This document shows positions 1 through 64,000 of a DNA stretch of 64,000 nt, piece after piece (the stretch's first letter is position 1; every line of letters begins with the position of its first letter). This DNA comes from a virus. Location of the stretch: the IMG/VR virus record IMGVR_UViG_3300017527_000885; one strand, given 5' to 3'. The notes below the pieces were generated by a model. It saw only the letters and a program-made list of their open reading frames with translations. It had not been told where the DNA came from and made no database searches. The position numbers were made by a program, and so were the translations under genes.

Positions 1-115
1 ACTGGTCTTTGAACCGGCCCAACAGGCATATAGGTGGGGCGCGGAATGGATTCGCACACCAGACTTTGTAATCCTGGGGGGAACACCGTTCAACCCAGAA
101 CCATGTCGGGCGATC

Positions 116-379
116 ATGGGGTATAATTTCCTTACTCCCACAAGCGTCCGAAAGTTCTGGGAAGAGTATCACCGCATAAGAAAGCAGGGGATAACTCTTT
201 TTGACCATGACGCGGAAGAGATTCGGTCGGTATTTCTCTCCAACCTCAGCACAGCAGCGGGAGATAAAGCCTGGCACGCCCCTGAAGGCTCTCTTATCTG
301 CACAGCCTTTGTTCCTCTAGTAGAGGTAAGCGGGACTTGTGCGGAGATTAAGAAGCAGATACGCAAAATAGGGAGGTGA
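116..379 (+). CDS. hypothetical protein
   Basis: 87-aa ORF. Its stop (377-379) abuts an RBS/ATG at 381, suggesting translational coupling. No recognisable motif. Confidence 0.3.
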   Translation: MGYNFLTPTSVRKFWEEYHRIRKQGITLFDHDAEEIRSVFLSNLSTAAGDKAWHAPEGSLICTAFVPLVEVSGTCAEIKKQIRKIGR

Positions 380-380
380 C

Positions 381-488
381 ATGGAAGCATCCTGGATGAT
401 CGTAGGAGCATTGATACTCGTGGCTAGCGCAGCCGTAGGGCACCAGCTAGCAATCAGAAAGAAAAATGGAGGGAAGGCAAATGGGTAA
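381..488 (+). CDS. possible small hydrophobic peptide (36 aa, MEASWMIVGALILVASAAVGHQLAIRKKNGGKANG)
   Basis: GGGAGG RBS followed by ATG at 381. Single predicted TM helix. Lies directly upstream of and overlapping the SPFH gene, an arrangement reminiscent of SPFH/NfeD-type membrane partners. Too short for the ORF track. Confidence 0.2.
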   Translation: MEASWMIVGALILVASAAVGHQLAIRKKNGGKANG

Positions 489-1527
489 CTTTCTAGCATT
501 TCTTGGAGCAGCAGGGCCAGCGCTGGCAATTTCCTTTTTCCTGTCATTGCTGGCAGGAGTGGGTCTCTACTCGATGACCCGGAGCGGGATTGCCGGGCTA
601 CTAGCTTTCGTAGTGGCCTTCATGGTAGTCTTCGGTGCAGGTTATGCCATTAGTGCCTACAACCCCGTGGATGTTCGGACGGTGGAGGTAATTACCAGAT
701 GGGGTAGACTGACTGGCGAGGTCTTTGAGCCAGGACTGCACTGGAAAGCCGCATTCATCGAGCGCACCGTCGTAATCCCCACAGCAATCAGGAGTTATGA
801 GACTGGCGATGCTCCTAATGAATCACGGGCTGACTTTACTGATATCCCCGTGACAGCACAGACCATTGACGGTCAGCAAATCGTGATTAAGTATACCGTA
901 ATCTTTCGCATCGACGCTGAAAATGTTGTCAGCGTAGTAGACAACATCGGTGACATCAATGAGGTTGTGGAGAACATCGTGAAGGCCCAGAGTCGTTCCC
1001 AGTCCCGTGTACTAGCACAAAACTACACTGCCGACGCACTGTATAGTGGCGATGGTATCGTGGGCTATCGGGATACTGTGTATCAGGCTCTTGAAGACGG
1101 ATTCGCGCCCTATGGCATCACAATGGTTGACTTTCTAATCCGCAAGATCGACTTCGCCCAAGAGTACATTGATGCTATTGAGGCTCAGCAGATTGCCGAG
1201 GAGAATATCGAAACTCAGCTTTACAACGCCATGGCTGCTGAGAACGAGCGTGACCGCCTAAACACCCTAGCAGAAGCGGACGCAAGGCGCGCAGTATTGC
1301 TGGCGCAGTCCGAAGCAGAGCGCACAAGACTTACGGCTCAGGCTAACGCCGATCAGCAAAGGTTGATGGCAGATGCAGAGGCCTACAGCATCGAGACTCG
1401 CGGGGGGGCACTTCGTGCCTACCCAGAGATGTTGCAACTAGAGTTCATCCTCACACTGGACCATGTGAACTGGGGTATTATGCCAGACACTGGCATTACC
1501 CCCCTACTCCAACTACCAACTCAGTAA
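466..1527 (+). CDS. SPFH/band-7 (stomatin/prohibitin/HflK-C-like) membrane protein
   Basis: N-terminal TM segment, then a region with SPFH-domain character (VIKYTVIFRIDAENVVSVVDNIGD...AQSRSQSRVLAQ), then an Ala/Gln/Glu-rich coiled-coil tail. The likely real start is ATG 481 (MGNFLAF) after a GGAGGGAAGG RBS. Confidence 0.65.
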   Translation: MEGRQMGNFLAFLGAAGPALAISFFLSLLAGVGLYSMTRSGIAGLLAFVVAFMVVFGAGYAISAYNPVDVRTVEVITRWGRLTGEVFEPGLHWKAAFIERTVVIPTAIRSYETGDAPNESRADFTDIPVTAQTIDGQQIVIKYTVIFRIDAENVVSVVDNIGDINEVVENIVKAQSRSQSRVLAQNYTADALYSGDGIVGYRDTVYQALEDGFAPYGITMVDFLIRKIDFAQEYIDAIEAQQIAEENIETQLYNAMAAENERDRLNTLAEADARRAVLLAQSEAERTRLTAQANADQQRLMADAEAYSIETRGGALRAYPEMLQLEFILTLDHVNWGIMPDTGITPLLQLPTQ

Positions 1528-1574
1528 GTCTAACGGGGGCGGGGTTTCGGCTCCGCCCCCACTTGGAGGTCATC

Positions 1575-1829
1575 ATGCACTTTAGAACTAAGTTCCCTGG
1601 CCCCTGGTGGGCCTATGTAGCAGTTGTAATTGTAATCTTTGCCCTGACCGCCTCATGCACACCAGAAGGCTATGATCCAAGCGGATCGACTGTATATACA
1701 GGGCAAGTCACCGAGCTAGCAGATATCAACTACGGCGAACTCATTCGGGTTGTAGATAGAGAGTACAATCGAGTGTGCTGGATAGCAACATACAACGACG
1801 TAGACATGGACTGTATTCCCTTGGAGTAA
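1575..1829 (+). CDS. small membrane/lipoprotein-like protein
   Basis: GGAGG RBS with ATG at 1575. Hydrophobic N-terminus ending LTASC (lipobox-like). Preceded by a GC hairpin at 1535-1560. Confidence 0.3.
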   Translation: MHFRTKFPGPWWAYVAVVIVIFALTASCTPEGYDPSGSTVYTGQVTELADINYGELIRVVDREYNRVCWIATYNDVDMDCIPLE

Positions 1830-1831
1830 CA

Positions 1832-2050
1832 ATGGCAGAATCTACCGTGCCCCGCACCTGTGAATTCTGTGAACACGCGGAACACTATCCCCGCACTCCC
1901 TCTAAGATAAAAAAGGGGGCAAGGCAACCAGCATTCTATATCTGTAAAGCGGGGTATGGTAGCATCACGGAAGACGAGCTAGCTGAGGAAGTAATCAAAG
2001 GTATATGGTTTTGCTGGGCCTGGGAGGAGAGAGATGAAACCCCTGAGTAG
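1832..2050 (+). CDS. small Cys-rich hypothetical protein
   Basis: ATG 1832 with GGAG upstream. CxxC...C...C pattern (CEFCEH...CKAGYG...FCW). Confidence 0.3.
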   Translation: MAESTVPRTCEFCEHAEHYPRTPSKIKKGARQPAFYICKAGYGSITEDELAEEVIKGIWFCWAWEERDETPE

Positions 2051-2354
2051 AGAGGAACTAGACAAGTACACCATTCCTCTAAAGGGCGCATCCGCTGATG
2101 CCTGGTCGGGTAAAGGTTCCGGCCTCAGCCAGCCAATAGCCAGGCCCTGTAACGTATGGGACAATTGGACTAACGAGTTCAAGGGCTGGCGAGTGGCAAC
2201 ATTTGACGCCGATCCCGAGAGTCCTCACTACAATAGAATTCAACAGGTCTTTTTTAGAAATAATCAGGACTACCCGCTCCTTACCGAGCTAACCCAGGAG
2301 AGTTTCCGGGCGGCAGTAGAAGAAGTGGGCCTAAAAATTGCGGAAAGTACTTGA
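2034..2354 (+). CDS. hypothetical protein
   Basis: 106-aa ORF. No motif recognised. Confidence 0.3.
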   Translation: MKPLSREELDKYTIPLKGASADAWSGKGSGLSQPIARPCNVWDNWTNEFKGWRVATFDADPESPHYNRIQQVFFRNNQDYPLLTELTQESFRAAVEEVGLKIAEST

Positions 2355-2379
2355 CATTTGACTGCCGTTTTGCTATAAT
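2351..2379 (+). promoter_or_regulatory. consensus sigma70 promoter TTGACA-17-TATAAT
   Basis: TTGACA at 2351-2356, a 17-nt spacer (which includes TGC before the -10), TATAAT at 2374-2379. Sits about 100 nt upstream of the 2489 operon. Confidence 0.7.
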
Positions 2380-2435
2380 ATGGGTAGCCCAGGCCATACT
2401 CCTGCCAAGGAGTTCAGGCCCATGGCTTTACCCTC

Positions 2436-2472
2436 CGGGAAGCGGCGGCTCTTAATGAGTTCGCCGCTTCCG
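2436..2472 (+). promoter_or_regulatory. 5'-UTR stem-loop immediately upstream of the RBS
   Basis: Perfect 10-bp stem, GGAAGCGGCG (2438-2447) with CGCCGCTTCC (2462-2471), and a 14-nt loop. It sits between the predicted TSS and the AAGGAGG RBS/ATG at 2489. Confidence 0.5.
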
Positions 2473-2488
2473 TACTAAGGAGGATCAG

Positions 2489-2695
2489 ATGTCACAACTT
2501 ACCTACCAAGTCGCGTATTACTTCAAACTAGACAATAGGGTAGAGGGCTGGGGCGATGTCACCCTCACTGTCCACCGTCTTGTCACAAACAAAGCGGAGA
2601 TTGACGAGGTAAAACAGACTATCAGGGATCACCATGATGAATTCAATGACGATACCACTATCGTCATCATGTCCATATCCCGGCTAGGAGTATAA
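2489..2695 (+). CDS. hypothetical protein (68 aa)
   Basis: Strong AAGGAGG RBS. First gene downstream of the consensus promoter. Confidence 0.45.
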   Translation: MSQLTYQVAYYFKLDNRVEGWGDVTLTVHRLVTNKAEIDEVKQTIRDHHDEFNDDTTIVIMSISRLGV

Positions 2696-2696
2696 A

Positions 2697-3443
2697 ATGA
2701 GTGTAATATACCAGCCAAAGGGACGCGCAGGAGAGTACGCAGACTGGGCAGCTAACCTCTATGTTGGTTGTTCCCACAAATGCCGTTACTGTTACGGCGC
2801 TAAAGTCCTACGGATGCCCAGAGAAGAGTTCGATGTACCCCGAGCCAAAGATGACATTGTTGTCCGTATGGGCCAGGCGGCCGCCAACCTGGCACGTAGG
2901 GGACAGACCGAGCAGGTTCTTCTGAGTTTCGTTTGTGATGACTACCAGCCCCTGGATGCAGAGACCGGGATCACCCGTGCCTGCATCAATGCCCTGCACC
3001 GCAATGGCCAGCACGTTTGTATCCTGACCAAGGGTGGGACCCGCGCGCTCAGGGACATTGACCTTATGACTCCCAAAGATGCCTTTGCCTGCTCCCTCAC
3101 CTGCCTGGATGTTGGCGACAGCCTCAGATGGGAACCGGGAGCGGCGACTCCACAGGACAGACTTGTGGCACTGGAGGCCTTTCATCGAGCAGACATTCCT
3201 ACATGGGTAAGCCTGGAACCAGTCATTAGACCGGAGTGGACACTAAGGCTAATCCGGCTGACTCACCGCTGGGTTGATATGTACAAAGTCGGCAAGATGA
3301 ACTACCAGAATTCACTGCCCGACGATCTCAAGAGTGAGGTCATGGGTATAGACTGGGGCCGATTTGGTCGAGATGCAATAAAACTACTAGAGTCCCTTGG
3401 TAAGGATTTTCTAGTTAAAGACGACTTGGCAAAGCTACTTTAA
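2697..3443 (+). CDS. radical SAM enzyme (SplB/COG1533-like motif)
   Basis: CSHKCRYCYGA near the N-terminus gives a CxxxCxxC 4Fe-4S/SAM motif with the C-YCY flavour of DNA-repair-photolyase-like radical SAM proteins. The start overlaps the upstream stop (ATAAAATG). Confidence 0.55.
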   Translation: MSVIYQPKGRAGEYADWAANLYVGCSHKCRYCYGAKVLRMPREEFDVPRAKDDIVVRMGQAAANLARRGQTEQVLLSFVCDDYQPLDAETGITRACINALHRNGQHVCILTKGGTRALRDIDLMTPKDAFACSLTCLDVGDSLRWEPGAATPQDRLVALEAFHRADIPTWVSLEPVIRPEWTLRLIRLTHRWVDMYKVGKMNYQNSLPDDLKSEVMGIDWGRFGRDAIKLLESLGKDFLVKDDLAKLL

Positions 3444-3756
3444 TCTTTGTCACGGCGAGGGCCGATATAACCTCGGCAGCAGGGCGAAGCCTGAAACCCT
3501 GACTTATCACAGAAGCCTTCTGGGGGGAGATACCCGGAAGGTGGGTGCCAACCGATTCCGCTCTGAAACGAGCAAAGCCCTATTGGTGCCGAAAGTGTAT
3601 TCTCTAGAGAAGGCCATATACCCCAATCGGATGGCCGCGCTCCTGAGCGCACAAGCAAGTAGGAGAGGCGCAAGCCTCTGCCACAGTCATTGGTGGAGTG
3701 ATCCTGTAGGAGGGCGAACTTTGTCTGGTGACTAGTCATTAAATGGCAGTATCAAA

Positions 3757-3805
3757 GGCCGCCACTGGCGGCCTCTCGCGCTTCGCGCGAGATTGTTGTA
3801 TAATG
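3757..3805 (+). promoter_or_regulatory. two adjacent perfect palindromes (operator-like) abutting a -10 element upstream of ssb
   Basis: GGCCGCC-act-GGCGGCC (3757-3773) and TCTCGCGC-ttc-GCGCGAGA (3774-3792). TGTATAAT follows, with the -10 at 3799-3804, 45 nt before the ssb ATG. Confidence 0.45.
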
Positions 3806-3848
3806 CTGGTGCTCTCTCCCCTAAACGATAAACTGAATAGGAGAAAAA

Positions 3849-4238
3849 ATGTACCATCAAATAACTGTACTAGGTAGGGCGACAGCAGACCCCGAGGTTA
3901 GAATGACCTCGGCAGATGCCCAAGTAGCCAATTTTACTCTGGCTGTAAATGAGGGATTTGGAGACAACCAAAAGACTCTCTGGTTCCGAGTTGCAGCCTG
4001 GAGAAAGCTGGCCGAAGTGTGCGAGAGAATGGTCACGAAGGGTACCACTATGCTTATCACTGGCAAGCTTGTTGATGACGGTGAGGGCAACCCTCGCGTT
4101 TGGTCTGGCTCTGATGGCAAGGCCAACGCCAGTTTCGAAATCACCGTCAAAGACCTTCGCATCATTGGCGGGACCAAGCCCCGAGGGGATGGGGAAGGTG
4201 GCCCACCAACAGAGGCAGAGGAAGAAATACCCTTCTAA
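3849..4238 (+). CDS. ssb: single-stranded DNA-binding protein
   Basis: OB-fold SSB signature (ITVLGRATADPEVRMT...ANFTLAVN...LWFRVAAWRKLAE...GKLVDD). Gly-rich tail ending in the acidic EEEIPF, the analogue of SSB's DDDIPF. Confidence 0.9.
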   Translation: MYHQITVLGRATADPEVRMTSADAQVANFTLAVNEGFGDNQKTLWFRVAAWRKLAEVCERMVTKGTTMLITGKLVDDGEGNPRVWSGSDGKANASFEITVKDLRIIGGTKPRGDGEGGPPTEAEEEIPF

Positions 4239-4266
4239 TAAACTGAATCGGGAGAGAGTGCTAGCG

Positions 4267-4294
4267 AGGGGGGCGGCTATGTCCGCCCCCTTTT
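4267..4294 (+). terminator. rho-independent terminator after ssb
   Basis: GGGGGCGG-ctatgt-CCGCCCCC followed by TTTT. Confidence 0.7.
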
Positions 4295-4337
4295 GCATGA
4301 ACTCTAAGCCAATTGGTCCGAGTTTCCCCAAAAACTA

Positions 4338-4346
4338 TGGTATAAT
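4338..4346 (+). promoter_or_regulatory. extended -10 promoter TGGTATAAT
   Basis: CTATGGTATAAT. The same 12-mer recurs at 17426-17437. Confidence 0.45.
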
Positions 4347-4394
4347 AATCCCGCGTTGGAATCAACCTTGACACAACACTAGGCCACATGGATA

Positions 4395-4745
4395 ATGATG
4401 ACACGGCGAAAAAAGTTTGCCCCCTCTCAACAACTTGCACTTTTCTTTTGGACCGAGATACTTGAGGAACAGCGCGACCCCTGGCGCACAACCGGGTTCC
4501 GTCGTTACCTTGGGGAAGCATCTCGGGTAATTAAACAGTTTGATGATCTCGACATAGATGCCCTGCGGTCTGCCCTTGAGACGATGAAGGACGACGGATT
4601 GTTCCTTCGGAGTAAACCGCCCGGAATTTGGAGCGCGATGAGTTGGAAGCCTCGGGGCGAGAGCCAGACCTACTATGAGATCGCAGTAGAGGGGGAAGAA
4701 GCACCGCCGATCTACGATGTGTGGGCTATCATCGCACAGGAGTAA
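4395..4745 (+). CDS. hypothetical protein
   Basis: 116-aa ORF following the promoter-like element. Confidence 0.4.
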   Translation: MMTRRKKFAPSQQLALFFWTEILEEQRDPWRTTGFRRYLGEASRVIKQFDDLDIDALRSALETMKDDGLFLRSKPPGIWSAMSWKPRGESQTYYEIAVEGEEAPPIYDVWAIIAQE

Positions 4746-6166
4746 GGGGGTATGGTGTGAGTGCTTCCCAAAGTTCAGACAAGTATCTAGATGCCCAAAG
4801 GGCAGTCATACAAAATCTGTTCGTTGATGCTAGAGAGGGGAAACAGGAAACCATTAAGGTTCTCATGGACCAAGTGGGCCTGAACTCCTCTTTTTTTGGT
4901 TCAGAACACCTTCGCTTGGCCTACCAAGTATTTCAAAGGCTCTACGTCGACAGCGCGCAGAATGGTGTTATCTTTGGGCTGCCAGAGGTATTCACCACTC
5001 TTGAGCTAGAGTACCGAACCAATGGACATGAGGATAACGCCGCCAATCTGGTCGGGCAGTGGAGGGATAAAGTCGATGGCCTGGATAAATCTCTAGTAGG
5101 AAGTCCAAGGAGTGCAGCCCAGGTGCTTATGACATCAGGAATTAAGAAAGCAATTAAAAAGGAACTCCCAGATTTTAGTGAGAGAATACGCAAGGCTCAG
5201 TCGCAGAACAAGTTGGCGGACGAGCTAGCCGGATTCGGTTACTTCCTATTGGGCCTAGCAGAGTCCAGCAACAACGAAGCGGTAACGCTGACCAGTGCCC
5301 TTGAGGAAGCACAGTTCAAGCAGTCTACCTCAACTGGCTACAGATGGCTAGACAAAGAGGTACTGTGGAACAGGTTCACAAACAGTGGCGGGTTTTCTTT
5401 TGGGAGTCTGATTATCTGGATGGCCCCAAGCGGTCACGGCAAGACAAGCGTTGCAGCCTCATTGGCCTCTCGTCAGGCACTTGCTGGCAGACCTACTATT
5501 TTCCTCACCGCCGAGGAATCCACCGCAAGCGTGGCGCTCCGTGTCTTTAGTGCGGTTTCAGGCTTGCCTGCTCATGCGTTTCTAAACCCTTCCGGGAAGG
5601 AAGAGGAAGAGGCGAAGGCCACCGCAATGGAGATAGCCAATAAGTATGTGTTTGCCTACGAGTTCTCCAATATGGCGGATATCGAGACCAAGATCAGGCG
5701 ACACAAAACACAGTTCGGAAAGAACTCCCCAATGCTGGTAGTCCTGGACCACATCTCTGCCTTGGACAGCGGGGCAGGGAACTGGTCAAGAGACCTGGAG
5801 CAGGTTGCCAAGAGCCTCAAGCAATTGGCTATGAGACAGGATGTATGCCTGCTTGTATTTTCCCAGGTTCCAGTGGAAATGGAAACCGAACTGAGAAAGA
5901 AGAACTTTACCCACAGAGCAGATGCCCGTGGGTCGCGTGGTATCAGGATGTGGGCGGACTATGTGGTGGTTTCGTGCCGCCACAATGGCAAGGATGAGTA
6001 TGGAGAGTATGACCCCCGGTTCAACACAGCAACAGTTATTCAGCGCCAGAAGAACCGATACGATACGGCGCGCGCCGTCTGGGGGACATTCGAGTTTGAT
6101 CCGGCTCTCAGTATCATAACGGACAACTTGTTACTCAACTCCTACCCTGCCAAATCAGAGTTCTAG
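4721..6166 (+). CDS. DnaB-like replicative helicase / RecA-fold ATPase
   Basis: Walker A (MAPSGHGKTS) and Walker B-like (MLVVLDHISALD) motifs. Overall DnaB C-terminal domain architecture. Alternative in-frame start GTG 4757 after AGGAGTAAGGGGG. Confidence 0.7.
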   Translation: MGYHRTGVRGYGVSASQSSDKYLDAQRAVIQNLFVDAREGKQETIKVLMDQVGLNSSFFGSEHLRLAYQVFQRLYVDSAQNGVIFGLPEVFTTLELEYRTNGHEDNAANLVGQWRDKVDGLDKSLVGSPRSAAQVLMTSGIKKAIKKELPDFSERIRKAQSQNKLADELAGFGYFLLGLAESSNNEAVTLTSALEEAQFKQSTSTGYRWLDKEVLWNRFTNSGGFSFGSLIIWMAPSGHGKTSVAASLASRQALAGRPTIFLTAEESTASVALRVFSAVSGLPAHAFLNPSGKEEEEAKATAMEIANKYVFAYEFSNMADIETKIRRHKTQFGKNSPMLVVLDHISALDSGAGNWSRDLEQVAKSLKQLAMRQDVCLLVFSQVPVEMETELRKKNFTHRADARGSRGIRMWADYVVVSCRHNGKDEYGEYDPRFNTATVIQRQKNRYDTARAVWGTFEFDPALSIITDNLLLNSYPAKSEF

Positions 6167-6175
6167 GAGAGTAAA

Positions 6176-6535
6176 GTGAATGAGGTCACAGAAGCTAGCT
6201 TGGATATCCGGCTCTCTCAGAGGGCCGTTTGGCGCAGGAACTATCAAAAACAAGTGGCGGCCGAGAAACGCCGCGCAGAAACCGCAGCATCACTCGGCCA
6301 ATGGCGACCCACGGATGATCCCTGTGACTGCGAAACCCCCGGCTTATCCCACAATAAGATAGAGATGCTAAACAGCCAGACCAAAGAGTGGGAGCAAATG
6401 TGCCCCATCGGTTACTACGTGTTCTGTCTTGCGCGACTAGCATTGTGGGGAGAGGTCGAGATGCCAACAAGAGAGCAGTATCATGCGCTGATCGGTCACG
6501 AGGTGAGCCATCAGAGAGGAGAAAATAATGAGTGA
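6176..6535 (+). CDS. hypothetical protein
   Basis: 119-aa ORF. Confidence 0.35.
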   Translation: MNEVTEASLDIRLSQRAVWRRNYQKQVAAEKRRAETAASLGQWRPTDDPCDCETPGLSHNKIEMLNSQTKEWEQMCPIGYYVFCLARLALWGEVEMPTREQYHALIGHEVSHQRGENNE

Positions 6536-7691
6536 GAAAAATGAAGCGATTGTTGAAGAGGCAGCCGCGCAAGGATCAGAGGAGGCAGTGCAGACGTTCA
6601 TTAGAGACCATGCTAATGCACTAAACATTACCCAGTTGCAACTAATCTGGGCTACCTACTATGGAGTAAGCCCGCTGGGTATCACAATGATCCAGAACCG
6701 GGGCCACGTGAACCAGCAGGGGATTTCAGAGAAGTGGTCCGAGCACATGGAAGAGATGGGCTATGAGTTTGAAGCTTTCCAGTTGCGCGATCTAGCCCCT
6801 GGTACCCACGACATAGAAGGCAAACCTCACCGGGTGGTGGGCTATGACACCTACATAGCAGTCCGCACAGCGGACGGAGCACTCAAAGAGGTAGGAACGA
6901 AAGACCCGCTGATAATTAACGACCAGCTTATTCCTACTGGTGAGCCTGGTTGGGCGGCCTACTCGGACAGCCCTGTTGGCCGCAACCAAAAGAGCCGACC
7001 GGGGGGTAGCGGTTACAGCGAGGCAAGCGAGAGCCTGGCCTACCTCAAAATGCATGCCGCAACCCGAGCCAGGCTGAGAGGAAAGAAGGCCCTTTTGCTT
7101 ATGGATGGCAAGTCACTGCCAACACTAGCAGAGGAAATGGATATCGAGACCTTGTTCGGCGGCACGGATGTAGTGCCACTCAACAATGCCAGCCCCAGTG
7201 GGGGCGTGTCTGCTCCCGCAGGCCCTGGCGAGGTTCTGGTTCCATTCAAAAGGGCCAAAGAAATGTTTGGCGGGAACACACCAACCGTCGCCCAGCTTTG
7301 GGAGAAAGATAAGGGTTATTGCCAGTGGATGATCCAGAATGTCACTGATAACTCGGTTGGGGATGCAATGAGAGAGTTCCTAGCTGGCAAGAGTATGAGC
7401 GGGATGGACGGCTCGGTGATGTTCAGAGAGGTCCGCAAGTCCGCCCCAGATTACAAGGTTTTTATGGACACACTGATTGAGAACCTGGATGGGGCAGGAT
7501 TCGATACCAGAAAGAAACGCAAAGACCTTCTCGAGAGTCTTTTCGAGAAACCACAACTAGAGGATTGCACTCTAGAGCAGGTGAGAACATTGAACAGATT
7601 TGCCGCAGCAATAACTGGTGGAATGGAAGAAGACGCCGCCAGAAAGATGATTGAGGCAACCAATGTCGATGCTGAAAGTTCAGCCGCCTAA
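6528..7691 (+). CDS. hypothetical protein
   Basis: 387-aa ORF whose start overlaps the previous stop (ATGAGTGAG). Confidence 0.45.
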   Translation: MSEKNEAIVEEAAAQGSEEAVQTFIRDHANALNITQLQLIWATYYGVSPLGITMIQNRGHVNQQGISEKWSEHMEEMGYEFEAFQLRDLAPGTHDIEGKPHRVVGYDTYIAVRTADGALKEVGTKDPLIINDQLIPTGEPGWAAYSDSPVGRNQKSRPGGSGYSEASESLAYLKMHAATRARLRGKKALLLMDGKSLPTLAEEMDIETLFGGTDVVPLNNASPSGGVSAPAGPGEVLVPFKRAKEMFGGNTPTVAQLWEKDKGYCQWMIQNVTDNSVGDAMREFLAGKSMSGMDGSVMFREVRKSAPDYKVFMDTLIENLDGAGFDTRKKRKDLLESLFEKPQLEDCTLEQVRTLNRFAAAITGGMEEDAARKMIEATNVDAESSAA

Positions 7692-8574
7692 AACCATAGT
7701 CCTAACCGACGACTTTGATGCTGAGTTCAGTCGGCTAATGAAGGCCCTTGAGGGCCAGAAGGGTGCGGCAATAATCGCCCAGCTTCACGCATCCTGGATA
7801 GTTCTCAAGGGCCTGTGGACTCAGGCGAAGATTTGGTACGACTATGAGACCGGGAGGGAGTATGCACACGAAAGTGATATTCCCCTCGAGATCAGGGCAG
7901 TTGTATCCGCTAAGAGAGTCTATGATACCCAGAGAGACTTTCTGAGAGACATGGAGCAGTTCGGCTTGCGGTACTCCACCTTTTTCAAAAGACACAAGCC
8001 CATTGAGAGAGGGATTGCAATTTGGGAGAAGGCGCACGGAGAGTTGATGGGGCCGACTGAACTACTGGGCCTGGTGCGACGTACTATGCTTTCGCCAGCC
8101 TCTGTTGAGGTAGCTCAAGATGCTGTGTTTGAGTTTGGCAAAGACGATTTTACTAAGGAGAGCATAGTCACCGGAGTCCGGGAAGAAGCTGCCAAGCGCC
8201 TACCAGACCTATCAGATGTTGACTTACCCGAGGAACTGGATGAACAGGTGCAGCTAGTGGCTGAAGCTTATGAGAACTTTATCACCCCGCTGCAGTCGGG
8301 GATGGATGAGGCTCAGCAGCTTCCCCGCCAAACTATGCGCGAGGTCAGACGTACTCTTTTGCAGAAGCCAGCTATATCGGCCTACTACGACTACGATATA
8401 AATTGCTTTGGAATATACATCGAATACCCAGAGGGGGCAGGAGAGGGTTGGACGATTAAGGTGCCAGAGCGTTTTACTATGAGAATCTACGACGAGAAGA
8501 AAGAGGACGTGACAGACATCCTGGAACCAGAGATAGATGCCTGGCTCAGGAAGCGCCTAAGAATCTCAGGTTGA
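7651..8574 (+). CDS. hypothetical protein
   Basis: 307-aa ORF, last gene of the + block. Its end converges on the - strand gene (9-nt overlap). Confidence 0.45.
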   Translation: MRQPMSMLKVQPPKTIVLTDDFDAEFSRLMKALEGQKGAAIIAQLHASWIVLKGLWTQAKIWYDYETGREYAHESDIPLEIRAVVSAKRVYDTQRDFLRDMEQFGLRYSTFFKRHKPIERGIAIWEKAHGELMGPTELLGLVRRTMLSPASVEVAQDAVFEFGKDDFTKESIVTGVREEAAKRLPDLSDVDLPEELDEQVQLVAEAYENFITPLQSGMDEAQQLPRQTMREVRRTLLQKPAISAYYDYDINCFGIYIEYPEGAGEGWTIKVPERFTMRIYDEKKEDVTDILEPEIDAWLRKRLRISG

Positions 8575-9357
8575 GCGGGAGCCTATGATTAAGGGGATGG
8601 AGTTGGGCGCGTCGTTCAACTCCCCCCGCCAGGTGATCCACTTATCACTCCGGTTAGCCGAACTGAGAGTGCCGCAAAAAGCCGCGACAACGCGGCCGTT
8701 ATAACGCTCCATTTCTCGCCAGAAGTCAAGGTATTGTCTCGCTTTGACTTCTTTCTTTACTATAGCTGAGGTGTTGGAGAACTCCACATAGACTGGCTTT
8801 CTAAGAGTTAGAACGCGGTACCCAATGCGCCAGACGTGGGGATGGTAGTCGTCTCTCGTATTGCAGTCTTTCCAGAAAGCCTGTTCGCAGATAAAGTCTG
8901 CCAAGTCTATCGCTAGATTGGCCTCAAAGAGAAAGGTTTCCGAGTCCACGTAACCTGCCCCGCGCCCACCAGCGCGCAGAGAAGGGAATCCCCACTGGCA
9001 TCCTGGAAACTCCTCTGCTAATGCTTCCCTGACCTCTATCCACCAGGCAGCAAAATCGTGCCCATTTGTCCAGGTATCCCCAAATCCCATCTTGTGCAGA
9101 TTGGGGTGGGGTTGAATCTCGAAGAGCCGCCCTCCCATTGAATAAGCAGTGCTTATGTAGTCAAGGGCAAAGTCACAGTACTGGATCGGGGGTGCGGGGG
9201 TTACTCCTATGGAGTATAGAACAAGGGAGAGATTGTCCGCATACACCGGGTATCCTACCGATGTCTTGATGGCCCTCACTCCTGCCACATGTAATACAGC
9301 AGTATCGGCCTCGTCTATTTGTCTGGTAGTGGTTACGCCTAAGAGGCAGTTGGTCAT
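8566..9357 (-). CDS. hypothetical protein (leaderless start)
   Basis: 263-aa ORF. On the - strand, TTGAAT-17-TATAAT (9389-9364) puts the predicted TSS at the ATG. Confidence 0.4.
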   Translation of the reverse strand: MTNCLLGVTTTRQIDEADTAVLHVAGVRAIKTSVGYPVYADNLSLVLYSIGVTPAPPIQYCDFALDYISTAYSMGGRLFEIQPHPNLHKMGFGDTWTNGHDFAAWWIEVREALAEEFPGCQWGFPSLRAGGRGAGYVDSETFLFEANLAIDLADFICEQAFWKDCNTRDDYHPHVWRIGYRVLTLRKPVYVEFSNTSAIVKKEVKARQYLDFWREMERYNGRVVAAFCGTLSSANRSDKWITWRGELNDAPNSIPLIIGSRST

Positions 9358-9392
9358 ACCTATATTATAGCGCGTGATACACTTATATTCAA

Positions 9393-9863
9393 CTACCTAC
9401 GAGAAACGCGCCAGACAACCATGCCGCTGTGTGCGACCACCTTTCCCCTATTCCCGGTAGAGTTTGTGGCTTGAATCTTGAGAGTATAGGCAGTTCCACC
9501 TGTTAGTTCAATAACCCAGGTTTGACTTACCTCCGACCTACCCCCTGTGGTCTGTGCCTCAACAAATCCCAGTACCCCATTATCTACCCCATTGACATCG
9601 AGTGCAATCCTGAGATCGTCACCCACATTGCAAGCAGCAGTTCCCGTCCCCTGATTGATGAATACATGAGCGAAACAAACTGCATACTCATTGGTCTGTG
9701 GGGTGAATGAGCCGGTAGTTATTCCTGGGATATCCTGGTAGCTTGTGGAAAGATTGAGGGTGGCAGTAGAGTTATGCCTAGCTGGCACGCTGGGACGGCG
9801 CACGAAGTATGTTGAGAGTGCCGAGACCAGTTGCTTTACGTTAGTTCTAAAAGGGGCTTTCAT
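9393..9863 (-). CDS. hypothetical virion protein
   Basis: 156-aa ORF in the tail module. Confidence 0.35.
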   Translation of the reverse strand: MKAPFRTNVKQLVSALSTYFVRRPSVPARHNSTATLNLSTSYQDIPGITTGSFTPQTNEYAVCFAHVFINQGTGTAACNVGDDLRIALDVNGVDNGVLGFVEAQTTGGRSEVSQTWVIELTGGTAYTLKIQATNSTGNRGKVVAHSGMVVWRVSRR

Positions 9864-9865
9864 GT

Positions 9866-11020
9866 TTACCTCAGAGCATCCATCCGGCTAATTACAGCAT
9901 CAATGGCAAAAGACTCTTGATCTAGGGAGACATTAAGAGAGTTATCTTTGCTTGAGTACTGCATTTCCATGATCTGACCGACACGTAGCCTATCCCAAGA
10001 TGTGTCAAACAGTACTGAATCGGGAAGAATGTCGTTCATCCGCATGTAGCCCCCACCACGCTTTATGGGCATCCAGATAGGCCACTTGCTCTGGTTGTTG
10101 TCCATAATAGACCCCGCGCTTATGGTGAACTCGTACTGTAGCAGAGGCTGCTTGTACTTATCCAAATAGAGATCGCGGTAATATGGTGCAACATCATCCT
10201 CGCAGTCCCCAATAGTGATGTGGGCCTCGCGCGTCCAATAATCTGCATCGCTATCACTATCTGTTCCGGCCGCAGTAACAGCTAAGTAACCCTTTGGATC
10301 GGTGTGGAGAACCTGCACATCATTGGCTAGCTGGGAAATATCTCGTGACAGCACAAGGGAACCTTGTGTCAAGTCGCGCCTCCATATCTGCCAGTTAAAT
10401 GTACCATCATTGACCTGCGCCTTGAAGTAGGGGACAGGCTTTGCCGGGTTTATTCCATCGAGTGGCCCATTCAACAGCCAGTAGTTCCACTGGGCATCGT
10501 TCGTATCTGACAGGGCAGCCAGCATTTGGATCACATCGCCTGGGAACATACCCTCATCAGGAGGTTCCCAGAATCCAATCACTGTGTTTGTCTCACCAAT
10601 ATGATCCTGGTCACTTGAGATTGCCGGAACATTGGTTGTCAGTATATCCTTGAGCACTTCAGATGTGGAATCAGTATCAGTGACAACATTGACATAATAC
10701 TCATCGAAGTGGCGCTCCCAGAAACCACGGCAGCCAACCCGAACCCCCTCTGGGATGAGGGTGACTGTGTAAATAAACCCATCCGCTACTGGAATATCCA
10801 CAAACCTATCCACAACCAGAAGGCGAAAGCCGCAACGGTTCCTGAAGAAATCCCATGCCTCTGCCTGATTCAAATAGATTATAAGGTCGTATGTTTGTAC
10901 GCCGCCATGGATTGCCCAATGAATGTTGACTTCCGAAACGCGCGTATATGTGCCCTTGTGTGTTGGGCTACTGAGATTATTGGTGTAGACAATGGCTTGA
11001 AAAGACATTTTACGAACCAA
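9866..11020 (-). CDS. putative tail-tip/baseplate protein
   Basis: 384-aa ORF, second gene downstream of the tape measure gene. Call rests on position only. Confidence 0.3.
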   Translation of the reverse strand: MVRKMSFQAIVYTNNLSSPTHKGTYTRVSEVNIHWAIHGGVQTYDLIIYLNQAEAWDFFRNRCGFRLLVVDRFVDIPVADGFIYTVTLIPEGVRVGCRGFWERHFDEYYVNVVTDTDSTSEVLKDILTTNVPAISSDQDHIGETNTVIGFWEPPDEGMFPGDVIQMLAALSDTNDAQWNYWLLNGPLDGINPAKPVPYFKAQVNDGTFNWQIWRRDLTQGSLVLSRDISQLANDVQVLHTDPKGYLAVTAAGTDSDSDADYWTREAHITIGDCEDDVAPYYRDLYLDKYKQPLLQYEFTISAGSIMDNNQSKWPIWMPIKRGGGYMRMNDILPDSVLFDTSWDRLRVGQIMEMQYSSKDNSLNVSLDQESFAIDAVISRMDALR

Positions 11021-12929
11021 TCAAGAATTCTGTGCGGGGCTTGTAGGCTACGGTAACGTCTGACACATAGTTCTTTGGTAGCCGATCATCTGAGCCAAAT
11101 TCATGCACCTGCAAGACAATGAATCGCTGGTCATTGAACGGGTCGGCCTCTGGTACACTGCCAACAAGGGGCCACTTTGCATAAAACTCATCTGCAGTGC
11201 CACCCTCGCTCCAAACCTCTTGGCTTTCGGAGTCGGCCTCGATTAGATATCCTCCATCGTTCACGTTTTGTATTTCGGCATACATAGTATCAATGGGCAG
11301 GATCAGCATATAGTCACAGAACACAGTGGCGGTGGTGGCACCAACACTACGTCTGCAATAAGCCTCAATCTTGAGTGTATCCACTACCTGAGTTTTGTCA
11401 CGTAGCGGATAGCCCAAATCTATTGTTCCGAAGTATGCTTCAACCCAGTTGCTTTGTGCATCATCGGTTATCACAACCTCGTCATATTCAGCGCTCGGGT
11501 CAGACCCGCCCACAAGCACGTTCAGGCTACCATATAGTGTACCATCCGAGCCATTATCTCTTATATAGCAGTACACTTGCGCCATGCCGCCATAGGGGGC
11601 CATGGTTGGTGACGAGGTATCATTCAATGTTGCAATGGCCGTTTTACTGGCAGCGCTAGGGGTAATAGAAGCCGAACGATATGCTCCACCAGAGAAGTCG
11701 GTATCTGCAACCCCGGATTCATTCTCTACATAATTACCCTGTGCTGCTAGTCCATTCTTCTTGTGGAACATTCGAATAGCGGTTGTGGACATTGCCCCGG
11801 ATGTGGTGGGATTTAGGGTGAATTTAGTGTGCGCGGGAAGATCGCCCAATACATCTGCCATGTCCAGATAGTTGATACATCCCTCGCCGTCACTCTGATA
11901 GTGGTTTCTCAGGGCCGCTCCACTGGCCCAAGCCTTTGGCCTAGTTGTAGCCCCCAACTGCAGATATGTCTTGTCGGCGTAGAATGTTGTGTTCTCGCTG
12001 GCATCGCCAGTTAGCCGCTCGAGCCTCATGGTCAAGGTTGTATCACCAGTAGTTGTTGCCCCAATCACATCCAGCCGCTTCCAGGTGTTACCGCCAGCCC
12101 CCTCCGCTGTTGGTACAGCGGCATCATAGGAAGCTGTCCCGATACTACCACTGCCATCAGCCTGGACATCCAGCGTGATGTCGTCATTCGCGGAGCTTCG
12201 ATATACCCAAGCATACGACACAAAGTTTTGCACGCCACTTGTAGCCACCGTGTCGCTGTAGATGCCGTCAGTACCCGAGTTGTCGGTGACCACCTTCTGG
12301 CTCTGAGTACCTACCAAATAGATAGATGTGTCAAGAGTAGTGGTTGGCGATCCGTTTCCGGCCCAGTGATCTGCTAGGCCATCCGCGTCTTCATCCTCCT
12401 CAAAGTGAGGGGTGCCAAGCGAGTTCTTCAGAGTTTCGACTGCACCATATCCATCAGGGGTGGTCACCACTGTGACCTTGAAGGCATCCCCAAATGCAAT
12501 ATCATTGCCCTGGCGGTTGAAATAGTCCCACAGGTCAAGGCGATTATATTTCACATCAACCACGCCATAGCGCGTCCAGTTGGCTGCACCCTCAAGCTGA
12601 ATTTCGAGATAAACCTCATCCACATCTCTCTCTATCCAGTGTCGGCGGGCATTTCTGACAAGTTTATTCAATGTTGCTAGGTGATCTGGGATATCGTCCA
12701 CGTCACTTGTTTCTATCTTTAGCTTCATAGGCCAAGTGCGGTTGGTCAGCCGCTCTCTTACAATCTCATCTCCATCCTGCCAATCACTGCTGTGGTAGAG
12801 GTGGCTGTGTTGGGGCAACCCAAATTCATTCCCGCCTGTCATCATTTGGAACCCCGGCGCGCTTGTATCATAGTACAAGTCTATCGTTGTAGTTCCATCA
12901 CTTAGCCTAAAAACATCAGTCCTAGCCAT
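11010..12929 (-). CDS. putative distal tail protein / tail-tip protein
   Basis: 639-aa ORF immediately downstream of the tape measure gene. Call rests on synteny only. Confidence 0.35.
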   Translation of the reverse strand: MARTDVFRLSDGTTTIDLYYDTSAPGFQMMTGGNEFGLPQHSHLYHSSDWQDGDEIVRERLTNRTWPMKLKIETSDVDDIPDHLATLNKLVRNARRHWIERDVDEVYLEIQLEGAANWTRYGVVDVKYNRLDLWDYFNRQGNDIAFGDAFKVTVVTTPDGYGAVETLKNSLGTPHFEEDEDADGLADHWAGNGSPTTTLDTSIYLVGTQSQKVVTDNSGTDGIYSDTVATSGVQNFVSYAWVYRSSANDDITLDVQADGSGSIGTASYDAAVPTAEGAGGNTWKRLDVIGATTTGDTTLTMRLERLTGDASENTTFYADKTYLQLGATTRPKAWASGAALRNHYQSDGEGCINYLDMADVLGDLPAHTKFTLNPTTSGAMSTTAIRMFHKKNGLAAQGNYVENESGVADTDFSGGAYRSASITPSAASKTAIATLNDTSSPTMAPYGGMAQVYCYIRDNGSDGTLYGSLNVLVGGSDPSAEYDEVVITDDAQSNWVEAYFGTIDLGYPLRDKTQVVDTLKIEAYCRRSVGATTATVFCDYMLILPIDTMYAEIQNVNDGGYLIEADSESQEVWSEGGTADEFYAKWPLVGSVPEADPFNDQRFIVLQVHEFGSDDRLPKNYVSDVTVAYKPRTEFLIGS

Positions 12930-12938
12930 CTATTTCTC

Positions 12939-15900
12939 CTACGCTGGTCGCTTCTGATCCCGAGCCATTCTGCCAATGTCCTGGGCGATTTGCTCGGATA
13001 GCTCACGGCCCACCTGCATGTTGGGCACCATCACATTCTCCATTAGAGGGGCATTAATATTGACCACCGTACCGCCCCCCCCCTTCCCCCCGACTGTCCC
13101 ACCTCCACCTCCCAACCCTGGCACCACCCCTCTGTACTGCTGCGGTCCAGGGGTGCCATAGTCATCGAGATAGTCCGGGGGTGGTCCAGGCCACTCAAAG
13201 TCTACCGTGAACTTGGTGTTTTTAAGGAAGTTGTTCATGTTTTTCAGCCCACCGTGCAAGCCATCTAGCTTTTTGTGGTTGCCATCAATGGCACCTGATA
13301 CCAATGAAAGCTGATCTTTTACCACACCTCTCCACTCCTTGAATGAGGCTTGCTGTTTCCTTAGGTTGCTATTTGTAGCGCTAGTAGTAGCCCGTAGCTT
13401 GCCATGATTGGCGCGCAGGGTGCCAGACACCTCACCAACCGATTCTTTAATATTATCTTCCCACTCACCATAAACGTCAATCTGCTTTTTCAGGTCGCTG
13501 ATAGTCATGGCGTTTTGTTCTTGCAGCTTGCCATGATTGGCGCGCTGAGTGCCAGCCACCTCGTTGTAGGATTTCCTAACACTCTTTGACCAGTCATGTA
13601 CCTTTCCGCCCATTGCGTCGAAGGCATCTGCAAAGGCTTTTGCCTCTCCCTTCACAGCCTCTCCTGCAGCCGCAGCCCCAGTTTCAAGAGCATACACATG
13701 GTCGCCGTAACCCACATCTAAATCCATAATGGCCTGGTCAACATTGGTACGCATCTCCTGGGCGGCATCTATATATCCCTGGCCCCAGGTGGCTCCCATA
13801 CCCGCACCGGAAATTACTTCTTCCCCGAACGCTTCGTTGATCCTTCCCGCCACCTCGTCAAACATTCGTCCCACTGCATTTATTCCACTTCCAACAAGCT
13901 CGATCATGCGGGCAACGGCGTAGACAATAGCCCTTGGTACCAGCATGATCGCGCGGCCGAACATCTCCCCGAACCTCAGTAAGTTCATGACAGTCTTCTG
14001 GAACCAGGTTAGTTTGTCAGAGAGTCTGGGTAGGTCTTTATTGCCATAATGGTTCATCAGGGCAACAGCCCCAAGCAGCCCGGTAACGAGAATACCAATC
14101 GGGGTCCAGATTATTCCAATTAACACTCCGATGAGCTTCAGGCCGCCCGCCATCCCAATTATGGTACCAAAGATCGACGCCATATCAGCCCAGTCCTTGC
14201 TAGTAACGGTATCAATTCCCAAGGCTTCAGCGAAACCTGCCCACGCCTCTCCCATCTCTGCGGTACTCTCATCCCAGGATGTCCGAAGTCTCTTTAGCTC
14301 CGCCTGAATCTGGCCCGAAACTTCTGCAAAGGTATCACGAATTCTCTTTAGGCGTTCGGCCAAATCTAGCCCGCCACCTGCGCCAAAACCAGCACCGATG
14401 TCAAGCTCGGGTACTGAGATACCGCCACCGCCACCACCTCCGCCGCCACCTGCGCCACTAGATGCTGAGGCTGTTTCCCTAATAGCTCTCAGTAGCAAGC
14501 GCATTATGTCAAGCTGCTCTTTCAGTAGGTCTTTGCGCTCTTCCAGGATATCAATTTCTGACTTCTGTTCGTCCAGCGCATCCTGGGTTGCGTTGACCTC
14601 CTTGATCTTGTTCCTGATTGCCGTGGGGTCTTTGTTGAGAATCTGTAGGCGGAATAGTTCACCACGCTGCTTCTTCATCACACCCGTTAGGGCATCGAAC
14701 TTCTTCTTGGCTCTGTCTAGCTGGCTTTCAACTGCGTTGGTCAAGAACTCTAGGTCAATGATGGCTAGGCCCTCAGTCCAAGCTGCCATAGCATCAATGC
14801 CCATTTGCAAAAGGGCAGGCTTGACTCCACCCTCAAGCTGGGCTTGCAGAGAGGCGGTGATGCCGGACAGGTCCATTTCCTCGGAGCCTTCCAGTAAACC
14901 GTTCACCCACTCCTGCATTGTAAGCTTGCCCCAAGTGTCAATCTGGGGCGCAACATTCGGAGGTGAACCGGGAGCAAACGCCCAGGTCAGCAACGCCGTA
15001 ATGGCATTCATTACAGTGACAAATATTGCGGTAAACCCTTCTATGATACCAATGCCGAAGTTAACACCTACATTGGTACCCCAGACCAGTGCTTCCATGG
15101 CCCACTGGGCTGCCTCGTTGCCCATTCCCTGAGCCGCGTTCTTTGTGCTTGCTGGTATCTGTGCAAGGCCATCAACAAAGCCCGTTACCCAGTCCTCTGC
15201 AGCTTGTAGGATAGGCCCGGTCGCGTGCTGGATTGATTGCGCCAGCACCGAAAATACGGGAGCGAAATCATTCAGTATGGTATCGCGGGTGTCGACAAAC
15301 GAGTTGCGAAGTGATGCCATGCGGGTTGAGAGAAGCAAGCTGACATTACCCATCCGCATTATGATGTTTTCGCCCTGCGCCATAGCGGCGTTTAGAACCG
15401 CAGTTACACGCTGGGTGTGGGTTAGGGCCTCGGGAAGTACATTAAGCTCGTCAGCGTAGTCGGCATAAGCCTCGGTCAGAGATATCGAGATACCCAGGTT
15501 GTCCAGCCAGCGAGTAGACAGACGGCCAACACCCTTGATCAAGGACTCGAACATGTAGTCCAGGTCCTGCCCCGTGGCTAGAGCAGCGGCCTGGGCCGTT
15601 TGAAGCATTTGGGGCAAGCGGGTTGCCACCTGATCACCAACCAATAGGAACGCCAGGTTGGCGCTCTTCATCATATCGGTGGCGGAGATTGCGCCGTTGG
15701 TGATGTCCCGCATATCACTCAGCAATGAGCTTGCGGTGCCGGAAAATTCAGGAACGGAGGCGCGGGCAGCTTCTGTAAAGTTCTCGAAGGCTATGCGAAC
15801 AGACTGGATCGGCCCGACCTGGCTTGCCAAGTCGCCTATGGCCCGCCCAAGAGCGCGCAATCCATGATACCCGATAAGTCCCGCGATGACAGTGCCAATG

Positions 15901-16070
15901 CTTTTTAGGGCGCGGCCAATCCCCTTGAGACCGGGGGCGCGGAGTTTCTTTAGCGCATCACCAAACTTCTTGATCCCAGAAGTGGCTAGCCTTGTTTGGG
16001 CGACTGCCTTCTTGAGAGCAGGAGTCAGCTTTTCTTTTAGGGTGATAACGATACTTAGATTGAAGTTCAT
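12939..16070 (-). CDS. tail tape measure protein
   Basis: 1043 aa, long alpha-helical Ala/Gln/Leu-rich sequence, poly-Gly tracts (GAGGGGGGGGGG and GGGGGTVGGKGGGG), a TM-like central segment. Sits after the chaperone pair. Confidence 0.8.
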   Translation of the reverse strand: MNFNLSIVITLKEKLTPALKKAVAQTRLATSGIKKFGDALKKLRAPGLKGIGRALKSIGTVIAGLIGYHGLRALGRAIGDLASQVGPIQSVRIAFENFTEAARASVPEFSGTASSLLSDMRDITNGAISATDMMKSANLAFLLVGDQVATRLPQMLQTAQAAALATGQDLDYMFESLIKGVGRLSTRWLDNLGISISLTEAYADYADELNVLPEALTHTQRVTAVLNAAMAQGENIIMRMGNVSLLLSTRMASLRNSFVDTRDTILNDFAPVFSVLAQSIQHATGPILQAAEDWVTGFVDGLAQIPASTKNAAQGMGNEAAQWAMEALVWGTNVGVNFGIGIIEGFTAIFVTVMNAITALLTWAFAPGSPPNVAPQIDTWGKLTMQEWVNGLLEGSEEMDLSGITASLQAQLEGGVKPALLQMGIDAMAAWTEGLAIIDLEFLTNAVESQLDRAKKKFDALTGVMKKQRGELFRLQILNKDPTAIRNKIKEVNATQDALDEQKSEIDILEERKDLLKEQLDIMRLLLRAIRETASASSGAGGGGGGGGGGISVPELDIGAGFGAGGGLDLAERLKRIRDTFAEVSGQIQAELKRLRTSWDESTAEMGEAWAGFAEALGIDTVTSKDWADMASIFGTIIGMAGGLKLIGVLIGIIWTPIGILVTGLLGAVALMNHYGNKDLPRLSDKLTWFQKTVMNLLRFGEMFGRAIMLVPRAIVYAVARMIELVGSGINAVGRMFDEVAGRINEAFGEEVISGAGMGATWGQGYIDAAQEMRTNVDQAIMDLDVGYGDHVYALETGAAAAGEAVKGEAKAFADAFDAMGGKVHDWSKSVRKSYNEVAGTQRANHGKLQEQNAMTISDLKKQIDVYGEWEDNIKESVGEVSGTLRANHGKLRATTSATNSNLRKQQASFKEWRGVVKDQLSLVSGAIDGNHKKLDGLHGGLKNMNNFLKNTKFTVDFEWPGPPPDYLDDYGTPGPQQYRGVVPGLGGGGGTVGGKGGGGTVVNINAPLMENVMVPNMQVGRELSEQIAQDIGRMARDQKRPA

Positions 16071-16788
16071 TCTTGCTTCTGTCTCAACTCAGCCATTAGT
16101 TCAACAGTAAACTCATCTCCTGGCCTCGTAAGGGCTTTATCGTCCCCTTCGCAGGCGAACTGTATGCGAATTCGATCCTCCCCCTCAACTTTGGCGGGGT
16201 CTTCTTTGAACTGGTGCGCTATTTCGCTCCAGTATTTCATTTCCAGCATCTCCATCAACAGCAGGCCATCCTGCCCCTCTAGATCAGAGGGAAGGCAATG
16301 GAACACCTGACATAGTTGTAGGAGAAATGCAGAAGGCGGAATTACCCCTCGTCCTGTGATGATGGTTCTGACGAGGGTTGCGGCGGGTTTTTTTCCTCGC
16401 CCTCCGACGCGCCCCCTGTTACCTCAACCCACTTGCCGATCAGGTACTGCAACTCGTCCAGGCTTATATCACGCAGCGCCTCGGCCGATGGTTTGGGGTA
16501 CTTGGTTGGTTCCTTTGCATTCTCGCTGTAGGGGTCAGTCCAAGTCCAGCTTTGGATAACAGATGGCAGAATCTCACATACATCACTGTACATGAATTCT
16601 GCCATTGCTTGTGTATCCTCGGAATCCTCACCGAACCCCTGTACCTTTAGCAGGGCCATGAGATTGCGCGGCGAAATACGACGACGAAACACTACCTTTT
16701 CTCCCTTGTGGGGGTAGTATTTCTTGTCGTCATGCTCTAGCACAAAGTCATCACTCTTGCTGATAATGAGCGGTGCTCGTTTTGCCAT
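16067..16788 (-). CDS. tail assembly chaperone GT-like fusion via programmed -1 frameshift
   Basis: The -1 frame is open from the slippery site through to the stop at 16067. The 79-aa ORF at 16067-16306 is its 3' part. Confidence 0.55.
16342..16788 (-). CDS. tail assembly chaperone (G-like)
   Basis: 148 aa with acidic C-terminus. Sits between the major tail and tape measure genes. Contains the slippery site near its 3' end. Confidence 0.6.
   Translation of the reverse strand: MAKRAPLIISKSDDFVLEHDDKKYYPHKGEKVVFRRRISPRNLMALLKVQGFGEDSEDTQAMAEFMYSDVCEILPSVIQSWTWTDPYSENAKEPTKYPKPSAEALRDISLDELQYLIGKWVEVTGGASEGEEKNPPQPSSEPSSQDEG
16387..16393 (-). promoter_or_regulatory. -1 ribosomal frameshift slippery heptamer A_AAA_AAC
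   Basis: The mRNA reads GAG GAA AAA AAC CCG (E E K N P) in the G frame. The heptamer is in canonical X_XXY_YYZ register. The -1 frame stays open to 16067. Confidence 0.6.
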
Positions 16789-16887
16789 CTTTCTATATCC
16801 TCCCTGTTTCTTAGGTTCAGCAGTCTAGCTGCTGCTTGAAACGGGCTAGTTGTTTGGAAGCTGGGGAGTAGCCCCAGCCTAAAGGAT

Positions 16888-17283
16888 TTATGAGAATCCT
16901 AGTGCGGTAACATCACCTTCGCACACGCCGCCAAAGTCGATTGACCAGAAGTCCCCTGTCCCTGCACTTACGTTCCAGCGACTGAACTGACCATTGAACC
17001 ACCAGCCATTGGTTGTGTTGGTTCGGTCGGGGTAGACGCTGATAACACTGGTTGTGGTTGCAGACCCAGTTACTTCGTCAAAAATGGTATTGGAAGCGGT
17101 GTTCATTAGTGCCGTACCACTGAACTCGGAGCGATACACACCAACACGACTGATTCCAGACTCGTCACCCATAACCGCTGCCTCGGCAACCTCACGGTCA
17201 ATGCCAATGGTAATGGATGAAACATATTCTAGAATAACACCGTCAATGTATAGCGCGCCATCTAGTCCTGCTTTGTACGCCAT
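16888..17283 (-). CDS. putative major tail (tube) protein
   Basis: 131-aa ORF, first gene of the tail operon, directly upstream of the chaperone pair. Preceded by AGGAGG RBS and a promoter. Confidence 0.45.
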   Translation of the reverse strand: MAYKAGLDGALYIDGVILEYVSSITIGIDREVAEAAVMGDESGISRVGVYRSEFSGTALMNTASNTIFDEVTGSATTTSVISVYPDRTNTTNGWWFNGQFSRWNVSAGTGDFWSIDFGGVCEGDVTALGFS

Positions 17284-17350
17284 GCTGCATACCTCCTGAA
17301 AAAATGTGGCGTTCCTAGCCCCATAGAGCAGAATATCTGCCCTAACTAGT

Positions 17351-17386
17351 ATTATACGCGACGAGAGGAACCAAGGGCAAGGTTAA
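17351..17386 (-). promoter_or_regulatory. promoter TAACC-TTGCCC-N18-TATAAT for the tail operon
   Basis: - strand reading: TAACCTTGCCC...CGCGTATAAT. Member of a 4-copy motif family (see findings). Confidence 0.55.
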
Positions 17387-17428
17387 TTACACCAGTTGCC
17401 CAACTCTAAGCGAAAATCGGGAAATCTA

Positions 17429-17437
17429 TGGTATAAT
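17429..17437 (+). promoter_or_regulatory. extended -10 promoter TGGTATAAT (near-leaderless)
   Basis: CTATGGTATAAT with the ATG only 6 nt downstream (17444). Same 12-mer as at 4335-4346. Confidence 0.5.
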
Positions 17438-17443
17438 GTACCT

Positions 17444-17665
17444 ATGAATACCACAAGACATGATATACTCAACGCAATCGACCAGCTTCCGGCTGATGCA
17501 AAAGCAGAACAAACCAAAAGGCACCTGGAAAGGATCGGAGGGGGAAGTGCCAAGCGCCAGGCCCAAAGTGTGATGGAAAACATCAACAAGGTTGGGGAGG
17601 TGGGGGCCAATGAGCTTGTGCACAAAATCTGGCTATTTCTGGCCGAGCAGTTACCCCCTAGATGA
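17444..17665 (+). CDS. hypothetical protein (73 aa)
   Basis: ATG at 17444 (MNTTRHDILNAIDQL...) right after the -10. The ORF-track start at 17396 lies upstream of the promoter. Confidence 0.4.
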   Translation: MNTTRHDILNAIDQLPADAKAEQTKRHLERIGGGSAKRQAQSVMENINKVGEVGANELVHKIWLFLAEQLPPR

Positions 17666-17812
17666 GATGGAGTTGCCCGATAAGAGACATATGCTGGAAG
17701 CAACGACGAGGGCGCGACGAACCAAGACAGAAAGAGTGCGGGTTTGAGATCGCAAACGCTGTTGAAGAATGCCCCCTGAAAGACTATATTAAAGCTAAGC
17801 AGGAGGAAATAG

Positions 17813-18010
17813 ATGAACGCGAAGATGTGTGACAGATGTAGAGAGGTGTACGGAGAGGATGAGGGTAGCACTTTGTTTCTCAAGATGGAAGAAACAAAGA
17901 GGCGGCAAAAGTCGTACTTGCTGGAAAGGGATGGCCTATGCCCAGGCTGCACCGACGAACTGGTAGCGTGGTTTGCACAGTTCAAGATCGAGGAGGGTGG
18001 AGATGGCTAG
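17813..18010 (+). CDS. small zinc-ribbon protein
   Basis: CDRC...CPGC, two CxxC pairs. 65 aa. Confidence 0.4.
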   Translation: MNAKMCDRCREVYGEDEGSTLFLKMEETKRRQKSYLLERDGLCPGCTDELVAWFAQFKIEEGGDG

Positions 18011-18323
18011 GAGGGTAACAGTAACACTGGATGATGGAACCGAGATTAGGGGCGATCCCACAAGTGACGAGTTTCTGGCTACCATCAAGGCCGTAGGTGG
18101 AGATGGAATAGTTTACTACTCGGAGAAGGATGGGGCTACTCCTATCGCAAATATGAATGTCCACCACGCCCAGAATGCTGTGCTCAAGATGATGCGGGAA
18201 GCAGCAGATAGACTACAGGCACACCTCGCAGAGCCAAAAGAGTTCAGGGACGGTATCATTGCCCTATTCAAGAATAGGACACTTTTGGCCCTCATTGCCC
18301 ACATCGAGGCGAACATCAAATGA
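17973..18323 (+). CDS. hypothetical protein
   Basis: 116-aa ORF. Confidence 0.35.
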   Translation: MHSSRSRRVEMARRVTVTLDDGTEIRGDPTSDEFLATIKAVGGDGIVYYSEKDGATPIANMNVHHAQNAVLKMMREAADRLQAHLAEPKEFRDGIIALFKNRTLLALIAHIEANIK

Positions 18324-19405
18324 CTAGCGGGCCGTTGGATAGCTCAAATAGAAACATAGATTTGGCCTTTACATTCGACACTACGGGTTCAATGTCCCCA
18401 TGCATTTTCGAAGTCAGACGGCGTATCACAGAAACCACAAAGCGCCTGTTCAAAGACCTTCCCGGTCTCCGGGTTGCGATACTGGCACATGGAGACTACT
18501 GTGACCGCGACAAAGCCTACGTGACCCAATGGATAGACTTTACGGCTGACTCACCTACCGTAGTAGACTTTGTAAAGAAGGTGGGCCGGACAGACGGTGG
18601 CGACGAGGCCGAGTGCTATGAGCTTGTGCTGCACGAGGCAAACCAGTTTAGCTGGCGGGATGATGCAGAGAAGGTGCTGGTCATGGTGGGTGATGAAGTA
18701 CCCCACCGAGCGGAGGAAGACCAGAACTTTCTGCATCTCGACTGGACAAACGAGGCTCAGAACTTGGCCGGGAGAGGCATTCTGATCTATGGAGTCCAGT
18801 GTCTACGCAAGCACTGGGCCGACTTTTTCTGGAAGGGCATTGCCCAGATCGGTAACGGTGTCAGGGTCGAACTCCACCAGTTCAGCAACATCGTAGAGCT
18901 AATCCACGCCGTGGCTTACAAGCAGGCTGGCGGCGAGGCTCTGCAGGGATATGCCAACGAGCTAGAATCAAAGGGAGAAATCACCCGCGCAATCGCTGGG
19001 TTCCTGGACATTCTATCTGGCAACAAGGTGACCTATACCATAGACCACGGAGCAATAGACCTTGAGGCGGTGCCTTTGGGCAGGTTCCAGATTCTCCATG
19101 CCGATAGCCGTATCGGGATCAAGCACTTTGTGGAGGAAACCGGGGCCGACTTCAAGATAGGACACGGGTTCTACGAGCATGTCAAGAAAGAGCTTGTCCA
19201 GGAGACCAAGGAGGTGGTGTTGGTACACAAGCGCTCTGGCGATATGTTCACAGGCCACAAGGCGCGAGATATGATTGGCTGCCCCTACGGTGAGCGGCTG
19301 AAAATCACCCCGGCGTTCTTGCCCGACTACGACGTGTTCATCCAAAGCACATCCTGGAACAGGATACTACCACCTAGCACTCGACTACTATACGAGCCTG
19401 TATGA
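18320..19405 (+). CDS. von Willebrand factor A (vWA) domain protein
   Basis: MIDAS-like motif FDTTGSM near the N-terminus. Overall vWA pattern (VAILAHGDY...GGDEAECYE...VLVMVGDEVPH). Confidence 0.6.
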   Translation: MTSGPLDSSNRNIDLAFTFDTTGSMSPCIFEVRRRITETTKRLFKDLPGLRVAILAHGDYCDRDKAYVTQWIDFTADSPTVVDFVKKVGRTDGGDEAECYELVLHEANQFSWRDDAEKVLVMVGDEVPHRAEEDQNFLHLDWTNEAQNLAGRGILIYGVQCLRKHWADFFWKGIAQIGNGVRVELHQFSNIVELIHAVAYKQAGGEALQGYANELESKGEITRAIAGFLDILSGNKVTYTIDHGAIDLEAVPLGRFQILHADSRIGIKHFVEETGADFKIGHGFYEHVKKELVQETKEVVLVHKRSGDMFTGHKARDMIGCPYGERLKITPAFLPDYDVFIQSTSWNRILPPSTRLLYEPV

Positions 19406-19977
19406 AACAATCCATGCAAGTGCTGGTCTCACACGAGACTACCGAATGGTATACTCCACCTGAATGGATAGAGAGATGCCGCAGGGTCTTGGGTCGCATT
19501 GACCTGGACCCTGCGAGTCATCCTGTGTGTCAGACTTGGATTCAGGCCGAGAAGTACTACACAGAGAAAGATGATGGGTTGTCCAAGACATGGAGCGGTA
19601 GAATTTTTTGCAATCCACCGTATGGGAAAACCGGAAGCAAAAGCAATCAACATATCTGGGGCCAGTACCTGGTCGATGAAATCAGGATTGGGAATGTAAT
19701 TGAAGCGATCTTGCTGACCAAGACGGTGCCAGGGTACCAGTGGTGGGATGATATGTTCAATGGGCTTTGGCCTGGGCCAGTATGTATCACGCGGGGCCGC
19801 ATACCCTTTGTCAGGCCCACGGATGTACTGTTATCTCCGGGTGGTGCGGTAGACCTGGGGGCATATGACCCGAGAAAGCTGAGTAAGGCTGCATCCTCAT
19901 TCTGGTACTATGGCCCACACACCTATGCTTTCCGCCGAGAGTTTCAAACAGTTGGGAGGGTGATTGATCCGAAATGA
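19402..19977 (+). CDS. DNA N6-adenine methyltransferase (phage Dam-like)
   Basis: Catalytic motif IV NPPY (RIFCNPPYGKTGSK). Small size, typical of the phage Dam family. Confidence 0.6.
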   Translation: MKQSMQVLVSHETTEWYTPPEWIERCRRVLGRIDLDPASHPVCQTWIQAEKYYTEKDDGLSKTWSGRIFCNPPYGKTGSKSNQHIWGQYLVDEIRIGNVIEAILLTKTVPGYQWWDDMFNGLWPGPVCITRGRIPFVRPTDVLLSPGGAVDLGAYDPRKLSKAASSFWYYGPHTYAFRREFQTVGRVIDPK

Positions 19978-20233
19978 GAAGCGTGATAGTGCGCATAATC
20001 GAGCTATAGGCACAACACAAAAACACCTGGCGCGATAAGCCCGAGCGGTATTGGTTTTTCTCCCTGCTGGAAGAGTTCGTAGAACTGGGCTTTGCTCTTA
20101 TTGGCCTACACAAAGGGCCTGTAGACTGGGAGCTACTGCAAATCTCCACAATCTGTGCAAACTGGATAGAGTATCGTGAAGAAAAAGGGAAATAACGCAC
20201 TAAAGCACATGCTGATTCAGCAGTTTCTGGCTA

Positions 20234-20629
20234 ATGCTGGATACCGGGTTGAGCAGAAAAGTGGGCGAAGGATTAAAAAAGATGCCAATAAGAGGCTGTG
20301 AGGGGTTTGTAGATTACGACATTGTTACGATGGTAGGAAACTATTTCCATGAGCGTGGTCTGAAGTGGCCTGAGAACGCTGACGAAGCCCTGATGTGGGC
20401 ACAGACCGAACTTGCGGAAGCCTACGAACTCCTGTTAGCCCGTAAGGGTGGATGGACTCGGAACAACCCAGAAGAACATCCCCCATTCGACAACCAGAAA
20501 CTGGCCGAAGAACTGGGGGATGCTATTATGATGATCATTGTTGCAGGTATCGTTGAGGGGATTTTTCCCCTAGCTGCCCTGCGCCGAAAGATCGAATGTA
20601 AGCTAGCTCAACTCAGCGATAGCAGTTAG
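20234..20629 (+). CDS. MazG-like nucleotide pyrophosphohydrolase
   Basis: EAxE-type motifs (TELAEAYELL and AEELGDAIMM). The true start may be the internal ATG (MPIRG). Confidence 0.45.
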   Translation: MLDTGLSRKVGEGLKKMPIRGCEGFVDYDIVTMVGNYFHERGLKWPENADEALMWAQTELAEAYELLLARKGGWTRNNPEEHPPFDNQKLAEELGDAIMMIIVAGIVEGIFPLAALRRKIECKLAQLSDSS

Positions 20630-23600
20630 TACTTGCGGCTTGTCGTGAACCTCCCATTCATCGCCGCGCCAGCGGTACATCGCTAGACCTACACACTGGT
20701 TGGCCCCATTGCTACTATTCCAGTCCAAAGCCCGGTCATAAGCTGCAAGCACAACCTCTCGCCCGCGCTCGTCATTCACCCAGCCCCACTCAGGTTCAAC
20801 CTCGGGGTACAGGTGGTTCCACTCAGAAACCACGAAGGGCAAGTTAGTGGCCCACCCCGGCAGATATGGGAGCAGGTCGGTACAACACCTCAGATAGTTC
20901 AGCCCCATTCCTAGAAGCGGGGCGTCCTGAAACTCATCATCACTCCAACACAGAGTCCTGTCAGGCCCCCGAATGTAACCATGCAAGTCTATGTAGTCAG
21001 CACCATCTATTGCCTCCCACATTTCCTGGAACCAGATTCGACTGTCGCCAGCCTGCCCATTATATGGATCAATCGCTCCCGGCGAAAGCCGTGTCACGTC
21101 AGTGTTGTTATATATCTGGTTGTATATCTCAGCAAAGTAGTCTGGCGTGACCGTGTGTCCAACAGGCCACTCTCGGGGGTTATTCATCTCATTGGCGATT
21201 GTCCAACCCATAACTCCGTGACTGTTGTGAATGGTGTTCAGACAGGCTGTTACAAAGTCATCCGCCTGATCTGGCCTGGGCAATGTGCCCTCGCCAGTTT
21301 CTGTACTCCACCCAAACCGGAGATTGACATATACATCTATCCCGGCCTCAAACTCAGCGGTAAAGTCAAGCACCCGTTCATGAGGGCCGATTGCCAGTGG
21401 TACATACAGCAAACCAAAAGGAGCATTAGCTATCATCCAGTCGCCCCCTCCCTGTTCATCCGGGTCATTCAATCCAACCCTAATGATGGTGGGGTCTGGG
21501 TCTGGCGGGTCTGGCGGATTGGAGTCCGGCCACGCGATTAGCATTTCGGGATCAACATAATCCTGCTGATACTTCACATCAATGTGAAGATGATCGCCTG
21601 TTGAGTTGCCCGTGTTGTCTGGTCGGCCAAGTTGCTGTCCGGCCTGGACGCGCTCCCCAACTTGGACATACAGATCGGGAGTCAGATGGGCATAGCGTAT
21701 CGTGATAATGCCCTCATTGTCGAGTTCCGTGATGGTCTTCACCTGATACCCAAACCAGTTCTCTTGCGGGTCTACCCCGGCCATGATGACCTCGCCACTC
21801 ATGGCAGCTAGAATCTCGTCACCCCACACAGACCAGGATGACCGGATATCTAGTCCGTTGTGAACATAGCCATCTCGTAGGTTGCCAAACTCTCCACTAG
21901 CCGTTATGCCCACATTGTGGGTGTGCGTGGTGGGGTAAAGAAGCTCAACGCCCATTCTGAGTAATTCGGCCGCAACAAACCTTCCTCGCAACTGATACTC
22001 GGTTCCCCCCTTCATCGGCAGATAATCCGCGCCTGGATAATGCTCCTCGAAGAAGCCCTCTAGATCATCCTGCCAGTCTTCTGGGTTGATAGCAATGATG
22101 CGCCTGTCCTCTAGGGCACCTATCCCAGCATCATCGGCACTGTTGCCAATGGTGTATCTCCAAGTATTCCACGACGCATCGACAATGCGATTTACTAGCC
22201 CCTCATTTCCTAGAGGGGGCAGTAGTACATATACCCTAGAGTACTGTTCGCGTGGATAGCCTGGGCATTGTGTGCAGTCCACCGGAGGCTCTGGGTCTGG
22301 CGGATCAGGAGAATCCCCTTCTGGAACAGGCGGTAACACCCGGTCCTTCATCGCTATAACATGATCTACAAACAGAGAAAGTGATGGGTCATAATCTACG
22401 CCCGCATCATCCCATGCCGGAGTCGGTGAGAAGGTGAAGGGCTGGCCCGCGAGTATCCACCACTTCTGGCCTGCTATCTCGTCCCACCACGCGAACCGCT
22501 CTACAATCACGCTCGGGTCATACCCCTCGCCCGTGTAGGCATCACCATACCACTCAGAGTTCAGGGTGAGTACCTGTTCGCCGCGCTGGTGAAGTACCTT
22601 GAACCAGTGTTCCAGGCGATAGTGCAAGTCTCCTGCACCAGTTTCATAGTCATACCCCAGGTCAATTGGCACGCCAGGCTGGGCTGGGCCTTCGTGTACA
22701 CAAAAGATATGCCCACCTTTCTGTGCTTGCTCAAACACCCCAGTGTTGATAATTGGCTCTATCATCTCGAGTTCCGGGTTGCCCGTAGCAAAGCTAAAGA
22801 TACCGATACGGAACCCTTCCCGCTCTGCTATGGTCATGCAGTGCTTCATCAGTTCTGCCAGGCGGACATAGGTCTCTACTGGCACCCCAGCACCCAGCGG
22901 CTCGTTTATGACCTCAAACCAGTTGACCTCGTTCAGTAGCTCGGGGTCAATCGCTATAGCCTTTTGAATGATAATCCCGATTACCTGCTCCGCATAGGCC
23001 TCTAGGTCGGTATCGGGGTTGTGGATAGCAGGCACGCCATCCAGATCGTGGGCAAAGCGCCCTACCAAAAGGGTCTCGGGACTACCCGCTCTAACATCTA
23101 GCAGCCACCCCAGGTCGTCTACAGCCTTGACCGCGACTATCGGTGCTCCGGCCTCGGCGGCCCGTATGATCTCGGGAACCGCCTTCGAGTAGCAGGCATG
23201 GGGGCCAAACAGGGAACCACTAAGTTCTGGGTAAGGCCAGGTCTTCGGAGAAGTTATCTCCACAGGAGGCTCGGGAGGCTCTGGTACGTCCCCGAGCACT
23301 ACCAGCCAAGCATCATCCCAGTACACATCATTGTGCTTGAAGGGCATGATGGTGCGCGAGTGCAAGAATACTGTTACAATATCATTCTCGGCCACAGCCT
23401 CCACTTCCCGCAGGGTCACATAGCCATTGTAGCAGTGCTTGCCACCCGACCAAATGACATTGGGGGAGTGTGGATCAACCCCACCCGTTGGGTCTATTCC
23501 AACCCAGAAGGTAATGTTGGAGTCATTGATGTCCAGCCCCCCTTCGCCCTCATCATATGCCACAATGCCAAACCCAACATGCTCTCCCTCTGACCATCTT

Positions 23601-24010
23601 GGATCATCAGGGTGTGGATACCAGTCAGGGTGCGCGGGGTCCAGGTGATTGCTCCAAGCTTGTGGCCTGGCTGAAAAGCGGACAGATGTGCCAGAGCCAA
23701 CATTCACCTGCTGTAGAAAGCCTGCGTCATGCTTGCGGTTAAAGGTAAATAGGTGGATTGCCTTTTGTCCCTGATACACACGTGCAGGGTCCTCATGAAT
23801 CCAGGCATCCCTTATTTCTGGCTGATCCCATACGTCCGGGTCGTGGGAGAACCAGGAAAGCCAGCCAGGGGGAGTGAAGATACTCCCGCGCTCAGCGATA
23901 TATCCCGGCCCGGTTGGGTCAAGGTCTGCGTCGACCGGGAGAATTAGAACCTCATGGTCATCAGCCCACTCGGTCTCAAAGTCCCCGTTTACTAAAAGAT
24001 TCTCCGCCAT
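20603..24010 (-). CDS. multidomain cell-wall hydrolase: N-terminal CBM4_9-like module, two GH clan-A-like domains, M23 peptidase
   Basis: LLVNGDFE start typical of CBM4_9. NEP motifs (FEVINEPLG and TIANEMNNP) typical of GH clan-A catalytic acids. M23 motifs HNGLDI and GNSTGDHLHID. 1135 aa. Last gene of the long - operon. Confidence 0.6.
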   Translation of the reverse strand: MAENLLVNGDFETEWADDHEVLILPVDADLDPTGPGYIAERGSIFTPPGWLSWFSHDPDVWDQPEIRDAWIHEDPARVYQGQKAIHLFTFNRKHDAGFLQQVNVGSGTSVRFSARPQAWSNHLDPAHPDWYPHPDDPRWSEGEHVGFGIVAYDEGEGGLDINDSNITFWVGIDPTGGVDPHSPNVIWSGGKHCYNGYVTLREVEAVAENDIVTVFLHSRTIMPFKHNDVYWDDAWLVVLGDVPEPPEPPVEITSPKTWPYPELSGSLFGPHACYSKAVPEIIRAAEAGAPIVAVKAVDDLGWLLDVRAGSPETLLVGRFAHDLDGVPAIHNPDTDLEAYAEQVIGIIIQKAIAIDPELLNEVNWFEVINEPLGAGVPVETYVRLAELMKHCMTIAEREGFRIGIFSFATGNPELEMIEPIINTGVFEQAQKGGHIFCVHEGPAQPGVPIDLGYDYETGAGDLHYRLEHWFKVLHQRGEQVLTLNSEWYGDAYTGEGYDPSVIVERFAWWDEIAGQKWWILAGQPFTFSPTPAWDDAGVDYDPSLSLFVDHVIAMKDRVLPPVPEGDSPDPPDPEPPVDCTQCPGYPREQYSRVYVLLPPLGNEGLVNRIVDASWNTWRYTIGNSADDAGIGALEDRRIIAINPEDWQDDLEGFFEEHYPGADYLPMKGGTEYQLRGRFVAAELLRMGVELLYPTTHTHNVGITASGEFGNLRDGYVHNGLDIRSSWSVWGDEILAAMSGEVIMAGVDPQENWFGYQVKTITELDNEGIITIRYAHLTPDLYVQVGERVQAGQQLGRPDNTGNSTGDHLHIDVKYQQDYVDPEMLIAWPDSNPPDPPDPDPTIIRVGLNDPDEQGGGDWMIANAPFGLLYVPLAIGPHERVLDFTAEFEAGIDVYVNLRFGWSTETGEGTLPRPDQADDFVTACLNTIHNSHGVMGWTIANEMNNPREWPVGHTVTPDYFAEIYNQIYNNTDVTRLSPGAIDPYNGQAGDSRIWFQEMWEAIDGADYIDLHGYIRGPDRTLCWSDDEFQDAPLLGMGLNYLRCCTDLLPYLPGWATNLPFVVSEWNHLYPEVEPEWGWVNDERGREVVLAAYDRALDWNSSNGANQCVGLAMYRWRGDEWEVHDKPQVLTAIAELS

Positions 24011-24019
24011 CTTATTCTC

Positions 24020-25069
24020 CTATAGCGCGATCCCCTCGAGCAGTCGGGCCGCGCGGTCCTCATAAGTATGTCCAGCAAAAGCAATACGGTTTAGCTCTCT
24101 TCCAATCTCTTTCCTATCCTCCTCGCGCGGTATCCACTCTCGGATAAGTGCCTCAAGTTCCTCGGCAGTATCAAAGGTTGGAACCAGGTCGCCAAATATC
24201 TCCTCGAGTTCCGGGCGGCCCTTCTGCGATACAAAGAATGAGCCGCAACCTGCTAGCTCGTAGCATCGTGGGTTAATACTCTCCGCCTCCACAACAGTTT
24301 CCTCGCCAGCATAGTCCACACTGGTGCGGGAAAGATTCATATTCACCTTAGCACCGTTGTAGAACATTGCAGCCTCCGGGTTAGCGACAATGGCTCGATG
24401 ATAATGCTTCCCCAGTGGATGCTCGTGATCGAACGGGTATTGTCCTATCAGAGTGAAATCAATGCCATCCCAGTTCACTCCCTCAAGCATCTCGATGCGC
24501 TCTTTCCACCCGCTTCCTACAAACACAGCATCCTTTTTGTGCCTTGACGACACAATCATTGGATGATGAATCTCTGGGTCACAGGCTGTGGGGAGATAGG
24601 GAATTCCAAAGGTCCGCGCGCTTGCCCTGTCATTGGCAAACGCAAAGTCAGCAACCTTTGCCAGATAACCATGTATAGGGTCGCGGTAGGGACACTCGGT
24701 CATCACTAGGGCTGTAGGAATACCTACACGCTCCCACGTGTTCCAGGCCAGACGATGTACCTGTGTTCCGTCAATTACAACTATTAGATCGGGGAATGTG
24801 CGCATGGCCTGGAATGCGACATCGCCACTAGCCCTTTCCAGGATTCCCTGCTTGTCGACCTCTGGCTTAGCCTTGCTGTCGAAGAGACCGCGAAAAGTTA
24901 AGGTCTGGTGCCATAGGGTGACTAGGCTATGGAAGTCTATCGCGTTGGCCTGCAGGCCCATATTCCTGAAGGCGTCTAGGTAGCCTACTGCAACATCCTT
25001 TGGGCCAGATGCAGTGGCGGGAAAAACAACAGCTATATGTTTGATTGTCATGGGTCTCCTGTTTGACAT
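24020..25069 (-). CDS. putative glycosyltransferase (GT-B/CgeB-like)
   Basis: 349 aa. Weak resemblance to the GT-B C-terminal half. Context supports the call. Confidence 0.3.
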   Translation of the reverse strand: MSNRRPMTIKHIAVVFPATASGPKDVAVGYLDAFRNMGLQANAIDFHSLVTLWHQTLTFRGLFDSKAKPEVDKQGILERASGDVAFQAMRTFPDLIVVIDGTQVHRLAWNTWERVGIPTALVMTECPYRDPIHGYLAKVADFAFANDRASARTFGIPYLPTACDPEIHHPMIVSSRHKKDAVFVGSGWKERIEMLEGVNWDGIDFTLIGQYPFDHEHPLGKHYHRAIVANPEAAMFYNGAKVNMNLSRTSVDYAGEETVVEAESINPRCYELAGCGSFFVSQKGRPELEEIFGDLVPTFDTAEELEALIREWIPREEDRKEIGRELNRIAFAGHTYEDRAARLLEGIAL

Positions 25070-25100
25070 AATCGCAATATGATGTTATCATAAACGTATC

Positions 25101-25850
25101 ATGCCTATTAGATATTTACAGTGCAAAGTGTGTGATTCTACCCTCAATCCCAAAACTCAGTTTAGGGGATTTTGCAAGGCTTGTCAAGAAGCAACCCATC
25201 CATGCGAATGTGGGTGCGGCAATCCCGTCAAAAGCTGGTACCTGTACAGCGGGAAAACTCCAAAAAGAAGAAGGTTTCTTCCGAAGCATCTCGCACGCAC
25301 GCTGATCGGGAGTTCTCGTCCGTCTTTCAGCGAGGCTTGGCGAGAAAATCTGGTGCGCTCCCATACCCCCTGGTCGAGAGAGGAAGACAGGCTGCTTGTT
25401 AGCCTCTATCCCCGCCTGGTATCCAAGAAGCTTCGGGAGTTCTTTCCCAGATTTACCGCCCAGCAAATTGCGGTTCGGGCCAATCACCTCGGAGCCAAAA
25501 AGACCAAGCAGGCCCTGAGTGAGGCTGCAAAGGCAAACATGAAAAGCCGCTGGAGTGGACATGTGTATAAAATCAAGGACGATGGACGCAGGGGACCAAG
25601 CTGGGGCCAGCAGCGAAGAAATGCACGCTATCGCGCGGAATACAAGTGTGAATTCTGTGGGGCCAGCGAAGATGTGCTTGGTGCCCAACTTGTAGTTCAC
25701 CATATTGTTCCCTTTAGAGAGTTTGGCGACGATTACGTCCAGGCCAACAGAATGTCCAATCTAGTTGCTTTATGTCGTCAATGCCATCCCAAGATAGAGC
25801 AGCAGATTTTTACAAACAGGGAAGGGCTATTGGCAAGCTGGACTGATTAG
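25101..25850 (+). CDS. HNH endonuclease
   Basis: N-terminal Cys cluster (CKVC...CKAC...CECGCG), then an HNH core (VVHHIVPF...N...LCRQCH). Sits on the opposite strand inside the late operon, typical of homing-type HNH genes. Confidence 0.6.
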   Translation: MPIRYLQCKVCDSTLNPKTQFRGFCKACQEATHPCECGCGNPVKSWYLYSGKTPKRRRFLPKHLARTLIGSSRPSFSEAWRENLVRSHTPWSREEDRLLVSLYPRLVSKKLREFFPRFTAQQIAVRANHLGAKKTKQALSEAAKANMKSRWSGHVYKIKDDGRRGPSWGQQRRNARYRAEYKCEFCGASEDVLGAQLVVHHIVPFREFGDDYVQANRMSNLVALCRQCHPKIEQQIFTNREGLLASWTD

Positions 25851-26641
25851 ATATGCCCATACTCTGGAGTTACGCCATTCAATTCCTCAAACAGATGTTT
25901 GTTTGCTGTCTTTTGTCTGATCCAGTCTATATATTCGTCCCAGGGCTTTTCCCAGGGATAGCCATGGTACTGGTGCATTGGCTTGACCTTCACATCAAAG
26001 ACGCACTTGCAGCCAGCGTCAAACAGTAGATAGGAAAAATGCAAATCCTCGTAGCCATATTTCCCATCGAAGGCGCTCTCATGCCCCACGAGCCTTGCCT
26101 TATCCATTGGAACAGAGAGACCATGCCCGCTCATATATTGCCAGCGCAGGACAACGGGGGTCTGCACAGGGTCCATTCTTCGGTTCCACCACGCATGGTC
26201 GAATCCCAATGAGCCATCTGAAAGCTCGGAAACGAAGGGATTGAAAACAAGCCAGGGGCCATTGCTGCTTGTGTGCCAGGGTATATGGCTCTCAACCCAC
26301 TCGGGAGGATATACCATATCATCCTGCGCTCCCAGGTACACATCTCCTTCTTGGATGTCGAGGGCCATCTGGTTGTGTGTGGCTCGACCATGGAGAGAAG
26401 GACACTCACAAACTTGGACCTTTATCTCGAATGGTGGACGATCTTGTTTGTCAAGCCACTCCCGCACAGCGCCGTTGCGCTCGACGATTACCAGAGAGAC
26501 TTCTAGTGGGGAGTACGTCTGTTGTAGAAGAGAGGCCCACGTGTTTCTAAAGGTGCCTATCTTCCAGTCTGCTGCCGCTATGTTCACGGATGCTTTCACC
26601 CGCGCCTCCTTTAGTTGCAAGATACATCCGTGCCCAGTCAA
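25847..26641 (-). CDS. putative glycosyltransferase (GT-A-like)
   Basis: EVSLVIVERNG...GAQDDMVYPP gives a DxD-like motif. Weak. Confidence 0.35.
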   Translation of the reverse strand: MTGHGCILQLKEARVKASVNIAAADWKIGTFRNTWASLLQQTYSPLEVSLVIVERNGAVREWLDKQDRPPFEIKVQVCECPSLHGRATHNQMALDIQEGDVYLGAQDDMVYPPEWVESHIPWHTSSNGPWLVFNPFVSELSDGSLGFDHAWWNRRMDPVQTPVVLRWQYMSGHGLSVPMDKARLVGHESAFDGKYGYEDLHFSYLLFDAGCKCVFDVKVKPMHQYHGYPWEKPWDEYIDWIRQKTANKHLFEELNGVTPEYGHI

Positions 26642-27236
26642 GGAATGTCCCTAAAGACATGGTGCTGTTCTTTGGAGCACGGTAAGGGATTGGTACAGAC
26701 CTAATGTTGTGATTCTTGTGTTTGAGTAGCAATTCAACCTGGAAGGCATGTGGGGTACGAGACTGAAACCTTTCCAGATTTAGACTGTCTAGACGGTAGA
26801 GCCGGAACCCGCTTGTGCTGTCGGGCAGGCCCAGCCCTGTGATACGCGAGGCAATGTTGGAAATCAGTCGGCGCAAGCCACGACCATGGAACTCCCTGGC
26901 CCCAATCACTATATCGGCCACGCCGTCAGTGTTTGCTATAACCAACTTGTTGATCCAATCGGGGTCAAAGTTCTCGCCGCTGTCCATAGTGCATGCCCAA
27001 TCGTACCCTGACTGCCGCGCATACTTTAGCCCATAAAGATACTTCAGGGGAATAAACTGCCAGGCCACATTAGGAAAGGATACAGTAGTGGCCCCCCTCT
27101 CCTTGGCAAGCTGGGCTGTGTTGTCAGTACTGTCGTCAAGAATGATGGGGTGACAGTACTCTGGCATCCCCTCTAGGAGAGGGATGATGCGCTTTCTTTC
27201 GTTGTGTGTTGGTACGACAACTGCTATTTCTACCAT
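26547..27236 (-). CDS. glycosyltransferase family 2 (polyprenol-phosphate sugar transferase-like)
   Basis: VVVPTHNERKRI...ILDDSTDNT...TMDSGENFDP motifs. Confidence 0.6.
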   Translation of the reverse strand: MVEIAVVVPTHNERKRIIPLLEGMPEYCHPIILDDSTDNTAQLAKERGATTVSFPNVAWQFIPLKYLYGLKYARQSGYDWACTMDSGENFDPDWINKLVIANTDGVADIVIGAREFHGRGLRRLISNIASRITGLGLPDSTSGFRLYRLDSLNLERFQSRTPHAFQVELLLKHKNHNIRSVPIPYRAPKNSTMSLGTFLDWARMYLATKGGAGESIREHSGSRLEDRHL

Positions 27237-27559
27237 AACCCCGCTAGCTTTGCAACAGCAGCAACTAGGGCCGCAAGCTCTGCTAGACGAACCCCCTGAT
27301 CGAATAGGCGCGCGGTATTACTTTTTTGCCCTTCCGCCAGCGTTGAAAGTGTCTCAGTGATATGCTTGTGTTCGTTGGTGGTGTGACCCAACTGCCGCTC
27401 TTCCAGCGTAATCATACGCCCACATAGTTCGTGGTGATCTTCTCGTAGTCCCTTTATTTCTGTAACTGATTCCTTGCGATAGCCCTCAATCTTTTTGGCT
27501 AGATGACCAAAATTCTGCTCAATCAACTTCTTCAACTCCGTGTTGCTAATACCTGCCAT
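27230..27559 (-). CDS. hypothetical coiled-coil protein
   Basis: 109-aa ORF. Confidence 0.35.
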   Translation of the reverse strand: MAGISNTELKKLIEQNFGHLAKKIEGYRKESVTEIKGLREDHHELCGRMITLEERQLGHTTNEHKHITETLSTLAEGQKSNTARLFDQGVRLAELAALVAAVAKLAGLW

Positions 27560-27568
27560 GCATCACTC

Positions 27569-28039
27569 CTATTCTGATGACGTTCTTGCTACTTGTAGTT
27601 GTACTGTTAGCACAAGCTGCTGTCTAAGAAAGTACGGCCCCTTGCCTGTGTCGCGGTCCATGACGGCCTCTGGCTCCAATCCTTGAGAGATATATGCCAA
27701 TGATACACCAGTAGTGCTATCCAGTGTTGGGTACTTGTCGAACTCGGCCACTATGACATCTACATCATCAACCAAGTTGGTATAAGTGTCGCCGTCTTCC
27801 TCGTACTTCCGATAAACGTATAGAGCATACTCATGCTCGGCTGCATAAAAACCCATCATGCCCAGTTGGCCGCCCTCGGGTCCGTGGGTAAAGGGGGCCA
27901 GCCGCTCCAAGACTACTGCCCGTTTCAGCCCCTTGTCAATCACTTTATGATCCGCAATAGACACGTTAGTCTTGTCGTAGTTACTTGCCTTCCGTGTTAC
28001 TGCCGCCGCCCCTTCGAGTACGCCTTTTGCTGTTCCCAT
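27569..28039 (-). CDS. hypothetical virion protein
   Basis: 156 aa. Connector-size ORF in the late operon. Confidence 0.35.
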   Translation of the reverse strand: MGTAKGVLEGAAAVTRKASNYDKTNVSIADHKVIDKGLKRAVVLERLAPFTHGPEGGQLGMMGFYAAEHEYALYVYRKYEEDGDTYTNLVDDVDVIVAEFDKYPTLDSTTGVSLAYISQGLEPEAVMDRDTGKGPYFLRQQLVLTVQLQVARTSSE

Positions 28040-28040
28040 T

Positions 28041-28610
28041 TTACACTCCTACAAAACGAACTCCGCCAGATTTGCCAGTTATGGACATTATTATCGCGCG
28101 CCCGAGACGCTTAGATGCATAGATTCCCGCCTTGAGTGTATCCTTAGAGTTCATAGTTAATTCCAAAAATGGAAAGCCGGGATCGCCATGCTGCTGCACT
28201 TGCCACTGAGAGGTTCCTCTCTGGCGAATCATTTCCTGAATTGGGTATGCCGCCATACGGTCCCCCAGCTTGAACTCGGCCCAATCCATCAGATCGTTAA
28301 TGTCCTCGTTGCGAGGGGGGCCGCCAAAATGAATCCACTTTACAGTAATCCAGGGGACTGTTACGCCCCTAACATTCGGTCCCACAACAGCGACATTATC
28401 ATTCAAAAGCCTGTAGTTGATTGATGATTCAAATGCCCCGGTGTAGCGGATAGGTCTTGATTCCCTGCGCATGACCTGTGTAAGGCGGTCACCCAAGAAA
28501 GACAGCACTGATCTAGAGAGTGCCGGAAACTTTGCTTCAGCGCGCTTCAAGTTAGCAGCAAACCGAATCAATTCTCGCTGATTAATTTTAACAACCATTA
28601 CCCCTGACAT
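28041..28610 (-). CDS. hypothetical virion protein
   Basis: 189 aa. Start abuts the previous stop. Confidence 0.35.
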   Translation of the reverse strand: MSGVMVVKINQRELIRFAANLKRAEAKFPALSRSVLSFLGDRLTQVMRRESRPIRYTGAFESSINYRLLNDNVAVVGPNVRGVTVPWITVKWIHFGGPPRNEDINDLMDWAEFKLGDRMAAYPIQEMIRQRGTSQWQVQQHGDPGFPFLELTMNSKDTLKAGIYASKRLGRAIIMSITGKSGGVRFVGV

Positions 28611-29623
28611 TAGTTATTATCCCACATATCAGTCTTGAATGTTGGCGAGATTATATCTTCGTCGTCCCTGTAATCGTCCCGCTCGTCCACATCAATGTGT
28701 CCGGCAGTTAGCCCGGAACTCAGCTTTGTTGAGGTTGTGCGATCCAACCCAATAGAGACAAGCATATCAACCATCGCACCGCCATCCTGCAACTCGTCCC
28801 GCAGATAGTAATACTGTGAGCGGAATGCACCTGCGCGAGTGTCAGTCTCGCCTATGGTAAATCCGGCTGTGCGCTGTGTGAGTTCACACCTCATTGCCAC
28901 GCCAAAGTTAGCATAGCTCCTAATTAGCTTGATGGCAGTATCATCTGTGAGCGGTGTATCAAATCCAGCGCCAGCCAGCCAGGAATCCACCTCGTTGCAG
29001 GTATCCTCTTCAAAGTCCATTACCGCCATGATAGAGACTGCGGAGTCAGTGTTATATTTACCCTTATCGGTTAGGTGACGTGTTGACGCCTCGATCTCAG
29101 ACAGGCTAGTGTACACAACACGCTCGCGGCTGAAAAGCTTGAAGCAGAAATCAGTGTCTGTACCTATGTTGCTCCAGGCCGAACCGCTGTATGCCTCCCC
29201 CTCACCATCCAAATAGATTGGGGCGGTCTGGTCACAACCCCAAACAATCTCGGTGACGCCATTTGCATAAGTATATCCACTCGAGCGGAGAACCACATGG
29301 TAGCTGGTCAACGGGGATATAATCTCTCGCGCATCATCTAGAATGTCAAAGTCCACCCAAGTATAGCCTGTGCCAACGCCGGACATAATGACAGGAGTGG
29401 AGGTGCAGCTACCAATTACTGAGCCAGAAGGGTTGTCAGAGGATGTGTACTGAAGGTCTACAACTAGATAGCCAGCAGGAGAGCCGACCTTCTTCAGGTA
29501 AAGGGAGACGCGGCCAATGGGCGCGGCTCGATGTAGCCTGAACCGCTGGCCTAGCTGCTGATCGGCCCCCGTGCTAGTGAGATCAACCCCTGCGTTCTGC
29601 GTGGTGTACTCTAGTAGTTTCAT
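28610..29623 (-). CDS. hypothetical structural protein
   Basis: 337 aa, Thr/Ser/Gly-rich beta-type composition. Confidence 0.4.
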   Translation of the reverse strand: MKLLEYTTQNAGVDLTSTGADQQLGQRFRLHRAAPIGRVSLYLKKVGSPAGYLVVDLQYTSSDNPSGSVIGSCTSTPVIMSGVGTGYTWVDFDILDDAREIISPLTSYHVVLRSSGYTYANGVTEIVWGCDQTAPIYLDGEGEAYSGSAWSNIGTDTDFCFKLFSRERVVYTSLSEIEASTRHLTDKGKYNTDSAVSIMAVMDFEEDTCNEVDSWLAGAGFDTPLTDDTAIKLIRSYANFGVAMRCELTQRTAGFTIGETDTRAGAFRSQYYYLRDELQDGGAMVDMLVSIGLDRTTSTKLSSGLTAGHIDVDERDDYRDDEDIISPTFKTDMWDNN

Positions 29624-29937
29624 TACTGCAACCTCTTACCTACGGTGAATTTTACTGCCACGCTGTAGATTTCCTGGGCAGCAGACACAACGTAGGCCTG
29701 AACCTCCCATTCTCCCTTCTGGTCTATATCCCCGGCTGCTAAGGTGCACTGAATCTTTCCATCAGTGCCATCAGTCGTAAATGATGCTGTCTTGGTGACC
29801 AGCTTGCCATCCAGCCCCTTAAAGAGAATTTCCTTGGTTGTGGTAAAACCAGAAATATCCTTGGCGCTATCATCTTCGGTAACGGTCAAGATTATCACTT
29901 GCCCGGAACCGTCTTCTACTAGATCGTCTAAGCTCAT
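29623..29937 (-). CDS. hypothetical small structural protein
   Basis: 104 aa. Preceded by a promoter-motif copy and a GGAG RBS. Confidence 0.4.
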   Translation of the reverse strand: MSLDDLVEDGSGQVIILTVTEDDSAKDISGFTTTKEILFKGLDGKLVTKTASFTTDGTDGKIQCTLAAGDIDQKGEWEVQAYVVSAAQEIYSVAVKFTVGKRLQ

Positions 29938-29958
29938 GAAGCTACTCCTATACCCCTA

Positions 29959-29992
29959 ATTCTAACGCCGGAACAATCCGATGGCAAGGTTA
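29959..29992 (-). promoter_or_regulatory. promoter TAACC-TTGCCA-N17-TAGAAT
   Basis: - strand: TAACCTTGCCATCGGATTGTTCCGGCGTTAGAAT. It overlaps the stop of the Ser/Thr-rich gene and lies about 20 nt upstream of the next ATG. Confidence 0.5.
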
Positions 29993-32900
29993 GTACTCTG
30001 TGTTAGCTGTCCCGGTGACGCGTACCTTCACATTGCTGGTACCAGTGATCTTTACGCTGACGTTGCTTGTTACTGTTGACTTTATCTTTGCGTCAGAAGT
30101 GCCCGTTAGGCGTGCCTCTGCATCCGAAGTCGCCGTGAGGCGCACCTCCGTGCTTTCCGTGTATTCCAGCAGTGTTGTAGTTGTACTTGTTAGCGTTGTA
30201 GTTGTCGAGGTCGAGCTAGATGTTGTAGTGCTGGTTGTAGTTGATGTACTGGTAGAACTACTGGTTGTAGTCGTACTAGTCGAAGTTGAGGTCGAGGTGG
30301 ATGTACTCGAACTGGTTGTAGTGGTCGAAGTACTGGTCGAAGTACTTGAAGAAGTTGTCGTAGTACTGGTACTGGTTGACGTACTGCTTGACGTGGTGGT
30401 CGTAGTACTGGTGCTAGTTGACGTACTACTTGATGTGGTGGTTGTAGATGTAGACGTACTTGTACTGCTCGATGTGGTCGTAGTTGAAGTGGATGTGCTC
30501 GTAGATGTGGATGAACTAGTTGTGGTTGTGCTAGTTGACGTACTTGTGCTAGTTGAACTACTCGTGGTGGTAGTTGACGTGCTTGTGCTGGTTGAGCTAC
30601 TGGTCGTGGTGGTGCTAGTTGATGTGCTGGTCGAGCTACTGGTTGTGGTAGTTGATGTGCTCGTTGACGTGCTTGTAGAACTCGACGTGGTAGTAGTCGA
30701 GGTGCTAGTGCTCGTACTGGTCGTGGTAGAAGTACTTGAGCTTGTCGTGGTAGTCGAGGTCGAGGTAGACGACGAGGTAGTAGTGGTGCTGGTCGATGTT
30801 GAGGTAGTCGAGGTAGTAGATGTGCTTGTGAGCGAAGTGGTAGTCGAGGTTGAGGTGCTGGTGCTGGACGAAGTTGTGGTGGTAGATGTGCTTGTGCTGG
30901 TTGTAGTTGACGTAGACGATGACGTGGTAGTTGTGCTGGTTGAGCTACTGGTTGTGGTGGTGGATGTACTCGTAGACGTGCTGGTAGAACTTGACGTAGT
31001 AGTAGTAGACGTGCTTGTGCTGGTTGTAGTTGATGTGGACGAGGATGTAGTAGTTGTGCTAGTGCTAGTTGACGTACTTGTAGATGTCGAGCTTGACGTG
31101 GTGGTAGTGCTCGTGCTAGTGCTCGTAGACGTAGATGACGACGTGGTAGTAGTGCTCGTGCTCGTGCTGGTACTCGTAGATGACGATGTAGTGGTTGTGC
31201 TAGTACTGGTGGATGTGGTTGTACTGGTAGAGCTTGACGTTGTAGTTGTGCTGGTTGAAGTCGATGTTGTAGTAGACGTGCTCGTAGATGACGATGTGGT
31301 AGTAGTAGACGTGCTCGTAGATGTCGTCGTGCTAGTCGAGCTACTGGTTGTAGTAGTAGATGTGCTGGTGCTAGTTGTCGTAGACGTAGATGAGGATGTG
31401 GTGGTAGTAGACGTGCTGGTGCTGGTTGAGCTACTAGTTGTGGTCGTGCTAGTAGATGTAGAAGTTGACGATGATGTAGTGGTAGTAGAAGTACTCGTGC
31501 TAGTTGTCGTGGAAGTCGAAGATGATGTAGTGGTAGTACTGGTTGATGTAGATGAGGATGTGGTAGTGCTGGTAGACGATGACGTGGTTGTCGTGCTAGT
31601 GGAGGTAGAGGTCGTGGTAGACGTACTAGAACTCGTTGTAGTGGTGCTCGTAGAAGTGCTGGTGGTGGTGCTCGTGGACGTAGTTGCCCATTCCAGGATC
31701 ACATCATCCACTTGGTATGGCAGCGTTGTCGTAGTACTGGTAGATGTAGACGACGAGGTAGTAGTGGTACTGGTCGATGTGCTTGTAGTTGTCGATGTAC
31801 TAGACGATGTGGTGGTAGTTGATGTGGATGTCGAGGTTGAAGTTGAGGTCGAGCTTGATGTGGTTGTGGTGGATGTAGAAGTCGAAGTTGTGGTTGAGGT
31901 AGATGTAGTCGCGGCGGCGACCAGAGTACTAATCCTGAGTGCAGACATTCCAACACTGTCGCCCACCGTCTGTCCTAGACCAGCCGAGGAAGCCTGAAAG
32001 AACTCAAACTCAATCTCGTCATCAACCGCGAGGGCGGCCATGAAGCTGCCAGAAAAAGCGGCATCGTATGTGGCGGTGCTGCTCTGCAACCCTCGCATAT
32101 ACTTAATGGAAATCTCTTCCTGATTCGCGTCGTTGTTAGTCCACCTTAGACCATGCTGGCTACGTGTACCCGTGGAAGATGCACGGTTGATCCTAGCCCC
32201 AACCGTGAACAAATAATCATCCTCAACCTCTACCTCAATGGTGGTATTGTCATTCCTTGTGAATGAAGCTGCATCTATCGTTGGGGTAGTTCTGCACGCA
32301 TTGAGGTAGCCAGTGGCGGTTGTTTCCTGCGCACCTGTTGCATCGTTGCCAATTACAACCTCGGCGGAGCTTGGTAGCTCCATCACAAACAGGCCACTCT
32401 CCCACCCAGCCGTAGCACTTCTGGCACCAGAAGTGCTGCTAGCGCCCTGATACACCTCTATTTGTAGGTCTAGATTCTCGGTGTCATTGTCTACAATGAA
32501 AATACAGGATGCAGTCTCATAGTCTGTGTCGGTGTCACGCAAATACAGCGCACTGTTACTCTGCGGAATAATCGTTCCATCTAGCGTGGCACAGACAACC
32601 CTTGCCGCACGAGCGGTGCCCGCAAATGTCACATTGTACGCTACCAAATACCGTGCTATCGACTTGAGCGTGATGGCCTCGTTGTCAACTCCCTGAATCT
32701 CAATTACGCCCGTGTCGGTTTCCTCGGTTGTGGTGTCGAACATCAGCGGGGCAAAGGAACCGGAGTTGTAGGCACCAGTGTCGGTGCCCTCGGCGTACAA
32801 CCCAAACGCAACAGCGGGTGTAACATCAGCCAGCTTGATTAGTGCTAGCTCCGAGTCTGCGGTTGCATCGTCTGTGGGAGTGGAATCCTCTCCACGGGTC

Positions 32901-33271
32901 ATGTACTCCACGCGGAAGTCTGCACCCGTGCTGGTTACCTTGAAGATACAATGGCCCCCCGCACAAATCTCGTCATCTTCATTCTGCCGCATAAAGTTGG
33001 CGCTGCGACCGCCTACGATCTCGCTACTGTTCCACAAGGCCCGAACAGCACCAATCATGCGGCTATCTGACTCGCCAACAGTCCTCACCCGATAGATCGC
33101 CAGGTAATACCCAGTCTCATCTATTTGTACATCTATGTCATTGGCATCTTGGACAAAAATGGCCGCTGGCGTACCGACAGGAGCAGAAAACTCCACGCCT
33201 TCCCAGCTATCCTCTGACGTTGGGAGCGCGAAGGTGCCTACCCTATATTTTGCGGTATCACCAATAGGCAT
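29990..33271 (-). CDS. mucin-like Ser/Thr-rich fiber protein (putative O-glycosylation substrate)
   Basis: 1093 aa. A globular N-terminal domain of about 450 aa, then about 590 aa of near-pure (T/S) repeats (TTSTSTSTTTTSSSTS...), then five C-terminal tandem 10-aa beta repeats (RLTATSDAEA/RLTGTSDAKI/KSTVTSNVSV/KITGTSNVKV/RVTGTANTEY). Confidence 0.6.
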   Translation of the reverse strand: MPIGDTAKYRVGTFALPTSEDSWEGVEFSAPVGTPAAIFVQDANDIDVQIDETGYYLAIYRVRTVGESDSRMIGAVRALWNSSEIVGGRSANFMRQNEDDEICAGGHCIFKVTSTGADFRVEYMTRGEDSTPTDDATADSELALIKLADVTPAVAFGLYAEGTDTGAYNSGSFAPLMFDTTTEETDTGVIEIQGVDNEAITLKSIARYLVAYNVTFAGTARAARVVCATLDGTIIPQSNSALYLRDTDTDYETASCIFIVDNDTENLDLQIEVYQGASSTSGARSATAGWESGLFVMELPSSAEVVIGNDATGAQETTATGYLNACRTTPTIDAASFTRNDNTTIEVEVEDDYLFTVGARINRASSTGTRSQHGLRWTNNDANQEEISIKYMRGLQSSTATYDAAFSGSFMAALAVDDEIEFEFFQASSAGLGQTVGDSVGMSALRISTLVAAATTSTSTTTSTSTSTTTTSSSTSTSTSTSTSTTTTSSSTSTTTSTSTSTTTTSSSTSTSTTTTLPYQVDDVILEWATTSTSTTTSTSTSTTTTSSSTSTTTSTSTSTTTTSSSTSTTTSSSTSTSTTTTSSSTSTTTSTSTSTTTTSSSTSTSTSTTTTSSSTSTSTSTTTTSSSTSTTTSTSTSTTTTSSSTSTTTSTSTSTTTTSSSTSTSTTTSTSTSTTTTSSSTSTTTSTSTSTTTTSSSTSTSTSTSTTTTSSSTSTSTSTSTTTTSSSTSTSTSTSTSTTTTSSSTSTTTSTSTSTTTTSSSTSTSTSTSTTTTSSSTSTTTTSSSTSTTTSTSTSTTTTSSSTSTSTSTTTSLTSTSTTSTTSTSTSTTTTSSSTSTSTTTTSSSTSTTTSTSTSTSTTTTSSSTSTSTSTSTTTTSSSTSTSTSTTTTSSSTSTSTSTTTTSSSTSTSTSTSTTTTSSSTSTSTSTSTTTTSSSTSTSTSTTTTSSSTSTSTSTTTTTSSSTSTSTSTTTTSSSTSTSTSTTTTSSSTSTSTSTSTSTTTTSSSTSTSTTTSTTTSSSTSTTTTLTSTTTTLLEYTESTEVRLTATSDAEARLTGTSDAKIKSTVTSNVSVKITGTSNVKVRVTGTANTEY
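30150..31920 (-). repeat. low-complexity tandem codon repeats encoding poly-Ser/Thr
   Basis: About 1.8 kb of imperfect repeats (GTAGTTGTGCTGGT-type units on the + strand). They yield a spurious V/L/D/E-rich + strand ORF at 30000-31997. Confidence 0.8.
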
Positions 33272-33615
33272 TAGTTACAGACCTCTGTACAGCACTTGCA
33301 ATTTACCAAGAAACACTCATACTGCCAATCATGGGGGCACTCATCGCAGGGGCAAGGGCGCAGATAATGGGCCAGGGTGAGATAGGCCTTGTCTTTCCTG
33401 CCCTCCTTCTGGTTCTTGATATGACTTATATCAACCAGTATAGCGTTGGGCTGATTCTCCTCAATAGACCCCTCGATAATAGTAATCTCGTCCTTGATCT
33501 GATGCCACCGAGCAACAATGTACGGAAACTCCCAGTCTTCAACCATGCGGTCACCATAGCTATTAACACAGAATAGCCATTCTACAAGCTTCTTGGGCAG
33601 TCCGCTATTGTTCAT
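33271..33615 (-). CDS. hypothetical protein with Cys-rich C-terminus
   Basis: 114 aa ending CPCDECPHDWQYECFLVNCKCCTEVCN. Confidence 0.35.
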   Translation of the reverse strand: MNNSGLPKKLVEWLFCVNSYGDRMVEDWEFPYIVARWHQIKDEITIIEGSIEENQPNAILVDISHIKNQKEGRKDKAYLTLAHYLRPCPCDECPHDWQYECFLVNCKCCTEVCN

Positions 33616-34748
33616 TAGCTATCGTATATCTCCCTGACCTGCACGTAGCGCCACTCCCGATCCAGGGGCGCGGAATAGGTTGTCCAAGCTGGGTTTACAT
33701 CATCCTGGGCAAATGTGCTAGTATCACCCCGAATCTGTAAGGTTGCATCCTCTTGGCCTGCACCATATCTATTCTCAGTAAGGGTATAAGTGCGGACATC
33801 CGAGTTGCCAAAATCATAGACCGCGCTACGCCCCTCCTCATTGAAATTAAGTTCTAGCTTGCCCCAATCCGAGTCACCGTCAATAGTAGGTGTTCCAGCG
33901 GCACCATCGCTCCAGGTCTGCCAGCTAACAGCGGTCTCTCCCTCTGTAGGAGACTCCTCACCAAATGCCAAGCCACCTGTTGGAGCCAGCGTGGTGGTTG
34001 TCGTAGTGCTGGTTGATGTGCTGGTACTAGACGAAGTTGTGGTGGTAGATGTGCTTGTGCTAGTACTAGTTGTGGCACCAGTCTTATAAGACAGCATCGA
34101 GGTTGCAGGGTAAATAACCGCAGGGTGATCAACAATTGTGGGGCTACCAGAGTCAGCCAGATGCTGCCCACTAACTCGATCCTGGTCACCATCCCGAATC
34201 AGCGGGTAGTAGTGAACTAGGTTTTCTGGCTTGACAAATAGGGGTGAGTACCCAGCCGCCAAAATCAGTGCGTCGGCAGCGGTCAGAGCCACGTTCCAGA
34301 TAGCCACCTCGCCTGCCATACCAGACAGGTACAGATCGGCAAAACTGAATGTAGCACGGGCCACCCGCACTTGGTCTAGGTCTGCTACGGATGTATTATC
34401 TGTGTTGGTGGTCGTATTCACCCCATCACAGTAAATGGTGCGACTAGAGGTAGAGGCAAACACAGCAAGGCCATAGTGCCAAGTGTTAGTCGATAGCACA
34501 CTTGCCACCTGTGCATTCTTCGCCCCAGCACCGCCGTAGGTGTATGCTTCGAGCGGGTCGTTAAGTACGTCACCCCGAATAGCCATGGCGCACATATCGT
34601 TATCGCTGTCATCCCCGACTGATGCCACAACCTGACGCAACGTGAGCGAATCGGTTTGAAAAACCGCAGCTATGGAAATAGGGGTGCCCGTGACAAGCGA
34701 AGTGCCCTCTAGATATTGAGAACTGCCATCATCAAACCCTCTAGCCAT
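33615..34748 (-). CDS. structural protein with a poly-Ser/Thr linker, possibly a concanavalin/LamG-like lectin fold
   Basis: 377 aa. Central GATTSTSTSTSTTTTSSSTSTSTSTTTTTT tract. The N-terminal part has a beta-rich LamG-like character (weak). Confidence 0.35.
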   Translation of the reverse strand: MARGFDDGSSQYLEGTSLVTGTPISIAAVFQTDSLTLRQVVASVGDDSDNDMCAMAIRGDVLNDPLEAYTYGGAGAKNAQVASVLSTNTWHYGLAVFASTSSRTIYCDGVNTTTNTDNTSVADLDQVRVARATFSFADLYLSGMAGEVAIWNVALTAADALILAAGYSPLFVKPENLVHYYPLIRDGDQDRVSGQHLADSGSPTIVDHPAVIYPATSMLSYKTGATTSTSTSTSTTTTSSSTSTSTSTTTTTTLAPTGGLAFGEESPTEGETAVSWQTWSDGAAGTPTIDGDSDWGKLELNFNEEGRSAVYDFGNSDVRTYTLTENRYGAGQEDATLQIRGDTSTFAQDDVNPAWTTYSAPLDREWRYVQVREIYDS

Positions 34749-34768
34749 GTACCCCGCCTATTTAGCTA

Positions 34769-35266
34769 CTATGTTTCCCTGATTTCGACCCGTAGAAGCT
34801 CGGCATCACCAGTCATGTTATCAGACCCGTTGTTTGCATCCCTGTTTACCTTGAGTCTGAATGACTCGCCAGCAGCCACGCTGTCCATCTCCGCACCATC
34901 GGTGAACGCAATGTCAGTGTACTGTGGCTCGCCACTCGCACTTGCCGTAGCAGCAGTTGCTGATTGCACAGCCGCGAAGCTGTCCGAGTCCAGGTCTGTG
35001 GTGTCATCTTGGTGACGCTCGAAGGACACGTCCCAGATTACATTGTCGGCAGTTGCCGTGGATGCAAGCCAAACCAAGCTCACAGTAACACCAGTTGTGC
35101 CAGCATAGTTGCGGGGCATCACAGCACCAAACACCGCCGCCTCATCTGTGTCAGCATCAAAGTCCAGTACCGCGTGCTGATTACGGGTGTCTAGCGTTGC
35201 AGGGTTGCTTGCAGGCGGTTCGTTATGCAACGGGGTAAAGATTATAAGTGTATCGCCACTAGCCAT
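34769..35266 (-). CDS. hypothetical protein
   Basis: 165-aa ORF. Confidence 0.35.
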   Translation of the reverse strand: MASGDTLIIFTPLHNEPPASNPATLDTRNQHAVLDFDADTDEAAVFGAVMPRNYAGTTGVTVSLVWLASTATADNVIWDVSFERHQDDTTDLDSDSFAAVQSATAATASASGEPQYTDIAFTDGAEMDSVAAGESFRLKVNRDANNGSDNMTGDAELLRVEIRET

Positions 35267-35277
35267 TATCTACTCCT

Positions 35278-35562
35278 TTAGTCAACATTTCCAAATAGTC
35301 TGCGCGCAAACGCCACGCTCATTCTCGTCGCTGCTACTGCCACAAAGATAAACGTTTTCTGCGTAGCGGTTAGATCGGTACGCGCAGGCAGTGGCAATGC
35401 CGCGTTAAATGATGCTTGGTTGTCTTCAATCCAGGTATCCGTAGCATCCACAGCCGCCCTAAGCTCGGGCTTGTCCAGGGCCATAAGCTCCCTGTCCCTG
35501 CTCCAAAAGCGCATTAGGCCACGCCACACCCGTTTCCTGTCTTCATCCGATAGTTGTGCCAT
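35278..35562 (-). CDS. hypothetical protein
   Basis: 94-aa ORF. Confidence 0.3.
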   Translation of the reverse strand: MAQLSDEDRKRVWRGLMRFWSRDRELMALDKPELRAAVDATDTWIEDNQASFNAALPLPARTDLTATQKTFIFVAVAATRMSVAFARRLFGNVD

Positions 35563-35611
35563 TGTTTCTCCCTTATGGGGGCGGCAGCCCCCTCCTGGCC
35601 GCTTGAGCGGC

Positions 35612-36436
35612 CTACAAATACTCTCTATATATCTCGGGGTCTGTCCTTACCCCACTCTTGCCCCAGACATCACAGTCCGGGTCCCACAACCCCTCATCTC
35701 CAAAGCCCTTGGTGGACAGCTTGTTCCAAAAGGGCCGAGCGTGGGGCAGTGCCACATTGTAACCCGTGGGTTCATCCTTGGACTGTCCCCAATGATGCCA
35801 AATCCATGAATAGCTGGTGGACAGGGCGCGAAATCCCGCCTGGTAAATACGAGAGTCCATATCATAATCCTCACCACCTCCTGGAAAGAACCGCTCGTCA
35901 AAAAGCCCAACCTTCTCGATCCATTCCTTCCTTCTAAATGTGACCATCCACATAGCTATGCCATCGACAACCGCACCCTTCTTCTCTTCCCTGAGCCTTT
36001 GAATGTTCTCTGGGTGCCGGGCATCCTTTAAGCTGAGATGTATTCGGTATCCTTCCTCACCATACCCCCATCCCGGCTCTTTGGGCGACATAGGGGCTAC
36101 AGCTATGGCATTGTCAAACCTCTCAAAGGTCTCAATAATGCCAGGCCACCAGCCCTGAAGAAAGATCACATCGTCATTGGCTATGGTAACGTACTCGGTC
36201 TGACATAGCCGCACCCCTATGTTGGCAGCCTGTGCAAACCCATAGTTCTTACTCGTAGTAACCACGACATCGGCCTGCTCTCGCAACTCCTGCTCGAACT
36301 CGGGAGCGGGTTTAGTCTGATTGACCACTATAGTATTATAGTTGCTGGGTGTGACCTCGCGCAAGGTTGATAGCGCGGGAAGAATGAAATCCTGGCGAAT
36401 AATAGGAAACACAAAGGTATTTATGAGATTCGACAT
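35612..36436 (-). CDS. glycosyltransferase family 2
   Basis: TSKNYGFAQAANIGVRLCQTEYVTIANDDVIF, a GT2 signature. Confidence 0.55.
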   Translation of the reverse strand: MSNLINTFVFPIIRQDFILPALSTLREVTPSNYNTIVVNQTKPAPEFEQELREQADVVVTTSKNYGFAQAANIGVRLCQTEYVTIANDDVIFLQGWWPGIIETFERFDNAIAVAPMSPKEPGWGYGEEGYRIHLSLKDARHPENIQRLREEKKGAVVDGIAMWMVTFRRKEWIEKVGLFDERFFPGGGEDYDMDSRIYQAGFRALSTSYSWIWHHWGQSKDEPTGYNVALPHARPFWNKLSTKGFGDEGLWDPDCDVWGKSGVRTDPEIYREYL

Positions 36437-37320
36437 ACTCGGTTGATGCCCTCCATCATGTGATCTAAGGTGTAGTTTTGCATAACGAAATCGCGGTACT
36501 CATGACTGTCATACGGCCCGTGAATCATCTCTATACACTCGTCTATTGTTGTCCATACCCAGGACTCGGGCCAGATATCTTTGGCGCGCCAAAAGTTGTG
36601 AACCAAAGGCTTGATACCCTTCAGGGCAGCCTCCGCAGTGACGTAACTGAATGCTTCCTTCTGACTCGAGACTATTAGGTAGTCCTTATCCTCAAGCCAC
36701 TCGTCCACAGATTCAACACTGGCGGTGAACTCTACATCTAGCCTCATCTCGTCAATAATGTGTCTCTTGTACCAGTGTAACCAGCGCTCTGTGTTCTCAG
36801 TGCCCAGAACATGAAGCTTCCAGCCTGGCAGTTTAGCCATCACCTGAAATAGCAGGGGAAGACCCTTGGCCGACCATTGGTGTGCCACAAACGCCATGTT
36901 TCTCCCTGCGCCATTCCTGACCCGGAAACCCCACAGGGAAGGTAAAACCCCAAAGGGGACGTGGGCGACCTCCAGGGATTCAGGTAGGTCGGTGTATGAT
37001 CGAACCAACTCTTCAATGTGCTTGGCACCAAAGATGAGCGCGTCCACATTCTCCCAGGTCACAGCGCGAGGCTGTCTAACCCAGCACTCAATATCAATCG
37101 CCCGAATCACGAGGCGCGATCCCTCGAACTTGTACGTGCTTCCGACATTGGCATTATGGTCACACACATCAATGAGACACACATCGGCCCACTCATGCTT
37201 GGCTGGATCGTAGCCCATTGTGTACTCCACCTCGTGACCATTGGCCCTCCAAGCATCTAGGATAGGGCCAAGGAACTTTAGTCTCCAGTTACAGCAAGCA
37301 TATAGTTTCATTTTAAGCAC
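36421..37320 (-). CDS. glycosyltransferase, GT-B fold (GT4-like)
   Basis: EAFSYVTAEAALKGIKPLV matches the E-x7-E/EAxAxG-P-V motif of GT4. Confidence 0.45.
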   Translation of the reverse strand: MLKMKLYACCNWRLKFLGPILDAWRANGHEVEYTMGYDPAKHEWADVCLIDVCDHNANVGSTYKFEGSRLVIRAIDIECWVRQPRAVTWENVDALIFGAKHIEELVRSYTDLPESLEVAHVPFGVLPSLWGFRVRNGAGRNMAFVAHQWSAKGLPLLFQVMAKLPGWKLHVLGTENTERWLHWYKRHIIDEMRLDVEFTASVESVDEWLEDKDYLIVSSQKEAFSYVTAEAALKGIKPLVHNFWRAKDIWPESWVWTTIDECIEMIHGPYDSHEYRDFVMQNYTLDHMMEGINRVCRIS

Positions 37321-38366
37321 CTAAATAGAGGGCGGGGGCCGTGATCCCTTGTCATCCCCAGGAATTCCACCTCTCGGAAATGTTGCTCGAGTCTCGGTCG
37401 GAATGTTTCCTCTCTGTCTGGTACGTGGCCCTCCAAGTAGAACACATCCGCACACAGGTTCGCCATCCATTCGCTGTATCCAACCTGGCGGTCGACAGAA
37501 AGGGCAAACACAATGTCATATTGCTGATCTAGTGCGGGATGTTGCTCGTCAGGAAGATGTAAGCCCAAAAAATCTATGTTCCAGTAGCAGTTCCAGTTAG
37601 CTAGTTCTGCGGCGACACTGGTAACGTGGGGCAAGTCAATTCCTACCACGCGCCCTGCTTTCTGCCTGGTAGCCTCGTAACAGAACAGGCCTAGATTGCA
37701 ACCAATATCCAGCACGGTCTTTCCCTCAAAGGAGAGCTTGTCCAGTTCCATCATCTCTGCACGGTGTTGGAAGTCGCGTTGGCCTCCAACATCAAAGACA
37801 GACTGGTAAGGCTCGGGACGCGATCCCCAAGCTGCATACTCGAACGCGCTGTCAATTAACTGTTGTACATAGCGCTGGGGGTGAGTGAAAGTCCAGGGCT
37901 GGAAATCAACCAGCTTGCCAGCCACCCAGTTCTTAGGGTTCATATCCCAGGAGGCTCTGACATGAGCGTGGCGCATGATCTCTTTGATGCACTCGGGTTT
38001 CCATTCACCCTCACCCGAGAGGTAGTCGGTAACCTGGGCATACTGATCATTCGCTCGGACTATGGCGTACACTCTGGGGGCCAAGTCGCGCATGGCAAAG
38101 ATATTCTGTATTCTGGTACAGTCAATCAGGGGATTGGTGCCCCACTGCAGAGTGTCTAGTTTGAATACCTTGAGACACAGGGCGGGGCGGCCGTAACGCG
38201 AGAGGAGTTGCTGTTCTATTTGCTCGTTGTGAGCAATGAAAGTGTAGACACCCTGCTGTCGCTTGGTGACAGGCGCAAGGGTGCCGGGGAACTCAATGTG
38301 CTCTATTTTCGGTATGCCACTATGATCATATACGGTCCCTGTCTTATCTTCTCCCACAATATCCAT
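37308..38366 (-). CDS. class I SAM-dependent methyltransferase (two-domain)
   Basis: Motif I VLDIGCNLGLF in the C-terminal half. Confidence 0.5.
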   Translation of the reverse strand: MDIVGEDKTGTVYDHSGIPKIEHIEFPGTLAPVTKRQQGVYTFIAHNEQIEQQLLSRYGRPALCLKVFKLDTLQWGTNPLIDCTRIQNIFAMRDLAPRVYAIVRANDQYAQVTDYLSGEGEWKPECIKEIMRHAHVRASWDMNPKNWVAGKLVDFQPWTFTHPQRYVQQLIDSAFEYAAWGSRPEPYQSVFDVGGQRDFQHRAEMMELDKLSFEGKTVLDIGCNLGLFCYEATRQKAGRVVGIDLPHVTSVAAELANWNCYWNIDFLGLHLPDEQHPALDQQYDIVFALSVDRQVGYSEWMANLCADVFYLEGHVPDREETFRPRLEQHFREVEFLGMTRDHGPRPLFRCLK

Positions 38367-38884
38367 TCCTCATCCAGTATTAGCCCTTGCAACTCCCCCT
38401 CCGTAAAATCGTGCTCGTGATGCGGGTTGGCATGTACCGTGGGAATGACTGGCGCACTAAGAATAATCAGGTTTCTCGTAGCGGCCTTCAACATCCCCAC
38501 AAAATGCTCGGGTGGACAACCCAGATGCTCAATGGTCTCAAACGATACAGCGACGGTGCAGTCAGGAAGCTTGTCAATTTCGCACAAGTCCATTTGTACA
38601 TACTCAATGTTCGTTCTGGGCCATTGCTTATGAGCAATCTTTAGAGCCTCAATGTCAATGTCAATTGCTGTGACCCCACTAGCGATACTGGCAAGAAATG
38701 CGCTGCCATATCCTGTCCCGCAGGCTACATCTAGCACGTTGTCATACTCGTTGACAAAGCCCTTTGCTAGATAATAGCGAAAGGTATGACCCAGCCACTG
38801 GCGGGACTGATATCCATACGCGACCGGGTTTATCCATCCTGGCATATTTCCCCCACAAAGTGGAACCGTGTTTTCTCGTCCCAA
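38303..38884 (-). CDS. class I SAM-dependent methyltransferase
   Basis: NVLDVACGTGYGSAFLA. Confidence 0.6.
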   Translation of the reverse strand: MGRENTVPLCGGNMPGWINPVAYGYQSRQWLGHTFRYYLAKGFVNEYDNVLDVACGTGYGSAFLASIASGVTAIDIDIEALKIAHKQWPRTNIEYVQMDLCEIDKLPDCTVAVSFETIEHLGCPPEHFVGMLKAATRNLIILSAPVIPTVHANPHHEHDFTEGELQGLILDEEWILWEKIRQGPYMIIVAYRK

Positions 38885-39984
38885 GGAAGCCCGCGTTCCT
38901 CCACTAGCTGCTTGAGGCCATTGCGTAATGCCCAGTTGTTACTGCGAATATCTTGAAAATGACCGTGTACCGACCAGGGGTGACCTCCTGCATAGTACAC
39001 AGGTATTCCGGCAGTCTTCGCCTTGCCCTTGTCCCGTGGCTGTAGACTGACCCAGTAACCACGCTCGGCCAGAACATTCACCGCATCCTGACTGATCTGC
39101 CATCCGGGGGGCCTGAACCCCTTGACAAACACACCCATTGCCTCAGCTTTGTCCAAGCATTCGTGCATCTCTGCTTCTGTCCATTCCAGGCACTCGGTGT
39201 TCGGCGTGTGTGTCCAGCCATGTACTGCTATCTCCACCCAGTCCAACTCAGAAAGGGGGTACAGGTGCTTGGCAGTTGATGCTGAAGGCATGGCAAATAG
39301 TGTCACCTTGAGATCGGGGTGCTGTTCTTTAAGAGCAAAAAGTAACTCCTGGTTGGGAGCATCATCACATAGATCGTCCAGGTCAAAGATAGAATCATCC
39401 AAGTACTTGCGGATCGCCCAGCCCCAGTTCTTGCGGTCACCGGGGAACTCCTGAAACTCCACGGGAAAATGGTAGGAATGTATGTAAGTGAGAAACTGCT
39501 TGGCGTTGTAGTCAGAGGTGTAACTGTCGTCTCCCAGGTCATCTATCTTGTCCTCCAGGGAGAACAGGGGTCGCCACTTAACAATAATAACGCGGCGACG
39601 AGCTACGCGGACAGCCTCTGCAATAGACTCGCGGTAGCCAGGGACGTGCTCTAGCACATGCCGTAAGAGCACGGTGTCGAATGAACCATCCGGGAAGTCG
39701 AGTGACCGCGCATCCCCTAAGGTAAAGCACGCCTCTGGGAAAAGCTCCAGGCAGGCATCCACAAAGCTCTGGCAGTAGTCAATACCCTGATACTCCACAT
39801 CCCTGTTGTGACGGACTAGGTTCTCGTACACGCAACCTGGGCCACACCCTATGTCCAACAGGCTTTCCCCATCGTTGATACAGGAAAGGGTCCAGATATG
39901 GCTTAGAGTATCCACACACTCGCCATAGCTCCGAATGTAGGTCTTATGATTGGATATGTTCTGATCCCACCAGGTATTAGTCAC
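38830..39984 (-). CDS. SAM-dependent methyltransferase fused to a putative polysaccharide-deacetylase-like domain
   Basis: N-terminal LLDIGCGPG...FDTVLLRHVLEHV (type-11 methyltransferase). The C-terminal half carries HGWTH and looks like a carbohydrate esterase/deacetylase fold (weak). Confidence 0.5.
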   Translation of the reverse strand: MTNTWWDQNISNHKTYIRSYGECVDTLSHIWTLSCINDGESLLDIGCGPGCVYENLVRHNRDVEYQGIDYCQSFVDACLELFPEACFTLGDARSLDFPDGSFDTVLLRHVLEHVPGYRESIAEAVRVARRRVIIVKWRPLFSLEDKIDDLGDDSYTSDYNAKQFLTYIHSYHFPVEFQEFPGDRKNWGWAIRKYLDDSIFDLDDLCDDAPNQELLFALKEQHPDLKVTLFAMPSASTAKHLYPLSELDWVEIAVHGWTHTPNTECLEWTEAEMHECLDKAEAMGVFVKGFRPPGWQISQDAVNVLAERGYWVSLQPRDKGKAKTAGIPVYYAGGHPWSVHGHFQDIRSNNWALRNGLKQLVEERGLPWDEKTRFHFVGEICQDG

Positions 39985-40759
39985 TGCACGTCTCCCAATT
40001 CACTCCCAGCCTCTCCCAACCAAAGTGGTTCACGGGCGGCCATACATCCCGGTGCCCATGCTCCGAGCCTTCCGGGTAGCCCCATGGGTCTTCCCCGAAC
40101 TCCTCTTTGCCGAAGAGGTGTATGGCGCGGACATCCCTGGCATACCCAACCTTCCAGCCAGCCTTGCGTAGCTTTCCGCAGATGTATCGCTCCTCCCCAT
40201 TCCGAGAGGGTCGTTTAACCTGCTTCCATCCTCCTACGGCGCGAACGGCCTCGGTGCGCATCAGTCGCAGCACTGCTCCCACATGCGCGCGCTCGACAAT
40301 CACAGGAGCACTCTCGAACATCTTGCTGGCGGAATCCCCTATCATCACATGGGGGCGACAGGCTATAGCGGCGTAATTCTCTGTATGGTAATGTCGCAGG
40401 AATACTGTTTCCAGCGCCTCAAGCCAGTCATACGTAAGCTCAAGCACTGTATGGTCTAGCTCGTAGTAACGCATTGTTTGTGGTATCAGGTCGCCATCAG
40501 CAGACACATATAACTGTGTCCCCACATGCTCCAAAAGTACATTGTGGCCCCAGTGAACACCCGTATTCTCATTCAGCAGAATCAACTCATCTATGATCCC
40601 CTCGGCTTTCAGGGCTGTCAGCATCTCTGGCGTTCCGTCTTCCGAACCATTATCACACACAATCAGGCGATGATCCATGAGAGTGCGCTTACGAATCTCT
40701 CGCAGGGAAATCTCATGAATGCGCTTGCGATTGCAGGTTAGAACTGCTATATCTATCAT
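39977..40759 (-). CDS. glycosyltransferase family 2
   Basis: IDIAVLTCNRK...LIVCDNGSEDGT. Confidence 0.65.
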   Translation of the reverse strand: MIDIAVLTCNRKRIHEISLREIRKRTLMDHRLIVCDNGSEDGTPEMLTALKAEGIIDELILLNENTGVHWGHNVLLEHVGTQLYVSADGDLIPQTMRYYELDHTVLELTYDWLEALETVFLRHYHTENYAAIACRPHVMIGDSASKMFESAPVIVERAHVGAVLRLMRTEAVRAVGGWKQVKRPSRNGEERYICGKLRKAGWKVGYARDVRAIHLFGKEEFGEDPWGYPEGSEHGHRDVWPPVNHFGWERLGVNWETCSD

Positions 40760-40760
40760 C

Positions 40761-41519
40761 TTACCTCACATAGTGAGTATATAGGCAGGCATCTATCAAA
40801 TGCACTCGGTAGTGCATTGTCAGCTTCCTAAAGTAGGCCCAGTCGTCACCCCACGGGTTGCCCACCAGTTTCTTGGCAGAGCCATAGCCAGTCTCGTAAC
40901 CCAGCCACTCGTCCACACCATCAGCCACCTTATTGTGATTTGTCCAGGGGGGAAGGGGACCGATCTTCTCGTAGCACTCACGGTGGTGTACGAACATTCC
41001 AGTCCCAATCTTCCCAGAAGGGAAGTGGGAGTGGACACCATTCGTGTCTACCGGAGGCATCCAAGCCTTACGAAGCTTTGTCCAGCGCGGGACTGTATGT
41101 GTGCCGTTTTCTTTGTGAATCCCATGCACAACCGCGCCCAACACCCACAGTCGCACATCTGGCTCTTGCTCAATGTTATGAGCCAAAGTAGCTAGATACA
41201 TTGGGTCATAAGCGTCATCCGAATCTAGCCAACAGAACCATTCGCCTTGTGCTGCCTCCATTCCGGCATTTCTGGCGAAGATGCGACCCTGATGCTCTAT
41301 CCCAAATGGCTTAAATCGCTCATCAAACCGCTCAAACCATAGAAGAAGTTCCGCTGTGTCATCGGTAGACCCATCATCTACCACAACACACTCGAAATTC
41401 CTAAAGGTCTGATCCTGGATGGATTTCAGGCAGCGGTCAAGCTTCCCGCCCTCCATCCGGTTGTAAGTAGGAATGATAATGCTAAACTTGGGTTTCGCGT
41501 TGGACTCGGAAGTCATCAC
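40761..41519 (-). CDS. glycosyltransferase family 2
   Basis: FSIIIPTYNR...CVVVDDGSTDDT. Confidence 0.7.
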   Translation of the reverse strand: MMTSESNAKPKFSIIIPTYNRMEGGKLDRCLKSIQDQTFRNFECVVVDDGSTDDTAELLLWFERFDERFKPFGIEHQGRIFARNAGMEAAQGEWFCWLDSDDAYDPMYLATLAHNIEQEPDVRLWVLGAVVHGIHKENGTHTVPRWTKLRKAWMPPVDTNGVHSHFPSGKIGTGMFVHHRECYEKIGPLPPWTNHNKVADGVDEWLGYETGYGSAKKLVGNPWGDDWAYFRKLTMHYRVHLIDACLYTHYVR

Positions 41520-41676
41520 TTAGCCTCACAGCTTTGTCTCGACACGTAGGGCAAACCAGCACAGTGCGTTTGATAAGGCTGAGTGCATCACCTCGATAGC
41601 GAAGCACCCGCACTGGCACAGCCGTTTCCTTTTCCAGTAGCCTATGACATCCTAAGCATTGTAGAAAGGTGTCCAT
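41482..41676 (-). CDS. small zinc-ribbon protein (possible)
   Basis: CLGC...CPTC. 64 aa. Overlaps neighbours. Confidence 0.25.
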   Translation of the reverse strand: MDTFLQCLGCHRLLEKETAVPVRVLRYRGDALSLIKRTVLVCPTCRDKAVRLSDDFRVQRETQV

Positions 41677-42945
41677 TTATCCCTCCCAGGTATGGAACAG
41701 CGGTTCAATAAACTTTTTGAACACATAGTCTGGATTGCGCTCCTGTCGAATCCTGCGCTGTTGAGCCAGTACTATGTTGTGCTGTAGCTCATAAGCAACC
41801 CGGAGAGCAATCGAGTGGAAATAGTCATCCACATCCTCGTACTCTGTTGTGGTCGTGCCGTCATTGCCAGTGAGTGCGTCAATGTTGGATGAGAACTGGT
41901 AATAGGCTGCATCCGGGCCGTAGATGGAGCGCATTGGTGGGAAGTCCCGATTGAGAATAAGCATTGCCCCACACAGAGCAGCCTCTTGGGCAATAAGACT
42001 GTACGTTTCAGAGCGACTGGGCATTACAAACACGTTGCACAGAAGCATCAGATCGCGGATAACCTCACGGGGCGATCTAGTCTTTAGGCTGTCATCGAAC
42101 TGTGACAGGAATGTCATCTCATTGTCATCTAGGCCCAAGTCTATCGCTAGACTGGCGAGGTGTTCACGGTAGTTGACCTTATCCCCACCAGTGCTATGAA
42201 AATCGGCACAGATAACCCGCACGCTTCGACCAAGCTTCTTGAGCGCAGCCCCTGTGCGGATCACGTACTCAACCTGTTTACCCCTATCTAGCCTCACTGG
42301 ATACAAAAGGATTGCGTCAGCTTCGAGCAACCGCTTCTCATACACCAGTTTCTTTGTGATGTCCTGGAAGCCAAGATAGCCACACACATCGGTGGAGTGG
42401 GGTACGACAGCTACCGTATCTATCTCACAGCGGAAGTTTCTGGCAACGCGGGGAACATCAAAGGCATTAGGGAAAATAATATTGGTGCGCTCTGGGTGAA
42501 TCTGTACAGGGGCCAGTTTGGGATTCACTGCCCACATGGGGCTAGGGGAAGCGGAGTGTATCCAGTGAAGCCAGCCCACATCTGGATGCTCCCTTGCATA
42601 ATCGTGCGCAGCAAAGTTGTGACACATAAGGGCTGCCTGATAGATCAGGTCGTGGGTAATAACAACGTCCAGGCCATTGAGAGCAGCATTAAAGCTCTCG
42701 CGCAACTTGGTTACATTGTCCTCCCAGCCCTCATAGAACTCAATCTTGTTTGACTTGCGCACAGAAGGAATGTGACGTAGCTCAACATCACACCACACAC
42801 GCTCTGGCGAGAATCCCTCTTCCACAATTGCCACAGGCTCATAGCCCGCTCGTAGCAACATCCCCAATTGCTCTTCCGCCACAATCGTTAGAGAATATGT
42901 GGGGTCTGGGGATGCAAAGTCGGTCAGAATGCCGATTCTTTTCAT
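41677..42945 (-). CDS. glycosyltransferase, GT-B fold (GT4-like)
   Basis: VFVMPSRSETYSLIAQEAALCGAMLI. Confidence 0.5.
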   Translation of the reverse strand: MKRIGILTDFASPDPTYSLTIVAEEQLGMLLRAGYEPVAIVEEGFSPERVWCDVELRHIPSVRKSNKIEFYEGWEDNVTKLRESFNAALNGLDVVITHDLIYQAALMCHNFAAHDYAREHPDVGWLHWIHSASPSPMWAVNPKLAPVQIHPERTNIIFPNAFDVPRVARNFRCEIDTVAVVPHSTDVCGYLGFQDITKKLVYEKRLLEADAILLYPVRLDRGKQVEYVIRTGAALKKLGRSVRVICADFHSTGGDKVNYREHLASLAIDLGLDDNEMTFLSQFDDSLKTRSPREVIRDLMLLCNVFVMPSRSETYSLIAQEAALCGAMLILNRDFPPMRSIYGPDAAYYQFSSNIDALTGNDGTTTTEYEDVDDYFHSIALRVAYELQHNIVLAQQRRIRQERNPDYVFKKFIEPLFHTWEG

Positions 42946-42964
42946 CCTGCTCCTTTTTAATTGG

Positions 42965-43333
42965 TTATGATCTGAGAATTGCTATGATTGTCCTTGCCCC
43001 ACCCTGTGTCACAGGCGTGCCTGCGGTACCAGAGCGAATCTTCATATACTGGAACGCGCCTAGCGCATCCATGTCAGATGTAGTCAGGCCAATCGAGCGC
43101 GAAGCTCCTGCGGTCACGTTTAGCTCAGTGCCTGCTCCATCATACACATTGGCAAATGTGCCGCTTGACTTGTCTGCCGCCTGGAATGTCAGGTTGGCTG
43201 AAGTCCACGCTGCTGGCATGATAATCCCGGCCAGTGGCAAGCCATCAGTATTTAGTTCTGCTGACAAGCTGGCACCCTGCGCAATCACCACACTCTTTGC
43301 CTGATAACGTCGTCTAATTCTTTGGTCACTCAT
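42965..43333 (-). CDS. hypothetical protein
   Basis: 122 aa, Ala/Gly/Thr-rich. Confidence 0.35.
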   Translation of the reverse strand: MSDQRIRRRYQAKSVVIAQGASLSAELNTDGLPLAGIIMPAAWTSANLTFQAADKSSGTFANVYDGAGTELNVTAGASRSIGLTTSDMDALGAFQYMKIRSGTAGTPVTQGGARTIIAILRS

Positions 43334-43336
43334 TTA

Positions 43337-43924
43337 CTAGCTCTCCTGGTAGTATTCTAACACGATGGAGATATCCTTTGCGGACCCGGCCTTATTTGTC
43401 ACCCTGGCTAAATAGTCGGTGGACTTGGCAAGTATCCACTCTGCGCCAGAGCGGGCATCTCCCCCAACGGCCTGATTCTTCTGGCCGCCTGGTATAAACC
43501 CAGCAGCCAACTGTGTTCCAGCACTACTAACGGTGGGAGTGTGACGCACATCGGCATCAGATGCATCGGTTCCATCCTCTCGATTCATATTCCTGGGGGT
43601 AATTGCTGTGCCTATGGCAGATGTTGTGGTCCCTGAGTAAAGATAGAAATAAGCATCCCCACCAGCAACCACGGCTATAGCGGAGTGCAGTTCCTTATTT
43701 GCCCCAACCTTAATCAACATATCCGCATTTGCATCATCCCCAATCGTTGTGTACAGATGCGAGGCATGGTACATCCCGGCCTCATGCACCTCTGCATGTG
43801 CAACAAGAATGCCCTCACCTGCACCAACCTTACTGTCAACGCCCTGATTTGTAGTACCGTCCCAACTTATTGTTTTATCCGCCTTGCTTCCCATTACTCT
43901 TTCCTCTGATAGTTCTTCTCCCAA
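43337..43924 (-). CDS. hypothetical protein
   Basis: 195 aa, Ala/Gly-rich. Confidence 0.35.
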   Translation of the reverse strand: MGEELSEERVMGSKADKTISWDGTTNQGVDSKVGAGEGILVAHAEVHEAGMYHASHLYTTIGDDANADMLIKVGANKELHSAIAVVAGGDAYFYLYSGTTTSAIGTAITPRNMNREDGTDASDADVRHTPTVSSAGTQLAAGFIPGGQKNQAVGGDARSGAEWILAKSTDYLARVTNKAGSAKDISIVLEYYQES

Positions 43925-44637
43925 GCTTTGTACTGGCGGAAATGAGCCTGTGTTATCACGGAATTACCTATATGACCACACTGCACATTAAGATCACAAT
44001 ACACTTTGAAACCAGCCTCCCCGGCCTTGCGGCAAAATACTACATCTTCGCCAGTTGCCGGGTTTGGCCCCAAGTAACGAGGCACCTTTATTGCCTCTAC
44101 AACCTTGCGTTCAATAAGAACACAACCAAACCCCATGGAGTCGCATTCCATCAAGCTGTTCTGGAACTGCATCACGGCAGGCTCGAGAACGATGGGAACT
44201 TCATATTCCTCAAACCAATCCAGAACCTCCTGGCTCATGGACATTGTGCCGCCATCCTCGGTGGCCTCATAAACCAGGGCAAACGGTGACTTGCGCCTCC
44301 CGAAATATAGCGAACCGACCATTGGCAACTTGTGCTGGTATAGGGTGTAGATAGCCCCTGGCGGAAGCACCATATCGCTGTCAATAAAACAGAGGTGTGT
44401 AGCGTCCTCAATCTTCAGGAACTCCTTCGTCATCTGTTCCCGACCCTCGTGAATGTAGGTTGGCTGTATCGCCCCCACGGTCCACGATACATTTTGGCGG
44501 GACAGATAAGTAAGAGCAGCATCAAGCGAATCAACATACTCCCACATACCGAATCGCTCTCGTAGTGTCACAACAACGATCTTGTCCTTCCGGGCAGGGT
44601 TTCCCTGTTTCCTCATCTTTTTCTTCCGCTTTTTCAA
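43894..44637 (-). CDS. putative GT-A-fold glycosyltransferase (paralog of 53434-54114)
   Basis: CFIDSDMVLPP...VGSLYFGRR is similar to FIVDCDMLIPQ...ISGLYFSRG in the other gene. Downstream of a TTGCCA-18-TATAAT promoter. The likely start is the internal ATG (MRKQG). Confidence 0.4.
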   Translation of the reverse strand: MKKRKKKMRKQGNPARKDKIVVVTLRERFGMWEYVDSLDAALTYLSRQNVSWTVGAIQPTYIHEGREQMTKEFLKIEDATHLCFIDSDMVLPPGAIYTLYQHKLPMVGSLYFGRRKSPFALVYEATEDGGTMSMSQEVLDWFEEYEVPIVLEPAVMQFQNSLMECDSMGFGCVLIERKVVEAIKVPRYLGPNPATGEDVVFCRKAGEAGFKVYCDLNVQCGHIGNSVITQAHFRQYKAWEKNYQRKE

Positions 44638-44650
44638 TGTACTAGCTCCT

Positions 44651-44685
44651 ATTATAAGGGTTGGGGTGATCCAATGGCAAGGTTA
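44651..44685 (-). promoter_or_regulatory. promoter TAACC-TTGCCA-N18-TATAAT
   Basis: - strand: TAACCTTGCCATTGGATCACCCCAACCCTTATAAT. It is embedded in the 3' end of the upstream epimerase gene. Confidence 0.5.
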
Positions 44686-45632
44686 TCCCGATACCACTTC
44701 ACTGTTCCCATTAAACCCTCTCGGAGGGCAAAGGAGGGACACCAGCCGCCCGTTACCTTCATCATCTTTGTGATGTCGTTCTTCCGGCGCGGGTAGCCCT
44801 CTGGTTTACCGGTATCATAGTAAGCTGTCTTGCCCTCCGCTCCCATCACATCCCAAACTGTATGAAGGAGTCTTCTGATAGAGACATCCTGCCCTGTCCC
44901 GATGTTTACAGGATCGGCTTCTGGATAGTGCTCTAGCACCTTCATTGCCCCAATCGCGGCATCCGTGCTGTAAAGAAACTCACGCCGCTGATTTCCCGAC
45001 CCAAAGACATGCACGGTGTCATTCTCGTCTGTTTTGCGGATGAGCGCGGGGATGACGTGAGATGTCTCGTGGTCAAAGTAGTCAGATGGCCCATAACAGT
45101 TAGCAAAGCGCGTGATCCCCACCTTTATAGGGTGCTTCTCTGCAGCCCACTGAGCATACCGCTCACCCATCCTTTTGGCCCATCCATAGCCAGCGTTGGT
45201 CGGTTCTGGCTCCCCTCTATGTCCCTCTTCCTCTGGGACAGGATACATCATATCATGGGGATACACACACACCGTACTGGCCTGCAAGAATAGTGGCACC
45301 TTGGCTAGTATGGCATAGTGCAAGGGGGTAGTCTGTAGAAGCATATTCTGGCGAAACATCTCGTCATGGTTCTTTCGGTTGAAGTGCATGCCAGTGACCC
45401 TGGCGGCCAGATTAAACACAGCATCCTTTCCTGCATAATCAAAGGGTGTCTTGCAAGCATCCTGGTCAACAACACCACAGGGAAGGTCCTCTAGATTCTC
45501 CCTTCTGCCCCGGCTGAAGTTATCCAGCACGGTAACTTCTGCGTTCTCCTCACACAACAGCCTCACAAGCTGGTGGCCGATCATCCCGGCCCCGCCCGTA
45601 ACTAACACTTTCTTTCCTTCCCAGAAACTCAT
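44652..45632 (-). CDS. NAD-dependent sugar epimerase/dehydratase (SDR family)
   Basis: Rossmann motif VLVTGGAGMIGHQL near the N-terminus. YxxxK (YGWAK) catalytic pair. Confidence 0.75.
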   Translation of the reverse strand: MSFWEGKKVLVTGGAGMIGHQLVRLLCEENAEVTVLDNFSRGRRENLEDLPCGVVDQDACKTPFDYAGKDAVFNLAARVTGMHFNRKNHDEMFRQNMLLQTTPLHYAILAKVPLFLQASTVCVYPHDMMYPVPEEEGHRGEPEPTNAGYGWAKRMGERYAQWAAEKHPIKVGITRFANCYGPSDYFDHETSHVIPALIRKTDENDTVHVFGSGNQRREFLYSTDAAIGAMKVLEHYPEADPVNIGTGQDVSIRRLLHTVWDVMGAEGKTAYYDTGKPEGYPRRKNDITKMMKVTGGWCPSFALREGLMGTVKWYRDNLAIGSPQPL

Positions 45633-45633
45633 A

Positions 45634-46755
45634 TTATCCTCCCGGATCAGCTTGATACAATGCTTGAATGACCATATCCTGTTCTTCTTCTGTAAGCTGC
45701 GGGAACATTGGCAGCGAAAGCACCGTCCCGGCCGCCTCCCATGTCCAGTCTAAACACTGCTCAATTGGCTCTGCCATAGACCAAAACGCTGGGTGCGTTG
45801 CAACTGGCGGATAGTAATGCACGCCACAATGAATGCCCCTTTCCCTCAATATGCGCCTGACATTATCCCGGTCGCTGGTAGCAATCACGTACATATTGTA
45901 GGAGTGCAGGCCTCCTGGCGGGTCACTCGGTAACCCGTAGGAGGTATCCAGTAGATAATTTCGATATGTCCTGGCAATGATTCGGCGGCGGTGTAGGTCA
46001 TACTTGATATTACTTAGCTTAACTCGCAGAATGGCAGCCTGGAGGGAATCCAGGCGTGAGTTGATTCCCCTATCATGACAAATCTGCTGGTAGGAGCGTG
46101 ACCCCAGCGCTTCCCATCCATATTGCCGAAGCTCTATGGCCCTCTCAGCAAGCAAGAGATCGCTGGTCACTACAGCACCACCATCTCCCAAGGCACCCAG
46201 GTTCTTGGTGGGGTAGAAAGAGAATGCCGCCATGTCTCCCCAGGACCCTGCGGGTGACCCGAACCAAGCGGAGCCTACGGCCTGTGCGCAGTCCTCGATA
46301 ATCTTAATGCCATGCTTTGTGCCCACCCGGATCATCCGGGACATATCAACCGGACATCCATACAAATGAACTGGGATGATAGCCCTGGTCTGGGGCGTGA
46401 TTGCTTCTTCTATTCGGTCTATGTCAATGAGACAGGTCGCAGTGATGTCGACAAACACTGGCGTTGCCCCCACCTGCTTGACAGCCGAGACTGTAGGCGG
46501 AGCAGTATGGCCCGGAACAATTACCTCATCCCCTGGCCCTACGTCACATGCCATGAGGCAAATGGCAAGTGCGTCAGTCCCAGAATTAACGCCAATAGCA
46601 TAGCCCGCTGAGCAAAAATCTGCGAATTCCTCTTCGAATCTCTCAACAGACTCGCCCAGTATGTACTGCCCAGCCTCAAGCTCTGCAAGAATTGCATCGC
46701 CTATTGCATACCTATGTTCCAGGTAGCTTCGTTTCGGATCGGCGTAAGCCAACAT
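45634..46755 (-). CDS. DegT/DnrJ/EryC1/StrS-family PLP-dependent sugar aminotransferase
   Basis: GVNSGTDAL, DEVIVPGHT, AIIPVHLYG, IIEDCAQAVGS, FSFYPTKNLGALGDGGAVV. Confidence 0.85.
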   Translation of the reverse strand: MLAYADPKRSYLEHRYAIGDAILAELEAGQYILGESVERFEEEFADFCSAGYAIGVNSGTDALAICLMACDVGPGDEVIVPGHTAPPTVSAVKQVGATPVFVDITATCLIDIDRIEEAITPQTRAIIPVHLYGCPVDMSRMIRVGTKHGIKIIEDCAQAVGSAWFGSPAGSWGDMAAFSFYPTKNLGALGDGGAVVTSDLLLAERAIELRQYGWEALGSRSYQQICHDRGINSRLDSLQAAILRVKLSNIKYDLHRRRIIARTYRNYLLDTSYGLPSDPPGGLHSYNMYVIATSDRDNVRRILRERGIHCGVHYYPPVATHPAFWSMAEPIEQCLDWTWEAAGTVLSLPMFPQLTEEEQDMVIQALYQADPGG

Positions 46756-47227
46756 CTCCCCACCCCCAGTCAGAAGTCATCTCTAAACGATGCTCGTCCT
46801 CTGGATCATAAACTTTGTCACACAAAACAACTAGCGTTGCAGACCCGAATCCATCCGGTGTTCTCACGGAGTGTAGCTCGCCGGGGAGCACAGTGATGGC
46901 CCATGGTAACTGTGCATCGAGCCTGTACCGGATCAGTGCGCCCAATCCCTTGTTGGGATATGTGGCGACCAATATCTCAGAGACACCCTTCACCGGGATA
47001 AAGGTCTCTGTCTTGTGCTTATGAAAGTGCCACACCTTGGCATCCCTCGCCTGTCTGACCTTGGTGGTGACACAGTACGCCATAGCAACATCGTGTTCGG
47101 CCGTTCGGAATAGCTCAAACAGGTTACCCCTCTTGTCCGCGTGTAAGGTTATCTCCCGCTCCCGCTGCATGTATCTTCTCCCCAATTGCTTGTAGCAATT
47201 CTGCATATGGCGTATACAAATACTCAT
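46712..47227 (-). CDS. cupin-fold sugar 3,4-ketoisomerase (FdtA/QdtA/WxcM-C-like)
   Basis: RGNLFELFR...VRQARDAKVWHFHKH matches the RG-L-E...RG-H-H pattern of FdtA-type isomerases. Confidence 0.5.
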   Translation of the reverse strand: MSICIRHMQNCYKQLGRRYMQREREITLHADKRGNLFELFRTAEHDVAMAYCVTTKVRQARDAKVWHFHKHKTETFIPVKGVSEILVATYPNKGLGALIRYRLDAQLPWAITVLPGELHSVRTPDGFGSATLVVLCDKVYDPEDEHRLEMTSDWGWGDVGLRRSETKLPGT

Positions 47228-48008
47228 GCACTATCGGATTAAGCTGATATGTGGCCCACTGGCTTTGTAAGAATCTGTGAAAATGGTAGATCAACACCTG
47301 GTCCGTGTTCACAAACATCTTGCTGCCTGCAACAGTATAAATATACTGCTCCTGGTTCCAGGGGGCCAGATTCACCCCCAGATGCTGGATAATGTGCGCG
47401 CCATAATCTTGGGGCCAGGTATCCAGATACATTTGGTCGCCAAACTTGCCATCCTCGTTTCGGTAATAGCACCACTCAATACACTGGTCACTCCAAGTCT
47501 TTGCACACTCGCGGCCTACCGGGTCATTCTTAAAGTAAACTACCCCAACATTGAAGGTCCCATTGATCGCCTTATGCTTCAGCGCTGGAGGGAACCTGTG
47601 CGGAGTGATTGCCACACTCGCGCCTCCAATCTCTTGGTAGAGCGGGGCGAGGTCCCCGAACAGAAAACAGTCAGCGTCAACATAGGTGATATGAGGCGCG
47701 CCCAGCCCGGATAGACAGACATTAGACCACACTGAAGCTAGGGTCCACATGAACTCGGTGTGGGTCCTGCCCTCGTGGGCTTCCTTTAGTCCCTCTACAT
47801 TCAGATGAAACAACGGCATAACAATTACATTCTCGGCCGGATTGTTCTGGAACCACGCCGCAGTCAGGTCGTCACAAGCCAGTACATACAGCCGATATGA
47901 TTTGAGATGGTGTTGGAGCGAGGAGATGAATGCAACTCCTCTGTCTAGATAGTGTGAATCAAACAGCGTTGCTAAATGTATCATCTCGTCCATTGGCATC
48001 TCCTGCAT
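47124..48008 (-). CDS. putative GT-A-fold glycosyltransferase (DxD)
   Basis: YRLYVLACDD...ITYVDADCFLF, a nucleotide-sugar transferase DxD motif. Confidence 0.4.
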   Translation of the reverse strand: MQEMPMDEMIHLATLFDSHYLDRGVAFISSLQHHLKSYRLYVLACDDLTAAWFQNNPAENVIVMPLFHLNVEGLKEAHEGRTHTEFMWTLASVWSNVCLSGLGAPHITYVDADCFLFGDLAPLYQEIGGASVAITPHRFPPALKHKAINGTFNVGVVYFKNDPVGRECAKTWSDQCIEWCYYRNEDGKFGDQMYLDTWPQDYGAHIIQHLGVNLAPWNQEQYIYTVAGSKMFVNTDQVLIYHFHRFLQSQWATYQLNPIVHEYLYTPYAELLQAIGEKIHAAGAGDNLTRGQEG

Positions 48009-48685
48009 ATGTCCAGTATGCCTCTATGTCCTTGGCTAAGAGCCTGGTAAATTCCATTGGCTTTATCACCCAATAGCACCTCGGCCAATCTGTCGGCAGG
48101 CCCTAGTGTATGCTTGCGCGCGTGGTCCATACAACATAGACCTACCTGCCGATCACAAGTAATGATGACTTGGTTCAGCGGGGCAAGACAGGGAAGGTCC
48201 AGGTCCACATATAGTCCATCGTAGATACCCAGGCGCGAGTCTAGCCCCACGTTCATTGTAGAGACATCTCCATTTCTCACCCACGGCACTATGCGATCTC
48301 TCACCTCTGGCTTATAGGGCGTAACAAGTACCTTGGCCCCGTAGTCCTGCAATTCTCTCAGCATTACCTCGGTTAGCCGCCCTCCATTAGTTACAACATA
48401 CGGGTCAGCGAAAGGACATGCCTCAATCGCAAAATTTAACAGGTAGAATAGCCGGGGGTCTTCCAAAGGCTCATTGTACAGATGGAAAGCCAGTTCGCCT
48501 GAATACTCATACCGACCAAGAGTCTCGATAACAGTCTCGGCAGTTGAAACTGGCAGAGTAATTGGTTCCTTTACATAGTGTGCCGGACAGCGAGGGTGCA
48601 AAGGAGCATAACTGCACTGATTGGATAGCTCAATAGCAACACTACGAGTGTGTTCGAACGGGTTTGTGCTGGTAATATGATCCAT
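47981..48685 (-). CDS. hypothetical protein (Cys-containing, possible Fe-S)
   Basis: 234 aa. ELSNQCSYAPLHPRCP is radical-SAM-like but not canonical. Confidence 0.3.
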   Translation of the reverse strand: MDHITSTNPFEHTRSVAIELSNQCSYAPLHPRCPAHYVKEPITLPVSTAETVIETLGRYEYSGELAFHLYNEPLEDPRLFYLLNFAIEACPFADPYVVTNGGRLTEVMLRELQDYGAKVLVTPYKPEVRDRIVPWVRNGDVSTMNVGLDSRLGIYDGLYVDLDLPCLAPLNQVIITCDRQVGLCCMDHARKHTLGPADRLAEVLLGDKANGIYQALSQGHRGILDICRRCQWTR

Positions 48686-49274
48686 TTTCGCTTATGGGCA
48701 TAACTACAATGCCATACTCCTCTTTAATGTACTCAATAGCCACGCTGACAGGTGCCACTCCGTCGACACTCCACTTTACGTCGTCAAAGAAAATAATACC
48801 GTTATCTTTGATGCAATGAAGGGCACTCCTAAAGTCCTCGATGACAGCCACCGTGCTGTGGTCTGCATCAATATAGATAAAGTCGAACAGCATGCCATCG
48901 CGTGCGAACAACGCCAGGGCCTCGGTCGTCAGCATTCTGTACGGAACGATCTTGTCCTGAAAGCCCTTGATGTTGTGCAAGAAAATCTCGTACAATTCAT
49001 CTGTTCTGTACTTGTCTTTCAGACCCTCGAAGCGCTCTTTTGAGGGATTGCTGTCCTCCCACTTGCCCACATCCCAGGTGTCCACGCAGGATACCTGACT
49101 GCCCTTCCCGGTCAGAATGTTTTCCACAAGCCAGATCGCGCTCCGTCCCTTCCAAGAACCAAGCTCTAAGAACTCCACGCCAGGTTCCCCCACGAACCTG
49201 TCCAGAAGAAATGTGAACGGTCGCATATGGTTAAACCAATTCTCTTCCGGCAAACCTAAATCAAGCTCGGTCAT
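48642..49274 (-). CDS. class I SAM-dependent methyltransferase (TylF/O-MT-like)
   Basis: EFLELGSWKGRSAIWL...DADH pattern. Confidence 0.45.
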   Translation of the reverse strand: MTELDLGLPEENWFNHMRPFTFLLDRFVGEPGVEFLELGSWKGRSAIWLVENILTGKGSQVSCVDTWDVGKWEDSNPSKERFEGLKDKYRTDELYEIFLHNIKGFQDKIVPYRMLTTEALALFARDGMLFDFIYIDADHSTVAVIEDFRSALHCIKDNGIIFFDDVKWSVDGVAPVSVAIEYIKEEYGIVVMPISENGSYYQHKPVRTHS

Positions 49275-49905
49275 CTTCCCTCCATATCACGTATGTGCCA
49301 ATGTCGCCCCTGCCCCACCTGACTCGTAGGCAGTGTGTGAATCCGAACTCCGCAAAGAGATTTACAAACGTTCCTTGATTGTATGTGACAGAATAGGTTA
49401 GCTTCTTTTCATAACTAGGGCGCAATTCCACATATGTGGGACATGCAGAAGCTTTCACTCGATGCCAGATAATAGTTCCCTCGGCCCGCGATGCAATATG
49501 GTTCATATATGCCATATGCTCATTTGTAACGTCAGCCACAGAAGAGGCTAGCACTGTATCAAATCCAGTGAAATCAAAGTCAAATAGATCGGTGGCGAGA
49601 AATGTGCCATTATTTCCGAACTCTGCCTGCGCAAGCTCTATCATTGATTCCGAGAAGTCAATGCCAGTGTACTCCACTTCCGGGTAGAACCTCCGCAATA
49701 GTTCTGAGTAATGGCCTACGCCACAGCCCACATCCAGTAGCTTGCGAGGCATTAAGTCTGTCTCGTGCATCTCTTGCATGGTCTCAAGAAAGAACCTGAA
49801 TGGGGCCACATCCAGCGGGTTCACAAGTTCCTTTCTCACGAGGCCTAGTTGCGCCTGTGCAACCTCGGGAGCTTGCCAGGCTTGGACTATGTGGTCATGG
49901 CGCAT
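49261..49905 (-). CDS. class I SAM-dependent methyltransferase
   Basis: LLDVGCGVGHYSELL...FDTVLAS. Confidence 0.65.
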   Translation of the reverse strand: MRHDHIVQAWQAPEVAQAQLGLVRKELVNPLDVAPFRFFLETMQEMHETDLMPRKLLDVGCGVGHYSELLRRFYPEVEYTGIDFSESMIELAQAEFGNNGTFLATDLFDFDFTGFDTVLASSVADVTNEHMAYMNHIASRAEGTIIWHRVKASACPTYVELRPSYEKKLTYSVTYNQGTFVNLFAEFGFTHCLRVRWGRGDIGTYVIWREDDRA

Positions 49906-50495
49906 TTTGTAGCCTTTATCACTATCGCGGGATAGTCATGGAAGTTGCGCTGCGGCTCAATGTCAGTGAAGCCAGCCTCCTCAAGCATTCTAGTCAGCTT
50001 GGCTAGCGAGTATCCATCATAGTGATGAGCGTAATCATCCTTGTGGCTCCCGTAGATTTGACGCAAGCACCAATCCTTTTCTTCCTCGGTTTCTGCCATC
50101 AAGTACATTCGTGCAACTTCTGGAAAATCGGGTACGGAGAGCAAGAGGTGCCCACCATGCTTTAGGGTGAGATACCAGGTTTCCAGTGCTATCTTCGCAT
50201 CCTCTGGCACAAAGTGCTCAAGCGCCTGGATTGCCACTATCTCTGTTGCCTCCTGAGAACTGTAGCCAAATGACATAAAAGTGTCAAGATGAACAATGTC
50301 ATCACGGAAATCTACGACCACCTCTCTTGTAGGAGCAGCCTTGATTGCCTCCTTCACTGGTAACTTGTAGTAATTGTCGAGCGTTGTACAGTTTACTTCG
50401 ACAAGATCGGGGCGGTCGACCGCCAAATGTCCAATAATGTCTACATTGCAGTACCCATCCAGATAAACTGTTCCACAACCTAAGTGTAATTTCAT
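49887..50495 (-). CDS. class I SAM-dependent methyltransferase
   Basis: MKLHLGCG at the N-terminus. ...LEHF. Confidence 0.5.
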   Translation of the reverse strand: MKLHLGCGTVYLDGYCNVDIIGHLAVDRPDLVEVNCTTLDNYYKLPVKEAIKAAPTREVVVDFRDDIVHLDTFMSFGYSSQEATEIVAIQALEHFVPEDAKIALETWYLTLKHGGHLLLSVPDFPEVARMYLMAETEEEKDWCLRQIYGSHKDDYAHHYDGYSLAKLTRMLEEAGFTDIEPQRNFHDYPAIVIKATKCAMTT

Positions 50496-51355
50496 GTGTG
50501 TTTCTCCAACTCGCGGTCCAGTCGCTCCTGTAGCGAGTCTATCGCTAGACTGATGACCTCGGGATGCTCCCCTTTGAATGGCTCGGTCCTGCTATGCATT
50601 CTGTTCACAGGCCATAGCTCGTGGACTCCATCGTACTGTTCCTCGACTTCTTCCCTCTTTCCCAGAACCCAGGGAAGGTAAACCCGGTTAAAGTAGTCCG
50701 GGATAGTCCGCTGTGGCGATCTCTGGAAGTAGTATTCAGTCTTTGTCTTGACCTGAGATGGGAAAACATAACTGTAATGATAGATTCTCAGGTCATACTG
50801 AAGCAGGGTCTGACCGCCCAGGGTGCTTGGTTTATCGCCGTCTGGCAGGAGAATTGTTGGAGGGCGATGTGTCAACCACTTGGCCCCTGGGTAATACCGT
50901 TGCACCCTGCGCCAAATGGCCTTTTCCTCATGTCCGGTCATGTAGTAATCAAAGCCCCCATAGAATGAGTAGGGCTTAAACTCTACGCTGTCATATCCAT
51001 ATTCATCTATCTGTTGAACGATAAATTCTAGGTCATCCGGCTTATACACTTCGTCAGAGTCGACCATCCACAGGTGCGTGGTGTCATCAGGGACCAGATG
51101 CATAGCAGCATTCATCATATAGTCTTTCTCGATGAATGCACCGCTCACTACCCCTAGTATCCCATGCCCATAGTTCCGGTATTCCTCTAGAATTTCCAGG
51201 GTTCTGTCAGTGCTACCAGTAAAACCGCGACTGCGCCAGTAGTCCACTGGCCCCTCAGTAACGACCAGGGGGCCAAAGGGAAGAATGGACTGCAAGACCT
51301 GCTCGAGAACATGATCCCCGTTGAACACTATCATTTGGAAAGTTATCTTGGGCAT
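50492..51355 (-). CDS. putative glycosyltransferase (GT-A-like)
   Basis: ITFQMIVFNGDHVLEQ...VDSDEVY. Weak. Confidence 0.3.
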   Translation of the reverse strand: MPKITFQMIVFNGDHVLEQVLQSILPFGPLVVTEGPVDYWRSRGFTGSTDRTLEILEEYRNYGHGILGVVSGAFIEKDYMMNAAMHLVPDDTTHLWMVDSDEVYKPDDLEFIVQQIDEYGYDSVEFKPYSFYGGFDYYMTGHEEKAIWRRVQRYYPGAKWLTHRPPTILLPDGDKPSTLGGQTLLQYDLRIYHYSYVFPSQVKTKTEYYFQRSPQRTIPDYFNRVYLPWVLGKREEVEEQYDGVHELWPVNRMHSRTEPFKGEHPEVISLAIDSLQERLDRELEKHT

Positions 51356-51359
51356 AGTC

Positions 51360-52115
51360 TTATGAGATGAACGGCAGGTCTCCGCTCTCGTACTGTTTCT
51401 CTGTCAGTAGTGGGTACTCGGGGCAAGGGAACCAGTCACGCCCCCAGCGCGCGTATAGCTGCTCGTTATCTTTGTTTATCTGGTACCTTGCACGAAGAGT
51501 ATCATGGTGGCGGAGATGGTCCACCACACAATTATTACTTCCCACCACCCTGAAGCCTCGGGCCTGGATTGAAAGGCTCAACTCGGGGTCACCAGAGTAG
51601 GTGTGCGCGCGTGTGCCCCACCATCCCACGTGGTTCCCCAGCCATCTCCTGGTCATGCCAAAGTTTGCATAGGGACGGTGGGAGACCAGTTGCAACTTAT
51701 ATTCTTGTCCCGGATCACGGAACGGGAAGGCTAACTGCCCGACGTTCCAGGAATCCTCATTTTCAAGAAACTCCCAGGCATCGTAGATACAGTCACCCAC
51801 AACCTCGCAATCATCATTGAGGTGGACCACGTATCGGCCCCTAGCGTGTGCGAATCCAGTGTTGAATGCGCGAATGGCCCCAACCAATTCCTTTTGCGCG
51901 ATCAGAACCACATCGGGCTGTGCAAGACACCAGCGCTGCGTGCCATCATCTGAGCCTCCGTCGACAACAACGATCTCATAGCTGAGCCATTTGGTAGAAC
52001 GGCGGGCACTCTTGATACACTTCTTTAGAAGCCGAAGCCTATTCCACGTGGCTACAACAACTGAAACCTCAAGGGTGCCAAACAATCTTCGCCAACGCGC
52101 CTTTATCCCGAGCAT
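51360..52115 (-). CDS. glycosyltransferase family 2
   Basis: VSVVVATWNR...IVVVDGGSDDGT. Confidence 0.7.
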   Translation of the reverse strand: MLGIKARWRRLFGTLEVSVVVATWNRLRLLKKCIKSARRSTKWLSYEIVVVDGGSDDGTQRWCLAQPDVVLIAQKELVGAIRAFNTGFAHARGRYVVHLNDDCEVVGDCIYDAWEFLENEDSWNVGQLAFPFRDPGQEYKLQLVSHRPYANFGMTRRWLGNHVGWWGTRAHTYSGDPELSLSIQARGFRVVGSNNCVVDHLRHHDTLRARYQINKDNEQLYARWGRDWFPCPEYPLLTEKQYESGDLPFIS

Positions 52116-52732
52116 AGTTCCCTAGCCCTTTCCAGGTCCTTCCTGGTGTTCACATTTATCCATCCGGTTTTGATAATGTCTACAGGCATCCTTGCCTGCC
52201 ACAAGTACTCAACCCGGTCCTCGCAACGGTCCCGGCAATCATCTATTGTGTCCTGGTTGGGCTTGAGAGCATAGAGCACTATCCACTCCCAAGGATCAAG
52301 GATAGCCCACTTGAGGCCACGTGGAACGCGGTCGATATGACCAGGAATCACGGTGTCGGCCGCAATTATCAGGGACTGGTCAGCCTCCCGTGAAGCCTCT
52401 AGTCCGGCTGCAACCGAGTGGCCGATGGATAGTCCTGGGTCCATCTTTACCACCTGCCCGAATTCTGCGGCCTCTGCTATATGGGAACCGTCCCAAGTTG
52501 CCCCGACCACAGTTACAATGGGCATATTAAGCTGGCGTGCAAGACGGCCGAGGATTGTTTGTCCGTTTAGCCGCTGCAAGCATTTAGGTGCCTCATCCTC
52601 GCCAAAGCGGGTTTGCAGGCCCGCTGCCAGGACAACGGCACTAGAAGATATACCGATCCTCATATCTATAACCCCACTTTTCGAAAATCTCGGCGTCCTG
52701 AAGGTATACACGATCAACCATCCAGGGTGCAT
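52103..52732 (-). CDS. sugar-phosphate nucleotidyltransferase (IspD/MobA-like)
   Basis: AVVLAAGLQTRFGEDEAPKCLQRLNGQTIL. The likely start is the internal MRIGISS. Confidence 0.55.
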   Translation of the reverse strand: MHPGWLIVYTFRTPRFSKSGVIDMRIGISSSAVVLAAGLQTRFGEDEAPKCLQRLNGQTILGRLARQLNMPIVTVVGATWDGSHIAEAAEFGQVVKMDPGLSIGHSVAAGLEASREADQSLIIAADTVIPGHIDRVPRGLKWAILDPWEWIVLYALKPNQDTIDDCRDRCEDRVEYLWQARMPVDIIKTGWINVNTRKDLERARELCSG

Positions 52733-53228
52733 AAAGTTCGTCTCGCATATACTGCTCGATACTCTCTATCCAGGGCCGGGTACCCCACTGCCTGTATGCA
52801 TCTGGGAACCAGCTAAGCACCTCCACCTTAGTCACCAGGCCCGGTGCTATCTCCGGCAAGATGTTTGACAGGTCCTCTGCCAGGGATTCAAACTGCCCTA
52901 CATGCTCTATGCCGGGCTTTGTAAAATTATCCCAGTAATTTGCCATACACACACCCTTGCCATTGTAACCAACCAGCCAGCTACCAAAGTCCCCGCGCCA
53001 TCGCTGTAGTTTTAATTCATGAATCCAGAACGAGATATACCAGTCAAATGGATTGCGGACAAAGGAAAAAGCAGGAGCATCAGAGTACTTGCGCGCATCT
53101 GTCAGCCAGCGGTGTGCCTGACTGTCAATCCAGGCGACCTTTCCCGCCATATGCGTGTGAAGGGCATAGCGAATCATGCCCTCCCCAGTATCGCCCATTC
53201 CTATGTGGATGAACTCTTTACATATCAT
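52641..53228 (-). CDS. putative sulfotransferase-like protein
   Basis: P-loop-like IGMGDTGEG and FSFVRNPFDWYISFW resemble the PAPS-binding motifs of sulfotransferases. Weak. Confidence 0.3.
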   Translation of the reverse strand: MICKEFIHIGMGDTGEGMIRYALHTHMAGKVAWIDSQAHRWLTDARKYSDAPAFSFVRNPFDWYISFWIHELKLQRWRGDFGSWLVGYNGKGVCMANYWDNFTKPGIEHVGQFESLAEDLSNILPEIAPGLVTKVEVLSWFPDAYRQWGTRPWIESIEQYMRDELYAPWMVDRVYLQDAEIFEKWGYRYEDRYIF

Positions 53229-53467
53229 TGGTCGCTTTCAGCATTAGGGTCTGTGGCCGGATTAACGTCCTCTGCTAGCTGCTTGCCAAGCAGAAGAATC
53301 TGATCGAGGGCTGCAACAGCGCCCTTGTGCTGGTTCAATTCACCTATCAGGTCCTCTATCTGATCCTCTATCTGGTCTTTCCTTGCCAGGTGTTGCTGTC
53401 TCATTTGGACCAAGTGATTTCCGGTTAACTGTGTCATTTTTCTCTCTCCCTTAGATAATTTGTCCAT
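53225..53467 (-). CDS. small coiled-coil protein
   Basis: 80-aa ORF. Confidence 0.3.
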   Translation of the reverse strand: MDKLSKGERKMTQLTGNHLVQMRQQHLARKDQIEDQIEDLIGELNQHKGAVAALDQILLLGKQLAEDVNPATDPNAESDQ

Positions 53468-54114
53468 TCTGCTATTGATTGTTCTTTTATAGCTTCCCAG
53501 TCCTTTTCCTCAACTGCTCTTGTCGTCAGATGCCCGCACCTCACAGAAAAGTCACACCAAATTTTCTCGTTGGTTTCATCTCTTATCTTGAGACAAAGCC
53601 TTACATCGCTGCCAACAAGAGGCTCGTCCATAAACGGCCCTAGTTGAGAGTAGGGTGGCTCAAGTTGCTCCAAAACGCTTTTGTGAATCAGCAGGCAGCC
53701 ATGTCCGGTTGCCCCCACAGGATATACCCCGCCGTCTGGATAGTCAAACCAGCGAGACATTGGAAATCGTCCCACTGGCTCTTCTTCCCGGAACACTATA
53801 GGCCAGGTCCGGTCTCCACGAGAGAAGTACAATCCACTAATGACCTTTTTGCCACTATTCAGTAGCTTTGGAAGAGCATCCTGAGGTATAAGCATATCAC
53901 AGTCAACAATAAAAAGCCATTCATACTCGGGCATCTCAAGGAACTGCCTAATCAAGACCTCTCGAGCATACTCCGAGCGCATTCCAATCTTAGTGAGAAG
54001 CATGCTGATGTGTGGCAGACCCATAAGGGGAACCAGCGTCTCGACCACAAACTTTGCGTGGATCAATTCCGGGAAAATAACAAGTAGTGCTACCGAAGGT
54101 ACTGTCATAGTCAC
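53434..54114 (-). CDS. putative GT-A-fold glycosyltransferase (paralog of 43894-44637)
   Basis: FIVDCDMLIPQDALPKLLNSGKKVISGLYFSR. Confidence 0.4.
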   Translation of the reverse strand: MTMTVPSVALLVIFPELIHAKFVVETLVPLMGLPHISMLLTKIGMRSEYAREVLIRQFLEMPEYEWLFIVDCDMLIPQDALPKLLNSGKKVISGLYFSRGDRTWPIVFREEEPVGRFPMSRWFDYPDGGVYPVGATGHGCLLIHKSVLEQLEPPYSQLGPFMDEPLVGSDVRLCLKIRDETNEKIWCDFSVRCGHLTTRAVEEKDWEAIKEQSIAEWTNYLREREK

Positions 54115-54291
54115 CCCTGAACGGGGCGTAAGCCCCTCTGGAAAGGCGGGTTTCCCGCCCTGTAAAAAGATAACCGTAGACCATTCTCAGAATAGCCTAC
54201 GGTTCTTTCTGCTGGATAATTCGGCATGGCTCTGTCTCCATACCGCTAATAGCGGTAAGTCTATTGTACAGTGTGATACACTGGTTGTCAA

Positions 54292-54666
54292 CTATACAGT
54301 GGAAGTTGTTGCGATTGCGACGTACTTGTAGCTACCACTGCCAACGTGACATGCCAGGAACCACTTGTCGTTGGTACCCTTCAGAATACGAACAGCACCA
54401 GTGTCCGGCGTGCCGCCAACTGCTACGGCGTTCAGATAACCAATGTCGCACCAGCCACCCGCATCAAGCGCTAGTGTACTAGTGTTCTTGGCAGAAATCT
54501 CTAGCTCGGCATTAGTCATAATCATCTTGTCTAGACTCATGTCAAACAGGATTGACGAGCCAGTTGTGTGAGTATAGATAGTGATATCGCGGGTGCTGGT
54601 ATCAGCGTTGTAGCCGAACTTCACAGGACCACGGAATACCTCGGTCATTTGCCACTTTCTTGTCAT
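54292..54666 (-). CDS. hypothetical head-associated protein
   Basis: 124-aa ORF between the capsid gene and the glycosylation locus. Confidence 0.35.
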   Translation of the reverse strand: MTRKWQMTEVFRGPVKFGYNADTSTRDITIYTHTTGSSILFDMSLDKMIMTNAELEISAKNTSTLALDAGGWCDIGYLNAVAVGGTPDTGAVRILKGTNDKWFLACHVGSGSYKYVAIATTSTV

Positions 54667-54800
54667 TTCTTTCTCCTTAAAGACTGCGGGGCGCTAGATG
54701 CGCCCCACATAGGCGCGGAAACAGACCTCCGCGTAAGGTCGGTGCAGACTATAGACCTCTGCACAGGGTCGATATTCAGAGACGGAAAACCCGCTCTTTG

Positions 54801-55049
54801 TTATTCGCTCTCGGCGTGTCGTGAATTGCCGTGCTGTTCGAGGTGGCCGGGAAGAACAAACCTAGCGCCACACTCGCTACACTGGAATAGGTCGCCCTCT
54901 TTGATTCCACTTGCTTCAAGAAGACGAGCTAGCTCGTTGCGCAGTAGCCCCGCATCATTCTTGAGACCTTTCATCTCAAAGACCTGTCCACGGTCTAGCT
55001 GCTTCCCGCCATACACGTAATCACGCTCGGCGTATGCTAATGTACTCAT
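54801..55049 (-). CDS. C2H2-type zinc-finger small protein
   Basis: FQCSECGARFVLPGHLEQHGNSRH gives C-x2-C-x12-H-x5-H. Confidence 0.45.
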   Translation of the reverse strand: MSTLAYAERDYVYGGKQLDRGQVFEMKGLKNDAGLLRNELARLLEASGIKEGDLFQCSECGARFVLPGHLEQHGNSRHAESE

Positions 55050-55121
55050 TTTGATCTCCTTTCGAGACTAGGGGGCGGGTGTTACCCCGCCCTTTTCTCA
55101 GAACAAGAGTTGCTTGCTAGA

Positions 55122-56093
55122 CTAGTCTACGATATCGCTGAAGAAAACGCCTGCGTTTGCCACAGTCGCCTTCTGGTCGAAGTACGAGCGAACCTCAACA
55201 TAGTCACCTAGACGCTCAGTGTCGCGGTACTTGCGAATCCACTGTGGGCCACGGCCTGCGTTGCCAGAAGTCTGCCACACGAAAGTGTAGCCTGCTGCTG
55301 GGTTCATTAGGGATGGGCGCTGAGGAACGTACAGAAGAAGTGCGTCGTCATCCCAGTTCGCGGAGTAGGTCACGCTACCTTCAGCAAGACCTTCCTCGTC
55401 AGCGGTGTAGAATGAGGTGCCTACCAAAACCTTGTCCACGCCGAATAGGGTTGCCAGCAAGTCCTTGTTGGCAATACCAGTCTGAGTGTACTTGATCCTG
55501 TCCAAAACGTCTGGGTGGTCAAGTAGCTTGTCGAAGGTTAGGTCGCCCAAAACTAGAGTGTTGGGGGTACGGGCGATCATTCTACGGGAAGTGCGCTTGT
55601 AGGTACGAAGGTCCACGATAGGATCGGATGCACCAAAGTCTGACCACTTGGTCACTGTGGTTGTTCCGGTCACATCGGTTGTCCATACACCAGTCTTCCA
55701 GAAGTCGGCAACGAAAGCCCTCTCGCGCCTCATCTGTAGCTTGTCGGTTACGAACTCAGTCGCATCGCGGTCAATCTCGAAAGGACTGTCCTGGTTGATG
55801 CGCTGGTCATCGGAAACAAAGTACCTGAGACCGAAGCGGTCGCAGTAGTATGTCGCCGTGGTTGTAACCTTGAAACCGCTGGATGGTGCAATCCCGGTCT
55901 CAGCGATTCGGTCTGCTTCATCCCTGAACCAGTGTGACTGGTCATACTCGGGGATGATGTCAGTTTGCTTGCTCACTAGAACAAGCGGGAAAATCTCATC
56001 AGCGATGTACGTTTCGTTGATGTAAGCCAATGAAAGATTGGTCAACATCTTATTTACGTGAAGATCGCTGGCTGCTGGCATAATTACGGCCAT
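55122..56093 (-). CDS. putative major capsid protein (HK97-fold)
   Basis: 323 aa. Position after the scaffold gene. Composition and length typical of a major capsid protein. Strong RBS. Confidence 0.55.
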   Translation of the reverse strand: MAVIMPAASDLHVNKMLTNLSLAYINETYIADEIFPLVLVSKQTDIIPEYDQSHWFRDEADRIAETGIAPSSGFKVTTTATYYCDRFGLRYFVSDDQRINQDSPFEIDRDATEFVTDKLQMRRERAFVADFWKTGVWTTDVTGTTTVTKWSDFGASDPIVDLRTYKRTSRRMIARTPNTLVLGDLTFDKLLDHPDVLDRIKYTQTGIANKDLLATLFGVDKVLVGTSFYTADEEGLAEGSVTYSANWDDDALLLYVPQRPSLMNPAAGYTFVWQTSGNAGRGPQWIRKYRDTERLGDYVEVRSYFDQKATVANAGVFFSDIVD

Positions 56094-56111
56094 TTTTCAT
56101 TACCTCCCTTA

Positions 56112-56498
56112 TTATGTAGCTAGGTATGAGCAACCGAAGAATACGATCTCTGCAATATCGCCTGCAGAGCCGCATCCGTAGGTGCATACACCAAGCCAGC
56201 GTTCTCCGGCATCGGAGCCGGGAACAACAACTGCCGCCTGACCATCTGTGCTAACACCAACTGGGTCATTAGCGCTCAGGGCCTCGTCTGCAGAAACCTT
56301 CGAGTGGCCGAAAATCCTAACTAGGGCTTCCTGACCAGTTGTGGGCTTGTTCTGCAGAATACCGATGGCATTATCTGTCGTACCATCGCAGGCATCAACT
56401 TGACCATTGCCGGAAATCTCAACAAAGTAGTACTGCTTACTCGATAGATCATTCTCGGCCTTGAAACTTACGTCCTGTCCATCATACTGTTTCGCCAT
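56112..56498 (-). CDS. hypothetical head protein
   Basis: 128 aa between the scaffold and capsid genes. Confidence 0.35.
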   Translation of the reverse strand: MAKQYDGQDVSFKAENDLSSKQYYFVEISGNGQVDACDGTTDNAIGILQNKPTTGQEALVRIFGHSKVSADEALSANDPVGVSTDGQAAVVVPGSDAGERWLGVCTYGCGSAGDIAEIVFFGCSYLAT

Positions 56499-57739
56499 TA
56501 CTCAACCTCCTGCATCTGACGCATGGCCTTGGTAGTAGCCTTGTCGTATTCTGCGTAAAGCTCTGGCTCCTGTACAGCTACAACCTCGATTGCATCTGCA
56601 TAGCTCTTGCCTGACTCTTCCGCGTGCTTGCGGACTGCAGCATCGAACCTGCTGGTTGCATCGTTGTTTGTGCTATCACTACCAACCTCGCTCAAAGCTC
56701 CAACCTCTGCGGCATTACCCATCGCCTTCATAATCGCCAACAAGTCCTTGTACTCTGCCTCGCCAACCTTGTCGGCAAATTCGAGCATCAAAGGAGCAAC
56801 CTTCTCGACCTCGACAGGTAGTGTCTCGATCTCAGAAAGCTCGTCGGAGAACTGGCGGAGTCTTTCCGCGTGCTCTGCCTCGGCCAACTTTGCAGTGTGG
56901 GTCTCAAGCTGTGCTTGGGCCTCAGCTAGCTGCTCGGATAGAGTGGTAATCTCAGTTACCTTGTCCTCTAGCTCTGCGGCCTGCTCATCGACCTTGGCTT
57001 CTAGTTCCTTACTCATTTCTTCGTCCTCCTCTTCGTCCTCGGTAGGTTCTTTTTCTACCACTGGTGTTGCTTCTGGCTCTACTACTGGCTCAACTACTGG
57101 TTCCGGTTCCACTATTGGTTCCGCCTCCGGTTCCGGTGCTGGCTCAGGCTCCGCTGTTACTGCGGTAGCTAGCTCATCGAACTTGACCTTCAATTCAGCA
57201 AGCCCAAATGCAATAGGAGCTACGAAAGCCTTTAGCTGTTCGCTAAAATCCAAACTCATAGTTTCCTCCTCTGCTGGGTCGTCTTCGACAACCCATTCTC
57301 CATCGGAAAACACGGCTGCTTGCCTTCCCAGGCGAGGCCTTGGAGTCAGGGCCACACCTACAGCCACATTGTTGTGTGTCTTGCCGTCTAGAGCCTGATA
57401 CTGCCTGAACTGAATCTCGGGGCTTGCATACTTATAGCCCTTGCTCTTGATCTCTTCGGCTTTCTCATCTCTAAACTCTGGCTTCCACTCAACATTCCCG
57501 GTATCTCCCACTCTCAGGTCACCAACATATCCAAACACACCGTGTTCGTCTTTGTGAAGCATGTTGATGGGGAGATCGTAGTCAGGCACCTTCTTCTTGA
57601 AGTTTGATACTAGCTCACTCGCATCGGTCTTTGTAAATTTGATGCGCTTGCCTCGGTGCCAGACCGTACCCACCGGGAAAAACAGCCTCCAGTCAGTATC
57701 AGTTGCGTCAAACGGAATAAAGTATCTCATTTCACTCAT
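56498..57739 (-). CDS. putative capsid scaffolding protein (globular N-terminal domain plus acidic coiled-coil)
   Basis: 413 aa. EPEPAPEPEAEP linker. Long Glu/Ala-rich coiled-coil C-terminal half. Position upstream of the capsid gene. Confidence 0.45.
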   Translation of the reverse strand: MSEMRYFIPFDATDTDWRLFFPVGTVWHRGKRIKFTKTDASELVSNFKKKVPDYDLPINMLHKDEHGVFGYVGDLRVGDTGNVEWKPEFRDEKAEEIKSKGYKYASPEIQFRQYQALDGKTHNNVAVGVALTPRPRLGRQAAVFSDGEWVVEDDPAEEETMSLDFSEQLKAFVAPIAFGLAELKVKFDELATAVTAEPEPAPEPEAEPIVEPEPVVEPVVEPEATPVVEKEPTEDEEEDEEMSKELEAKVDEQAAELEDKVTEITTLSEQLAEAQAQLETHTAKLAEAEHAERLRQFSDELSEIETLPVEVEKVAPLMLEFADKVGEAEYKDLLAIMKAMGNAAEVGALSEVGSDSTNNDATSRFDAAVRKHAEESGKSYADAIEVVAVQEPELYAEYDKATTKAMRQMQEVE

Positions 57740-57828
57740 CTTAATCCATTCGCCCTCCCCGTTTTTGCGCCAGTCTTTGGCTATTTGGAACGCCTTGCTT
57801 CATCATCTTACTGGCGCATTTAGGTAAC

Positions 57829-57865
57829 AAAAAAAGCAGCAAGTGCAAAAAATCGCACCTGCTGC
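57829..57865 (-). terminator. rho-independent terminator (- strand)
   Basis: - strand: GCAGCAGGTGC-gattttttg-GCACTTGCTGC followed by TTTTTTT. Confidence 0.6.
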
Positions 57866-57930
57866 TCGAATCAGATACGCGACTAACTAAAAACTAGCTT
57901 CCCAGAACTTTACTTCCCCCGTTATTGTAT

Positions 57931-57964
57931 AGTATATGGAAAAAAGTAACACAGCGCAAGGTTA
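57931..57964 (-). promoter_or_regulatory. promoter TAACC-TTGCGC-N17-TATACT
   Basis: - strand: TAACCTTGCGCTGTGTTACTTTTTTCCATATACT. It lies upstream of the terminator and the scaffold gene. Confidence 0.4.
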
Positions 57965-57983
57965 AATCCAACTTTCCTTTGGG

Positions 57984-58625
57984 TTATTCTAGCTCTATCA
58001 TTCCCATTAGTAGAGCGTCATCATTCATATTTTCTTGCAGTATTGGTATCGGATTTACCCATTCTATGTCTTCTGCAAGCCAGACATTCCAGTCAAAGGG
58101 AACCAACGCAGCATCAAAGTGAAGGTGATCTTCCCCTGGATCGCTCGTGTAGTTCCCGATAACCCCAAGGCGTTCGCCGCGCGCCACTAACTGTCCCTTT
58201 ATCAGGTGTGCAATGCTAGCCGGGTCCAGGTGGGCATAACGAAGAAAAACACACCCGCCATCAAGCAGGGCATGCTTTACAACTACCACGCCAAGCCATC
58301 CCGTGCTGGACCCCATGCTGTGTACGGTGCCATCTGACACTGCATAGACTGGCTCACCGCGCTCCACCTCATGCCAGGGAGATGCATCAAGGCTCAGGTC
58401 AATGCCTGAATGGCCCCCTCCATACCAGGCCGTCTGGGTCCAGAGCGTTGCCCATGGATCGTGCCAAGTGGTACAGAACCACTCAGAAGTCGGATGTTCG
58501 ACTGTGCCTAGTGGGGGTATCCAGGGAACCTCCGCATCTACAGTCGCCGTGGAAGTCATCGTAACGGTCGTCGTAAACGTCATTACTACTACTATTACAC
58601 TCATATAGCCCCTCCAATCTGCCAT
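57984..58625 (-). CDS. M23 family metallopeptidase with N-terminal signal/TM
   Basis: HSGIDLS and GEDHLHFD (HxxxD...HxH) motifs. Hydrophobic N-terminus. Confidence 0.6.
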   Translation of the reverse strand: MADWRGYMSVIVVVMTFTTTVTMTSTATVDAEVPWIPPLGTVEHPTSEWFCTTWHDPWATLWTQTAWYGGGHSGIDLSLDASPWHEVERGEPVYAVSDGTVHSMGSSTGWLGVVVVKHALLDGGCVFLRYAHLDPASIAHLIKGQLVARGERLGVIGNYTSDPGEDHLHFDAALVPFDWNVWLAEDIEWVNPIPILQENMNDDALLMGMIELE

Positions 58626-58976
58626 TATAGCACAAAAAAGGCCAAAATGGCCTTAGAGATAGTTAACGCCCGACATCACGGCCGGGCGTTAAAAGTAATA
58701 CTTATATTCTGCTGTATATGACAATCTTCAGTATCGGTCATATAGCCACAAGTCTACCACGGAGACTAGAAATGTCAATCTGGCTCTTTACTGCCATCCG
58801 CAAGCTCCACGGCCCAATCTCCCTGTGATGGTAATGTTTCCCTTGGGCCGGAGGCGGAGACTGACACCGCATGCCTGCCATGTAGCGTGACAACATACTG
58901 ACCATACCCTGTGGTCTGGTCGAGATAGTCCATCAACGCACCATAGCGCACTAGCCAGCGTGCAACGCGGGACATG

Positions 58977-60191
58977 TCAATTCTCTTGCTCATGCGCACT
59001 CCTATAGTCCCATCGGCGGTAATACCCTGAATCATAGAACGGTATCCAACGATGTGTGATGTGGCCCACGCCACCCATTGGCGTCATCTGAACCTCAAGG
59101 ATCGCGCCGCCCACGTGGGCCTCGATATGCTGCTTGCGCATCCAAATGGTCTGGTCACAGGTTGTTCCTGCTCCCACGATGTAAACCCCCCTGGTATGGG
59201 CCGTGAAAAACTTGTGATAGTGGCCGAATACCATTATTGCTGGCTTCTCGCCTCCGCTCAGGCTCTCCACAATCTTCTGCGGCTTGTACGTCAGAGCATA
59301 AGCAGTGCCTCCGCCAGGGTGCAGAACTCGCAAGACCGAGGGAGTATCGAGATCGTCCAGCAATAAGTCTGCCTCGACATGCCCTATCCATTGCAAATCC
59401 TGCCTGCCATTGTCCTCAAAGGTCAACTGCATGTAACGTCCTACATCCAGCCCCAGGTCCTTTGCCCACCAGCCCTCATGGCAACTCCCGGTAATGAACT
59501 TGGTAACCATATCCTCTTTCTGAGGATAGTTCTCCTGAACATACATCAGTTGCCCCTCAACTCCATGGGCAACCAACTCTTGAGAGTTGAGACGAGATTC
59601 CCCCGCGACCAGGTTGCCAGCATTTAGCACTATCTCTATCCCCTCTTCCTCGAAAATATCGTAGAGGGCATCAAGTACATCGAGCCGCGAGGCCCGGTTG
59701 CCGAGATGGTTGTCAGAGACAATGCCAAAGCGGTAACACTTACCACTCAAATACTCGGTGACCGGGATAGACCAACTGCTCTTTTGGGGCGCAGAGGGCA
59801 TCAACAAAGATGAGTCATCTGTCACCTTGACGTTATAGCCCCGCCTTACGAGCATGTCCGCAGCTTCCATTACGCTCAACGGTGAACGATCTAGATAGTT
59901 GCTGAGGTCAAGCAAGGAGAGCGCGCGGACACGCCCCTTGACCCTGAGCCTCTGTAGAATGTCCTGCTCCAACTCGGACATCTCCTTCTCAGTTCCCTCT
60001 AGCCTGGATTTTAGTGTTGTAAAAGAATTATACTCTCCGAACGTCCTAACTAGTCCATCTCGCAACGTTGTCTTTGGTATTGGTGTCCCAAGGCGATTGG
60101 TAAGTGCTGCAATTAGCTCCTTAAAAGTGTCTGTGTCACCTATTAGTTCCTGTACCCACGTAGCAATATGTTCCCAGTTGTAGTCCGACAC
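58977..60191 (-). CDS. calcineurin-like metallophosphoesterase domain protein
   Basis: IVSDNHLG...NAGNLV...MVFGHYHKF match metallophosphatase motifs I, III and V. Confidence 0.45.
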   Translation of the reverse strand: MSDYNWEHIATWVQELIGDTDTFKELIAALTNRLGTPIPKTTLRDGLVRTFGEYNSFTTLKSRLEGTEKEMSELEQDILQRLRVKGRVRALSLLDLSNYLDRSPLSVMEAADMLVRRGYNVKVTDDSSLLMPSAPQKSSWSIPVTEYLSGKCYRFGIVSDNHLGNRASRLDVLDALYDIFEEEGIEIVLNAGNLVAGESRLNSQELVAHGVEGQLMYVQENYPQKEDMVTKFITGSCHEGWWAKDLGLDVGRYMQLTFEDNGRQDLQWIGHVEADLLLDDLDTPSVLRVLHPGGGTAYALTYKPQKIVESLSGGEKPAIMVFGHYHKFFTAHTRGVYIVGAGTTCDQTIWMRKQHIEAHVGGAILEVQMTPMGGVGHITHRWIPFYDSGYYRRWDYRSAHEQEN

Positions 60192-60211
60192 AGCCCCTCC
60201 TTAGGGTGAGT

Positions 60212-62308
60212 CTAACGATAGACTTTTCGCTTGAACTTATATTCGATTGTATGACGACAGTTTACATTACATCTCAGGCTACCAATCGGGGGAATCGCAC
60301 TAGCGCCCATCCAGCCCGCTCCCACTACATCAGCACACTCCGGGCAGGTCCGCGTGTCATCTGGGCCATGGTAGCGTGCCACAACGCCAAGCCCCATCAG
60401 CGTACCGCGACTCCAATCAAGGGATATATCAGCGCCACTCTTTTGGATCGCTGGTTGCATATCATCCAGGATTGCAAGCGCCTTGCCGTGATTGGCATGA
60501 ATCTTGTAGATACTGCCCGAATAAGACCCAACTCGGTGTCTGAAGGTACTAAAGGTCCCTCGTAGAGCCATAATCACAGCAGCATCATCTGCGCCATCAT
60601 CCCTTAGACGATGCATTAGTTCTAGAGTCGCTTTGCGCACAGCGGGGTTTAGCTTGTCTTCCATAAAGCGCTCTTGATTAGCTAGCTCGGCAGTGATAAC
60701 TCCCAAGCCCTGTGTGGAAGGGTCGCTCTCTGTGGTTAGGTCCCACATATGCAGCATTCCCATTCTGAGTCTACCTCTCATTATCCTCGATAGAGCGGAG
60801 AGGAAAGAGTCCACTATGTCTGCCCACTCGTCTTCGGTTTTGGCCTCATTGAGTTCAGAGATTGTGGTGCTCACAAGCCTATCGTAATCCCTGACCAGGC
60901 TGCGGCCGATCCTCTTAACATAGTCTACTGCATCACTGTAAGGAATAGACTCGGTGAAAGTGGTCAGATCAGATAGCTCCTCTTCCTCTTCCTCTTTTTC
61001 CTTCTTAGGAGTGCTGGCGCTGGCAGGAATCTCGGGGTGGATAGCCGTCGCTGGCGGCTGCGCTGGCAAGTTAGGCTTTAGTAGTAGACCTGGCTCCTCA
61101 ATCTCTGGCAACCCGGCCTGGCGACGAACTGCAAGCTCTGTCTCTAGGTCATAAGTGATTGCGCCAGAGTTGAATAGGCTACTGACAACTTCCGCAAAAT
61201 CGCCAATGTCAATCTTGGTGATTGGTGTAAAGTGCACCTCGGGAAGAGCAGACAGCCCGCTAAAAGCATTTACATCAAACAAGCGGGGTACACCATGACG
61301 GTTGATGACAGAGGCTATCTGTCTCAGGTAGCCATTGATACCCTTCACGAACAAGCCGGACTTATCCTTGTGCATTGCCCAGCTTCCCTGATCCCCGCCT
61401 CCCAGCAAAATAAAGTCAGCCATAAGCACCCGCGCCATATCGCGCTGGTGATGCAAAATGGTGCTGAGTGGATCGACAGGGGGCGTTCCTTGGGGCATTT
61501 CATACTTGAACTCCCATCCGGCCGGAAGCGTCATGCCCATATCGTCGCCAACCTTAACCAGGCGCACTACTTTCTTTGCGCGAGATAGGTCAGAGTTGGA
61601 ATCCGTCGCATCCATCGTAGCCCCTTCGGGCATCACGATCACAGGGGTACCAGACATACGCTCGATCACAATAGCAGTCTGAATACGCAGGTTCTTTGCA
61701 AAGAACCAGGAGGTGTACCCACCCTCGAAAATACTACGGCCCTCAGGGTTGTTCTTCCCTGCTCCGGTGGTTGTAAAGTGCAACAGCTTCTTAATAGGAA
61801 TGAAGACCATGCTCATATCCGTCTGCTGCCACATGCCCTGCAAGCCGCCGTTCCTATCCAGTGCCCAATAGCCCAAGGTTACGGGGTGACGAGGTGCCCA
61901 CTTGCGCCACCCAATCCGGCCATCGCTGAACTGGGACTTTTTCCCATCACGGCGCTTGTAAACTAGCTCGGCATCGAAGAACCCGTAAGCCAGAAACTGT
62001 ACAATGTCGGCCATAGTCTCTGGAAACGACTTGCTCATATCGTGCAGACAGGACTCAAGGAACTCTGCAGCCGAAAGGTCTTGCGCACTCATACTCGCAG
62101 GTATGGCGCGAATGTCGGCCTGGCGCATAAACATAGCAGCCATTGACATAATTGCCGCGCCCGTAGGATCAAGCCGCGAAATCTCATCCCAGACCTTAAC
62201 CCTTTGCGAGTTGGTCCGTAGATCAGCCACCCATTGCTCGGTGACGTAACCGTTATATTCATCTAGGCCCGTAATGCCTAGTTCCCCAAATCTTACTCCA
62301 TTTGCCAT
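60212..62308 (-). CDS. portal protein fused to a Mu-F/SPP1-gp7-like head morphogenesis domain
   Basis: 698 aa, immediately downstream of terminase. C-terminal CPECADV...PPIGSLRCNVNCRHT resembles the conserved MuF/gp7 C-terminus. Confidence 0.5.
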   Translation of the reverse strand: MANGVRFGELGITGLDEYNGYVTEQWVADLRTNSQRVKVWDEISRLDPTGAAIMSMAAMFMRQADIRAIPASMSAQDLSAAEFLESCLHDMSKSFPETMADIVQFLAYGFFDAELVYKRRDGKKSQFSDGRIGWRKWAPRHPVTLGYWALDRNGGLQGMWQQTDMSMVFIPIKKLLHFTTTGAGKNNPEGRSIFEGGYTSWFFAKNLRIQTAIVIERMSGTPVIVMPEGATMDATDSNSDLSRAKKVVRLVKVGDDMGMTLPAGWEFKYEMPQGTPPVDPLSTILHHQRDMARVLMADFILLGGGDQGSWAMHKDKSGLFVKGINGYLRQIASVINRHGVPRLFDVNAFSGLSALPEVHFTPITKIDIGDFAEVVSSLFNSGAITYDLETELAVRRQAGLPEIEEPGLLLKPNLPAQPPATAIHPEIPASASTPKKEKEEEEEELSDLTTFTESIPYSDAVDYVKRIGRSLVRDYDRLVSTTISELNEAKTEDEWADIVDSFLSALSRIMRGRLRMGMLHMWDLTTESDPSTQGLGVITAELANQERFMEDKLNPAVRKATLELMHRLRDDGADDAAVIMALRGTFSTFRHRVGSYSGSIYKIHANHGKALAILDDMQPAIQKSGADISLDWSRGTLMGLGVVARYHGPDDTRTCPECADVVGAGWMGASAIPPIGSLRCNVNCRHTIEYKFKRKVYR

Positions 62309-62366
62309 GTTTCACCTTCTGCGCGGTTGGGGGGATGGCAGAACCATCCCCCTTCCCGCTATTCAA

Positions 62367-62756
62367 TTATGCGTTCAAGCGATCACGTACTCGCAGTGAT
62401 GTACGTCCGTGCCTAACTGTAGCCCCGGTAAACCCGATACCACCTAGTGCTAGAATCAGATTGATCCAGCCCATCAGATCGGGCGGCAGGGGAACAAAGG
62501 CCAGTGCGCCTGCCACACCATATGCGGCAGTAGCCACTATAGCAGAAAAAATGACTGCTAGTAGCCTTGTGGTCTCGCTAGGGCCAGCTACACCAAAGAT
62601 TGCCAACCATCCCGCAACCCTGGTCGCCAGGGCTTCGCCCGCTGGTGTGTTTAGGAACCAGTGAACGAGTACGGTTGCTCCACCACCACCAATGACATAC
62701 ATCAGAAACTCACGAACGGCATTCTGCTCAAGCAAACCTGCTAGAAACTCTGCCAT
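62367..62756 (-). CDS. small multi-TM membrane protein
   Basis: About 3 predicted TM helices. Start ATG 62756 (MAEFLAG) is coupled to the terminase stop. Confidence 0.35.
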   Translation of the reverse strand: MAEFLAGLLEQNAVREFLMYVIGGGGATVLVHWFLNTPAGEALATRVAGWLAIFGVAGPSETTRLLAVIFSAIVATAAYGVAGALAFVPLPPDLMGWINLILALGGIGFTGATVRHGRTSLRVRDRLNA

Positions 62757-62758
62757 CT

Positions 62759-64000
62759 CTACCTCCTTCCATATGGAACCCACTTTGATCTGGTGCCTCT
62801 TTCATCATCGCCTCCGTGGTCTGGTAGATGGGCGGCACCTAAGCTCCCACCAACCATCGCGTATCTCCAAGCGTCGGGAAAGTCGCTCCCCTCATCGTCC
62901 GGTGTATCCCGGTCATAAGCCAGGTTCCCAGATGCATCCTTGATCCGCTTGCAGTGATAAATGTCTGCCAGGCTAGTTATCAAGCCGTGGCACTTCTTGT
63001 CGAAATAGACGGACGTTGTGCTGCTTACGTCCCTCAAGTAGTCCCGGCAATACCCGATTCCATAAGATACGTTTGACCGCTCTTTCTGTACGGTTCTGCC
63101 GTTTAGGCCCTCGTCTACCCAGTCTTTTGCCTCGTCGCTGGCGGTGCGCTCCATCCAAAACACAGAGATGTGTAGTCCCCATTGTTGAATCACCCTTTCC
63201 CTGATCTCGCGGGCAGCGCGCCGGATAGTACTTGGTGTGGCTGCGTCATCTGACCACTCATCAATGCACCATCTCAATCTCTTGCCATTATCGAGAGTTC
63301 CGGGAGCTTGCGCAATGACTACAACCCGGCCTCGAGAGCGCAGGTCGACCCCAGCAAAAGCAGTCCATTTGTCTAGACTGGCCCCCTCAGGAGGGAACGG
63401 CTTGATGTGTCTCACTCGTGAGAACTGGGGATAAACCATCCCCTGGCTTTGACCGCGCATCAAAAGGTTCTGTAGCGCGAAGGTCTCTGGATCAGTGCTC
63501 ACGAATTTGGAAATGACATCCCGGAATCTATAGTGTCCAACCGCCTGGCTTCCACGTCCAGCGCAAAGCTCTTCCTCCACTCCGGTATAAGGATTTTCCC
63601 ATGTGTAGAGAGGGCATTCCTTGCACTCAGCCGGGTAGCTCTTGCCGCAAGACTCCATTACATCCAGGATGTCATATTCGTAAAGTTCAATCCCGCGCTT
63701 CTTGGATTCCGAGCGCAGGGCCTGCATCGTACCATAGCTGTGATACTGGCTTGATGCCATGAGCGTCATGGCGTCGTAGCCCCTGCTTGTCATGGGCATC
63801 TGTAAAGCTGTATTAAGTACGGGCCAGGTAATATGGTCTAGCTCATCGACTACCAGAATGTTTGGGTGGGGGCCGGAAACCGACTTCTCCGAGCCACCAG
63901 TTCTAATCTCAATTTTACTGCCACTTTTTAGAATTGTCTTCGTCACCATAGGCTCAGAAGCAAGCATCTCGTTGAATGGGCGGCGGCGAACTAGCCCCTG
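62759..64000 (-). CDS. terminase large subunit (5' end outside window)
   Basis: Walker B ILVVDELD with a downstream nuclease-type region. No Walker A inside the window, so the gene continues past position 64000. Confidence 0.7.
   Translation of the reverse strand, partial: QGLVRRRPFNEMLASEPMVTKTILKSGSKIEIRTGGSEKSVSGPHPNILVVDELDHITWPVLNTALQMPMTSRGYDAMTLMASSQYHSYGTMQALRSESKKRGIELYEYDILDVMESCGKSYPAECKECPLYTWENPYTGVEEELCAGRGSQAVGHYRFRDVISKFVSTDPETFALQNLLMRGQSQGMVYPQFSRVRHIKPFPPEGASLDKWTAFAGVDLRSRGRVVVIAQAPGTLDNGKRLRWCIDEWSDDAATPSTIRRAAREIRERVIQQWGLHISVFWMERTASDEAKDWVDEGLNGRTVQKERSNVSYGIGYCRDYLRDVSSTTSVYFDKKCHGLITSLADIYHCKRIKDASGNLAYDRDTPDDEGSDFPDAWRYAMVGGSLGAAHLPDHGGDDERGTRSKWVPYGRR

Follow-up and report, generated by a model that had tools for sequence, protein, structure and literature searches.

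A phage gene trio most likely encoding nucleotide-sugar tailoring enzymes within a lineage-specific glycosylation island

Results

Three consecutive sugar-nucleotide genes in a tailed phage

The window analysed here is a stretch of 64 kb out of a 68.9-kb contig, about 5 kb of which falls outside it. The genome is that of a tailed phage, with genes for a major capsid protein (phrog_1005, 6e-80), a portal, a protease, and scaffold-like and tape-measure-like proteins. The initial annotation had placed three consecutive genes at 44652-47227, and the ORF list and family profiles agree, recovering three consecutive minus-strand ORFs with exactly these limits and with SDR, DegT and cupin profiles:

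44652-45632, minus strand: extended SDR, 326 aa (PF01370 Epimerase, 1.2e-48)
45634-46755, minus strand: DegT aminotransferase, 373 aa (PF01041 DegT_DnrJ_EryC1, 7.5e-101, 338 bits)
46712-47170, minus strand: cupin, 152 aa (PF14667, 36.9 bits); the longest ORF extends to 47227 (171 aa)

The cupin and DegT genes overlap by 44 nt, the DegT start lying over the cupin stop, and a single base separates the DegT and SDR genes, a packing that is operon-like.

The cupin resembles both FdtA and the C3-epimerase domain of CapF

The most likely cupin start is M20 at 47170, in agreement with the database gene call P0001, for which an exact-sequence lookup retrieved no contig, and with the N-termini of homologues. 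A word-indexed homologue search returned nothing but the query itself and a single-sequence PDB search gave only spurious TYK2-kinase matches, so that profiles were required; 55 cupin homologues were found. Loci holding cupin relatives were located with a 34-sequence alignment (viral collection) and a 9-sequence alignment (genome collection), both trimmed to conserved stretches. The protein scores above the Pfam threshold for PF14667 (cut-off 28.7 bits) and below that for PF05523 FdtA (20.5 bits, cut-off 23). Compared with the PDB, its profile matches CapF at 5e-21 (78 bits), FdtA at 9.5e-14 (54.5 bits), QdtA at 7e-13 and RmlC at 7.5e-12. Family members match PF14667 in 34/34 cases, FdtA in 30/34 and RmlC in 17/34. 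Foldseek with the AF2 model (pLDDT 89.9) places CapF at ranks 1-5, with an rmsd of 2.1 Å (3ST7, 130 columns), and FdtD at rank 21. By these matches the cupin is a member of the NDP-sugar cupin clan and appears nearer to the Zn-dependent C3-epimerase domain of CapF than to FdtA.

The metal motif is complete (H48-x-H50...E55...G62 and P96-x-G-x-x-H100) within HxH(x)4E(x)6G and PxGxxHxxxN motifs, and H48, H50, G62 and H100 are invariant across the homologue alignment (n=34). A missing FdtA catalytic His pair had been proposed as grounds for rejecting an FdtA-like function. The pair is present, H48/H50 aligning with FdtA His49/His51 (HAH motif), but it also aligns with CapF His288/His290, which in CapF form the Zn site; being common to both families, the pair does not discriminate between them. 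The FdtA-like assignment therefore stands in part: the profile match, the His pair and the linkage to DegT speak for it, while the missed PF05523 cut-off and the higher CapF score do not. We predict an enzyme that forms an enediol from an NDP-4-keto sugar, acting as a 3,4-ketoisomerase or a 3-epimerase. It is the sole candidate within the surrounding gene island for producing a 3-keto sugar.

The aminotransferase groups with C3 enzymes

The DegT protein keeps the PLP lysine (Lys184 in SFYPTKNLG, i.e., FYPTK). Among PDB entries, it matches the C3-aminotransferases DesV (263 bits), QdtB (243 bits, 4.7e-71) and WbpE (215 bits), and the C4 enzymes at lower scores (ArnB/Per about 165, DesI 129, PseC about 83; maximum 167). 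More specifically, the matches run in the order 7b0d, DesV, QdtB, 7n63, WbpE, WlaRG-type and NtdA, all of which outrank the C4 enzymes, and among the ten best matches those of known function (178-263 bits) are all C3 enzymes. This grouping with C3-aminotransferases is suggestive of C3 regiospecificity, as judged from similarity rank. The earlier description of an FdtB/QdtB-like aminotransferase agrees with the retained lysine and with QdtB and DesV among the top matches. ColD-type dehydratases have a His in place of the DegT-family PLP lysine. Since Lys184 is present, the protein is not of the ColD type, and a colitose-type (ColD/ColC) pathway was rejected on this ground and on a ColD match of just 1e-22.

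The SDR carries the residues of GDP-L-fucose synthases

In an alignment with PDB sequences, the SDR residues T120, C122, Y149, K153 and H192 match the catalytic set of GDP-L-fucose synthases (S107, C109, Y136, K140 and H179 in the E. coli enzyme). Among 24 homologues T120 is conserved to at least 90% and the other four residues without exception. PDB entry 7ll6 matches at 1.6e-40, with SSC/STVC, YxxxK and SHV(I/L)PAL aligned. The score is below the equivalog cut-off of the GDP-L-fucose synthase model NF047922 (181.7 versus 500 bits); it is 98 bits for the dTDP-glucose dehydratase model TIGR01181 (cut-off 365) and 25.7 bits for the CDP-glucose dehydratase model (cut-off 278). In 4,6-dehydratases, acid/base residues follow the catalytic Thr (Asp-Glu in RmlB, Glu in GMD), and where dehydratases have T-D-E the SDR reads S119-T120-V-C122. 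With GDP-L-fucose synthases as its best matches, it cannot be kept as the RmlB-type dehydratase first proposed; we predict instead a GDP-L-fucose-synthase-like 3,5-epimerase/4-reductase type.

The second Rossmann strand ends in Asp37 ('VLDNFSRG'), which is invariant among homologues. An Asp at such a position is typical of NAD-binding extended SDRs, which suggests an NAD-type rather than an NADPH-type cofactor site, so that the SDR may not reduce a free 4-keto sugar with NADPH.

Two modules rather than one conserved unit

Close relatives of the cupin (44-46% identity) sit with a DegT gene and without an SDR. In other phage contigs (L047, L048, L051) the cupin and DegT genes recur together with a nucleotidyltransferase, a GT8-like transferase and a methyltransferase, with no SDR. 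Conversely, close relatives of the SDR (57-62% identity) occur in three glycan clusters of other phages, where DegT and cupin are both missing; these clusters hold no dedicated dehydratase, and one has a second, RmlD-like SDR. The trio is thus two joined modules, a cupin-DegT cassette and an SDR, and not the single pathway unit of the initial annotation. In the window the SDR stands one gene from the cupin; immediate succession of an SDR gene is seen after distant cupin relatives in 13/25 bacterial and archaeal loci. A pattern search of IMG/VR returned no close SDR relatives. A conserved pair of SDR and downstream GT2 across phages was also considered and dropped, as those GT2s are not homologous to 43894-44637.

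The remaining cassette members have counterparts near the trio:

47124-48008, minus strand: GT8-like glycosyltransferase with DxD motif 'DAD'; no Pfam match itself
49261-49905, minus strand: class I SAM methyltransferase (Methyltransf_25/31/12/11)
52103-52732, minus strand, probable start M24 at 52663: MobA/GlmU-N-like nucleotidyltransferase (NTP_transf_3, 1.2e-12)

The GT8-like gene has 303 homologues, several of them with PF01501 or named glycosyltransferase, and adjoins the cupin in L015, L047, L048, L051 and L037; its product is a candidate transferase for the amino sugar. In L047, L048 and L051 the methyltransferase homologue has the GT8-like gene on one side and the cupin on the other. 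The matches of the methyltransferase are to generic class I enzymes only, and an assignment as a TylM1/DesVI-type sugar N-methyltransferase was rejected. In L048 and L051 the gene immediately upstream of DegT is a homologue of the nucleotidyltransferase; the nucleotidyltransferase itself matches GlmU alone in the PDB, weakly (1e-4), with no significant match to RmlA-type enzymes. Both neighbours singled out at the outset are therefore real: a MobA-like nucleotidyltransferase and six SAM methyltransferase genes (at 37308, 38303, 38830, 48642, 49261 and 49887), the former and one of the latter co-travelling with DegT and cupin. No match to the cassette was found in 50,697 deposited phage genomes; an Aphanizomenon "phage" with a DegT gene proved plasmid-like (ParA/ParB, replication protein) and was not comparable.

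A lineage-specific glycosylation island ending at a Ser/Thr-only tract

The island that houses the trio spans about 24 kb and holds at least ten glycosyltransferases and six methyltransferases; on one side of it is the capsid gene, on the other are the genes that lie downstream of the capsid in relatives:

55122-56093, minus strand: major capsid protein (phrog_1005, 6.4e-80; 36% identical to annotated capsid proteins), at the island's upstream edge
35612-54114, minus strand: enzyme part of the island, with ten glycosyltransferase-like genes, six methyltransferases, a polysaccharide-deacetylase domain, a SPASM-like and a sulfotransferase-like gene
29990-33271, minus strand: 1093-aa protein with a Ser/Thr tract (from the translation), at the island's end

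The glycosyltransferase-like genes are at 35612, 36421, 39977, 40761, 41677, 43894, 47124, 50492, 51360 and 53434, and two small conserved phage ORFs (42965-43333 and 43337-43924) lie among them. At this site phage relatives have only two glycosyltransferases (53434-like and 43894-like) or none, and megablast of the island against deposited phages gave no match; the island is lineage-specific. Prediction across the island found no membrane proteins, its enzymes all being soluble, and no flippase, polymerase, ligase, polyprenyl-phosphate transferase or multi-pass membrane protein is encoded there.

Residues 455-1026 of the 1093-aa protein (about 570) form a tract of Ser and Thr only, with runs of 62, 284 and 212 residues. 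The underlying DNA repeats are degenerate (60-85%), the gene explains a GC-skew spike at 30-32 kb, and the tract is unique among 68 sequences scanned. It is the likely candidate for an O-glycosylation acceptor.

No phage-encoded source of the keto sugar in the window

Neither a 4,6-dehydratase nor a second SDR is present in the 64-kb window of the 68.9-kb contig. RmlA and RmlB were not found in the window, nor was an N-acyltransferase (FdtC/QdtC-type included) in the island or the window. With no dehydratase in the window, the phage would have to draw the 4-keto-6-deoxy intermediate from its host, at odds with the proposal that it supplies its own activated donor.

Discussion

Two branches from a host keto sugar

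The trio most likely encodes NDP-sugar tailoring enzymes with an amino-deoxyhexose product. This retains the NDP-sugar logic and the C3-type aminotransferase of the 3-amino-3,6-dideoxyhexose pathway first put forward, and gives up the self-contained route and the role of the SDR. In our best explanation, to which we give about an even chance as a whole, a host-made NDP-4-keto-6-deoxyhexose would feed all three enzymes. In one branch, the metal-binding cupin would abstract the proton at C3, giving a 3,4-enediolate, and release the 3-keto isomer or, as the less favoured alternative, the C3 epimer; DegT would then transaminate the keto group, leading to an NDP-3-amino-3,6-dideoxyhexose, with a 4-amino-4,6-dideoxyhexose as the less probable product. 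Methylation of this amino sugar may fall to the co-travelling methyltransferase, and its transfer to the GT8-like enzyme. In the other branch, the SDR would act as a 3,5-epimerase/4-reductase and yield a 6-deoxy-L-hexose. Both sugars would be passed to the soluble glycosyltransferases of the island, building a methylated glycan directly on a phage protein, most likely on the Ser/Thr tract of the 1093-aa protein. Family assignments, catalytic residues, linkage of the genes, the lack of a dehydratase and the restriction of the island to its lineage are results of the analysis, whereas the substrates, the amination position and the acceptor are inferred.

This explanation draws on the C3 ranking of DegT, the His-x-His motif of the cupin and its linkage to DegT, the GDP-L-fucose-synthase-type residues of the SDR, the absence of a dehydratase, and an island of soluble enzymes that begins beside the capsid gene and ends at the Ser/Thr tract. 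Counted against it are the CapF match outscoring FdtA, the missed PF05523 cut-off, the lack of a phage-encoded keto-sugar source, the roughly 5 kb of contig beyond the window, Asp37, the lack of an N-acyltransferase, and a choice between C3 and C4 that rests on similarity ranks for DegT. Carried further, it would make the Ser/Thr protein a mucin-like glycoprotein: a virion-associated fibre whose roughly 570 successive Ser/Thr residues would receive a methylated glycan in the cytoplasm, through O-glycosylation by at least ten phage glycosyltransferases. The amino-deoxyhexose of that glycan would come from a mobile five-gene cassette in which a CapF-like metallo-cupin would have been recruited as ketoisomerase for a C3-aminotransferase. 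We put this forward tentatively, as a possibility that we would sooner doubt than accept.

Alternative explanations

The cupin and SDR might instead together reconstitute a split CapF, the cupin as Zn-dependent C3-epimerase and the SDR as C4-reductase, producing a 6-deoxy-L-hexose or its N-acetyl form, with DegT running a side branch in which C4 of the same keto sugar, or of its epimer, is aminated. The CapF cupin is indeed the closest characterised relative by profile and fold, all four metal ligands are kept, and the SDR gene that directly follows distant cupin relatives at 13/25 loci fits such a pairing. However, the close relatives of the cupin have a DegT neighbour and no SDR, those of the SDR lack any cupin, none of the 58 solved chains that match the SDR at E ≤ 1e-10 is CapF, and DegT ranks with C3 rather than C4 enzymes; we regard a split CapF as unlikely. 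About as unlikely is an SDR that works apart from the amino-sugar branch, as a redox-neutral 3,5-epimerase that depends on NAD+, is of the same type as GDP-mannose-3,5-epimerase and takes a common NDP-hexose of the host as its substrate. Such an enzyme would need no dehydratase, consistent with the three other phage SDR clusters, none with a dedicated dehydratase (one with the RmlD-like SDR), and it would accommodate both the invariant Asp37 in 'VLDNFSRG' and the match to GDP-mannose 3,5-epimerases at 1e-26. GDP-fucose synthases are nevertheless more similar (143 versus 97 bits), and His192 occupies the position at which GDP-mannose epimerase has a Lys.

That the sugars are not meant for the virion, the island remodelling the host envelope (serotype conversion, exclusion) or glycosylating phage DNA, is improbable: both roles have precedents among phage glycosyltransferases (PMC12619734; 10.1101/2023.12.21.572611), but the island lacks the membrane and polymerisation functions listed above, base-hydroxymethylation genes were not found, and the island adjoins the capsid gene and ends at the Ser/Thr-only protein. 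We consider very improbable the self-contained dTDP-Fuc3N/Qui3N pathway, with an RmlB-type SDR, cupin as FdtA/QdtA and DegT as FdtB/QdtB making the phage's own donor. The ranking of DegT with QdtB and DesV, the His pair and FdtA profile match (9.5e-14) of the cupin, and the nearby nucleotidyltransferase are in its favour, yet the SDR has T-V-C and not T-D-E, scores 98 versus 365 bits and matches GDP-fucose synthases best, the nucleotidyltransferase is MobA/GlmU-like with no significant RmlA-type match, and the conserved cassette has no SDR.

Comparison with known systems

Sugar-nucleotide pathways for virion glycans are already established for giant viruses, and virion glycosylation with small transferase sets for a few mycobacteriophages. 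If true, our explanation would carry both over to a tailed phage of ordinary size (about 69 kb) whose toolkit is unusually large, and the Ser/Thr tract offers a concrete, testable acceptor. Should the glycan shield or target the virion, it would matter for how phages and hosts recognise each other, and also for the recognition of phages by the immune system. For annotation there is a caution: the FdtA His pair, found also in CapF-type epimerases, is insufficient on its own to call ketoisomerases.

The best profile and fold match of the cupin is the C-terminal Zn-cupin C3-epimerase domain of Staphylococcus aureus CapF (Cap5F; 3ST7, 2ZKL, 4YRD). The two share the HxH...E...H metal motif and both are cupins of NDP-4-keto-6-deoxy sugars, but the CapF cupin is fused to an SDR whereas that of the phage is stand-alone, identity is only about 20%, and the conserved partner in phages is a DegT aminotransferase, not a reductase. 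The FdtA/QdtA and FdtB/QdtB system (dTDP-Fuc3N/Qui3N) has the same adjacent cupin and DegT genes, the aligned His pair and the QdtB match (4.7e-71); it differs in that the phage cupin falls under the FdtA cut-off and scores higher with CapF, and in that the phage lacks RmlA/RmlB and an FdtC/QdtC-type N-acetyltransferase. GDP-L-fucose synthase (GFS/GMER/WcaG), the best PDB and NCBIfam match of the SDR, shares the Ser/Thr-Cys-Tyr-Lys-His set, whereas the phage enzyme reaches 181.7 of 500 bits, has a longer, NAD-type 'LDNFSRG' Rossmann segment and is without a partner GDP-mannose dehydratase.

Among viruses, Mimivirus offers a precedent for the branching: its R141, L780 and L136 turn a single 4-keto intermediate into L-rhamnose and viosamine (UDP-linked) for the glycans of its fibrils (PMC9614988). 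As we propose for the phage, a viral epimerase/reductase and a DegT-type aminotransferase there branch from a 4-keto-6-deoxy intermediate, and the methylated glycan sits on a virion surface structure (PMC9614988), for which the phage counterpart is a proposal from its genes. Mimivirus differs in having its own dehydratase and aminating at C4, whereas the virus described here is a tailed phage with an extra cupin step and the dehydratase missing. A few mycobacteriophages encode their own glycosyltransferases and carry glycans on virion proteins, with the C-termini of capsid and tail-tube proteins glycosylated according to the summary of Freeman et al. 2023 in PMC12619734. By comparison, the present phage has at least ten glycosyltransferase genes, sugar-nucleotide tailoring enzymes and six methyltransferases, and the acceptor proposed for it, in place of capsid or tail-tube C-termini, is the Ser/Thr tract of about 570 residues.

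Results

Three consecutive minus-strand ORFs were called at 44652-47227 in the window, confirming the initial annotation, and each has a Pfam match:

44652-45632, minus strand, extended SDR, 326 aa (PF01370, 1.2e-48)
45634-46755, minus strand, DegT/DnrJ/EryC1/StrS aminotransferase, 373 aa (7.5e-101)
46712-47227, minus strand, small cupin (PF14667, 36.9 bits; cut-off 28.7 bits)

The cupin probably starts at M20 (47170), giving 152 aa, because the database gene call and the N-termini of homologues agree. The cupin and DegT genes share 44 nt, and a single base lies between DegT and the SDR. The genome is that of a tailed phage, encoding capsid (phrog_1005, 6e-80), portal, protease, scaffold-like and tape-measure-like proteins as well as DnaB, SSB and Dam. 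M23 peptidase domains occur in a 1135-aa protein (20603-24010, minus), probably virion-internal or tape-measure-like, and in a 213-aa endolysin-like protein (57984-58625, minus) between the portal and protease genes. A radical-SAM protein (2697-3443, plus) near the SSB and DnaB genes and a Dam-type DNA adenine methyltransferase (19402-19977, plus) make DNA modification by this phage possible.

The SDR had been read as an RmlB-type dehydratase, which it is not. It scores 98 bits against the dTDP-glucose 4,6-dehydratase model (cut-off 365); of the NCBIfam models it fits GDP-L-fucose synthase best, with 181.7 bits, short of the 500 set for equivalogs. GDP-fucose synthases also lead among solved structures (1.6e-40), the motifs comparing as STVCVYP/SSCIYP, YGWAK/YAIAK and SHVIPAL. 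Residues D37, S119, C122, Y149, K153 and H192 are invariant across 24 homologues, a set corresponding to the Ser/Thr-Cys-Tyr-Lys-His of a 3,5-epimerase/4-reductase and not to RmlB's Thr-Asp-Glu. From Asp37 (VLDNFSRG) the cofactor would be NAD and not NADPH, so the enzyme may instead be a redox-neutral epimerase resembling GDP-mannose 3,5-epimerase. No dehydratase appeared in any Pfam scan of the window, and the phage therefore needs a host keto sugar, unless the gene lies in the contig's other ~5 kb.

The DegT protein keeps its PLP lysine (Lys184, SFYPTKNLG) and is therefore a true transaminase; a ColD-type dehydratase is ruled out. Its best matches among solved structures of known function are DesV (263 bits), QdtB (243) and WbpE (215), followed by the Campylobacter 5U1Z enzyme (200) and NtdA (178), all of them C3-aminotransferases. 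Enzymes acting at C4 score ~165 (ArnB and perosamine synthase), 129 (DesI), 124 (WecE) and ~83 bits (PseC and PglE). This ranking, which is not proof, favours amination at C3. No second DegT, SDR, cupin or nucleotidyltransferase paralogue was found in the window.

A complete HMMER search through 1.84 billion representatives returned 55 cupin relatives. Alignment of 34 of these shows strict conservation of H48, H50, G62 and H100; the family has the canonical cupin metal motifs HxH(x)4E(x)6G and PxGxxHxxxN and, near the N-terminus, a DxRGxLxE motif. Both C3-epimerases and 3,4-ketoisomerases begin by taking the C3 proton off a 4-keto sugar, which forms an enediolate, and the family could have either activity. 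The initial annotation had favoured the ketoisomerase FdtA, and the FdtA-type His pair, whose absence would have counted against that assignment, is indeed present. In CapF, the cupin domain is a Zn-dependent epimerase that works on the product of CapE and has its metal site at His288 and His290 (PMC5393024). H48/H50 align with these and with His49/His51 of FdtA, and the pair therefore cannot separate the two families. Against the FdtA model PF05523 the cupin reaches 20.5 bits, under the cut-off of 23. The family profile matches the CapF C-terminal domain best (5e-21, 78 bits), ahead of FdtA (9.5e-14, 54 bits), QdtA (7e-13) and RmlC (7.5e-12), and in a Foldseek search of the PDB with the AlphaFold model (pLDDT 89.9), ranks 1-5 are CapF (rmsd 2.1 Å over 130 columns). 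Matches to Pfam models were obtained for 34/34 family members with PF14667, 30/34 with FdtA and 17/34 with RmlC.

Close cupin relatives (44-46 % identity) lie in four metagenome/viral contigs (L047, L048, L051, L015), within a compact, one-strand cassette of five genes: a nucleotidyltransferase (31 % to 52103-52732 of the window), DegT (36 %), a GT8-like protein (37 % to 47124-48008), a methyltransferase (29 % to 49261-49905) and the cupin. The window's GT8-like protein (294 aa) comes from a large family that includes members with PF01501 or with a glycosyltransferase name. Terminase-like and then portal-like ORFs, assigned by eye, follow where the contigs reach beyond the cassette. The window has all five genes in rearranged order; the cassette lacks an SDR. 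The closest SDR relatives (57-62 % identity) sit among GT2 and Methyltransf_24/RMNT_CmcI genes of other phages, on contigs that encode an SPP1-type portal, one also with a weak terminase match, and neither DegT nor cupin was found in these clusters. The trio is therefore two juxtaposed modules, not one conserved operon. Around distant cupin relatives (25-30 % identity) in 25 bacterial/archaeal MAG loci, an SDR gene is directly next in 13 and DegT directly follows in none. The cupin-to-SDR gap in those 13 is 20-60 nt, a 'split CapF' layout with domain order opposite to CapF. One contig in IMG/VR that bears a giant-virus MAG label (L059, 6461-11008) has a cluster of island-gene homologues, comprising a GT2 gene (homologue of 50492-51355; 38.5 %, 288 aa), a methyltransferase, a GT8-like gene and DegT; it could reflect phage-giant virus exchange or a mis-binned contig.

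Among 50,697 deposited phage records, the cupin had no match, the SDR matched only cyanophage GDP-fucose-synthase genes (<=35 % identity), and DegT genes occurred in only 16, several of them not phages.

Searching with the capsid protein brought up related phages (up to 66 % identity). The interval from the capsid gene to 28610-29623 is ~25 kb in the window and ~1.1 kb in one relative, L001. In four others (L007, L003, L005, L002) the core at this site is a pair of GT2-like genes homologous to 53434-54114 and 43894-44637, with a small ORF (42965-43333 homologue) also in L007 and L003. The window's island holds in addition:

35612, 36421, 39977, 40761, 41677, 47124, 50492, 51360: further GT genes
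37308, 38303, 38830, 48642, 49261, 49887: six methyltransferases
within 38830-39984: polysaccharide-deacetylase domain
44652-47227, minus strand: the sugar-tailoring trio
47981-48685, minus strand: SPASM-like protein
52103-52732: nucleotidyltransferase
52641-53228, minus strand: sulfotransferase-like protein
33615-34748: LamG-like protein
29990-33271, minus strand: 1093-aa Ser/Thr protein

Compared with L001, L003 and L007, two apparent insertion blocks (~44652-53228 and ~29990-42945) flank the conserved core, in which the GT2-like pair and small ORFs lie beside the capsid gene. Three more GT genes lie farther downstream (24020, 25847, 26547); L001 has homologues of all three and L007 of 24020. 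An HNH endonuclease gene (25101-25850, plus) is inserted among them on the opposite strand. The SPASM-like protein (234 aa), whose gene has the GT8-like gene on one side and a methyltransferase gene on the other, has a weak, below-cut-off SPASM/twitch-type Fe-S match (0.0011) and an unusual N-terminal C-x8-C pattern instead of the canonical radical-SAM CxxxCxxC. The 195-aa product of 52641-53228 has a faint sulfotransferase match (0.0043) with an RNPxD-like motif, and the glycan may thus be sulfated. The minus-strand gene 38830-39984 fuses an N-terminal SAM methyltransferase to a C-terminal polysaccharide deacetylase/DUF2334-like domain. We found no convincing transmembrane segment in the island proteins and no flippase, polymerase or polyprenyl-phosphate transferase in the island, which argues for direct cytoplasmic protein glycosylation rather than lipid-linked polysaccharide assembly.

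The candidate mucin-like acceptor is the 1093-aa protein, in which an N-terminal domain of ~450 residues precedes a tract (residues 455-1026, ~570 aa) that is nearly all Ser/Thr, with runs of 62, 284 and 212, followed by short C-terminal repeats. The underlying DNA repeats are degenerate (60-85 % match), which suggests that the composition is under selection and did not arise by recent slippage or misassembly. The tract accounts for a spike in GC skew (+0.42, 30-32 kb) and yields a spurious 665-aa opposite-strand ORF (30000-31997, plus). No comparable ORF was present in 67 other fetched loci, and a literature search found no phage precedent.

Discussion

Amino-deoxyhexose tailoring, as initially annotated, is likely the right role for the trio; an SDR dehydratase, FdtA membership of the cupin and a phage self-sufficient in donor supply found no support. 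We infer the following substrates, regiochemistry and acceptor. The host would supply a 4-keto sugar, which the cupin and DegT would convert to an amino-dideoxyhexose, with amination favoured at C3 because the DegT clade points to C3 and only the cupin could provide a 3-keto sugar. The SDR would produce a 6-deoxy-L-hexose, and the island's transferases and methyltransferases would assemble the glycan on a phage protein.

The main interest of the trio is the island and the Ser/Thr protein to which it points. Viruses that encode sugar tailoring and phages with glycosylated virions are already known; new here is a portable cupin-DegT cassette with a host-dependent precursor, in an island of unusual size with a mucin-like candidate acceptor. 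For the SDR and cupin-DegT genes, the best reading is a scheme that branches as in Mimivirus, with epimerase/reductase-type and aminotransferase branches leaving one 4-keto sugar. In Mimivirus, one 4-keto-6-deoxy intermediate feeds L780 (epimerase/reductase, L-rhamnose) and L136 (aminotransferase, viosamine), both sugars being destined for methylated fibril glycans (PMC9614988).
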